A DNA stretch of 56,115 nucleotides, counting the filler, from Sphacelaria rigidula (lineage: Eukaryota), in NCBI GenBank assembly GCA_964200075.2. It is 4 parts of 4 records of this genome, joined end to end, with 100 filler letters (N's around TTAATTAATTAA, not from the genome) between each part and the next. Parts side by side here need not be neighbours in the genome. Positions count along the whole stretch, not along the records: positions 14,055 to 28,008 come from CAXNAA020002557.1; 3 more parts are not named here. One strand, written 5' to 3'. This document shows, one piece after another, positions 1-56,115 of the stretch. Both the position numbers and the translations under genes were made by a program. The first letter of the stretch is position 1. Every line of letters starts with the position of its first letter. The notes beneath the pieces were generated by a model, which saw only the letters and a program-made list of their open reading frames with translations, ran no database searches and was not told the origin of the DNA.

Positions 1-178
1 ACAAGCTCTTTCGACCAACCGTTGCTGCTTTACACGACGCTCTTTTTCTCATTTTCGAGCAACGCATGCCCCAAAATACCCCCCCCCTTTCGTAGGATGA
101 CTCATTGGCCAACTAGTCCGCCACATCGAACAAACCACCACCTCTTACGAACTGTTCATTGTCGGGCTCTTCGACGCA

Positions 179-2038
179 TTGCGCGCCACCTCCCACTCCG
201 CCACAGCCCAAGTTGATGACGTCTGGATCTCGGTGACTCCTCGTCGCCGACGCCACAGACATCATGTTGCCGACCATGAGCGGAATCTCAGCAGTGATTC
301 TCGCAACCACCACGGAGGTTCAAGCTCCTCCTCCAGGAGGACCCGACCACACCGTGTGCCCCGTCCTACCACCGGTTTGAACAAGACACACCAGAGCGGC
401 GGCTCGCCGAGCTCTTTCTCCACCAAGCCCAGGATTCGGTCTGCCACGAACTCGCCCGCGTCGGCTTCTGCCGACCTAAGTCGCGCTGCAACGCGTCTAG
501 CAGATGTTTCACGTCAGGGTTTAGGCCTTTCGGACGACATCTCGGATAAACCGTTATCTTCCACTTCGGCTCGCACTCTCGCTGCCGCTGCCGCCGACCG
601 AGAGCAAACCGCAGCTAGTGCAGCAGCAGCCGCCGCTCGAGCGGAACCCACCCGCGCCACCGCCATCCAGAGAGAATACATCCAAATGGACGTGGAAACA
701 CTTTGGCTTGTGAAACCCATGCTTCCAGAAGACAACGAAGACTCAGGGCGATTCACTTCTGCTCTCATCAAATCTATACGTCGTACTCTTCGTAACATCT
801 TTCAGCTAGCAGACTCTACGCGTACCCAACGCTTCGAAAATTCCAACTGGGTTGATGGATGGCAGATTCCTCTTCACAAAGTTCTGCACCGCGCCATCAA
901 CCGTCGCTCACTCGACACTGCCGCTGCTCTGACACAAGTCTTTGATAATTGCATGGCCGCTATGGATGCGGGCCGCGCGTCGGGGAAGTCAGGGCCGGCT
1001 TTACTCCGCGATCTGGAGCGCCGCTTGACCGGCTACTTCGATCGCAGCACCCAAGGGAGTGCTATACAACGACTTAGTTCTTTCGGTGTCGCAAACGATG
1101 TCACCTTCGCGGACTACCTCCGAGAATTAAAGGTTATCGTTTCTAGCACCATGGGGGTAGGCCGCCAGACTGGCCCAGCGGACGCAATGTGTCAATCATA
1201 TGTGGGGAATAGTGTGTCCGAGTAGTTCCTGACACGAATGCCGTCGCTGTTTCCCGGTGCTTTAGCACACCGCGGAGTGCCTTATCCCTCTGTGGATGCG
1301 ATGTGGAGTGCGTTTGTTCATTAGAAAAATAACTTGACGCCAGCCATTCGCGACGACAAGTATGCTTCAGCTCGTTCACAGGCTGCTTCTGTGCCTTCCT
1401 CGACCCCTTCAGGGTCCCGGAACCGGCCTCACACCTCGCCTCGTTCGTAATGGGTGCCCGCCTCAGTCGCCGGCTCGGTCATGAACGTTGCAAACAAGAG
1501 AGATCCGTTTCGCGCCAGTTTTGACGGATGGTCATACTCCGCCGAGGCTTGGGATGATGTTTACACTGTATCTACCCATGTGTTTACTATAGATGATCCA
1601 CACTTGTGGAACCCCCTCCTCTCGTCTGCTGCCACGCATGAGGCCTTCAGCCGCCACACGAACAGTTGTATGAATTGTAACACCCAAGGACACAGTATGC
1701 GTGATTATACTCGCCCATGTATCAACTCTTTCGACCTCATGAATCCGGAGCTGCATGATCATGAGCCAGCATGGCGCCGATGGCAGAAACGCATGCGTGG
1801 ATACCGCACACCCCACCGTAATTCTCACCATCCTTCCAACAACTGCGACAACACTCGCTCAAATCGGGACCGTCGCCCCAACAACTACGATAACTCTGGT
1901 TCCCGGCGAAGAGAGAGTTCTTCTCACCGTCACCAGAATTCCGCTGATACACCCCAGCGTATGGGGCCCAATCACGATCACTCGAATCCCAAGGCCAGAA
2001 ACCCTGGTTCCTTTATGACTGATCGTACAGATCCATGA
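179..2038 (+). pseudogene. gag: Gypsy gag, broken by stops, with degenerate CCHC knuckle
   Basis: ORFs 179-1225 and 1454-2038 share a frame; CMNCNTQGHSMRDY (~1667-1708) is Cx2Cx4Hx4C with the last Cys lost; lies upstream of pol. Confidence 0.7.
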
Positions 2039-3086
2039 CATGCCGACGCCGGCATTTTTTACGTCTTCGGCGCTGCCGACAGCACTCACGAAGAACATTT
2101 TAACACCAATCGCGAAACGAGTGACAAAAATTTCTCGCTCAACTTCCCCGGCACTATGCAGGAGTGCTAAGGACGGTCGCTCATATCGACCACCGTCTTC
2201 ACCTCTTCGCACACAGCGTAACAGTTACGTTGACTCACAACTTAGCTCTACACTCGGCTCTGGACGTGGTCCTTCAGAACTGAGCGTAAGTCTGAGGTGT
2301 GGGAACACCAACCGCACGTCTCTGAGCGGAAGGCTTCCCTCAGCGACCGCACGCACAGGCAGTAGTGTACTTCACTCGACTGGTTCAAGTGTCGTTGGTC
2401 TGAATTTGACCACTTCGGGCGAAATAACACCCACTCAGCTCGAACGAGTTCATTCTTCGCGTTCATTGCACTACGCGAAGCTACCCCTGAATGGTTCTCA
2501 CACAAACCATCCTGCTTTAGATTCGGCTATGACTCCTCAGCCAAGCTTGCCAACGGGAAGTCCACAAGCTTCGCTCGAGCATGCCCCGATGCTGACCCCA
2601 TCCACCCAACAGAACGCAGTTGGGGATTCCCCAAATACTTTTGAAGTTCCCCGCCCTTTGTCACGGCGAGAGAGAAAGCTCCGTGAGCATGCCCCCACCG
2701 AAGCGCGCGCATCATCCCGTACATCTCCCTCGAGCGGAAAAATTCGACCTCACTCTCTCCAAAATGCGAGGACTTTGAGCTCGATGAGCTTATTCGGCAT
2801 CACAGAAGAATCGAAATCAGATATTTCAGATGTTTCTGCGTCTTCTACGAACGACATTGATCAGGGTGGATCCACTTTAGACGTTGATCCCTGTCTTCCC
2901 AACACGGTCATATGTGAAATTGCTAATGACCAGCCAAGCTGTGCTCACGCTGGGAATCACATACCATCCACCATACCTTCTGGTGAGAAAGTTGACCCCC
3001 CGGCGGATGACCCGCCGTCCGTTTTCGCCGTCAGCACTGCTGATCCCGATCAATTTGCCTCGGCTGAACATGCTTGTCGGTGGTAA

Positions 3087-3450
3087 AGTGTCTGTTGATC
3101 CTGTCACTTTTACTGCTCGCGTGGCGCTCCAGTGTAGGCTACACGCAACGACGCCTGCCAGATGTGTCTCTTTGTTAAATAGCAGTAGCCCACAAATATT
3201 TATTCGTGAATCAATGTGGGTACATATGAAACAAATTGGCGCTGCTTCAACAGCTCGCGAAGTCACCACCCAACCTCGAGTATGGGGCGGTTTTGATGAC
3301 TCCACCGCACCTTTGACCACACGTATATCAGTTCGTCTCAGTGTGCAATTCTTACACAGCACAACTCGTTTTGCCAGCTTTGCAGTCTGGGCATATGTTG
3401 TCCCCGACGGCACCATAGCTCACGCCTTACTCATGGGCTGACATAGTTAC
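3087..3450 (+). pseudogene. Retropepsin-like aspartic protease remnant
   Basis: VSLLNSSSPQIFI resembles LLDSGS with the catalytic D changed to N; ALLMG* resembles the C-terminal ILG motif; sits between gag and RT. Confidence 0.55.
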
Positions 3451-3681
3451 ATGCGGTTTGATCAACGCACCTGCCGCACGCTACCACCTGTATCGCCGCA
3501 GTCTGCGCCTCGTGGAGAACTCAACCTTGAACATTTCGGTACCCTTCACGGCGCCTGGGCCTACCAAAACAATGGTCAAGCTACCGGAACTGCTTAGTAC
3601 CTACGATACGATGGTAGTGCTGGTGTTACCCTCTCCGATGATCCTCAACTGCTGGAAGTTGCCCTCGTTCGCCGAAATGGC

Positions 3682-4890
3682 ATGCCGGCCCTTACGGGAC
3701 ACTACTTCGCCGAAATGCTTCCTCGGGTTGGTGCACCTGCCAGCACAGAGCACTTTGTCTTCGCAGGAAAACAACTTTTGCCCCTCACGGGTCATGCTAA
3801 CTTGGAACCTGGTGATGTTCGGGGTATCGCTGCTGCTCCTCCCAAGCACAGTCCACTTGAGACATATGCCACTGAACCCTCGACGCCCCTCTCGGCGTCT
3901 CAGATGGACGGTTCTGTCAATTGCGTCGATGAGACTCACTTCGACGTAACCTCTACGCCTTCATCACGTATCCACACCGTGCACCCTGCATCGTCAACTT
4001 CCGACCCTCCTGCTGAAGTGCTCCAACGCCCATTACCAGAATCTCGGAGAAATTTCTTGCACATGTGGAATCTACTTCCATCTCATTTACGTGACATCAA
4101 CTTTGACCTACATGGACCCGGCTGGGAACCTGCTGTAATCAAAGAATTCATCGATGTTTTATTGGAGTGCTCAAACCGATTTTCTCAATCCAAAACGGAT
4201 CTGGGGCATTGCAAAACGCTGCCCTTTGAAATCACACTTCAACCTGGCGTTTCGCCGATATCTTCCCGACCATACCGGGCGAACCCCATCCTTACCAAAA
4301 ACGTTAACGCCATTTTAGACGCGTACTTAGGTGTCGGATTAACCCAACACTCATCCTCTCTATGGCCCTCACCCCTAGTGGTAGTCCCGAAAAAGGATCG
4401 AAACATCCGCATCACCGTGAATTATCAACGGCTAAACCGCGTTACTATGGTGGGGGAACTTCCAATTCCAGATAAAGTCTTCGACTCTCTAGGCGAAGGC
4501 AAAATATTTAGTACCTTCGACCTTACTTCTGGATTTTTCCAGAATGCCATTCACCCTGACACAACCCCACTGACAGCGTTCTGCACATCTTCCGGGCTCT
4601 ACGAATGGCTTCGTATGCCACAAGGCGCCGCCACTGCACCAGGCTGTTTCCAATGCTTAATGCAGCGCGTTACAGAGAAACTCGAACACGTCATCATGTA
4701 CTTGGACGACTATATCGCCTTCGATGCCTCCCCTCTTGCGCATGTGCGCACCTTGCGCGAGTTTCTTTCTCGACTGCGGACGCACGATTTGAAACTATTA
4801 CCATAAAAAGCTCGCCTTGGCGCGGCTGAACTGGATTATCTAGTACATTCAATTTCACCGGCGGGTCTACACCCGGAAACCAACAAAGCC
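3682..4890 (+). pseudogene. pol: Gypsy reverse transcriptase
   Basis: Motifs SRPYR, WPSPLVVVPKKD..IRITVNYQRLN, FDLTSGFFQ, YEWLRMPQG, MYLDDY; stop at 4804-4806. Confidence 0.95.
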
Positions 4891-4896
4891 AGAGCA

Positions 4897-5270
4897 ATGA
4901 CTGAATTGTTGATGCCCACGAACATTCCTCAACTCCGCTCATTACTGGGTGGACTGTCTTACTACCACAAATATTTGCCTAGCCTGTCCAAACGGATTAT
5001 CTTAATTGCGGACTTGCTTGAAAAAGGCGCCGCGTTTGTCTTCACCAAAGACATGGAAGCTATTGTTCGCGATTTGTTGAAAACGCTTACCGAAAAACCG
5101 GTCCTTTGTTTCTCAGACTGGGATGCAGTACAAGGCGGCTTTCGACTCTTTCGACTACACGCAGACGCCAACATCGACGGGTTCAGGGCGGTCCTAAATC
5201 AGCCTCAATTCGATGGGTCTCTTCGATCCATCCTCTACATCTGTCGCGCCACCCTGCCAAACGAGGCCAA
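4897..5270 (+). pseudogene. RT connection plus RNase H, truncated by an internal deletion
   Basis: QLRSLLGGLSYY, FRLHADANIDGFRAVLNQ, ILYICRATLPNE, then abrupt loss of similarity; later catalytic residues are absent. Confidence 0.85.
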
Positions 5271-5499
5271 GCACCAGCTCCCCGCAACAGCGCACCACGA
5301 GCCTTGACAACACCCGGCACGCGCGATTTCACAACAAGCGCCGAGCACGCTCTCCGGCGCGCACTACGTCGACAACGCCGCCCTCCGCGGCACCGTCAGT
5401 GACCCCTTCTGATGATCCCGATGTACACATCGACGTCGACACCTCCGCCCCGTCGCCTGTTCCACCGCTTTCTGAGCCACCATGTCTGGTCGGCTCTCC

Positions 5500-7120
5500 G
5501 GCGGAAGGCCAACTGCGCGAGTTCCTCGCCAGTTACTCTCATCTTGATTGGGCTCGTGAACAACAAGCAGAACCATTATATCGCACAACCCTGCGGTACC
5601 TCCGTGCTGGCTGCCCTGCCCATATCCCGGCCAATGTTCTGGCCCCGGTTCGTACACTGCCACCACCAACCGCCTCTAAGGTGTACGAACTGGCCCATAA
5701 AGGTACTATTTTCACAACTGATGACGGTATCCAACTGCTTTTTCGTCGCCCTACGCCCCAGCCGGGTGTGACTTCCCCCGCGACCACTGGACGTCATGCA
5801 CGCCTACTCGACGATGAACCCATCCGGATATATGTCCCATTATTGATACGACCGTGGGTAATGAAAGGCTGCCACACTGACCTGCCTTGCCACCTTGGTG
5901 TCACGCGCACATCGGCGTTACTCGAACATTTGTACTGGTGGATCGGTATGGAAGTGTCCACCCGCTCCTGGATTCGGCGATGCTTCAAGTGTCAAGCTCA
6001 CAAAACCTCACGGCAGACAATACGTTGGCCAGTCATTTCGATGGCACTTCCCAACGCTCCTGGTCACGTCGTGTCTTTCGACTATTTCGATCCTTTACCG
6101 CCCACTGACCTTGGCAACACCTACATCTTACTCTCCACGGACAGTTTCAGTCGTCATGCGTCCATGTACGCAGTCACTGCTGGAGACTTCACAGCCGCAG
6201 GCACAGCTAACATCTTAGTTCACGACTATATCAAGCACCATGGTTGCCCGAAACAGCTTCTCTCCGACAATGGTCAGCAATTTTGCGATCTCTCGGACGA
6301 ACTCTATACGCTCCTGGGCATTCCCCAGATAGCCACAAGCGCTTACCACCCTAATGGCAACGGTGGTACTGAAAGAGTTGACCATACCATGGCCCAGATA
6401 TTTTCCATGGCCGTCAATGATCGTCAAAACGATTGGGATCTTCATATTTCACATGTTATGCTGTCCTATAACAACTCGGTCAACGCTGCTACCGGTCTCT
6501 CGCGGAACGAGTGATATCTCGGCCGCTACCCCCGTCTGTCCATCACCGTGTTTGAGAGACACACCTTCGATGGCCACCAAGGCTTAGATCAGGATCAGAT
6601 ATCCTACCATGACCTGGCGCGTGCACGCCAGCGCAAAGCTTTCACTCTCGTGCGTGAACAACACGCTATCAACGCCTCGCACCTTAAGAGATGTAACATT
6701 GCTCTCTACAATTTGATGCACAAACGACCTACTTGCGATTGGATCTGGGTTTACAACAGTTTGTCGACCATCCGCCAAGGCGCCGACAGAGCCGGCCACG
6801 AGACAGTCTTAAAGACTAAGTTATCCCTCAACTGGAAAGGATCATTCAAGGTTCTGACCGTAGGGCCCTCGCCATCGTCACCTGATGGCAAATCTGTTGG
6901 CGACAAATTTCTCTATCTCGATCTCCCTCGCGATCTTCAGGAATATGACGCCAAATCCCGCGTCTCTGTGCACCGTTGCGAACCTTGCACAAACCCGCAC
7001 GACACTAGCGACATGCCCAAATATCTGCCTGCCGGTCTTATGCAATACATTCTTAACAGCTGTTCGACCAAGTCAATTCCTTATCACGTTACTACTGACG
7101 ACGTGACGGAACAACCCCTT
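5500..7120 (+). pseudogene. Integrase (HHCC zinc finger + DDE core + C-terminal part)
   Basis: CH..CHLG...WIRRCFKCQ; VSFDYF; LLSDNGQQF; AYHPNGNGGTERV; KLSLNWKGSFKV (GPY/F-like); stop at 6512-6514. Confidence 0.93.
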
Positions 7121-7122
7121 CG

Positions 7123-7650
7123 CCTCGCCGTGTCCCATATCTCCGGACACCAGATCACCTGCTGTCGAGGACGTAAGATTGCTGTCATGTACAAAACTCA
7201 CTGGTAAGGCCCTCGGAGAGCATCCTGGGAAAGCGAATCTTACCTTTAGCTGCACCACCGAGCTATTGTCCTGTACTGGACACAACCTCAGCAGCAACAT
7301 ATTGCTAACAATAAGAAATATCGTAACATGCGCCGCGGCGCAGCAGCACGCGAGCTTCATCGTGACAAAGGTTCGCGCTTTGTCGCCGATGGCTATTAAT
7401 TGGTAGCCACCAAGCATTGGAAATAAAAGATCCGCGCGAAACAGGAAATCCTCATCACATGCGCCTACCTCTGGTACGAAGGCAGCGACAACCTCTGGTG
7501 GCTGGGCCAAACCCACTCCACAGACCAAACCGCGCTTGACATATACCTCGTGCGCTTCATCGATGATCCCGTACCCGTGCAGCTCAAGCTCCGCCCAAAG
7601 CTTTATACCACCACCAGCCCATCCTCACCACGAGGATCTTGGTGTCTTCA
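7123..7650 (+). pseudogene. Integrase C-terminal chromodomain followed by a Tudor-like segment
   Basis: Same frame as ORF 6548: LAVSHISGHQ...VMYKTHW*GPRRASWESESYL (chromo pattern), then AYLWYEGSDNLWWLGQ...IYLVRFIDDP. Confidence 0.7.
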
Positions 7651-8470
7651 GCGACTCAAGTCCAAAGGCCCCCGCCGCGGAATCAACATAACATCGATCG
7701 CACACATGATGTTAACGCACCGCTTTAGCTTCCACAAACCTTCTGCTTTTCGATCCACGACATTCTTTCCTTTTTTTTTCTTTCCTTCTCCTGTCGTTTG
7801 GATATTTCCCCCTGCTTCCATCATTCAGGATACACCAGCGCCACCCACCGACTTCTTCAACAGCCTACAATCGGAGCCCCTTTCGGCGCACAATCACGGA
7901 CCACGAATGAAACTTGCTTGGAGCACCTTCATCCTCGGCTACTGAAGCTTTTCGTATTCTCGCTCTTGATTTGCATGACTGGCGCTGGACCCCTTGCACT
8001 CTTTGAGTTGTTGATTCCTTTGCTTTTCTCTGCCACCATGCGCTCGCCGCATGTGATTGACCTTTCGGCGGTTGAGTTTGGCATCACCCATGTAGACGTT
8101 GTGTCCCTAGCGTGTCTTCCCTTTTGGCTCTTTATTTTGGCTAGCGCATCGAAACATTTTTGTGTTCTTCTGTTTGAATTCGCTAGCCCGCAGTAGCATT
8201 ATGTGCTCCTGCGTCTTCAAGCGCACTTGCGCTTTCCGGTAGCAGATTCTGCTTCCCTTCTTTGAGGTGTGGGAGGATCGGGCAACGGAGTGGACATTGC
8301 CCTCCTGGTCTGGGGTGTACCTGGTTTTCAGCCACTACGGCCGAGTGCCTTTATAGCATTGAGTTCGCCTTCCCTGTCGCTCATGACTTGACGTGAAGAA
8401 AAAGTCGATTTTCTTTGCCCTTTAAGGTTTCTCATCGCAACTGTAACAGAGATTCGTCTGGATGGGCTAG

Positions 8471-8708
8471 TGTCATGAAGCTAGAAGGCGTTCATGATCA
8501 AACCTGGGATTCAATAGTTGCGGGTTTGATCAGGCTGCACTAGGTCGGATGTAAGTTCGATAAAGGGGAACAGGCGAGGGTTAGCAGCACCTCCCGGCTA
8601 CTCGCGAAGTGGAGCCATCAGCTGAGCATTGCTATAGCAAGTGAGCAACGTGAGAGAGCTTTGAACGGAGCGATAACAAACACGAGTGATCTAGGTTTTT
8701 TTTCATCA
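8471..8708 (+). repeat. Gypsy 3' LTR (~238 bp) preceded by a purine-rich PPT-like tract GGATGGGCTAG (8460-8470)
   Basis: Starts TGTCATGA directly after the tract and ends TTTCATCA; no second copy in the window to confirm. Confidence 0.65.
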
Positions 8709-9382
8709 AGTGGGGACAGCTTGCTGCGTGAAGCTATTGAGGTGTGAACTATTTTGGACACAGCTATAACCTTCAAGGACTGACCTCGCCAGGACTGTCA
8801 GACTTGACCCGCGTGCACACAGAGGTGCATGCCTCACAACCTCATAATAATCTAACACCTGCTGCAGTACTGATGATGAGTCTGCTTTCTTGATGCCAAG
8901 TATTTCTCTGACATACCCTATTGTTATATCCATGATGCCTGAATTGCCCTGGTGTTGTACCTTAGGCTGCTGGTGCTGGTGCTGGTGCTCCTGTGGCTGA
9001 TGCTGGTGCTGCTGCTATAGTTGATGATGACGATGATGACGATGATGATAATGATGACGATGATAATGACGGTGATGAGAAGGATAATGATCACGACTCT
9101 TCTGCAGTGAAGGTGTCGATCTCCTTGTACTCCTGTTGTAATCTCCACGTCTGTTGAAGTCGACACGTTTGTTCTTTTCGTAAAACTTCGGCTTTTCTCC
9201 CCTTGTGCTGTTGTGTGCAAACGTAGGCTTTACCCATGAAGATGTAATAATTTCACTGTAGTTCCTACCCCTTCTCACTTTCCCCGGTGAATCCCACGGT
9301 GTTGTCACTGTTCTGCCGGAAGGTGTCGAACATGGTTCGGCGATCTTGACTGCTCCTGTCCATTTGATGTCCGGGGGAGGTA

Positions 9383-10218
9383 CTACTGCTGATATGCTGT
9401 GCCCATCCCCACACATTTCCCGGACACTACCTTAGTCGTAAATGCTGACCCGGCAATTGTCTTGAAATGTCTTGAGTCCCGAATAATGTTTATGTTGGTG
9501 AAGTGGAGCGTACCGTTGTTGTTGTCGGTATGAATTGGAATTTTGAATTTTCCAAGGTCGACGTGAGAGTCGATGGAGAACACGGTTGAGGCTCCTTTTG
9601 TGAGTGCTTCAACTGGTGAAAAAAAAATGTTTACCGAGGCCTGAAACAAAAATGGCTGGAGGGCGGACGGAGTGCTGATTTCCCTGCTGATCGCAGACGA
9701 TGGAGTGGAGCATCCTTTTTCCTGTTCCGCTGAGTAGATGGCGACCTGCTGTGAGAATTCACATGGGAGGGTCGAGTTTCACATAGTCAAACATCTCCTT
9801 TTCAATATTGGGCAGTAGCTGATTCAATGTAATGGTGGCTGGCCCCGGAATCGCATACCATCTTCAATGATATATACACGGGTGACCTGGTGTTGTTCTT
9901 GTCTGCAGGATCAGCAAAAAAGCTAACGCCTATGATGCTTGGTGGCGAGCTTGTGTCAGTCGCTGTTAGTGCTGCCGATCCGCTAGTCTCTTGAACTGGG
10001 ATGTTGAATGGTGCTGTCGTATATGCAGAATCCACTGTGACGGTGTTTGCATGGCGTTGATGTCCGTCGATGTTGTTGTTTTCGTCTCCATTGTTGTTGC
10101 AGTTGCTGTCGTTGTCATTGTTCCTGTCGTTCTTCTTGAACCTACTACCGTTACCGATTTGATTCTTGCATTCCGAGTTGTCGTGTTTATCTGTACGATG
10201 CAGACTGCACCATTTCAC
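9383..10218 (-). pseudogene. Copia protease region
   Basis: CSLHRTDKHDNSEC His/Cys motif, DSGASHH catalytic motif, downstream NIFFSP (LxxNLFS-like). Confidence 0.75.
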
Positions 10219-10279
10219 AGGCCTGCTTCTGCTGTTAGACTGTCGTTCAGAACGACAGTCGCCGGTATGGTGATCAGGT

Positions 10280-11188
10280 TTACCACAGAAAAAAACATTT
10301 TCCAGCGAATCTTGTAGGTGTTGCAGATGAATCGAGCTGTGAGGTCGCTATCATGGCGGCATCACGGCCGCGTACTCCCTTCGACAAAACTCCGCGTGCG
10401 ACGTGATTTGAGTACATCTTCCCCATTGTTACTTTGATGTCAGAGATGCTGAAGTCTGGGTCATGCTCCGCATCATACTTGACCCTGTCGTAGTCATCTG
10501 TCAAGGCTTCCACCGCGATGTCCGTGAATCTATCATCTGAAATGGGTCGACCCATGTACACCAGCTGATCACGCAGTTCATAGAGCTTGGTCAGAAACAC
10601 GTCAGGATCTTGTTCAGGTGACATGTTGATGTTTTCTAGTTGACGCATAAGAATATGCCGCCGTTGCTTCGAAGAGTTGTTGTATTTACCCACCAGTGCC
10701 CCCCATGCAACTTTGCCATGCGGTCTTGCGTGGCCCTTCGGCTCGAAGTGAAGAAGAAAACTGCCCGCTGGGGCTGTAATTGTCAAGTATAGAATATTAA
10801 ACAACTGTTCGTTGCATGGATCTCAATTCTCAACTTTAAATCTGTTCACCAAAATTTTCTCATGTGTATCCTCCCGAGAAAAAACCACTTCGCCGCCAGC
10901 AGGGTCGTCAACCGGATCACTTGTTCCGGCTGCCTCTTCGGATGAAGACGGCGGGGTTCCTTGGGAGCGGGTGTGTGGTGAAGTTGATCTTGACCTGGGT
11001 CGTGCAGCTGAAAGTGATTGGGCACCTTGAATGTGCTCCACATCATCAAACGTCTCCGCGGGACGTTTACCTCCATTCATGATACCCAAATTACTGGATG
11101 TGTGAGGAAAACCATGCGCGCGTGCTGCGCTTCCATTCGAGGAAATTTGTTCCATCGAATTTCCTGACGCTCTAGATGAGCTATGCAA
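10280..11188 (-). pseudogene. gag: Copia gag, frameshifted
   Basis: ORFs 10823-11188 and 10280-10804 with the Copia gag pattern, ending at a zinc knuckle. Confidence 0.75.
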
Positions 11189-11254
11189 CAGATAGCTCTC
11201 CTTGGTTATTCATCTTGTTGCAAAATGTGTGAAAATTCATCACACCTATAACCT

Positions 11255-11670
11255 TGTGCAAATAAACAGGATGAAGGCTCGACCCTTCTTACGTTTTGCT
11301 GCCGTGACGACCTTGATGAGAAGTCCATTCGCTGGTGCTGACCAACGTAGTCTCGAGTCGAAGGCTGATGACCTGATGATCTACGTGGTCGCGAATCGAT
11401 GACTCAAACTCTGCTGGAATAACTCGTGTCCGTAGCAGTGTCCTTGCGACAGGCTGACTACCGTTCAGCGAACAGTAGTATGTCAGAGGTGACACACTGG
11501 TGGTTAGACCAGTTGCGTCTGCAGCTCGGAATAAAACTATGGAAACATATGCTTGATTGAGCTCCTTATCCGGCCAAGAAAAACAGAACGCACAGTCTCT
11601 TCTCAAGGCAGAGAACTGGAGGTGGTAAAGGAGAGTGATTGGAGAGGGGCGGTGAGGACCACCGATCACA
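11255..11670 (-). repeat. Copia 5' LTR (416 bp) with PBS GGTTATAG at 11246-11253
   Basis: Minus strand reads TGTGAT...TGCACA (TG..CA with TGTG/CACA inverted ends), then A-GGTTATAG, a GGTTAT-type Copia PBS, just upstream of gag. Confidence 0.7.
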
Positions 11671-12291
11671 ATTATCTCAATCCTGGAACAAAAACCAAAG
11701 CTCTACACGTGCGTAGACTAAACCGCATCCATGACTCTGACGTGTTGGTTTGCCAACTCACAGACTGGATTCTTACTCAACCTACGACATTCACAAACGA
11801 TGGCAGCACACTGTCTTATCCTACGAGCTTACGTGGCAAGTCTGACAAGATGTTGAACTCAAGGATCGATATAGAAAACAGTACTTGCACCCGTGGTCAA
11901 TACTGGGGGCTCCTAGCTGAACCGGAACATAAGGTGCCGCTAATTTGCTACAGGGTAAAAACTCACACACAGAAAACAAACAGCTAGACTGCTGGCTGTA
12001 TAAATTTCCAACAGTCTCAGCGCAGGAGAGTTCTACGGGTGACGTTGGCGGTGCTTAAAACAGTTGTCCAGACCCAGTTCGCAGTAAAGTTCAAGTCAAG
12101 TCCTGTTCGAGTCTGTTTTCCTCGAACGTTTTCGAACTACGGCCAAACGTATGGTAGATGAGGTTTTGATATGTAACACACCAAAACCTGTGACCAAATG
12201 GCGATTGTGTTTCCATTTCGTTTGTGTCGGCGGTTTGTTTCTCACAATTGTTTTGACGGCAATCTATCGAGTATGGTACGAGTCAACCACA

Positions 12292-12745
12292 AACAACCAA
12301 TCATCGAAATTGAGGATGCAGCTTTTCATTAAGGATGAGAACCCGGAGGATTTCAAATCTCCTTATCCGCACCAAATCTTCGAAATATGGTTCCATTCCT
12401 TCACCTACTGGTAGCTTTTGACAAGTACTTCACGTCATGCATATTTGGATTTCGATAACCGAAATGTTGGGGTCTTAATTAGGTTTAGGTGAAGAACCAG
12501 TTTCGGGGAATTTCGGCGATCTGATCGCATCATCTAAATTTCCCAAATTGTTTCTTTATATAGGACCCCAAAATTTCGGTTATTCGAATGCAAATTTGTA
12601 GGGCGTGTAGCAGTTGTCAATAGCTACCAGTAGGTGAGGGAATGGAACCATATTCCGAAGATTTGGTGTGGATGCGCAGATTTTGATCCTCTGGGTTCTC
12701 ATCCTTACTGAAAAGCTCCATTCTCAATCTCGATGATCGGCTGTT
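12292..12745. mobile_element. Fold-back / MITE, ~450-bp imperfect palindrome
   Basis: 12292-12515 pairs with 12525-12745 (e.g. ATATGGTTCCATTCCTTCACCTACTGGTAGCT with AGCTACCAGTAGGTGAGGGAATGGAACCATAT); centre CGATCTGATCG. Confidence 0.85.
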
Positions 12746-12977
12746 GATATGTGTGTCGTTCAGGGATAGCGTAAAATCTTGCTTCTGCAGTCCCACTTCT
12801 ACTTCAGTGTGCTGTCTACTCTTCTTGAAAACAAGACGATACTGGAGGATGGTAGACTCGGCAGTACCGAAGAGTTGCTCCAAATAAATGTTGAAATGGT
12901 GCTTGGCACCGAGAGCACCTTTGAGTTGCACATGCGACCATTCGGCTACCCTCATAAAATCCTCTTTCACGATTTTC

Positions 12978-13235
12978 ATCCTCTCGAGGGTAAAATACCC
13001 TCAAGATGGTATTTCATCCCCAGGCGCAGTCATATACGAATCCTCCGGAGGGCATCTGATGCTCCAGCGACTTCTGAGGTCTGAATCCCTCGAGAGTAAC
13101 AAAAATGATGGTGCTCTGGAGGGTCGCGCATCCTCCAAATTCCCCCGGAGCGATGCGCGACCCTCCAGAGCCGAAACAAGCATTTGGGGACGTTTAATCC
13201 CACCCCCCTGGAGGGCCGCGCACCCTCTGGAGGCG
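12978..13235. repeat. Cluster of short palindromic CCTC(C/G)AGAG / CTCTGGAGG motifs, probably transposon subterminal repeats
   Basis: CCTCTCGAGGG, CCTCCGGAGGG, GGAGGGTCGCGCATCCTCC, GATGCGCGACCCTCCAGAG, GGAGGGCCGCGCACCCTCTGGAGG. Confidence 0.55.
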
Positions 13236-13954
13236 TTTAATTCCTTTGAAGGCTGGAAAAGTTGACCGGAACAGACTATTTCTAGGGGTGGTCAAATGAC
13301 CGCGTGTGTGCTGTTGAGATTCGAGAGGGCGTAAGCTCATTGAAGTCGTCGCTACGGGGACAAACTATCAACTGAGACGACTAAGGTACACGGGAGGTAC
13401 ATTTCGGACATAATATGAGACAGCATATGACAAAATGAGGTACAAAATAAACATAGTGTCGTAGTTTTTGGTGGGTATGTATACCTATGTACTTGCTTTT
13501 CGCGGTGCTGTCTGGCCTGAAATTGCGCTCTTCTTTCGTGAAAGTTAGCGTATATGCTCTGTTTGAACATTGGGCGCCTTGCCTTTGCGTCGGGATTATG
13601 TTTCAAGTGGTTTGAACCTACAGCAGTTAGCGTCTGATATTTTCAAGATCCGTAGTTTTTGAATTTTATACTGAAAATAGAGAGAAGTCGTGATTCCGTC
13701 GCTTTTTTTCATCATGTTTCAGCCAACATCGCGTGCATGCCAGCAAGGATATCTCAGCGTATAGTGCTCCCCCTGCGTAAAGAAAGATATCGTGATAACC
13801 GCTGTCAAGTGGAGAAGCCGAACATCCGCGTACAGCAGGGTCAAGTACCGTGTGTGGTGAACACGGTGGGTGGGAAGAACCCCCACAAATCAGGTGGTAC
13901 GCTGCGGACTTGAACATGACGGCTGTCAGAAAACACATCGAAGGCGTTGCATGT

Positions 13955-14054
13955 NNNNNNNNNNNNNNNNNNNNNNNNNNNNNNNNNNNNNNNNNNNNTT
14001 AATTAATTAANNNNNNNNNNNNNNNNNNNNNNNNNNNNNNNNNNNNNNNNNNNN
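13955..14054. other. Artificial scaffold linker (N44-TTAATTAATTAA-N44)
   Basis: 100 bp with a six-frame stop spacer; identical to the two other linkers. Confidence 0.99.
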
Positions 14055-14464
14055 CGAGATTAGTCTCTCTGGATCATGCATACTTTTTCTCACCTGAAAT
14101 TGATGCCGATTCAACAAAAGACTAACCTCGCGGTCCAAGGGTTAACCTCTAGACCGCGAGGGTAGTCAACCTGGATCATGCATACTTTTCCCAAGTTAAA
14201 TTGATGCCGATTCGACAGGTGACCTACTCTCGCCGTCCAAGGGCTAACCCCCCGGACGACGGTGCGGGTAGTCCATCTGGATCACGAATACTTTTTTCAA
14301 GTGAATATTGATGCCGATTCAGCAGGTGACCTACCTACGTTCGCGATGAAAGGGTCAACGCTTGGACCGCGGTGCGGGTAGTCCATCTGGATCGTGCATA
14401 CTTTTCTCACGTAAATATTGATGCCGATTCAGCAGGTGACCTACCCTCGCGGTCAAAGGGCTAA
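14055..14464 (+). mobile_element. Chain of four family-A piggyBac-type mini-elements (first truncated by scaffold start)
   Basis: ~100-bp units CCCTTAGACCGCG...CGCGGTCAAAGGG joined at TTAA (14142), CTAA (14244), TCAA (14355), ending CTAA (14461). Confidence 0.85.
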
Positions 14465-14603
14465 GTCCCCCAATTTTGAAGAAATCGGGATAACAAAAAA
14501 ATTGAGATTGGTTGCCATGAAATATGGTTCAAGACGCGCCCTGACACAGTTTATTTGCCCCATCAAGTATCCCATGTTGTCAGCCCGTGTCTTCGCACAT
14601 TAG

Positions 14604-15611
14604 TTTTCGATCGAAAAGGTGCGGTGGAAAACAAATATCCCGACCTCATAGGTCGTGATTTCAACCATGTTCAAAATGAACTGCGACAGTTAAAATCGTG
14701 ACCTATCAGATCCGAGTTTTCGGTTTCCACCGCACATTTTCGATCGAAAAATAATGCGCTAGGACACGCCCTCATAGAGCTCGGCCACAAAACGCACAGC
14801 AGAACCAACCATTACAGCCGCAGCAGTCCATTCTTCACCCGCATACTTTCCGTTCATAAATATAACACAACAACGACCAAGCCCTGCTTGTGATGTCCGG
14901 GAAATATTGTCGAGTCTGTCCGCGCCCGGTGCCAACCATGTTGGATGCAAAACTTGTGGCTTTCGGGGGAATATATATGGGGCGATTATATATTTTCACT
15001 TCAGGACTCTTCTACTAAGCACATGTCTCAGGCCGTGTATCAGGGCGTATCTCAGCACAAAAGTTTTCGATCCAAATTGTGCGGTGGAAAACAAAAATCC
15101 CGATCTGATAGGTCGTAATTTCAACCATCTTCGATCATTTTGAAGATAGTTGAAATCACCATCTATCAGAATATTTGTTTTCCACCGCACACTTTCGTCG
15201 AAAAAGTGCGGTGGAAAACAAATACTCCGATCTAATAGATCTGTGACCACGGAAGGCGTCCGCATCAGATGCCCAGTACAAATGTACCGCGCAGATATCG
15301 GAACGGTTTTTAATGTGAAGAAGAAAATAATAGATCGTGATTTCAACCATCTTCGAAATAAACTACGATAGTTGAAATCACAATATATCAGATCGGAGTT
15401 TTCCGTTTCCATCGCACATTTTCGATAGAAAGATGATGTGCCAAAGGGCGTGTCTCAGCAAATTAGTTCTCCATCGAAAATGTGCGGTGGAAACGGAAAA
15501 CTCCGATCTGATATATTGTGATTTCAACTATCGTAGTTTATTTCGGAGATGGTTGAAATCATGACCCATCAGATTAGGATTTTTGTTTTCCACCGCACGT
15601 TTTTGATGGAA
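14604..15611. repeat. Four copies of a ~145-bp palindromic element (family D: TTTTCGATCGAAAA.GTGCGGTGGAAA...TTTCCACCGCAC.TTTTCGATCGAAAA)
   Basis: Copies at ~14604-14750, 15064-15204, 15192-15430 (interrupted at 15241-15311), 15465-15611; further copies at 19230-19386 and a fragment at ~42600-42665. Confidence 0.8.
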
Positions 15612-15625
15612 GACTTATGTGTTGA

Positions 15626-15784
15626 CCTTTAGACCGCGAGGGTAATCCATCTGGACCACGCATACATTTTTCAAGTGAAGTTGATGCCGATTCAACAGAT
15701 GACCTACTCTCGTCGTCCAAGGTTCAACCCTTAGACCGCGAGGGTAGATCATCTGCTTAATCGGCATCAATTTTCACTTCAAAA
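15626..15784. mobile_element. Family-A mini-element plus a partial inverted copy
   Basis: TTGA|CCTTTAGACCGCGAG...CCAAGGT|TCAA|CCCTTAGACCGCG... Confidence 0.8.
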
Positions 15785-16024
15785 CATCTCATTCTGATAC
15801 TATTATTACTATATGCAGACAGTTACTAACTACGTGACCGCGGTCACCAGCAGATGTAACGCACATAGTCGTACTAAAATCGCTCCTGACGCCAGTAGAC
15901 CTTACAAACTGTACGTAAACTATGGTTGGTACTCGATTTTACTAGATTTCAGACAGAACAAAGTTCTGAGAAAATTCATGGTCTGGGGCAGGTGAGCAGT
16001 GGTGAGCAGTAGACCCAGCTTGTC

Positions 16025-16169
16025 CAGAACGTGTTTTCGTCCAAAATCGGCTCAAAGGCGTCAATTTGGGCTCTGGCAACGTACACTTTGCCTGGGCAAC
16101 ACTTTGCACCCCCTTGCCCGAGGGTTCTCGGTATGCCTTGGTCGGGGTTAGGGTCAGGGTTAGCGTTAG
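16025..16169 (+). repeat. Dispersed repeat ending in TTAGGG-like units (copy 1 of 3)
   Basis: ...CACTTTGCACCCCCTTGCCCGAGGGTTCTCGGTATGCCTTGGTCGGGGTTAGGGTCAGGGTTAGCGTTAG; homologs at 23690-23828 (-) and 25113-25234 (+). Confidence 0.75.
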
Positions 16170-17651
16170 AATTGGCGGCATCTCCATTGTACCAACCATT
16201 GTTTACGTACAGTTCGTCAGGTCCCCTCCTTGACGCCTGGCTACTGCACTGGAACCCTGACATGAAGCAGCCGCCAGCTTTGTCTTTCGTCAACTTTCCC
16301 TATGTAATTCGACACTTCAAAGGATACTCGCCGTTGAAAGGCGAATTTGCCCTTTGTGCACAGCCGCTCGGAACAAAGCAGCGCCTGGGGGTCATGCAAC
16401 TCAAGTGCATCTTGTCACAACTTTCTTGCGGCAGGAAAAGTTATATGCGCACCGATATTTTTGAATTTGCCATCTTCGACCTCGAAAGACGCTACTGATC
16501 CTCAACCCAAAAGTGCCGATCGCGCACCGCTTACAACTCGGCAACGAAGCGAGGGATTGGACTGCGGTTTCTTGCGTGCGCTTCCCACACACCCAACCTA
16601 TGTCGCCACGTTTGGTTTTTGCGTTTGTGCGTGATGCTGACTCGCAAGTGACCTCAATATATTAAAATAAGGTGTTTTTTGCTCTGGGAGGGGATTTTCG
16701 TGCCGCTGACCCGACGCCAGCAAAATACCAAACGGGGGCCCCTAGATCTTGTGTGTATGCGGGGGGCTGTCAAGTGCCGTGGACCGGCTTGCTTCCCGTG
16801 TCGAGAACCGCGCGATCTCCAGTGCTACAACTTTCCCATACAGGCTGGTTCAGATTGAATACACAAAATTTATTCCCCGGCTGATGACGAACGCAAAACC
16901 CAGCCAATATGCACAGATGTGGCACCATACTGATCACAATGAACAGAGGAAAATGGTGGCATAGCCATATTTTCGTTCAAGGCTATAGCGGTGGCGCTGT
17001 GGACAAAAGTATGTCTCGACCAATCAGCGCCCTCCAAATTGTTCCGAAATTGAAAACAAGAATCCCAACCCCAATTTCTACCGAATCTCCTCATGGTTCA
17101 ACTCGTAGTAGCCATCGTCAGCCTGGGAATCTAACGGGAGAAACAGAGTTGAAAACGGTTCCAACGGGGGTCGAATTTCGCCCAAAACCGTAATGGTTCG
17201 GTGATGTGGAGCTTTGGCGTCGTCTAACTTCCACTCATGATATGTGCGAAAGACCCACGGAGCCCCGTGACGATTTCCCCTTTATCTGTTGCAGAAAAGC
17301 TCGGATCATTCTCAAACTTGGCAGCTTCGTAGGTATTGATGCTCCAAATAGAAAAAATGCATTCTTGGCAAGATTTCCAAGTTCCTCCGTTCTCTGCTGG
17401 CTTCCGGAGGTCCCAGCATAAAGACCCCCGGAAACCGGTACAGAATACCTCCTCAACCCCCAAAATTTCGACACCTTAAGGATAGTGGTATCCCAAGGAA
17501 CATTTGTGTGCATTTTCATTACCTAACTCGAAAATCTTGAGTAGAACAGCGCGTGCAAGCCAAAAAAGAACCGGTAAAATCATCACTTTTTACTTTAATC
17601 AAGTAATTAGGGGGACACGCAGACTTTTTCATACTTCAGCGCACGTTTCGC

Positions 17652-17939
17652 GATTTCCTCACGCCGATTTTTCGGGTTAGACCACGAAAATTTGCACACG
17701 TGTTCTTGCGGGCACTATCTAAAACTCGAAAACCGTTTTTTTTTCATTTTTATTGTTGGTGACTTTTTATCCAAGGTCACGGTTGACCTACTTGACCGGG
17801 GGAGAGGTCAAATCCCGACTATCTCGACACCCCCCCCCCACAAAAAAAAAAAAAAAGGTCTTCGAGTTTTAGATAGTGCCCACAAAAACATGTGTGCAAT
17901 TTTTCGTGGTCTAACTCAAAAAACCGGCGTGAGGAATTC
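17652..17939. mobile_element. MITE with ~85-bp terminal inverted repeats
   Basis: TTCCTCACGCCGATTTTTCGGGTTAGACCACGAAAATTTGCACAC... pairs with ...GTGTGCAATTTTTCGTGGTCTAACTCAAAAAACCGGCGTGAGGAA. Confidence 0.8.
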
Positions 17940-18823
17940 CCGGGGAATGAATTTCGGGCGTTCAATCTGGACCAGCTCGTACTACACCAACGGAATAAGT
18001 GATGAAGTGTGTGTTCTGTTCATGAGGGCCTCGGCACAGGTTCGACCACATACTGACGTGTTCATTATTCCTCCGCGTTATTTTTTGTTTCAAATCTTTC
18101 GCCGATTTTTGGTCCTTACGGCCCCCATTCCTACCCGTGACTCATAAGTGTGGTATTGTGCACTCGTGCATGCAGCTGTAGAGCGAGCAAGTGGTAAATA
18201 ATACTTCCAACTACAGCTTCGTACCTTGGTACCCTAGCGTAATACAGTGCAGGACACTCCATCATTACACGATAATACCGTATGGTGGCACATCATGGCA
18301 CAGTAGTATTGCGAGCACAGTGAATAAACAGTGCGCGAGAAGAGGTCAGTTATTATTATATTATTATTATTTCCGCATATATATATATATATATATCACC
18401 CTGCAAGTACAGCGACAACAGAGTAAGAGAGTACAGTACCGTGCGTTTTAGTGATACATATGGCAGCGCAGTGCAGCGTAAAATATTACCATCACCATAG
18501 GGTACGGCGTCAACACTTCCTATCCGCTTGTCAAACCCTGTGCGAAGCTGCCTCAGCAGCTGGCGCGGGCAGGCACACCCTGCGCTGTCACGAGACTGTC
18601 TTCTGCTGCAGTTGCAAAAAAATACATATCAAACGCTTCGTACCCGACCATGTACGTCACTGCACGTACGTCACCTGAAAAATATCGTAATGGGTCACGA
18701 TCTCGGACCATTTCTCCCCGATGTTTGCGAAAAATCGAGGGAAATCGTTCCGAGATCGTTACACCCCGATATTTTTCCCCTGATGCTCGAAAAATCGAGA
18801 TTGATGACTGCCATAAAAGGTGA

Positions 18824-18927
18824 TTTTAGGCCGCGATGCAGGTCAGTCCATCTGGATCACGCATACTTTTCCCAGTGAAATCGATGTCGATTCAGCAGGT
18901 GACCTACCCTCGTGGCCAAAAGGTTAA
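18824..18927 (+). mobile_element. Solo degenerate family-A mini-element (another 5' fragment at 19431-19481)
   Basis: Internal GTCCATCTGGATCACGCATAC...GATTCAGCAGGTGACCTACCCTCG; right end AAAAGG|TTAA. Confidence 0.75.
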
Positions 18928-20693
18928 AACTACGAAAATCTTGACATCTGTCGCGCGCTGCATCCTGCACAAAATATACATGGTGAAAAGGCGCAGTGGG
19001 CAACAACGTGCTGTGTAAAGTGCAGGTCTATTGCAACCATTGAACATACACAGATTGTTCAGGGTGTGAACAATTCTACAGCGTGCAGCCCGCGGCCTGC
19101 TTTCAACGTGTCCTCTCTGTCTCTAGAGAGAGAGAGAGGTGCTGTTGCACGATACTATGATGTGGTTGACACGACATAATCGTCCTTTTTCCCGACGTTC
19201 CTTTTGTTAGGCCGTGTCTTAGTGCATCAGTTTTCGATCGACGAAGTGCGGTGGAAAACAAATATCTCGATCTGAAGTCCTGGTGGGTCGTGATTTTAAC
19301 CATCTTCAAAATAAATTATGACAGATGAAATCGAAACCTAGCGGATCGGAGTTTTCTGTTTCCACCGCACATTTTCGATCGGAAAATGATGTGCTAAGGG
19401 CGTGTCTTAGGCCGTGTCTCGGGCCGTGTCTTAACCCTTCGACCGCGGTGCGGGTAGACCATCTGGACCACGCGTACGTTTCCGTTTTGGACTGCATGTT
19501 TTTTTTGTCGCGGCGAGCAGTGTGTGATGGATGGCATTTCAGTTTGTGGCATGCCACCAGGTGCTGCTTTGTTCTGTACGGCTGTGCACGAAGGGCAAAT
19601 TCGCCTTTCAACAGCGAGTACCCTTCATGTATTGTGTTGCAGAGAGCGAGATCACAAATGAACTTCGGCTGTTGTGTCTGAGGGTTCCAGCGGAGAAGCC
19701 AAGGCGCGAAAAGTGATTTTGATTTCAGACTGCGCACCATGTATGCCCAGGTCGGCAGAGCCACGGTGTTTCAAGTAACTACCTGTACATACTATACTGA
19801 AAATAGGGGGAAATTGACGTTGAAGATGTTGATCTGGACAGAGAACCAGACCGTGCCCAAGCGACTAACGAGATGGGATTCCTTCCACTCATGCCATGAC
19901 CCTGACCCCATGGGGCCCATGAAAAATTAACTCTCCAATCCCGCAGTCATAGCTGTGTGTAGGACATGCAGCGCGTAGCCAATCCGCACAGCATGAACCT
20001 CTTGATCGTCAACATCATCAGCATCGTTCTCAGTAGTTTTCGGATGCGCGACGCTGCTGCTCATGATCTCCAAATTTCCGTACTGTCTCGTTCTAGCACC
20101 ATGTCAAGCACGCCTTTCACTGCAGTGTACATTGGCGTGTAGCGGCCACAACAGCTGCTGTTCGTGCTCTTATTTGGTTATCTTCGCAATGACGGTAGAC
20201 GTGGGGTGGCAGCTCGCGGGCGTGTGCTCCCCGACTGGTACAGACAGAAGCAGGACACTAGCTAGTGCAAAAAGATTGTCCATCTACTGATGTGGAGCGA
20301 GCTTTTCGGATGAACAAAATCACCTCAACACCCACCACTCCCAGGCTTGAATAAATGTACAAGAAATATAGGTAATTTCTGATGAGCCAAATTGTCCTTT
20401 GTAGGTGACGCGTGTATTTTCCATTGATATGATTCGTTGGATTACGGACAACTTCTGACGCATGTAGCGTTCAGCTTGCGCTTTCCATGAATGTAGTACA
20501 CAAAATCAGCCCCCATTCCTACCCATAACAGTCGCGCAGGAAATGACTGTCATGTAAACAGAACTGTTTCACAAATCTGTGATACTTATGTCTGTCTGCA
20601 CCATAAAATGGTCCGCCCGATTTTGAGTTCGCGAATTTGAGCCCCCCCTATTGAAAAAATCGAGATTCGTTGCCATGAACGTTTGTCTAAGAC

Positions 20694-21880
20694 CGACTCT
20701 AATGGGAGCCGTTCAAAATTCCTGTTCGAAACTGCCTTTTTTATCCTTCTCCGTCGTTTTACGCCTGAAAAGAGGGTTAGGCGAATGTGGCCGCCTCGGA
20801 ATAAATTGCTCTACTCATTGAGGCCGTTCCAGGGCAACCTTGCATTCCCCGCTGGCCGCACTTTCATTTTTGGCCTAACACGGACTTCCAACAAAAAATG
20901 GCCAAGCGATCAGAAAACAGGGGGAATTTTGATCACCTGACTGTTTTCTACTGAAAATCCGTGCCTCGCCTCATTTGACCAGAAACAAAAGTGCGGCCAG
21001 CGGGAAATGCAAAGTTGTCCTGGAATGGTCTCAACGAGTAGAGTAACATAGGCCAACTCTAATGACAGCCGTTCAAAATTCCCGTTCAAAACTGCCTTTT
21101 GGGGCCCTTCGCCGTCAATTGACGCCCGAAACGAGGGCTAGGTGGATGTTGATGCCTTGGAATAAGTTACTCTACTCGTTGAGACCATTCCAGGGCAACT
21201 TTGCTTCACCCGCTGGCCGCAGTATTGTTTTGGCCAAACCACGTCAAACACGGACTTTCAGTGAAAAACGGTCAGGTGATCAAAATTTCCCCATGTTTTT
21301 TAATCGCTTGACCGTTTTTGGCCAAAAAATAAAAGTGCAGCCAGCGGGAAATGCAAAGTTGCCCTGGAACGGTCTCGATGAGTAGAGCAAGTCATTCCAA
21401 GGCGTCAAAATCCGCCTAGCCCTCGTTTCAAGCGTAAAACTACCGGGAAGGGCCAGAGAGGCAGGTTCGAACAAGAAAAAGTGCCTCTTTGGAGCTTTTA
21501 CGTCGTTTTACGCCCCAAAAAGAGAGCCAGGCGGAGTTTGACACCTTGGGATGATTTGCTCTAGTCGTTGAGGCGGTCCCAGGACATCTTCCAGTTTTCC
21601 GGTGGCCGCAGTTTTTTATTTGGCCGTACAAGGATTTTTGTCGAAGAACGGTAAAAAACAGTCAAATCTAGAAAAAATCGCCATTTTTCTCTGGACTTGA
21701 TCGTTTTTTACTATTCTTGGAGGGAGATTCTTGTTTGGCCAATATTAAAACTGCGGCCACCAGAAAACGGGATGATATCCTGGAACCGCCTCAACTAGTG
21801 GAGCGAGTCATTCCAAGGTGTTAAACTCCGCCTAGCTCTCTTTCGGGGCGTAAAACGACATCGAAGCTAAAAAAAGGCAC
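20694..21880. mobile_element. Three adjacent related ~350-420 bp fold-back elements
   Basis: Units ~20694-21047, 21052-21470, 21481-21880, each with long inverted arms (e.g. GTTCCAGGGCAACCTTGCATTCCCCGCTGGCCGCAC / GTGCGGCCAGCGGGAAATGCAAAGTTGTCCTGGAA); the third is GTGCCTCTTT...AAAAAAGGCAC. Confidence 0.85.
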
Positions 21881-22312
21881 TATTCCAGATTTTTCATTGT
21901 CCGTTATAAGGAGCGGCCTAAGCACTTGTGCTGGACTCAGGAGGAAAATAATGATTAGGAATCGGAAAGTGCAAGGGGGTCGGCAGGTGAGCATCTGCAA
22001 GAATGCACTGCACCTCAGAAAAATAAAAAAACTGCCTTCACAACCACCATGGCTACATCAGCCCCCCAAGCAAGCTGCCTCCTCACTTGAACCGGCAAAC
22101 AACATGAATCTCTACTGGGACACCCCATGTGTAACGACAATCTGCACAAAACTCGTACAGTAGTAGACAGTTCTTTAGTGAAACGTGGAGTGTTATTGAG
22201 ATTGAGCATGGGTTAGTTTGGTGGCCTGATCACTCGCGAGAGTCACGAGCGCACGAAAGAACTGCGACTACCGTGTGCATCTTGAAGAAAATCAGAGTGT
22301 GCGTAGCCTTAA

Positions 22313-22478
22313 CCCTTTTGGGGCCCTACTCTCAGAAACATGCTGTTTGCACGGAAGGGCCTTTCAGTGAAATTGCACCATTTTTACTTGAAAGCGACTG
22401 ACGATGATACCGAGTAACGACCCCCCCGCCCTCCCTGCATGCAAACACCATGTTCCTGGGAGTCCGGTCCCAAAATGG
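22313..22478 (-). mobile_element. Solo family-B piggyBac-type MITE with TTAA target duplication
   Basis: TTAA|CCCTTTTGGGGCCCTACTCTCAGAAACATG...CATGTTCCTGGGAGTCCGGTCCCAAAATGG|TTAA; inverted homolog at 25433-25598. Confidence 0.85.
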
Positions 22479-23049
22479 TTAAGCTACCGATAGCTGCATA
22501 CAGCACGGAAGCAAGCGCATCGGTGGATCCGTGGATTTTACTACAGCCTACTATTATAACAAACAGCAAAGGGGGGGTACAGTCGAAAGGGGGCGGGGCA
22601 GAACAGCCAGCGCGGAGGTTCAGAAACAGCTCGGAAAACCCGGCAGTCAGTAGCAGGGGAAGATGACGCCCAACGTGCGTAAAATACACCATGTCGATTG
22701 AGAGGCTGTTCTGTGGCTACAGTAGTAGTACAGTGCTACATCAATTTTGTAGTCGTCGGAGGTGAGTAATATGAACTTTTATCCCTGCAGTCCTGGAGAG
22801 CTTCGTCATATAATGAAAATCGGGTGAAATATGAGTGACGGATGCAATGTGCTGAGATCATTTTTTTCTTGAGAAGCGCTCAAGGGAAAAAATGTTGTAT
22901 TGGATGCCTGTGCGCAAAATAAGAATTTCAACATCAAGCATTTGGCGTTTTGCACCTCCTCAAACAATGAGAACTTGGATTTAAGCATTTCTGCTGAAAT
23001 CGGAGAAAAGATAAGACGCCGAGCCTCGCTCCAAATAAGAGTTTCTTGT

Positions 23050-23581
23050 CCCTTAGACCGCGGTGCGGGTAGTCCATGTAATCACGCACACGTTTTCTAA
23101 CCCTTTGACGGCGAGAGTAGGCCATCTGTTGAATTGGCATCAATATTACTTGAAAGAAGTATGCATGGTCCAGATGTACTGCTTACGCGGTCTAAGGGTT
23201 AAGTGAAAATTGATGCCGATTCAGCAGGTGACCTACCCTCGCGGTCAAGGGGGTTACTCTTTTGGAACCCACTGACGATTTTGTTTTTCGTGAATCGGCA
23301 TCATTTTGACTTGAAAATGACTGAAAACGATGCCGATTCACAAAAACAAGAATCGTTAATGGGTTTCAAAAGGGTTAACCTTACACGTGGAGAGTAGGTC
23401 CTTTCTTGAATCGGCATTAATTTCACTCGGAAAAAGTATGATCCAGATGGCCTAACCTCGCGGTCTAGGGGTTAACCCCTTGACCGTAAGGGTAGGCCAC
23501 CGGCTGAATCGGCATCAGCATTCACTTGAAAAAGGTATGCGTGATCCAGATGGACTACCCCCACCACGATCTAACAGTTCA
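23050..23581. mobile_element. Chain of five piggyBac-type mini-elements (A split by a nested A, then C, A, A)
   Basis: Junctions CTAA 23097, TTAA 23199, TTA 23253, TTAA 23375, TTAA 23472. Confidence 0.85.
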
Positions 23582-24560
23582 CATCTGTCGCGCTCTGTGT
23601 GGCATTATTTCGTGTGGCATTTGAGGAGGTTAGTTCATCACTCGGGAGACTAAGAAATCTCTCGGAAATTTATCATTCCGAACAAACTATAACCCTAACG
23701 CTAACCGTGACCCTAACCCCAACGAAGGCGCACCGAAAACCCTCGGACAAGGGGGTGCGAAATGTTCTCTAGTCAACGTGTACGTTGCGGCACCCCAGGC
23801 GCTGATTTCGATAACAACACGTTCTGCGCACGCCAGGAGCATGCTCGGAGCACAGCCCAAATAAAGATCCGGATTTCGCTGTCCAGATTAATATCAAGTC
23901 CAACTAAAAATCAACCATAGCACCATCCCAACGGTAAACTATACTTTTTGAGAGCGAATGAGAAAATATGTGACCATGATTTTCCCCTCCCATATATTTC
24001 TATCCACAATGGTTATCATATGCTACTACGTATTGTATGCTAGAAAACAATACAGATGTGATTACAGTACCATATCGGGCGTGAAAAATAGATCCGGATC
24101 TTCCTTCCTACAGGCCTATAGACGGTTCTTCACTTCACGACCCCCAGTTCCCTTATTTGCAGGTGGCATTTCTTTTCGTGGTTCAACAGTGTGGTACGCC
24201 GTGCTCTGACGCGTTTCTGCGCTTACCGGTGCCGCAGGCGTCGATTAGAGAGGGGGGAAAAAAAAGTGCACTCCCGTTGCCCAAGAGCCAACGGCCTGCC
24301 GCCGTCGGAGCTAGGTTTAGGGTTTGCGTCATGGTGCAGTTGGATCAGCTCATCATCACACGCATACTATTTAAATCTGGATTTTTACGCTCGAGACGGC
24401 GAACAGGTCTCAAAAGAGAACACAAAATTCTAACCCCGTACAGTAGTATACTACATTTTTACCCCCGAAAGCCCCGAAAAGTGGCAAGGGTCGGACAATT
24501 AATGATTCGTCTGGAAATTACTTGGTCTTAGTATTATGAGTCGACTCGTGACGAATCAAT

Positions 24561-24570
24561 NNNNNNNNNN
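24561..24570. other. Intra-scaffold gap (N10)
   Basis: Ten N bases with no linker motif. Confidence 0.95.
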
Positions 24571-25432
24571 GTACACGCAGGCCAGACACGTGGAATGGCG
24601 CAAAAGTTGCGTGGATATCCCTCGGACCAGCGATCGACTTTTTTCTCCCTTTTGGGCAATCAGGCCGAAGAAATTGTGATTTTGGTGATTTTGAGTCGCG
24701 ATGATTTGTCCTAACCGTGAAAAGTTGTGTGTACCATGTACAACACGGTTTGCCCCGAGCGCGGACAGACCCCTACAACTACTTTTGCATTGTTCTGCTG
24801 ATGATGGGTGACTGCGAGGAGCAGCAAAAAGAACGAGCGGAATAATAATTGTAGCGCATGGCATTCCATCTGGAGAGACCGCTATCAGGATCAGGTTATC
24901 ATATACAACACAAGAAGAGAAAGTTATACCTTTATTTGAAGGTAAGGATGGGAGCGCAGCGGGATCTTCTGTGGTTCACGTGCCGGCACGAAGATCCGTC
25001 CAGTAGAGTTTACGACTTGGTAGGGGTTTGTTGGTCGGACTTGGTTTTAGAGATAGGGATCGAAATCTGGATCTTTACGGGGGGCTGTGGTCCAAGCGTG
25101 CTCCTCGCGTCCGCAGAACGCTTTTTTGTTTCGGAGCTCTGGTAACGCACGCTTTGCCTATAGGGAACACTTTGCACCCCTTCCTTGACTAAGGGTTCTC
25201 GGTATGGCTTCGTTAGGGTGGGGGTTAGGGTTGGAGTCTCGAAATAAAAAAATATCCGACAAACTTTTCACCCATTCTAATGGTACGCTGACCTCAAGGA
25301 TCGGAGCGTAGCGGGACCTTCTGATAAGTTGAAGTTTAGGGAATGGACGTTCGTCAGCATGCTCATCACAGGATAAGGCTGTGGCTTATCAAATGTATCT
25401 CAAACTCGTTTTTTTTTTCCTCGGTATATCAA

Positions 25433-26845
25433 CCCTTTTGGGACCGGACTCCCAGAAACATGGTATTTGCACCAGGGATGAGGGGGGGGGGGGTCACTCG
25501 GTATCATCGTCAGTCGTTTTCAAGAAAAAATTATGCCGATTCACCGAAAGGCCCTTGCGTGTAAACATCATGTTTTTGGGAGTACGGTCAAGAAAGGGTA
25601 GTCTATCTGGACCACTCATACTTTTTTCGAGTGAAGTTGATGCCGATTCAACATATGACCCATTCTCGTCGTTTAAGGGTTAACCCTTAGACCGCGAGGG
25701 TAGTTCATCTGGATCTCGCATACCTTTTTCAAGTGAAGTTGATGCCGATTCAACAGATGACCTACTCTCGTCGTCCAAGGTTCAACCCTTGGGCAGCGAG
25801 AGTAGGTCATCAATTGAATCGGCATCAATTTCACTTGAAAAATTATGCATAGTCCAGATGACCTGCGTTCGCGGTCTAAGGGTTGACCCCTAGACCGCGG
25901 TGCGGGTAGTCCATCCGTATGATGCATACTTTTTCAAGCGACCATTGATGCCGATTCAGCAGGTGACCTACCCTCGCGGTCAAAGAGTTAACCCTTACCC
26001 CTGAGACCGCGATGCGGGTAGTCCATCTAGATCACGCACACTTTTTTCAAGTGGATATTGATGCCGATTCAGCAGGTGACCTACCCTCGCGGTCAAAGGG
26101 TTAACCCTTAGACCGCGCTGCGGGTAGTCCATCTGGATCACGCATACTTTTTTCAACTGAAAATTGATGCCGATTTACCAGGTGACCTACCCTCGCGGTC
26201 TAAGGGTTAACCCTTAGACCGCGAGCTTAGTCTTCTGTTGAATCGGCATCAATTTCAAGTGAAAAAAAGTATGCATGGTCCAGAAAGACTATCTCGCGGT
26301 CTAAGGGTTAACCTATTTGGAACCCACTGACGGCATTTACCTTCTGAATCGGCATAATTTCGACTTGAAGAAGATGACTGAAAATGATTCCGATTCACAA
26401 GAACAAAAACTGTAAATGGGTTCCAAAAGAGTTAACCCTTAGACCACGAGGATAGTCTATCTGGATCAGGCATACTTTTTTCGAGTGAAATTGATGCCGG
26501 TCCCACACATGGCCTACTCTTGCTGTCTAAGGCTTAATACTTGAACAGCGAGAGGAGGTCATCTGTTCAATCGGCATCAACTTCCCTTGAGAAAAGTATG
26601 AATTATCCAGATGGACTACCTTCGCCGTCCAAGGGTTAATCCTTTGACCGCGAGGGTAGGTCACCTGCTGAATCGTCATCAAAACTCACTTGAAAAAAGT
26701 ATGCATGATCCAAATGGACTACCCGTACCGCGGTCTAAGGGTTCACTCTTAGACCGCGATGCGGGTAGTCCATCTGGATCACCAGTACTCCCAATCGTAC
26801 AGTAATTGATGTCGATTCAGCAGGTAACCCACCCTCGCGAGTTAA
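25433..26845. mobile_element. Array of 13 piggyBac-type mini-elements (families A, B, C; both orientations) joined at TTAA
   Basis: Junctions at 25680, ~25782, 25883, 25988, 26101, 26207, 26308, 26432, 26534, 26636, 26742 are mostly GGG-TTAA-CCC or 1-nt variants. Confidence 0.9.
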
Positions 26846-27765
26846 ACGGTACTCGTAAGTTACTGCTGAAACTACCGGGAGTCCCGAGTTTGAGATACGA
26901 GCTGGGCCAGCCTAAAAACGGATTTAAGCTCTCAAAGCAACATCTCATCGATACAGACGAGTTGGGCCGTGATCCGTATATCGCATGAATCGCCTAGTCA
27001 AGGGGAATATGCCCATCTGCTCAAAAATCTGGGCCAATGTTTTCTCGTCGATTAAACCCCATGTTTAGTAATTCCTATATATTTCGGAGACAGCGTCTAC
27101 ACTAAAATCCATATGAAAACCGAACGATACATTCAGCGGATGATGACGATTTTTGGTGTGAACCTTCCCTGGAGCACGGGAAGACGATATATACCCTCAC
27201 CTTTGCCTAATTCACTATCTGTCTCGAGATATGGCGCACACAATTTTGCATACTAAAATCAGTATATTAGAAGCAGAGGCACTAGATGCCCTAAATCTAG
27301 ATATCGAGTCTCAGTTTTTGAAAGTCGTTCTATGAAATTTCGTACGGTGAACCGCTAGTTCATGGTACAAAAAATAACAGCTTGTTACCTTTCTTTCGTT
27401 TTTTTTGTCCTTTATTTTTTTTCATGTTTTTAGTGGAGTTCTAAGGAGAAATGAACATTGCTCTTGGGCCTTATTTCGATGTTTTAGCTTAATTTTTAGA
27501 ATTGTGATTTGAAACTCAGCATGGAGAACCACGAAGGTCTGCCTTATACGAAAAAAATGGGCCTTTATTTATTTATTTATTTCATAGAGGTTAGGGCGTT
27601 CTCGTGAAGAAATGGTCTTCACCATACTAGGGCGCCCTAAACCAGTGAAAAAAAAATTGAAAAAACCTGACCCACTGAGCTTTGTTAATTAGGCCGGGTG
27701 TTATGGCAAACGGATTTCTGGCCGACGGATTGTTCATTTTTGGGACGTTTAACCCACCCTTTGAC

Positions 27766-28008
27766 CCCCAAACAGGGAAAACCGCCAACACACGTCTCAA
27801 ACACTTTGCATCACCCCACAGAGAGGAGCCCAGTCTGCTTTTCAGATTCGCTTGGCTCCGAGGTTTCAAGATTGGCCGCTGAACAAGAATTCGTGCGCAA
27901 AAATCTGTGCTTGCCGACCCCCGTCAGTTTGCATAAGCATACTAGGCTCCTCTCTGTGGGGTGATGCAAAGTGTCCGAGACGTGTGTTGGCGGTTTTCCC
28001 TGTTTGGG
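27766..28008. mobile_element. Inverted-repeat element cut by the scaffold end
   Basis: 27766-27840 (CCCAAACAGGGAAAACCGCCAACACACGTCTC...) is nearly the reverse complement of 27935-28008. Confidence 0.8.
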
Positions 28009-28108
28009 NNNNNNNNNNNNNNNNNNNNNNNNNNNNNNNNNNNNNNNNNNNNTTAATTAATTAANNNNNNNNNNNNNNNNNNNNNNNNNNNNNNNNNNNN
28101 NNNNNNNN
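28009..28108. other. Artificial scaffold linker
   Basis: N44-TTAATTAATTAA-N44. Confidence 0.99.
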
Positions 28109-28358
28109 GTGTGGCGGTGGGGGAGGGGCGGGGGTGGACCAGGGAGGGGAGGGGCGGGGGGGAGGGAGAGGGAGGGGGAAACAAAGAGGAAGAAGCTAAG
28201 CAGAGTAAACTGAAATAGCATGCACGAACGCACGAACGCACGCATACACACCTACACACGACTTTTTACACCTGGCGTGCGCAAGCAACTTAGCAATGCC
28301 TGCATTGAACTTGTTGTGTACGTACGTTGTGTTCTCAATCAACAGTTTGAGAACCAAA

Positions 28359-28482
28359 CCCCCCAGGGAGCGCTGATTTTTGTTTCCGTGAATCGGCACT
28401 ATTTTCAGTCCTTCTCAAGTCAAAATCATGCCGATTCACAAAGATTCACAAAACAAAAATTAGCACTTTAGTTCCCGAAGGG
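28359..28482. mobile_element. Solo family-C-related piggyBac-type mini-element
   Basis: CCC...GTGAATCGGCA...TGCCGATTCACA...GAAGGG|TTAA; same internal inverted motif as the family-C units. Confidence 0.65.
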
Positions 28483-28523
28483 TTAACATTCGAAAAAAAC
28501 ACGGAACCTACTCGTGTGGGATG

Positions 28524-28765
28524 TCACAACGTAGCATCTCTTCCTGTTCTATGTCCGACACACAGACCTGATGAAGTCGAGGCATTGTGACCGGTATTAG
28601 CCGTTAACTTGATGGGCCGGCCGCTCCCACGCGAAGCCAACACCTGAACGATACCATGGTTGTGATGGTTGCTACCTAACTGTTGACTGTGGGAGGAACC
28701 CGCCGCGGACGCCCAGAGGAGATCGTTAGCTCTGGAAGATGACAAGAAACGTCCACCTCCGCTAA
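28524..28765 (-). CDS. Putative last exon of a minus-strand gene (unknown low-complexity protein)
   Basis: Pyrimidine tract + AAACAG acceptor; phase-1 start matches exon 30985-31267; open to TGA. Confidence 0.4.
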
Positions 28766-29242
28766 CTGTTTTGTTTTCGTGGGGGGGGGGAAGGAGAAGG
28801 GAGGGGGAATGGAGCGGAGCCAGCAAAACGCAGCGCAAAATCGAAGGAGGTTAGTTGTCGACCGACCAGACGCATAAAAAGTGTGTTCTGCGCGCCTTTT
28901 TGACGAATACAAAGGCTTTCCAAACTGCTTCTTCGGGTTAATATCGTATTTTTGTGCATTTCGCGATCAACAATATATTATCAGGGCACGCGAAATTTGT
29001 CCTGCCTCGTCATTTTTTTTTCTGCAATACAGGTATTGTAATGAGCTCATCATTTCGGACTCATTGTACGGACACCAGCTGACACCACAAAGCAAAGTCA
29101 ATCTTCGTTACATCTGCGGTACGTACGTAGGCCTTAGATGTGAGCACGTTTCGAGATTTTTACTTCCCTGCAGAAACAATCGTTCACGGACAGCAAGTGA
29201 CTCATGCAAGGTCTTCATGGGTGTACACGTACTCCGTTCATT

Positions 29243-29568
29243 GCCGCGGCGCCCCGGTGGTGGAATGGCCCTACTGTCTTCATTAGGGTAGACAGGAGAA
29301 GGGTTCGATTCCCGACGCGTTGGGTTTTTCCTTCGTAGTATCTGATTTTCACCGCGGAAAGCGTGAGAACGTGACTAAACAAAATGGTCGACTGAGTTCG
29401 TTTGACGTAAGTTGACGCGGTGCGGGAGTGCTGATAGTCATAACCCAATCCGCGAGACCCAAATGCAAGGCCTATACCGGGGAGAGATGGGTTGATCTCC
29501 TGAGACCACGGACTCGTCCCCACGAAGGGGAGGGGTTCAAAGTGCGACGAATAAAATAAAAAAACAAA
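29243..29568 (+). mobile_element. tRNA-derived SINE (~310 bp)
   Basis: A-box TGGTGGAATGG, B-box GGTTCGATTCC, A-rich tail; homologous to 37884-38192 and 38684-38984. Confidence 0.85.
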
Positions 29569-30984
29569 CTCAGAGGGACAACAGGGCAGTGCCGCGCGCT
29601 ACTACCGTGTCTCGTGGTTGACAAAATATTCATTCGTGATATCTCTATACCGCAGGAGCGCTCGTTCATCCAAATCCTGCCCAGAAGCTTCATCGGTGGC
29701 ATTATTATAATGATTAATTCTGCACATTAGTCCCATCTCTCGAACCCGTGGACACAGACGTAGACTCGTCTTTCCAATATCGTCGCTGCTGTTATTTACA
29801 AGTCACCGAGTCCCCCCTCTATAAGTTTTTGGCATAAATGGACCCAATGATGACCACTGCACTTCGGAGTACAGCAGTTGCCCGTTGACGTCTAGATCGA
29901 CCAACAACTGTAATATGACCGTGTATTCGAGAAACATGTCTTTCACGGAAGAACGACTACAGTAGCGCGGGCGTCATGTCCGTGCTCTATTAATAGTCAT
30001 AGGTGTAGACCTACCGCAGTGCGAAGTGCGGGGTCCCACGACAGTACGGTCAGAAATATCCTTACCATGCTGTAGTAGGATCCAATCAAATTCTTGGTAG
30101 CAAAATATGAGGCGGGTAGAGTAGAGGGGAGGAAATGGGTCGGTCCCTCGAGCCTACGGACTCGCTTCTAGGAAGGGAAGAGATCATTAGTATGGCGCAA
30201 ATGCGCCCATGGTTATGTACACCCATCTTTACGCATTGCGTGTCACGGGTACCCCAGCCCCCAGCCCCCAGCCCCGCAGAGGAGTCGTGAGTGAGCGCAG
30301 CAACTGTGCTAAACTTATTACGATGGTTGAGCCGAGATTCGGACTGAGGACCCCGCGGTCACTTGGCAAATAGTCATATCCCAAGTGCTGTCTGTATGAA
30401 GAAGTGAAGAGTCTTCGAGACACACTCATCGTAACTTACCCTTACTGTGGTGCAATGCCCACAAAATAACCCAACCCTCGATACCTTACACAGAACCCGA
30501 ATCCAGTTGGGAGCAGTTAGCGAACGAATCGATTTTGCGGCCACGGTGTGCACCTTCCCAGGCACTATTTGTGCTAGATGAGACCTCAATCCTGCTACTG
30601 TGACGAACGGATTAGTCGCAGACCCACGGTGCACCACCTCTCTCTCTTTTTCTGGTCTCAACGCATCCGATGGTACTTACATCCACCCGAGAGCTGCTAC
30701 TTCATCGAACAAATAAGCTTCAAAGGCGCGGAGTTTACTTCATTGGCTAGTTGCCTTACCGTCGCACATTGAATGATATGTTACAAATCTTATTGCGGGC
30801 AAAAATCCCAATACGTACGCAACGCAGACGCAACCAAATGCAGAAACAATCAAGGGCGGAAACTCGACGAAATATTTGAAATGAAAACGAAAAGGAAAGG
30901 AAAAAGGAAAACAGGAGGAAGGAAACGGAATGAAGTGGTCTGGATGTCTCAAACCTACTCAACCCCATGCACGCTAGAGGGCAC

Positions 30985-31267
30985 CTGAATCCACCATGGA
31001 GCTGGCGAACGAATCCGTCTCGAAACCGCGATACGAATCTACGCGCGCCTCGTCCCATTCGTCCAGCTCCCCTTCATCGTCATCGTCATCGTCCGCAACG
31101 TTTTCCCCGTCTTCGTCGTCGACACCCCGGACGACTCCAGCGACCCCGAACTTCTTCTGAGAGGTTTTTGGGAAACTTTCGCGGTAACGGTCTTGCGAAC
31201 CTTTCCTCGGTGGCTCCTCGCGCTCATAGTCGGTGGAGGAGGAGGATGAGGATGATTCAAATAGCTC
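30985..31267 (-). CDS. Internal exon, acidic/Ser-rich unknown protein
   Basis: CAG|GAGCTA acceptor and CAG|GT donor; 283 nt open (ELFESSSS...DDDDDDEGELDEWD...); phase 0 start matches the upstream exon. Confidence 0.65.
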
Positions 31268-31638
31268 CTGTTTATCGGTCGTGGGGGACAGGGGTAACGG
31301 CAACCACGAAACATTAGGATTCAAAGAATAAAATATGAAAAAATGAAAAACACTCGGTGAACGCCAACGGCCTGCGGAAAAGCTCAACTTCAAGTCGAGA
31401 TCGATGCGGTGCGAAGCAAGTACAGGGAGGTGTACTTATGATCTCGCATCCCTACAAAGCCGGAACGGCGCACGCCGGGTTCTCGCCGCACCGGGCTTGC
31501 GATCAATCATCAAGTGCGGAGCGCCGTGATATATCCGGCGAGTCTCACCAAGAGTGTTCTGCATTCTGCTAAGATTGTTCGGCGCGAAACGTGCCGATTA
31601 TCGTGCATATGGTTCGTGAGATCGGACTAATGTGCGGA

Positions 31639-31640
<2 letters not shown>

Positions 31641-31682
<42 letters not shown>

Positions 31683-31693
31683 TAAAAATAATA
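31641..31693. repeat. (AAT)n microsatellite
   Basis: Direct reading. Confidence 0.95.
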
Positions 31694-32982
31694 ATGGATG
31701 GCAACCTCGAACGAATTGCTTCATTTTCGGGTATCGCCACTTCCAGAGACGGCCGCGGGTTACACACTGCTCATGGGTCGCACCATAAAAAGCACATGGA
31801 GTGTACTCATGATCTTGCATGCCGTAGTCATAAGACCCCTTGTCACCGACATGCCAACAACAAATACGAAATTTGAAGACGGAAACTACGCTCCGCGGAA
31901 GACAATTGGCGTATGAGTTCACTGGGATACTCTGAGAGTCTGGGCCAACGGCTTATTGCAAGCCTATGTTAGCAGATAAATAACCCTGACAAACGCTCAA
32001 CGTTTGTTCCGAGTCCCGAGCATGCTGTGAAACATTGTGCGGCAAACGGCTCTTTCCCGGAAAACTGCGGAATTTCGTTTTTCCTGGTTTCCCGTTGGCG
32101 TGGTCCTGGCCTCTTCCCTGGAGACGTGAACGATAACTTCCTTTCACGTGTCCTCACTCTACATTCCTCCTCGACCACTCCGTCTATCTAGTGCGAATCA
32201 GCAGGGATTGTCACCTCCTCGGAAGCGGCCACTTTGTGTACATACACACGGCACTCTTTTGCCACAAGCCACAGGCTTGACCATACAGGTAACCGCCGAA
32301 AAGAATGCAACATGTGAATAACCTGAGGATATGAATGATACTCGTGAGTAAGCTTCCCGTCTGTCCTGCACGGCTCGAGTGACAACCCTTGTGATACCAC
32401 AGGGTTTTGCATTTCTTCACATGCACACGTTTTCCCTTCATCGTTGTTTTTCTCAGTCTGCTCTGTTTGTTCTGCCCTTTCTATTTTCCCCACTTTTTTT
32501 ACAGCGTTCCAATCTTGCTTGGTTGCGGGTGCGTCTATCACGTGACCCCGGCAGGATCCCAGGCGGATAATATTTAATGCGGCGATCAATCATCAATCAA
32601 AATCACACTTGAATTACATACGTATACATCGAGTTTTGCTGTTTCTATCTCCCTTGCGTCATAATACCCCGTATCTGAACTTCCTTGTAGCACATGCGTC
32701 CGTGTTCATACCTTGGGTATGTCTACCTTACGACCCTGGCTGAATTCCCGACAAAAAACAATTTCACGTGCAACCATAGATGTTTACGCTGACGGAATTT
32801 TGACTCGCCTAGTACCGTGTACCTTGCTGAAATTCCTATGATCTAGCGGGGGCCGGACCCTTGTTGACGTCAAGGTGTTAGTTTTTTTCCGCTGGAACAA
32901 CTATTCCGAACCCTTAACGGGGAAACAAAGACAACAACCTGCTGGCTCATGGGTGCTCACGGGGTGTAGCACGTCAACTCAC

Positions 32983-34031
32983 CTGCTCGCTTCCGAGCCA
33001 AGGCATTGCCTTCGATAGGATTCTCTTCTTTCCCCGACCCTCATCATCACCATCGCCGTCGTCGTCGTCATCACCGGCTGCATCGACGCGCGGGGAGGAG
33101 GCCAAGAACAACGAATATCCCGGTGTCGCCCGTGCCTCCATCAGTACCACTTTGCGATCGAAGAGCTGCTTCGGGTCGGAACCGTATCCGGTATCGCTGT
33201 CTTCATTATCGTCATCCTCCTCGCCCTCCGCGGCGCCGCTGCCTGCATTCGTCGTGGACTTGTCACCTGTGCCCGAGACAAAATCGCAACTTCTGCTTCC
33301 CACCGGGCTCCTGGCGTCGCTTTCTTCACCGCCACTGCTGCCGCTGCTGCCGCTGCTGTTCCCTATACAGGGTGTACCACTCGTCTTCGGGAATGTTACC
33401 TCCCGTGAACCTCTGGTGTTCGACCCACTCCGAGAAGGTGAGGGCGACGATGATATGGACGTGGACGATGACGACGAAGACCTCACCATAGACGACGACG
33501 GCGACCCTTTCCCGTCGCCCTCAGCATTGTCGTTCCTCTTCTGAATCCAAGAATTGTCGGGCTTTGTTTTTGCTGGTACTCGATCCTTTTTCGGATCACC
33601 ACCGACAACGCCGCTACGGACTGGTGCCCCCTTTGAGCTTCCATTGCTGCGACTAGTGTCATCACCACCCCCAGAACGACCCCGACCGCGTTGAACAGCA
33701 TCACCATCGCTGTCTCCACTGCTACCAGCATCCCCGACCGCCGAACTCCGTCCGCCTTTCACCCGGTTACCCTCTCTGAGCGGCTCAGCACCCTCACCCA
33801 AAGCTTCGGGATCACAGGCATCATCATCTACTTCCACCGAATTCTGAGAGAGAAACGGTTGATACCCTATGCCGCCCCTGATCTTGATTTCCGTCTCGTC
33901 AAGCTCCAGCTCTTCCCTGGAGAATCCTTCGTAGTACTTGTCCCTGGTTTCCACGAACTCGATTCCGCACTCCATGGCTTCCCGCATCCAGTTCTCGCGG
34001 GCCTCTTTATCCGTCAAGCCGCCCTTCCCAT
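32983..34031 (-). CDS. Large internal exon, Ser/Gly/Asp-rich, probably disordered protein
   Basis: 1049 nt open frame; pyrimidine tract + AAG acceptor; canonical CAG|GTGAGT donor. Confidence 0.75.
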
Positions 34032-37000
34032 CTTCAGCGTGCACGGGTATGTGACAGAACGGAACAGATCAAAAGACCAAACAGAACGGCAAACATCTCG
34101 GTGTCATGTGCGTCTCCACCACGTGTTTGAGTGTTCTGCATAGATCATTCTAGAACATGCCGAGCGAGACGGAGTTTCGGAACGTGTTTTCAGAGCACAC
34201 GTCCATCTTGGATAATACTCCGTAATGTTCTTACAAAAGACGTTCTTCCGGGAACGTAATTCTCTCCCACATTTTGATAATTACACAAAGGCATGTGCTC
34301 TTTTTGTCGGAGAAGTGGGCACTATGATACGATGGATGGATTTTTCTTGCCACCCTAACGTGTTTTCGCCAGGAACAATGCGATATGTATATCTTCGGCG
34401 CGGAACTCAATCTAGCAGCGATGGTATTTCACGGCCTTCGTCTTTGTGACGTGCATATGGCCATATCTCATGCGGATGTGAATCTTTAATCACGGTAACG
34501 CATGAAGATCGTTTCACCTCTCCATGTCGCTACATCATAAGCCCGCACACTCTCAATACCCACAACTCTCTATATAAGCTTCACACTTAGTGGCGATGAT
34601 GGGGGTCAGCTCCCTTGCATAACAAGTCGTTGAGATTTTCGAACACAAACGCAACGGTGAAGCAGAATATAGATGCCCCATAAGATGTGACCTGAAACGC
34701 GAAAGATCCGCCTCCACTGTCATTCTTTCAATTCCCCCCATTACTCGAGTTCAACGGTCATATCACTACGGCATGCAACATCATCACTACCTCCCCCGCC
34801 AACTACTCGAGACGAGGTCGTGGTCCCAAGGAATTGACCCACCTAACCCCTGTTACCAACCCGATAATTTGATACCAAGCATTGGATCATGACCATCAGC
34901 ACTCCCGATGCCCGACACCTGCACGCCTTCACGCTCTCCACGACGGAATCCGTACAACAATCAGTGTCGAGGTTCGAACCCACTACTACTTCGCCGCTAC
35001 CGGCCGACCATGTGCCACTGTGACCACAGGAGCCGAGGGCGCAGCGGTCAGTATATTTGACAAAGTTGATATGTCGTAAAACCCGCACCTTTCTCACGAC
35101 CATCACCATAACCGCTGTCGAACCGGTCCGCGCGGATCCTTCCTTCTTCAGTAAACCCCGTAGCATAGGCACTCTGCTGCTGCCGCCGCCCTTTTCCTGG
35201 CGTTCCCTCCACCTGAGACGCACCGCGATAGGGCGGAAAAACGAACCATGGTCTTCTTGCACAAGTCATAGTGTAACTTGATCAAGGTTCCCCTGCTCAT
35301 ATCCCCACGAGAGAGCGATATGGACCCTGCTGCGTTGTTTCACTACTGAGGCACCTGCCTACCTCTTACCCTGTAATATATGAAACAGAAGTCAAATGGA
35401 CGCTAGGACCGAGTGATGAATGGCACGTTGTGAATATATCGTAGACACCGTTTGCTAGCGCACCGCTCACCCCCTCAACGTCATTATTCAAAGTCGACAT
35501 TTTGTCGACAGCTACAGAACCCACCTTCAGCTGTAACGCCGAATTTATGTCTACATGTGTATACTGCCGTATCGTTGACAATCATTTAACTGGCATCCAT
35601 CTCTCGGTAGACTCGCTTCTTCGACAGACAGTGCGTTTCATGCCATGTGCGACAATCAATGAATGAATGGATCAATCACACAATCAATCACACAATCAAT
35701 CGATCGATCAGTGCAGGTTGTCCTCTCTAAAAAAATCGAGTTGGACAACTGTCTTTACCATGGAGTGTGTCGTCACAACGGGAGGTTGCTGTCGCGGCAT
35801 GTAGAAAATCGAGGAGCCATTTTCTGATCCGCGTCAGTTACGAGAACGCCACTGCCACCATCGAAACCCAACACGATCTAAAGCCTGGCCCAGTCTGTAA
35901 TAATACGTGTGCCAACACCACCGCTGGAACATGACACGATGAACACAAACTAGATGGGTGTTTCGTTTTTCGTTCTACTCCCCCCTCCTTCCGCCTTCAC
36001 CCCTTCCTGCCTCGTGTGATCCGGACTCGTTGAAGTCATGAGTCGTCGATTTTGCCCGAGTCATATCCAAACCACCTATCCACTGTACTTGGGCACATAT
36101 CATCAGCAGCTGCAAAGATGGAAGCGGACGGGTTATAAGCAGATGGCCAATGCAGTCATACAGACAGGAGAACACGAGCAGCTAGCCAACTTCACAGGTC
36201 GTTCTGGCGGCTCACACAAAACAACGTGTACATACAGATGCACTTGATACTCGGCTTCATCCAATCACGTCTGGTTCCTACACACCAAGATGTTTGCTCT
36301 CACATTAAAACATTCAGTTACTCAGATAGCCGAAACAGGTTCTCATCACGAGTATTCAACATAAAATCTGCGGGCGAGTAATTGTTGATGAAATCAAAAA
36401 GTGAACAGTGAATACACGTACGCATATTTTCATCAGTCATTATTGGTGGATTAGCATACAGCCGCGAGCTGGGGTGCCTGCACTATCCGTAGAGCAATCT
36501 GTTGTAGAACATGACCGTAACACATTCACAATAGTAAAGAAGATGTACGGAAAGCGTTTCGAAGCTATTCCGGAGGGGTGCTCCCTCAGGTAGCTTTGAA
36601 GTTCAAATGAAAACCTGCAACCGACATAAGAGCAAGGAAGACTCGCCTCTTCTGGGCAATCCTCCCCTTCACTATCGTGCTCTTCGACATCTTCCAAAGG
36701 TGCGCCGGAGGCCCGGCGTTTCTCGACAACAGGAGAGAGGCCTTTCCCTCCTTTGTAACGGGATCTCGTGGAACTGCCGGCTGCGTACCGCTCTCGGCAT
36801 ATCGGCAGCGCCCTGTGCAATGCATGTCATGGGGTTCGTGGGGGTCGCGTTCGGGAGATGAATCCAGTGTGTTGGGAGGCAGAACTTTGCAGCCAACCAC
36901 CACCATTATCATCACTTGAAACCGGGAAGCAAGAGCAACTGTGGAGGATGGCAATAACATTAGGAACTATCATCAGCATCACCACCAACGGACAGCCAAC

Positions 37001-37883
37001 ACGAAAAACTCTAATATTCAATTTAAAATCACTGTTCTCGGAGTAATCTCACATATGGCTCCACTTGAATAACAACGACAAAAAAATACTGCCTCTAAGC
37101 ACTAGCAGACACCCCAATAGGCAACAGGCAACAGGCAACAGACTTGGATATCACAATGGGAGGTATACACAGGCGTCAGAACGCCGAAGTGTTCGGTAAG
37201 GTCCACACCCTGGACAATATAAGGTGATAGATGCAATAGACGAGACGTGTACTGCATAAAGTGTAGGCCTTTTGTAACTATTGCCGGCTGACAATAGTCG
37301 CAATAGGCCTATACTTTATGCACTACGTTTCTTGTCTGTTGCAACTTTTGACCATATATTGTCCAAGGTGTGGTACGGTCACGGAGGATCGGGCTGCAAC
37401 CAACCCGGCATACAAAGACCGGGGTTAAAACACTCTCACACCCTCACAGTTCATCTCGCGAATGAAATATAAAAAGCACGTTTTATGTGAAAGTGACTCA
37501 TCTCCCTTCCCTGTCAATAGAAGCAACTGAGAAGTCGTCAGTCGTGATGAGTGGATTAGATGGCACATCGCGGCGGGGTACCCCCCCCCCTCCACCGGAG
37601 CACTGATGTTCATGATCACAAAAATAACAGGGAAAGCAACGGGTGACGACAATGCTAACAACTCCAAGGGTGTGCCAGTTGGGATAGGGTACTAACTCTC
37701 TCAAAATTTGCGATGGCCCGATCTCCAACCTCTCCTGAAATATTCGGTAAAGCTGGGCACAAACGCAGTACTCTACCCAGTTTCTGGCTTTTGTAGAGTA
37801 CAATCTCGATCCTTTGCCCGAGTGTCGAGTACTTCGAAACGATTTATTAGAACCCACACGTGTGAAATACGCTACCCAGAGCC

Positions 37884-38192
37884 GCCGCGCCCCGGTGGTG
37901 TAACGGTCCGACCGTCGCCATTAGGACGGAGAGAACGAGGCTTCGATCCCCGATGCGTTGATTTTTTTTTTGGTAGTGTATGATTTCTACTGTGGAAAGC
38001 GTGAGAACGTGAGTAAACAAAGCAGTCGACTGAGTTTATTTGAGGTGAGTTGACGCGGTGCGGGAGTGCTGATCCAACCCGCGAGACCAAAATGAAAGGC
38101 GCGTACCGGGGAAGAGATGGATTGATCCCTTGAGACCACGGACTCATTTCGAAGAAGGGGAGGGGTTCAAAGTGCGACGGAAAGAGAAAAAA
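37884..38192 (+). mobile_element. tRNA-derived SINE
   Basis: GCGCCCCGGTGGTGTAACGG (A-box)...GCTTCGATCCCC (B-box)...GGGGAGGGGTTCAAAGTGCG + A-rich tail. Confidence 0.85.
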
Positions 38193-38214
38193 CGCTCCTT
38201 TGAAAACAACTCAC

Positions 38215-38367
38215 TTTTTTTCCGGAGACGGCGCCGCTCTTGCCGCAGCGATGGCGAACATCATGGGGTTGGTAACGACCACGCGGGGGAACTTGTAATC
38301 GGGCGGCAGTTTCATGCGGCGCAACAGCCTATTGCCGCGATCTCGGACAAACTCCGGCCGCATCAGT
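38215..38367 (-). CDS. 153-nt internal exon (LMRPEFVRDRGNRLLRRMKLPPDYKFPRVVVTNPMMFAIAAARAAPSPEK)
   Basis: TTCTACAG acceptor after a pyrimidine tract; GTGAGT donor; single open frame, symmetric phase. Confidence 0.65.
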
Positions 38368-38683
38368 CTGTAGAATATGAACAGCTGCACAGAACAGAAA
38401 AAATATACACATACATGGAGGACAGTTGTGTTCATATCGTGTGTTACAAGATTTTTTTTTCTCTTGAAGAAAACTGGGAAATCTCAGCCAACACTTGTCC
38501 CGCAAGCGGTTTCGTGCGCCGAATACCCGGACGGACTATTAATAGATACACGAGTGACCACCTCACATGCCCCGCTGTTCGTTGGATGGTTGGTTATGGA
38601 ATTAATGTTTCTCGTCAAGCCTCGGTGTTGGGAGCAAGCTGCATGTGTTGGGAGCAAGCTGCATATATTTATACATGTATATA

Positions 38684-38984
38684 TTTTCCCTCACACTTTG
38701 AACCCCTCCCCTCCCTCGGGATGAGTCCGTGGTCTCAAGGGATCAAGCCATATCTCCCCCGGTACGTGCCTTTCATTTTGATCTCGCGAATTGGATCAAC
38801 ATTCCCGCACCGCGTCAACTCACGTCACACCAACCCAGCCGACTACTTTTGTTTACTCGCGTTCTCACGCTTTCCACGGTGGAAATCATACATCACGAAG
38901 CAAAAACACAACGCATCGGGGATCGAACCCCAGTCTCTCCACCCTGATGGCGACAGTCCGACCATTACACCACCGGGGCGCGGC
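38684..38984 (-). mobile_element. tRNA-derived SINE, inserted in a TA-rich tract
   Basis: Reverse-complement homolog of the other two copies; A-box TGGTGTAATGG and B-box GGTTCGATCCC. Confidence 0.85.
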
Positions 38985-41825
38985 ATATATATATATATAT
39001 AAACACACGACTTGTATTCATTGTATAGACGGCTGCGACCAAGCACGGAACAAAAATGATGGAACGTAGGGTGGGAGTAGTGTGCGGTGCAACAGAGCAT
39101 TTTTTGTTTCAATCGGTCGGGACGGAATCCGGCTGCATCAGTCGATAGGGAAACGGGAAACCTACACGAGAGAAAAAAAAAACACGCGAAATGAAGAAAC
39201 GAAAAATAAAGATGACTGTTGACGGGGTATGGCGTTACGTTCGAAGCAGGGTAAGACGCTGCTTGTTGACAAAAAGCACACAGAGAGGACGGACAGAAAA
39301 GTAACCCAGATACACGTGAAGTAAGGCGAGTGGGTAGCTTCCCCTGAGCTGCGGTCGCCCTTCACGCAACAATCACCACATACTTTCAAGTAAATTTGAC
39401 CAGTCATTAAAAACACGATCAAGATTTTTTCGAAGATTGTTTACCTTGTATATTACACTTTTTTAAGTGACTCAAGATTGTGGCTGCGAACGACAACGTC
39501 AACCGCTGAAGAACGTCAACTCTGACATAAATCCTAACCCGAAGCGACAGAGTAGGTCATAGCTTTACACGAAACCCCTCAGTTGGGATAAATTGGGAGG
39601 ACTACTCCAGAAACGTTTACACAACAGCCCGTAATTCCGGCGCGCATAGTCAAGATATGGATCCTCATAGCACACCACGAGCGCTCCGCGCAACGCAATC
39701 GGAGTGATTCCACCAGAGAACGATGGAAACGGACGGTGCGGGGATGAACGAGCTACTGCTCGAAACTAGCGATTGCGGAGGTTGCTCGAGGCCGTAATGA
39801 ACACTACGCAACACGGTCTCCTTGAATATCGCGCACATAAAAACTACTGACCCTAAAATAAAAAATACACATATGTATACCGACATAATTGTTCAAGATC
39901 AGAGTGGCTAATGTAGAATTCAGTGTTCAGACCCCGTGCCTCGGGACTCTTGGAGGGTAAAACGGGCTGATCGAGTGGTCCTGTGCTACGATGTGACGTC
40001 TCCTGCACGAAAATCTCCCAGAAGGAAGTGTTACGTCACGTGACAGCTGTCTCTTTTCATACTTGATATGTAAATCGACAAACAAGCACACGTGCATCTT
40101 CAACAGGCACCATTGTCCATCCCTGTCCGCCCGATCATCGTCAGTCCTCCACACATGGCAATTTTTCTGTTCAACTAGACTCGTTCATCTTCCATCCACA
40201 CGACAATTCCCACGTACGTTCAGGGAACCATCACAATAGTGAAAACGTTACTGCCCTCCAAACCCCTCAACTCACAAATTTTCCCAGAATTACAGTAGTA
40301 CTCCATAATTTCAACTTTGTTCAATACTTACGTTCTTCGTATTCACCCTACTCATTAGTTCCATCGGGAACGGCCATTTGTGTTTTTATCCTCCTCTTCC
40401 TTCCTTTTCTTATGCTTTCCCTTTTTTTCTGTTTTCGATCTGTCTCATTTCTGTACGTTCCTTTCCTATCCTTTCCTTTCCTGTCCTTTATTTCCCATTC
40501 CTTACTTTTATCCTTCTGTTTCATTCATCTCTCGTTTTTTTTGCTCAATCTACTCCGTTCGCTCCCAATCCTTTGTTTCCATCGCCTCAACTCGCTCGTC
40601 ACCTTTCCTTGAGCGAGCGTCTCCATTTTTTTCACCTTTAATACGTCTATCTTGAGACGACGGCGACATCTCGCGAGAATCAGAGAGTGTGTGCACAATC
40701 AATCAGCCAGTCGACAAATCAATCGATCAATGGATGGATCAATCAACCTAACCGATATGCGAACCAATCACTTCAATATGTTTCTGACATCGGACCTCTT
40801 TGATACACAATACCTCCAAATACAGGTCGCAGAGTGAGGAGGTACCTCCGTGGTTCGCGGGCGCACTGTGCCTAGGGTTGCAGTCCTTCGCCACTGCTGT
40901 ACGCACGGGCTGAAAGATATACCTTCTAAAAAGACATACTGTGCTATACTGGGTATTTTCCACATATCAAAATCAACATGAAACCGTGTTCATTGGCAGC
41001 AACAAAAATATTGTCTCTCTTGTACTGGTTGTTCATATATGAACAGTAACCATAACCTTCGTTCGCTGAGCAAAAGAAACGGGTCAAGGCTTTTCATGCT
41101 AGTTCCAGAATGATCAGAACAGAACCGTACTTGCTTTTCCAGAGGATGCTGCTGAAAACCTCAAGTAGAACCAGGTCCGGAACTCGCGTGGCACTCACAA
41201 AAAACGACGAGGGACAATTTTCCAGCGCTCGTGAGAGCACACGTCCATCTGTCGGGTCTATATTCTTCATTCATGACTAGCAGTCAGCATATCATCTCGG
41301 CCCTCGGCCCTTTATGTGCTGAGGCCACCTACACTTCCAAGCGTGTAAAGATTTGAAAACATGTCAGGGGTGTGTCGGGTAGAATATCTCTCACACATGG
41401 ATGTTTTGAAAAATCGTACTCGAAAATACCCACATGTTGGGTAGCGTAAAGTGATCGCGCCAAACTCCTTTCAATTTTTGGGTTCGAGCTGGTTCGAGCT
41501 GGGCCAGCTGACAGCGATTTTTTGATAGTGGAGATGCAATTGGTAATCCAAAGAGTTGGGCGGTGAAATTTTGACACGAAATGTCTAATCATCAACCCGC
41601 GCAACCCTATGAGAAGTGCAGAGGAAAAAAACGAAACAGGAGGTTAGGGCGAGCTGAAGTTTCAGCCAAAACAGGGAAAATGCTATAACTTCGTAAACAT
41701 TTGATTAAAACGACTGCAATCACCAGTGGGTTGCGTCAACGACTGCGTCACGGACATCCTGGTAAAGTTTCGGCTAGAAGTACATCGAGTTAAGCATCGC
41801 GTCGCACTTTTCGTGCAACACGGCT

Positions 41826-41895
41826 GCGCCCCGCTGGTCAAACTGATGCAACAGCCTCATATTACGCAGGTCACGAGTTCGAACCCTGACATGAC
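41826..41895 (+). mobile_element. Degenerate tRNA-like head, probably a SINE
   Basis: GCGCCCCGCTGGTCAAACTG...GAGTTCGAACCC (B-box-like); no complete cloverleaf. Confidence 0.4.
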
Positions 41896-42062
41896 CACTT
41901 TCTGCTGGTGCGTAATCTAATCGTGCATTATCTCTCGTACCCCCCGGGTTGCAAAGGGTCTCGATATTTTGGTGACGGTCTCGCTTATGGGGGCGTACTC
42001 ATTTGTTGCTTGCCTTAGTCGTGTGACCATTGACCACGCATCCCTTTCGAGACGGAGCAGGG

Positions 42063-42162
42063 NNNNNNNNNNNNNNNNNNNNNNNNNNNNNNNNNNNNNN
42101 NNNNNNTTAATTAATTAANNNNNNNNNNNNNNNNNNNNNNNNNNNNNNNNNNNNNNNNNNNN
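42063..42162. other. Artificial scaffold linker
   Basis: N44-TTAATTAATTAA-N44. Confidence 0.99.
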
Positions 42163-42167
42163 ACAAA

Positions 42168-42208
<41 letters not shown>

Positions 42209-42235
42209 TAATAATGATAATAATGATAATAATGA
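42168..42235. repeat. (AAT)n/(AATAATGAT)n microsatellite
   Basis: Direct reading. Confidence 0.95.
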
Positions 42236-45200
42236 GGTAAGCCACGGCGGACGCGCGTGGCAGCAGTGCTGCAGGTGTCTACGGCACAGGTCTCGCACGC
42301 GTGGAGGTTTTGAACAAAATGACGAAGAACAATGAATGATCCTGACATTCACAATAATTCATCAGTAGAAGCAAATGGGGACTTCCAACCCCACGGCTAA
42401 CCGTAACCACCACGAAAGCAAAAAGGCCTGACCGTGTTGGCGCCAACCCGACTGCGCTACTTTCACGGAGAGCCTATCCCAAAGAAGCAAGGACCAAACC
42501 GAGTAGAGAGGCGCCCCATCTCTCCTCTAGCCCCCCATCGGAGGCACAGCAATATCCCCTCAAGGTGTGCCTTGGACCATTCATGTTGAGGTGACAACAT
42601 ATCAGATCTTTTTTTTCTTTTCCACCGCACGTTCGCGAAGACACGCCGATAGATTAAAATCACTTTTGAAAATTGATTACCCCAACAACGTAGTGTTACT
42701 CCTCTTCAATAACATGGAGGCGGTATTTTCGGAGATTAAGCGCCTCAAGACAGCACACCTGGCGTCTGATGATGAGGGAAGATTATGTATGTGTGGGTTG
42801 AAGCCGAACGTAGGTGTTGACGCAGCAGTTTCAGCGACCCAAGGCGTTTCGTTTGCTGCGCGACTTGAAAGGATGATTATGCACGATGCTGCGGTGATTC
42901 CGAAAACAAGAACACTTTCTGATGACAATGCTAGAGAGTAACTGACGATATGAAATCCACGCGGGGGCAGGGGTAGATCTTGTCATCCTTGTTGTTTACG
43001 TCGGCCACCTGTTGGTCGAGCCTGGCATCAATACGGGGAATAACCACCAGTTAAGGTTCTTCACATGTTACAGGCAGATGACCTCGGGTTTAATACGCCG
43101 TGTCGAGCAAGACGCGGCCTCACAGCATAGCCAAAGAGAAGAGTGTCTTCTGCCAAGGACCACCAAGGACCTGTTCCGCCAGGGGGTGACGTCTCCTCCT
43201 TCACAGTGCCAGACTTAGCGTGGCGGTCACCACGACGGTCTGAGAATGGCAGGGGCCGTTGCTGTAGTTTTCTTCTATCAGAATCAACAGGATATTCTTC
43301 GGTGCCATGCTCCCACGTGAAGAAACGTACCCTTCTCTGACAGGCGCATGATCGCCCTCCTGCGGACTTTTCACTTGGTTCCAGAGTAGAACAGAGTGCG
43401 ACTTGCAACTTGAATGTTTTTCACGAATGGATCGCGGTTATGCTGGCCCTGCCCAGGCATGATTCGCATCGTACAGTCAGTAATACAGTACTCGTTGTAC
43501 TGCCACTAAGGAGACACAGTGTCAACTTCGTCGGGTATTGCCGTGTCGGCATACACATCGTGCAATGAACGCTTTCCCCTTCCGCAGTGATATGCATCCT
43601 TTCCCATCCTGCAGCCAAACGCACGGTGGCGGGTCTGTAGCGCCAGATATCCGTGCTGATGTGGCGACCTCTCTTCCAACGACGTCTGCCCCTCTAGTCT
43701 CAGTATACTTTAGGCCTTGGAGCATCACGGTCTCCAAGTATCGACGCGGATGATGAATTATAATTACAGAAAAATGCCTCCATACTATGGAAAAAGAAAA
43801 CACTGAACGAGCAGTTTTCAGTCTGATCGAGAACCATTTTCGTCCAGATTAGGGTTGCACACCAACTACCAAAGAAGGGTTGATAAGTTGTATTCACGAA
43901 AATAAAGGAGGCGCTTTCGTCGTGTAACGTCAACATTTTGCGTACGGCGTGCGGGAGCAAGCGATGGACCTACCCAAGTCGACGATACACGGCTACAGCA
44001 GATCCACACGGCACTGTCCACACATGGGAGGAACAGCACACAACAGACCGCAATACAGCACAGCAGAAAAGCAGTACGCTCAGGGTTACACGAAACTATA
44101 CACCATGAGTGGCGCGGTCAGTCGCGGTGCAGGTGCTGTACCCGTGACCGGCAATTCCGCATCGGGGTGTTCTCCCTCCCATGACAATAGTCAAGATGGA
44201 AATGCAATGTCAACGGTATAATAGGGTGTCTTGAAATACTGCTTGCAGGGCACCGGTTCTGTGTCGAATGCCTCGAGTATCTACCAGGAGCCCGGGAAAG
44301 TTTGGCAAGGTGTGAGATATGTTGCTACTTTGTCTACTGGTTGTCGCTACCGTGCGATCGTGTACATACATATGTGTGAAGGCGTGGCCGGCATCCGAGG
44401 CCATCGTGACAGAGCGCGCAGGGAGCAGAAGCGAATATACGAACGTCGCAAAGACCACCAGACTTTTCGTGTTTTGTCCGTGTTTCTTGGTCGATTTCTT
44501 CAACATTCAACAAAATAAATGAAAATCACGACATTCTTCGAAAAGTGCCCTCCGACAGGGGAGAGAGGGCTACGCTTCCGAATAAATCTCACGGCAGACC
44601 CTTGCTGACACTTTCAAAATAGTCCATTGATGATGATTATCAGTTGATTGAATCAACTAACCAACCCCGTGGGTTAGGACCGTTCATATCGAAGGGGATT
44701 GTTCCCTTTTTCAAAATCCTCTGTTTGAAAAACGATCGCTGATTGGTCGCTGCGATACCACCCCCACTAAAACAAAACCCTCTAAATATGCCCAGAAATC
44801 CCCTTTTGAAAAGGGGATGTGATGTCCGGACACCTTGAAGGGAAACATTCATGTCCGGTTGACAGGGGCACATGCAAAGGCTCACCACACAACCCAACAC
44901 AATCAGAGCTGAACCTGAGGAACAAAGCGATTTGATTTGTTCTACATGAGTGAAAACGGTTAAGTTTGCCATGTTCACGGCTTTCAGAACAACACACGCT
45001 GCAGCTACTACAATTATTACAGTACTCACTGTATATTCTGTATTGCGAATAATGTTTGCGATAGTGTACTGTCTGAGGAGTACATATCTACAAAAAACAA
45101 CCAACGTGTACAGACAACAGCAGCTGGGTTGCCTGCCTGCCAAGCATGCACGATAAGTTGAAGGATTGGTGTTGGTGGCTCGTCTGTGTGTGTGAGCTGA

Positions 45201-45627
45201 TGCTGAGCGTGTCATTATGATGCTTCGTCTCTGTTGTGCGCGGGTGAATTCAAAAATGTGTTCGATAGACCGGCGGGTCTGCTCAAACGTGCTGTGGAAA
45301 TGGTTCTGTCGTACAGGTAGGTTCTGTAGATTTGCCTGTACAGGCAAACATATGCCGGCCGTGATGTTCATAAATCGGGAGGCGGGGCTTGCCTGCGGCA
45401 AACCTCAGATAATGTATGAGAGTATACATATCTAACAACGCCAAATGAACCCCCGGTGTTTGCTCAGCACCACCCTTCATGGCAAAGAAAATCGCCCAAG
45501 TTTGGGACGGCACGGCGTAAGCTGTTGCTGAGCATCGATGCCAGGAGTCGGGTGGGCATGGCGTGCGGTGCAAACAGTCGGTAAGGAGTCGAGATGTATT
45601 TGGTCACGGCCTGTCGTGGTGTACACT

Positions 45628-46230
45628 TGCTACAGGAGCAATTTCAGAGCTAGCAAAGAACAATGTGTATTCACTGCTGTACTGCACTGTACTTTTATGT
45701 ACGACGCTCCATAACTGTATAGCGCAGGTTATCGCAAGCATGGCGTAGGGACCATCTGTCGGTGAACAGGTTGTATGTAGGTACTTGGTGCTATATATTT
45801 ATTTTGTGTGTGAAACGGACAGCACCGTGTACATTCCATAAGTCCGCTTCTCCGATTCCGTCATTTGCTTCTTGCAATGCCTGTTGAGCATCATGACATG
45901 CGACAGGAGAAGCCACCACTCTGTTGGATAGCAGTGGTTGCAAGGAACAACATGTATTCGCTGCTGTACTGTACTGTACTACTTTATGTACGACGGTCCA
46001 TAGCTGTACAGCGCAGGCTGTCGCGAGCATGGCGTAGGCAGCACCTGCGTAGGGACCACCTGGTGGTGAGCAGGTTATATGTACTTGGTGCTACATATAT
46101 ATATATATATATATTGTATGTGAAACGATGTTGAAACGGGCAGCACCGTATACAACTAAATGTTCGCTTTTCCGATTCAGTCCTTTGTTTCTCATCACGC
46201 CTATTGAGCAACATGGCATGCGACAGGAAT
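45628..46230 (+). repeat. Diverged tandem duplication, units ~270 and ~320 bp
   Basis: TG(C/T)GACAGGAG-like anchors at 45628, 45899, 46219; shared TGTATTC.CTGCTGTACTG.ACTGTACT.TTTATGTACGACG and GTACTTGGTGCTA. Confidence 0.85.
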
Positions 46231-46558
46231 ACTAGTCTGAGCGTATTGTAAAAGGTGTTTTAAGAAATATCATTTTTAACTCGAATTGATTATGTTTTTT
46301 CCGGACACGTTTGTACTGATATGTGTATGGAACGGAGAGACATTAACGCTATTCATATATAGGATAAAGCAATCAAAACCCGTACATCTTACGGCGCAAC
46401 AAAGCCTGAGTGATCGACCTGGTGTGATGCGATAGAAGACGGGATTACCAACCAACGCAACCAACCAGCCACCCGGATGGACAATTCAACACAGGCGGGA
46501 AACGGGAACGATTGCCCGAGCAGGCTCGTGTACGCGGCCACAAAAAACGCCAGCTCAC

Positions 46559-46711
46559 CTTGAAGTCCTTTTCCCTGGCTTCGGCCTCTCTTTTGGCCCA
46601 CTTCAGCTCCTTCGCCTGCTCATCAACCTTGTTTTTCAACACGAACACCTCTGTCGCGAGATCTACGCAACGATCCTGGATCACCAGAAAATGACCAATA
46701 AGGGCGTCCAT
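46559..46711 (-). CDS. Candidate exon, coiled-coil-like peptide
   Basis: DALIGHFLVIQDRCVDLATEVFVLKNKVDEQAKELKWAKREAEAREKDFK ending at AAG|GTGAGC; no clear acceptor. Confidence 0.4.
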
Positions 46712-48239
46712 GCATTAGCATGTGCATTATTTACGAAAATTTAGATATAAATTATGTATACAGCATGCGTTCGGGAAGAAAAGAGCGGAGGGCGGGAGAA
46801 AGAGAGAAGAAGGAGCAGGGACAAGGGCAGGCGGAAAGTAACGTGATTTGCTCCCAGGGCAGAGGTGGTACACAATACATACCCCCCCACACACACACGT
46901 AGCCCGCATAGATATGCACACTGGTGACGAACCGCAGCGCAACATGTCCGCGACGCGTGCCTCCGACGTAGGGAATAGTAGTGGCGGTACTGGACAGGCG
47001 AGTCTACGTCTGTTACCACGGGTTCGAGACACCGGGCTGATGTGCGCAAAATATCTTAAAACATAATATCAAGGAGAAAAACAGCAGCAGCAACAACAAC
47101 AACAACAACAATTACACTTACAATTGCAATTACAAAAATAATAACAACGAAAATGATGATAAATAATAAATAATATCTCCACCCCACCGCGAGACGCGTG
47201 ACCATGAGTACACCCACCTCGAGACACCGGATCATATTCCTCCGAGTCTCGTGAAATAGGATACCAGCTGTTGGCTTGCAGGAAGTTTGACTCGTCCAGC
47301 AAAGCATATCAAAACGAATCGATCGATCGAGGCACAACAATACTTGTCTTTTTCGTCCACCTGTAAATGCTTGGCCTCGAGAACAGCCGAAGTCTCCAGT
47401 TCCGCGCGCACATCTCGACCGGCTAAGATAGAGGGTTGTAGCTGCAGAAAACGCATTTTACGACCAACCCGGCAAATTCCGGCGAAATCCGGCGAAGGAA
47501 GAAACAAAAGGGATGTGCGCGGTCGTTGTGAGGAAACCGAAGCACGAAAACTAGCTGCGAGATTATAGCCGAAGCCCCAGTGTCTACATGAATAAACCAC
47601 CGATACACTGGAAGTATGCAGGGGTGAGAATTAACGCCCATCTCTGCGATAAATATTATAGAGCACAAGTAGATGAACCACACTCGCAGACAGTAGTACA
47701 TAAGGTAAATATAATACTTCTACCCATAGGGTAGGTTGCCGGGCCGGGCCATTCTCCTATGCCGGTGGTATTGAGCGTAATAATAAACACATCTTCACAC
47801 CTCCGTTTGATCGACTGCCACCTCGACAAGTGGTGCTGTACGAGCTGCCTTCTACTTTCTGGCCAAGCAGCTAGTTCAGCTTGAGTCAACATGTGCCAAG
47901 GGTATATCGACACGCAAGCATTTGGTACTTACGATAGACTAGGGCTAGCACAGTAGATTGGCTGTACCATGAGCGGTACGGGAAGCGAACAGCAGCATAC
48001 GGATAGGAAAGTAGTTCAGGAGCAGGAGGCTATCGCTCAAGCGATCGTAGTCACGCCTGACGATTACTATAGTTTCAAGGAATGGCAAGCAAGTGGGGCT
48101 AGAGAAGCTTCCGCAACAGTGGAGACATGAAGCGCGCCACGAAAGGAAGCTGCTCCGATGGTTTTCGGAGCAAGGGGGACATCGCTCATTGGCCGGACCG
48201 GTGCTGGATCCGGTCACCCAAGGGAAGGGACTGGAGCTA

Positions 48240-48789
48240 CAGTAGTGGGCGGTCTAACTATTTAGGGGTGTTTTGGGCATTTCCTCGCGTACCACTCTTC
48301 GATGGAGACTCAAAATTGCTAGCGTCGGTAGATTTTGGTACAATGAACAGATCATCCTCGAAACACAGTGCCCAAGTCGGTGCCAGTTGGTGTTATCGGG
48401 CGAAACGAGTAAAAACCCCAGTTATCAGGAGGGTGTTATTGATAGTGAAACACAGTTTTTCGGCCCTAGTGCAATAAGTAGGCAGAATTCTCAAAAATAA
48501 AACTGTACATTTCGTCACAAATATGATCGGGACAGGCTCGATCGATCGAAAATACAGAAGAGGAGGAATCCGGGCTGAAACGTGGCAGGACCCCCGACGA
48601 ACCGGTCAGGCCGTAAGTCACTCAATATTGAGTACAGATGTTTTTTTTTCTTAGAATGTGGAGCGGATACAAATATCTTAAGATCCCCCGTGTGATGAGC
48701 GATGACAGGCGAAAAGAGTCCGAGAAAATCGCCAATTACGAAAAAATCACGAAATGCCATAAACTGAATAGTCAGACCGCCCACTACTG
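48240..48789 (+). mobile_element. Tc1/mariner(pogo)-type non-autonomous element, 550 bp
   Basis: TA|CAGTAGTGGGCGGTCTAACTATT...AATAGTCAGACCGCCCACTACTG|TA. Confidence 0.9.
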
Positions 48790-49028
48790 TACGCCCTGGG
48801 GTGCCGCAGGTACTCAAGTTGCCAGCACGGCGTTGGGGGTATGTCGTCCGGTCTTGGATTCCCAAGTGCAGTGGCTTTGAGTGCGGGTGTTGGCGTGCAA
48901 AGTCAAAGTAAAACCCAAGGTACATCAATACTTTAGAGTATCGATTCTCGAACGTTGCAGGCTCGACAAGTTCGCCCCTTCGACAGTAACAAAAGTCATG
49001 TGTGGTTGAATTTTAGCGAGAAGCGGGG

Positions 49029-49340
49029 GCTCACTGGTTCAATGGTCCAATGTCCACTTGTGGAACACGAGGTCGGGAGTTCGAGTCTCCAGCCGATCGA
49101 TTGTTGGAGGAATTTGAAATGTGGACGGTCAGGCTTGCGACGGGGGGGGAGTCCTGGAGATCACTGAAAGATCACTGAAGTGTCATGCCGGGACGGACCG
49201 CACAGCATATCTTTTGTTCAGGAAGCGAACGGTTTACCCATTGAAACAGTGAGCTGAGCGCTCACTGGTTCAATGGGTAAACCGTTCGCTTCCTGAACAC
49301 CTGTGACCACCGAAGGCGTCCGCATCAGATCCCCAGTACA
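49029..49340 (+). mobile_element. Rearranged tRNA-headed SINE containing an internal hairpin
   Basis: A-box TGGTTCAATGG and B-box AGTTCGAGTCT at 49035-49090; head start repeated inverted and direct at 49215-49299; 49300-49372 also occurs at 15241-15311. Confidence 0.6.
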
Positions 49341-49775
49341 GAATAGTACCGCGCAGAAATCGGAACGTTTTTAGGCCCATGATTATCGACACCGTTTTTT
49401 CGGAAATCCCTGAAGTTTTCGGTGTTTTCAGACCCGGCGCTTAGCGTTCTCCGAAAATGAAACGGGTCGATTTTTCGCCCGAAGCTCCACGTTAAGAGAA
49501 GTCTGAACACTTCGGACTGCAGCGCAACACTTCGCCGCGCTGCCTTGTGAGCACGCCGTGGCGCGCGCAAGCGTACAAGAGTCATCAGCAACCTTGTTAG
49601 TGACACCCTGGGCTATGCCGTAGAGAAAAAAGCACCGTGTGTTGGCGGTGTCCATCTTCTTAGACGGTGTGTGCGTCGGCAGTGATGGTGGAGCTGTTGG
49701 GGTCAAGCACGGTGGTTGTCCTCGGTGGACACATACGCACTTTCGAAGTGAAGAGCAGAAACAATCCAGGAGCTA

Positions 49776-50303
49776 TAGTACTGGGCGCCTGAACTATTTT
49801 TTGCTCAGAAGGTTTTTTTTCTCGCGACTACTCTTCGATAGAACTCGAAAGTGCTAGCGTCGGTAGATTCCGGTCAAATGAACAGATCGCCTTCCCCCCC
49901 CCAGTGCCCAAGTTAGTGTTGTTCGGTTTCATCGGGCGATACGAGTAGCTACCCCGTTTACCAGGAGGGTGTTATTGACCGTGGAACACAGTTTTCCAGC
50001 TCTACTGCAATGAGTAAGTAAAACTTCGAGAAACGAACCTGTACATTTCTTCACAAACACGATCGGGACATGCTGGATAGACCGAAAATACCGAAGAATC
50101 AGAATCTGGGCTGAAACGTGTCGGGACCCTCGATGGCCGGGCAGCCCGTAAGTCACTCCATATTGAGTACAGGTGATGTTTTTTCTTGGAAAGTAAAGCG
50201 GATACAAGTATCTTCAGATCCTCAATGTGATGAGCGGTGGCAAGCGAAAGAAATCGCCAATTACTAAGGAATTACAAAACGAACAGTCAGGCGCCCAGTA
50301 CTG
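49776..50303 (+). mobile_element. Second copy of the Tc1/mariner-type element
   Basis: TA|TAGTACTGGGCGCCTGA...TCAGGCGCCCAGTACTG|TA; colinear with 48240-48789. Confidence 0.88.
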
Positions 50304-52873
50304 TACCTACTTTGCTGCTGTGCTGCTGGATTGTACGCTGACGGACCGTCTGTAAAGTCTATAGCTGGTAGTGTAGTGGGTGTATCTGCAGATTATTATG
50401 AGGAACACCGAAAGTTTCATCCAATCTATTTTCAGGTGCAGGATGCGCATTAGGTAATGTACATATAATGTAGCAAGCAGTATGAGTCGCCGTAGAAAGC
50501 TTTCAACAGGATGCGGCGACCGGCGAGCCGCCCGCCACTTGTGGCTTTGGATTATATTATTGTCCCCATCACCTTGCCACACAGCCCCTTTGTGGTCGGG
50601 GTGGGCCGCAATTTCCCTCTTTATTGCATGCGACAAACTCTCTTCGTAGGGTATGGGCGTTGCGGCGCACACACATACAGTACAGTGCAGTGCAGCGTGC
50701 CTCTCCGACTGCAGCAGCAGCTGCCGCTGCATACTCCCTTGCACGTTCTGGGCAGTTCTCAGCGACGGAGATCAGCTGCCTATACACAGCTTGTTCATCC
50801 CACTACATACATATTCACGGTGTTCTACAAGTCATCGGCAGAGGGATAAGTAGAATTCACGACAGTATACCCCTTCGTCTTTCCACCGCCCACCCGGGTT
50901 TAGTGCCTCGTGAAAATGACCACATCATGGCATGTACACTCCTTCTCGGTTTTTCCCACCCCACCTTGTGCCAGTGTAATTACTGCGTTCAAGTATAGGC
51001 TGGCGGCCCCAAAACACTCCCGGGAAATCCCGGGAACGCTACACTGAATGCAAGTAATACGATACGCCATGCTCCGAGCATCCGGCTTTGGAAACCTGGG
51101 AAGGTTTATCTGGGCTAGGGATAGGGTCCCCGCACGATCTTCGGAGTGACATCACACTCGGCAACAGTCCCCGCGCTGGTCGTTCGGGTCTGGTCGATAA
51201 ATTTCGCCTCGTCGTGTTGGGGCAGGTCGCTCCCTAACTTATTTTTGTATTATTTCATCAACATATGATCAACCTCGTGCTAGTGGGGAGTCGGTCCCAA
51301 AAGAGTCAACAGGGCGAGCACTCGAGTCATTGCTCGTTGTGCAGTGTTGCGCCGAAAAAAAAAAAAAAAAAAACGGAATCAGCCCGCATACAAGAATTGT
51401 TGCACACGAAATGAGCTAGCACCAGCTGTAAAGTAGTCGCAGGTCGCACGGGTGGCCAGCCCTACACGAAGGAGCACATGTCCAACAGGCGATTCCGGTG
51501 GAAAGCTTCGTTCAAGGCCGAGTGTCGGTGCCAGTTTTCGGGTGAGAAGATGATTAGTTCCCGCGTTGGCCGCTCTGAACGGTGTTGATCCGTATGGGTT
51601 CATCGTGGCTGGAATGTCGCGTGATGGTACGCAGACTGGTGACGGCCACGGTAGGTGTTTGGAGGCTGCGCGGTGTGCATGGGGTAGTCTATGACGCACA
51701 GAACCCATCTGAAAAAAAAACTGTCTCGATTCGTGTGTGGGGCAGCACACAAGAGACGATTGACTGCAATCATGTCTGGTGGCAGGCGGGGGCTGCAGAT
51801 TGCACATAAGATCCAGTATATAAGTTCATGATTCACCGCACAGCCCTGTAATGATGTGTGCTGTAGTCGAATGTTACAGTATCATAGAATGTACCGCAGA
51901 ATGCTACGCGTTGTGCACGGTCCGGTACGGTACGTGATGCGATGGCGACACACAGGTCACTCTTGCGTGCTGGGCTGTGCTGTTGTGTCTGTACTCGGGT
52001 GTGGTGTACCGTCATGTAATGTACTAAAAAGTGAATTGCACGTTCCGCTGCGGTGCACTGTTGGGCTACAGACAGTAAGTACACAGCACGCTTCGCTGTG
52101 GAGCCGCGTGCCGTTGTCTGCTGCTCTGGAGTTGATCGTAATGTGTTGTCCTGCACTCATAAGGGTGGTTCGCGATCACGTGCGGGGTCGTGTGCGATGA
52201 CAACAGAGAACACGCTGTATCGTGCTTCCCGGCAGTTTTGGGTGCAGTACTCGACTGCAATCAACTCGGGTGTCATGGACTGAAAACGATCGCGAAGCGC
52301 CCGCTACTGTGCTGCCCTCTGTTATTCTGTAAGGCACCGGACTGCTTCCTACTTCGCTGCACCGTACTGTCAAGTGGCGTGCACGGTTCACTCTCACGTA
52401 CTGTTCGGTATCACCATGTGCACTCTTATCCTGTACTGCACTGTATTGTGTTTTCCATCCCATTACTGTCCTATCGTGTACGATATAGCGGGGTTCCGTA
52501 ACAGGGTTCTCCTGTGTGTTGCCCATTGCCGTGGTGAACGCATCAGTAGACGGCTCCGACTGTTGGAAGCTTCATGGCACCCGTCCTCACCCGCTGGCGT
52601 TCGCAACTTGCCCCTAGGTCTGTCGACATGAACACGCCCTGCGAGGGACCTCGCCGGAGAGGATAGCGATCACCCGAAGACGAAGTACATGGCGCTGCCA
52701 CTTCGGTGAGAGACGCCCCCCTCTTAACATGCACAAGATATCTTTCATGGTCTGCCACCGCATTCAATTCTGTGTCGAAAAGGGGGCACACCGTAGTCGC
52801 TGCGGTATTCCCTCCGACACCAGGGGGTCTTGTCTAATATGTTGACAGCTTGTCTAATATGTTGACAGCTATA

Positions 52874-53445
52874 CAGTAGTGGGCGCCTGAAGTGTGTCGC
52901 GTTGTTCTGCGGACTTTATAGCATGGTACTCTTCGATAGAACTCTAGAGTGCTAGCGTCGGTATATGTTGATAAATCAAACAGATCGTCCTCAGAACACA
53001 GTGCCCAATTTAAAACAGCGTTTTCGTGAGATTGAGAGTGGAGGGTACGATTGAGAATGAAGAGCGGTAAATTGCGGAATGGACAGGCTCAGTTCCGAAG
53101 TGCCCCTACATGAGGCCCGATATGCTACCTGCAGTTTCTCACCACTGAAGCCCTTAATATCCCTGATGAGTACGATATCGTTGTGTAGCTGTAAGCACAC
53201 GCCAGTGTTACAGGCGAAGAAAAGCACACACATAATGGGAATTCGGTCAAGTAGAAGCGAATGATCGAACCCACTCTCAATCAACGCTCTACTCTCAATC
53301 TCACGAAAATCTTGTTACTGTTGTATGGTGTAATCAGGGATACGCGTAGAAACCCCGTTACTCTGGAGGGTGTTACTGACCGTGAAACACAGCTGTTCGG
53401 CTGTAGTGCGATGAGTACGTGTAAATTCAAATAAACGAACCGTCG
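52874..53445 (+). mobile_element. Third, 3'-truncated copy of the Tc1/mariner-type element, interrupted by an insertion
   Basis: TA|CAGTAGTGGGCGCCTGA; homology resumes after 53314 (GGAGGGTGTTACTGACCGTGAAACACAG). Confidence 0.8.
53016..53314. mobile_element. MITE with ~43-bp TIRs nested in the Tc1-type copy
   Basis: CAGCGTTTTCGTGAGATTGAGAGTGGAG... / ...CTCTACTCTCAATCTCACGAAAATCTTG. Confidence 0.8.
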
Positions 53446-53924
53446 AATTACTCCCTAGATGTTGGCTCGGTGTCAATAGACGGGGTTCCGTTGGTGTAGT
53501 TCGTGATTATTTACGCATCGGTGGCGCTCAAGCCCGAAAAAAACGAGTATCCACGCATTGGTGGCGCTCAAACCATTAAAAAAAAAAAAATGTGTTTGCT
53601 TCGGGAACGGTGAATGTCGGCAGGAAAGACGTCGGGTCAGTGTACCATACAGGAAGTAAAAAAAAATTATGAACAATTGCGTGTTTTCATCGTTCTGTGT
53701 CAATTCACGGCCCAAAAGGTAGGTAGGCGAAGTTTGGCACGTTCGAGTGACTAGATCTACTCCTTAACGCAGTTTCAAGATGTCTTCGCGTTTAGCGGTG
53801 GCCGTTCTTTTCTTGTGCACAAACATACATTTTTGTCAAAGGATGATCACGAACATTCGAATCTAAAACATATCGCCATTTCTTTTGTAGGCCTGCCCGT
53901 CTCTGGACAAGACAGTTGATTTGT

Positions 53925-54998
53925 TCAAATTAAACTGCTGCCACCGGAGAATGCTTCTGTGTGGTAAAACCCCGAAAAGGAGTCGAGGATCTCATTCCGA
54001 CGTGTAAAACTCCGCCCCTCTTTCAGCGCGTCAATTACGGAAGAAGAACATTTATGCAGAACTTTTGCTTCGCTTATATAACGAGCAGCGTCAGCTGAGC
54101 CACGAAAAAGCAAAGAAGGTCGCTGAAATTTTGCGGCCATATCGATACCCTCCTCATGTGTTGTAACACCCGTGATGCAAGAATTCAAGACGAGACAACA
54201 CTCCTTCCGTCGTTCGACTGCATTGTCCCGTGCTTGCCGTCAGTGGTGCCTTTCCCGTCAGGTGACCGCAGGGATGGGCGCCGCGGATGAAGTACATAAC
54301 CTCGGAATGGTGCCAGGCTGGGTACGGAGCTCGTTCCTATCCATGCTGAGCGAGTTGGTCACCCGTGTTTGAAGCGATGGTTAGCGTACTGGATGTAGTT
54401 TTTTGCGGCTTTTGTGACGGAGTCGGCGACAAAGAGTCTACTGGGCGTCCTTCGCCGTGGGATTATGCGGTTGCAGGCGCACGTCATAGCCCGCTATCTA
54501 TCGACGCCGGAGCGGAATCCGTCCTAGCGCCGCCACTTAGAATGCAGCTCGCAGTTGTTTTTGTCATAGCTACGGTTCGAGGGCTTAGTGGAGATATGTT
54601 GGAGAGTCAGGTCCTTGCTGGCGACGGTGAAGGCAGCACATAGAGCTGCCTTCTTCAGGAAGTGCCCTGAAGGGTATATCGTCTTCAGTCATGGTGCTTA
54701 CAATGGGGAAAAAAAAAATGGTTTTCACCGGCAAATCCCCTTTCGAACCACCGCTGGCGTGACCGGAGCGCGCCTCCATGCTCCCAACAGAGGACCGGAC
54801 TGGAATGTTTTGCGCACATAGGGGTGTGCGGCATAGCATGCCAAAACCATTCTCCCCTTCCCGCGTACATGCCAGGGGACACCATGTTCGCAAACATCTG
54901 GGTGCCTTCATTTTGTAGGGGAGGGCGATGCTCTTTTTGCTCACATTCGTTTCCCACACATGAGTTGCAGCATTCGTGTACGTCTTCTCCGAGGACAA
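53925..54998 (-). pseudogene. Degenerate reading frame with Cys/His motifs and a Ser/Pro/Thr-rich middle
   Basis: Segments CAKHSSPVLCWEHGGALR and HCKHHD, then SLSPTPSQKPQKTTSST..., separated by several in-frame stops. Confidence 0.35.
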
Positions 54999-55579
54999 GT
55001 TGTCTTGTTTAGGAGACCACAGTACCGGGCGGTGGGCGTTGGCTACACCGGGGCCAGCAATCGTGACTAAATCGATTAACTCTTCACAAGAACGTTATAT
55101 ATTTTATTCAGCACTTTGTACTTTTCCAAAAGTATCAAATAAAGCAATTACTAAAATAAGTTGAGATTGTCACACATCACGACACACAATTTTCTTCTCT
55201 GATCCTTCGAGGCGCTTTCATATTACAGTCAAAGGCCCGGGTCCAATGGGGGAGCAGTAAGCACCGGCGAGATTGCAAAACATGAGCAACAAAAAAGTGC
55301 AGTCGTGAACCTCGTGTCAGCCGACGAAATATCCCGAGACACACCCACACTCAGTGTTGCTCACGATTTCCACCTGCACAACACCTCTGTTTGCACCGAA
55401 CGATTCTGTGGATACCACTACAACTATCCCCCGTCAATGAGACACAAGGTCAGATTTTGTGCAGAATCCGTCGTGGGGCCTTGCAGCAGCGTGTGCCGAT
55501 GAGACAAAAGCTCAGATTTTGTTCCGAAAAAAAAAGTGTTTTTTTTTTCCCATCAGCGCAACACTGTGTGGGGGAAAAG

Positions 55580-55835
55580 TAATAGGGCGAGCACTCGAGT
55601 CGTTGTTCGTTGTGGGAAAAAATAATAGGGCGAGCACTCGAGTCATTTCTGGTTGTGAAAAAAAATGATGACTCGAGCGCACGAGTCATTGCTCGCTGTA
55701 GAAAAATTTAATGGCTCGAGCACACGAGTCATTGTTCCTTGAAAAAAAAGTAATGACTCGAGCACACGACTCATTGCTCGTTGTGTTTTGAAAAAATATT
55801 AACGAGTGCACTCGATTCGACGAGTAATGACTCGT
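55580..55835. repeat. ~44-bp periodic repeat of the semi-palindrome (ATGACT)CGAGCAC(T/A)CGAGTCAT separated by A-tracts
   Basis: About six units; one isolated copy at ~51312-51340. Confidence 0.8.
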
Positions 55836-56115
55836 CCGACGTGTGCAACAACAGTGCACGGGCTTGAGCTCATGAGAGTACAAGGAGGGCTGCGCGTGCA
55901 CTGCGTCAAGTTGACATGGGTTTTTGGTGGGATCGACCCCCACAATGCCTTGAGCAAAGCTTCCTGAACGCTCGAGACGTCTACCCCAATGACTGCTGCG
56001 AGGCGGTCTGACCGAGCCTCCGGGTAATCGGCACACGAATCCGCTTGTGGGGTAAGAGTTGGTGATGTTTCATCGATACTTCAAGGGGGGGGGGTGTACT
56101 CATGATCATGCTTGC

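Follow-up and report, generated by a model that had tools for sequence, protein, structure and literature searches.

Arrays of miniature inverted-repeat elements (MITEs) are already known from rice, from the SaTar elements, from a pithovirus and from corals, and the chains described here are a related architecture. The coral CMITE families duplicate TTAA, carry the CC[C/T]T termini that are a hallmark of piggyBac elements, are small and non-coding and occur in arrays; several of the families have a common internal region, conserved as well as or better than the inverted repeats (PMC2872659). The coral arrays are described as direct, highly similar copies, some with spacers, and are ascribed to slippage (PMC2872659), whereas the array reported here joins units of three families, 6–36% diverged from one another and in mixed orientation, with one bare TTAA between them. 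In rice and maize, MITEs prefer to land in or beside other MITEs, and independent insertions have given rise to multimers that contain over 10% of 6,600 MITEs in rice (Jiang and Wessler, 2001, as cited in PMC5172404, PMC5907723 and PMC10664404). Our chains would share this preference, but the rice and maize multimers consist of Tourist and Stowaway families with TAA and TA targets, and in rice insertion into an element is described as commoner than insertion next to one (PMC5907723).

The “modular” SaTar arrays, formed by non-autonomous Mu-like elements in guayule and rice, are linear end-to-end multimers of unrelated small elements in which interruption of one element by another is nearly absent (PMC5907723). 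Occasional fusions occur where a deletion took the linker and the element ends, and solo copies lie in ordinary DNA with normal duplications (PMC5907723). The chains here have the same features, with 20 of 21 junctions end-to-end or fused and one nested insertion. SaTar elements differ in belonging to the Mutator superfamily, with 8–11 bp duplications and microsatellite linkers, and their authors propose recombination or circular intermediates (PMC5907723). We found neither microsatellite links nor Mu-like long inverted repeats nor 8–11 bp duplications; the linker is the four-base TTAA, for which ordinary cut-and-paste chemistry is enough. The M1 and M2 arrays of a pithovirus are likewise long arrays of MITE-like palindromic units whose neighbours share one putative duplicated target, but the genome is that of a virus, the target is TA and not TTAA, and they are described as having no known transposase (PMC10664404).

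Two further systems share the chemistry or the target. PiggyMac of Paramecium, a domesticated piggyBac transposase, releases short segments with 4-nt 5′ overhangs that are ligated in random order, which would give an equal junction logic, although the concatemers are short-lived, lie outside the chromosomes and form at TA once the ends have been processed (PMC5346157). The Kolobok T2-MITEs of Xenopus also have a TTAA target and small non-autonomous copies, but their ends begin with purines (AG, AGGRR) (PMC6004289); the termini here are CCC, not AG, and we rejected Kolobok as the superfamily. In our literature search we did not find mixed-family chains with single-TTAA joints described, in brown algae or elsewhere; a paper on the transposable element landscape of Ectocarpus reports four PiggyBac families with 1,588 copies, and neither “MITE” nor “TTAA” appears in its main text. 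The remark in the original prediction, made from the sequence, that no description from brown algae was known needs qualification, since non-nested arrays of unrelated MITEs and arrays with shared target sites have been published for other superfamilies.

Composition of the array and its junctions

We analyzed a 56,115-nucleotide stretch of the Sphacelaria rigidula genome (GCA_964200075.2; four parts joined end to end), referred to here as the window. Positions 25433–26841 are made up of 13 abutting miniature inverted-repeat elements, identified by blastn on the window with an A unit as query, a print of the junctions and alignment: one element of family B, 11 units of family A and one element of family C (Table 1). 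Alignment divides the A units of the array into two subfamilies, A1 and A2. Units measure 81–109 bp in family A, 120 bp in C and 166 bp in B, and the C elements at 26312 and 23257 are in the same orientation. In the minus units, the inversion reaches to within 5 bases of each end, and the left- and right-end signatures at position 6 change sides; these units were therefore not flipped by recombination inside the inverted repeats.

Table 1. Elements and junctions of the array, smaller chains and solo elements; positions are those of the window.
Feature	Position	Strand	Remarks
Left outer flank	25429–25432		TCAA, i.e., TTAA with one letter changed
Family B element	25433–25598	+	Inverted repeats match at 27/34 positions, beginning CCCTTTTGG
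Junction B/A	25598/25599		No TTAA
A unit m02 (A2)	25599–25679	+	Lacks first ~17 bases; joined directly to the B end
Variant junction	25782		TCAA
A unit m03 (A2)	25684–25781	+	Closest relative c2u1 at 15625 (94%), not a neighbor
A unit m04 (A2)	25786–25882	-	Whole unit inverted; flanks TCAA and TTGA
Variant junction	25883		TTGA
A unit m05 (A1)	25887–25987	+	
A unit m06 (A1)	25992–26100	+	5′ end with 7 additional bases, CCCTTAC
A unit m07 (A1)	26105–26206	+	With m06, the sole reciprocal nearest-neighbor pair (90%)
A unit m08 (A2)	26211–26307	-	Sister to c1u1, at 14055, in the tree (support 97/96; 92% alike)
Family C element	26312–26431	+	Two inverted copies of the common ATGCCGATTCA core
A unit m10 (A2)	26436–26533	+	
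A unit m11 (A2)	26538–26635	-	
A unit m12 (A1)	26640–26741	-	
Variant junction	26742		TTCA
A unit m13 (A1)	26746–26841	+	Most decayed; lacks ~8 bases at 3′ end; TTAA follows at 26842
Chain c1	14055–14460	all +	Four A units (A2, A2, A1, A1); junctions TTAA, CTAA, TCAA; left end under N mask
Chain c2	15625–15790		A+ unit and half A- unit with TCAA between
Chain c3	23050–23577		Five elements, including one nested insertion
c3, split A unit	23050–23096 and 23203–23252	+	Interrupted by a complete A-
c3, nested complete A unit	23101–23198	-	Flanks CTAA and TTAA
c3, C element	23257–23374		
c3, A unit	23379–23471	-	
c3, A unit	23476–23577	-	
Solo family B	22309–22482	-	Element 22313–22478, in unique DNA; exact TTAA on both sides
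Solo A1 unit, decayed	18824–18924	+	TTAA at right
5′ half of A1 unit	19436–19481	+	Preceded by the TTAA that ends an unrelated palindromic mini-element (family D)
C-like element, decayed	28350–28482		Ends GGG-TTAA; left boundary approximate

All three families begin CCCT and end GGG, as piggyBac-type termini do (CC[C/T]T...GGG), with 20–27 of 34 terminal positions complementary as inverted repeats, and an internal module of 30–49 bp is common to A, B and C, conserved, like that of the coral families, at least as well as the inverted repeats. Duplication of TTAA is seen most cleanly in the window at the solo B element and also at the A unit nested within another A unit. Together with their high copy number, the small size of the units and their lack of coding capacity are those of MITEs. 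No Rfam family matched anywhere in the window. The suggested search for a transposase gene was carried out on the window's ORFs: 165 were listed, the two running into N masks were omitted, and none of the remaining 163 (at least 90 aa) matched DDE_Tnp_1_7. With no transposase gene recovered from the window, the superfamily assignment is drawn from the ends and the duplication, and the combination of the two fits non-autonomous piggyBac-type elements.

Within the array, eight of the 12 internal junctions are exact TTAA, three are one-letter variants and one, between B and m02, is a fusion, where a GGG microhomology suggests a later deletion. The only spacer is the 7-base addition at the start of m06. 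With at most one mismatch allowed, the window has 13 occurrences of GGGTTAACCC, where 1.3 would be expected, and none of 100 shuffles reached this count. All four chains together have 21 element–element junctions (12 exact TTAA, eight one-letter variants and the one fusion). The 60% of tetranucleotide junctions that are intact (12/20) is approximately the proportion predicted from a decay of roughly 12% per site (0.88^4), a rate that we calculated from the mean pairwise identity between units (77%).

On these points the original prediction was accurate. The order and orientation that it gave for the 13 units agree exactly with ours; its TTAA-duplicating CCC...GGG mini-transposons are borne out by the solo B and nested A elements; its description of nearly all junctions as TTAA or a one-letter variant, essentially without spacer, fits 11 of the 12; and the three smaller chains that it named are all present.

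These chains lie in the region from 14 to 28.5 kb, where an unrelated palindromic mini-element is also present five times and a repeat with telomere-like ends three times; LTR retrotransposon remains are close by. Reading onward from 19481 and from 15790 did not reveal the missing halves of the two half units. When the flanks of the chains were compared with the window by blastn, only small repeat families (D and T) were recovered, and larger duplicated blocks around the chains were rejected. The m03/m04 and c2u1/c2u2 pairs are both A+/A- with the identical variant joint GGT-TCAA-CCC. Duplication of a dimer was considered for the two pairs and rejected, since their first members are 94% alike and their second members only 75%.

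Proposed origins: serial insertion or ligation as a block

In our estimate the most likely origin, at about even chances, is that old, non-coding piggyBac-type mini-elements piled up here, the array growing as elements inserted one after another into the TTAA next to the end of a resident copy. In this scheme, A, B and C would have been moved, presumably by one transposase encoded elsewhere, and every unit would derive from a different source copy. An incoming element would integrate into the TTAA abutting a resident end and duplicate it, giving a spacerless element-TTAA-element-TTAA product in either orientation, with a fresh TTAA at the end for the next arrival. Because the element consensus has no internal TTAA, hits inside a chain must fall at junctions, and nesting is rare. 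Only five TTAAs occur within elements, no two of them in one unit or at one site, and none has received an insertion. The one nested insertion lies where the A consensus reads TCAA, one letter off TTAA. The variant junctions, the B/A fusion and the truncated units would represent later decay. We infer both the stepwise arrival and the reason for the preference, for which we favor either a transposase that is bound to the resident end and captures the incoming complex, or very short-range hopping. An extended target motif around TTAA does not appear to be supported, as judged from the few non-element flanks, where no GGG/CCC context was found.

When piggyBac elements excise, element and donor alike are left with TTAA overhangs. 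It is conceivable, if unlikely in our estimation, that co-excised elements were end-joined through these self-complementary overhangs in random order and orientation, followed by a single entry of the whole block into the chromosome, for which transposase could have acted on the outer end at each side or an excision gap could have captured the block. The chains would then be chromosomal fossils of extrachromosomal concatenation and not a record of successive insertions, an interpretation that we likewise consider doubtful. A one-step concatemer predicts spacerless joints with a single TTAA, units in random orientation, a mixture of families and subfamilies, and neighbors unrelated to each other, as the chains have. 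Imprecise joins are typical of end joining, examples being the B/A fusion, which has no TTAA, and the 7 stray bases of an element end at 25992, although later deletions explain such joins equally well, as in the SaTar clusters (PMC5907723). The PiggyMac-excised segments provide a precedent, in that their 4-nt 5′ overhangs are randomly ligated by Ligase IV (PMC5346157). Against a block origin, the nested insertion in c3 indicates that ordinary integration of single elements into resident ones occurs in this region, and chains of 2, 4, 5 and 13 units within 12 kb would require several independent block events near one another. To our knowledge, the re-entry of such concatemers into a chromosome has not been described, which also weighs against this route.

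Relatedness, chaining and assembly

A MITE-derived satellite is a further candidate, in which one or a few elements multiplied in place by slippage or unequal crossing-over between flanking TTAAs and then diverged, with some units flipped by recombination between palindromic junctions. This process would also give one TTAA per joint. It has some appeal for the direct runs, namely the four plus units of c1 and the three plus units of one subfamily from m05 to m07, and Tandem Repeats Finder calls the direct-orientation runs arrays with 73–78% matches. The piggyBac-type CMITE tandem arrays of corals have been put down to slippage by their authors, but the units of those arrays, and their spacers, are described as highly similar (PMC2872659), unlike the chains here. 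Identity is slightly higher between adjacent units than between random pairs (79.2% vs. 77.2%, permutation P 0.044), and m06 and m07 are reciprocal closest relatives, so that some local duplication may contribute.

The relationships among the units make a satellite origin improbable overall. B, C and the two A subfamilies are interleaved, and the nearest relative of a unit is its neighbor in only 2 of 21 cases (null 1.43, P 0.41). Eight of 14 neighbor pairs are of like subfamily (null 6.7) and eight of 14 are of like orientation, and the minus units are inverted nearly to their ends, as noted above. A slippage array should have similar neighbors in one orientation, whereas the identity of adjacent units here is 79% against 77% overall. 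The maximum likelihood tree is star-like, and its supported pairs are only between chains (c1u1–m08, 97/96; c2u1–m03, 85/92; c3u2–m04, 88/66), with sisters 10–12 kb apart and beside different neighbors. Mapping the chain labels onto the tree takes 10 changes, compared to 9.5 after shuffling.

It could also be argued that no targeting is needed, and that the locus is a tolerant transposon nest in which the families are of high copy number, their ends make up a large share of the local TTAA, and insertions elsewhere have been purged. The other repeats in the 14–28.5 kb region and the LTR remains nearby would suit such a nest, as would the repetitiveness of the families: the summed contig depth of the A units is 10^3–10^4 times that of the unique flanks, a rough indicator and not a copy number, and 31,223 contig pieces from run X2 were matched to 4.5 kb. 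TTAA is also denser in the array, at about 1 per 118 bp compared to 1 per 510 bp in the window. However, the window contains 28 elements in eight clusters with 20 joins, while a null model that chooses at random among TTAA sites only, with tandem duplication and block insertion outside its scope, gave a mean of 6.1 joins and a maximum of 14 in 20,000 runs when confined to the window. Forcing all 28 insertions into the 14.5 kb between 14 and 28.5 kb raised the mean to 12.4 (sd 2.0), still short of the 20 observed (P about 1e-4), and 26 free TTAA sites in that region are without an element. We therefore regard an untargeted nest as very improbable.

Chaining is nevertheless not the fate of every copy. 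Four of the eight clusters in the window are single elements, and the loose ends of contigs indicate that many copies elsewhere in the genome are unchained, with unrelated sequence beyond their GGG-TTAA. Of the contigs from run X1, 140 continue beyond the GGG-TTAA at 26104 into mutually unlike sequence, and in runs X2, X4 and X5 the consensi of loose ends past 26291 give GGGTTAA, after which agreement is lost. Two degenerate patterns built from conserved parts of A had no match in metagenome, viral and prokaryote contigs, where algal nuclear DNA is not expected.

Among the short-read contigs listed, exact matches from runs X2 and X4, the best-matching runs and possibly the assembly's own source data, bridge five of the 12 junctions (m04/m05, m08/C, C/m10, m10/m11 and m11/m12), while none bridges the other seven. 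The bridging contigs have depths of 22.6 and 36.8, like the unique flanks at 22–41. Because this is single-copy depth, the unit order is not the multi-copy interior of a larger element, and the arrangement of the array is unique in the genome. Other listed contig joints (e.g., 25764 to 26753) were considered as alleles and rejected; their depth is far above single copy and letters lie between the two sides, as in other genomic copies. An assembly artifact, in which collapse or mis-joining of dispersed copies produced the chain, might be suspected from the high repetition of the elements and from a 10-N assembly gap at 24561–24570, 860 bp left of the array, but is extremely unlikely given the exact, independently assembled single-copy X2 and X4 contigs (subject to their possible role as source data), a contig of run X1 from another study that covers 26472–26722 with 11 differences, and a divergence between units that makes them individually mappable.

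The array is thus assembled from independent copies: chain neighbors are not closest relatives, sister pairs lie between chains, chaining exceeds the local null, and the bridging contigs are single-copy. Three expectations that came with the original prediction fared well in this part of the analysis, namely that neighbors would not cluster in a unit phylogeny, that chaining would exceed the expectation from TTAA frequency, which held even under a locally confined random-TTAA model, and that the whole order would not recur inside a larger element. The single clusters and the many unchained copies in the genome speak against its self-targeting “landing pad” as an obligate rule, and its interpretation as a whole is partly supported.

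Implications for piggyBac-type elements

Should serial insertion and block ligation both prove wrong, what remains is an ordinary transposon nest in decay. If ligation as a block is true, the products of excision would be recyclable into the genome, and cut-and-paste transposons would have a previously undescribed way to build composite elements and to seed satellite DNA. If, as serial insertion supposes, the TTAA flanking a resident element is truly favored, piggyBac-type transposases would be inherently attracted to their own resident copies. Such an attraction would explain the formation of mini-transposon nests and of some satellite seeds, and the arrays would record the order of insertion. 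It would also be relevant to where re-mobilized piggyBac vectors land, and the chains would be a minimal counterpart, with a 4-base linker, of the microsatellite-linked arrays of plants.

Units and junctions of the main array

The array at 25433-26841 consists of 13 abutting elements from the mini-element families A, B and C, and their order and orientation, as set out in the original prediction, agree with both the junction print and the unit alignment. Of its 12 internal junctions, eight carry an exact TTAA and three a one-letter variant (TCAA, TTGA and TTCA). At the remaining junction, B|A, there is no TTAA, and the end of B continues directly at about position 18 of the A unit, with GGG common to both. 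The sole extra DNA is the 7-base CCCTTAC (25992-25998) between a TTAA and the true start of array unit m06, a stray copy of an element end that perhaps stems from a small duplication or was left behind by end-joining. Thirteen matches to GGGTTAACCC with at most one mismatch are present in the window, where 1.3 would be expected.

A search with one A unit against the whole window (blastn) returned 27 matches, all within 14.0-26.9 kb, and the three smaller predicted chains (c1-c3) do exist. The left end of c1 is hidden by the N stretch 13955-14054, so this chain may be longer. This stretch is one of three identical N masks (with 28009-28108 and 42063-42162), each of 44 N, 12 bases and 44 N and spaced exactly 14,054 bases apart; they have the look of withheld or masked sequence more than of gaps in the assembly. 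Taking the chains together, TTAA is intact at 12 of 20 tetranucleotide junctions, close to the 0.88^4 that our own arithmetic from unit identities gives if junctions decay as elements do. Deletions of later date, of the kind described in plant SaTar clusters, seem to account for the B|A fusion and the truncated units.

Among variant sites, TCAA before a CCC end recurs (14355, 15724, 25429, 25782 and 25883). Four of these sites are junctions, if the TTGA at 25883 is read as the reverse complement of TCAA, and one (25429) is the outer left flank of the main array. The variant lies symmetrically on both sides of unit m04, and the closely related m03 and c2u1 (the first unit of c2) both end GGT-TCAA-CCC, with unrelated neighbours. 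The recurrent TCAA may reflect either repeated mutation or an alternative target that is tolerated.

Transposon identity and surrounding repeats

Family A elements are ~100 bp long, begin with CCCTTAGACCGCG, end with GGG and are complementary at 20-22 of 34 terminal positions; in the unit alignment a 4-base insertion, together with substitutions linked to it, separates two subfamilies. In families B and C, 27 and 20-26 of 34 terminal positions match, respectively, and both begin with CCCTTTTGG or a variant. An internal module around TTTTCAAG...ATGCCGATTCA is common to all three families, which are related to one another, and its local alignment scores well above shuffled controls in every pair (A-B, 33 against a shuffle maximum of 26; A-C, 30 against 21; B-C, 45 against 22). 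Its 12-base core is present 29 times, where 5.5 would be expected, and family C carries two copies in inverted orientation. Judging from sequence, the module is likely a subterminal binding site for a common transposase.

The piggyBac signature is described in the coral CMITE report as TTAA duplication with CC[C/T]T ends (PMC2872659). Kolobok elements also target TTAA but have purine ends (PMC6004289), and this superfamily was ruled out because the ends of A, B and C are CCC. A solo B element (22313-22478) lies in unique DNA with an exact TTAA at each end. In c3, a complete A- (23101-23198), flanked by CTAA and TTAA, is nested within an A+ (halves 23050-23096 and 23203-23252) at a point that in the A consensus is TCAA, a single letter from TTAA. 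In two half A units (ends 19481 and 15784-15790) the break falls near unit position 45-47, at the same TTTTCAAG site as the nested split at 23096/23203, and their other halves were not found nearby. Within A, the TTTTCAAG site is possibly a further, internal hot spot. No transposase gene turned up in the window, as none of the 163 scanned ORFs of at least 90 aa matches DDE_Tnp_1_7; Pfam matches are confined to retrotransposon domains (3.6-6.5 kb and 10.3-10.8 kb) and a single hit below threshold, and Rfam gave no match in the window.

The window's entire left half is transposon-rich. Copies of D, a palindromic mini-element of ~190 bp unrelated to A-C, match each other in both orientations and directly adjoin A chains; one abuts c2 at 15621/15625, and another carries a triplicated 12-base terminal motif, the last copy of which supplies the TTAA before the half A unit at 19436. 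The T repeats, whose ends are degenerate, telomere-like runs of TTAGGG/CCCTAA, lie at distances of 110-310 bp from A chains. The array flanks 24410-24860 and 26826-27400 are very highly repeated in all four sequencing runs compared (summed contig depth 10^4-10^6, where unique DNA has about 20-40), with no further copy within the window, and many contigs start at 26896. Consistent loose-end sequence from all four runs bridges the 10-N gap at 24561-24570.

Features of the window
Feature	Position	Strand	Description
Main array	25433-26841		B (166 bp), A without first ~17 bases, A+, A-, A+, A+, A+, A-, C (120 bp), A+, A-, A-, A+
Chain c1	14055-14460
Chain c2	15625-15790
Chain c3	23050-23577
D, 5 copies	14577-14776, 15038-15205, 15330-15445, 15445-15621, 19204-19410
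T, copy 1	16070-16169	+
T, copy 2	23695-23910	-
T, copy 3	25028-25232	+
Ty3/gypsy-type retrotransposon	101-7207	+	Frameshifted; RVT_1, RNase H, integrase zinc-binding and rve domains
copia-type gag fragment	10280-10822	-
Candidate mini-element	12459-12579		121 bp, family other than A, B, C; 15/16 terminal positions complementary; flanks ATAA and TTAT
Tandem array	55575-55785		43-base unit, 4.9 copies, 78% matches, 86-base higher-order period

Kinship of neighbours and comparison with known arrays

In agreement with the original prediction, neighbouring units are not copies of each other. Pairwise identity among A units is 64-94% (unit alignment), and a neighbour is the nearest relative for two of 21 units (null 1.43, P 0.41), these being m06 and m07, each the other's closest relative at 90%. 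Of 14 neighbouring pairs, eight are matched in subfamily (null 6.7) and eight in orientation; mean identity is in marginal excess for adjacent units (79.2% vs 77.2% for all pairs, permutation P 0.044). The maximum-likelihood unit tree is star-like, with supported pairs only between different chains (c1u1-m08, 97/96; c2u1-m03, 85/92; c3u2-m04, 88/66), and chain labels change 10 times on it against 9.5 when shuffled. Position 6 distinguishes the left end of A from the right, and minus units have these end signatures swapped along with the interior, which excludes an in-place flip through recombination inside the inverted repeats; minus orientation could have arisen only by re-insertion, or by an exchange confined to the last 5 bases plus TTAA. 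The units of a chain come from different source copies and were joined precisely at TTAA.

Several known systems come near the present case, and none matches it. Coral CMITEs share piggyBac features, an internal region conserved across families and array formation, but the arrays reported there consist of direct, nearly identical copies, for which slippage was invoked (PMC2872659). Rice and maize MITE multimers are described as common and derived from independent insertions (via PMC5172404, PMC5907723), but as mostly nested (via PMC5907723). The guayule and rice SaTar arrays, a non-nested architecture published as new in 2018, likewise join unrelated elements, but these are Mu-like and microsatellite-linked (PMC5907723). 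In the pithovirus M1/M2 arrays, as reported, adjoining units have one TA in common (PMC10664404). An Ectocarpus TE survey counts 1,588 PiggyBac copies in four families; neither piggyBac-superfamily MITEs nor TTAA appear in the main text of that survey, and its supplements may hold families A, B and C. We found no literature description of mixed-family, mixed-orientation piggyBac-type chains with single-TTAA joints, in brown algae or elsewhere. Novelty applies at most to such chains; end-to-end MITE arrays are published for other superfamilies.

Origin of the chains

The window holds 110 TTAA sites, 12 exactly between two elements, four more adjoining one, 89 adjoining none and five inside elements at scattered, non-recurrent positions. 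Its 28 elements form eight clusters and thus 20 joins, against 6.1 (sd 1.9, maximum 14 in 20,000 runs) under sequential random TTAA insertion across the window.

We give about an even chance to the chains having arisen by serial insertion into TTAA beside resident elements. An incoming element would integrate at the TTAA abutting a resident end and duplicate it, yielding element-TTAA-element-TTAA in either orientation with no spacer; known cut-and-paste logic alone would suffice, making this the simplest account. Since the element consensus has no internal TTAA, insertions within a chain would be limited to junctions, and the architecture is accordingly almost uniformly non-nested, the single nested case lying at a near-TTAA.

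Another origin, which we think unlikely, is that co-excised elements were joined at random through self-complementary TTAA overhangs and the block integrated once. This predicts the same sequence pattern as serial insertion; against it, we know of no documented chromosomal re-entry of such concatemers of PiggyMac-excised segments. Random ligation of PiggyMac-excised segments is itself reported in Paramecium (PMC5346157). Old tandem duplication with later divergence seems improbable, favoured by only the direct-orientation runs, the m06/m07 pair and the marginal adjacent-identity signal. Passive nesting without targeting would suit the TE-rich setting and is slightly less probable still, as it fails a local null confined to the 14.5 kb holding all copies (20 joins vs 12.4, sd 2.0, P about 1e-4).

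An assembly artefact is hardly credible: exact contigs from runs X2 and X4, which may include the assembly's own data, span m04|m05, m08|C, C|m10, m10|m11 and m11|m12, the other seven junctions having no listed bridging contig. The bridging contigs have depths of 22.6 and 36.8, against 22-41 for unique flanks, and summed depth over single A units is 10^3-10^4 times higher. The families are therefore highly repeated, yet the arrangement is single-copy, and its order is not the fixed interior of a larger repeated element.

Single elements make up four of the eight clusters. In run X1, from another study, 140 contigs continue beyond the GGG-TTAA at 26104 and are then unlike one another, and loose-end consensi past 26291 read GGGTTAA and then disagree (three runs). 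A preference for chaining, if any, is not obligate. The original interpretation is supported in part, namely for independent units, TTAA duplication and an excess of chaining; an obligate landing pad is disfavoured. Under serial insertion, the favoured cause of the putative preference would be that transposase already sitting on resident ends captures the incoming complex, or that elements hop over very short distances.
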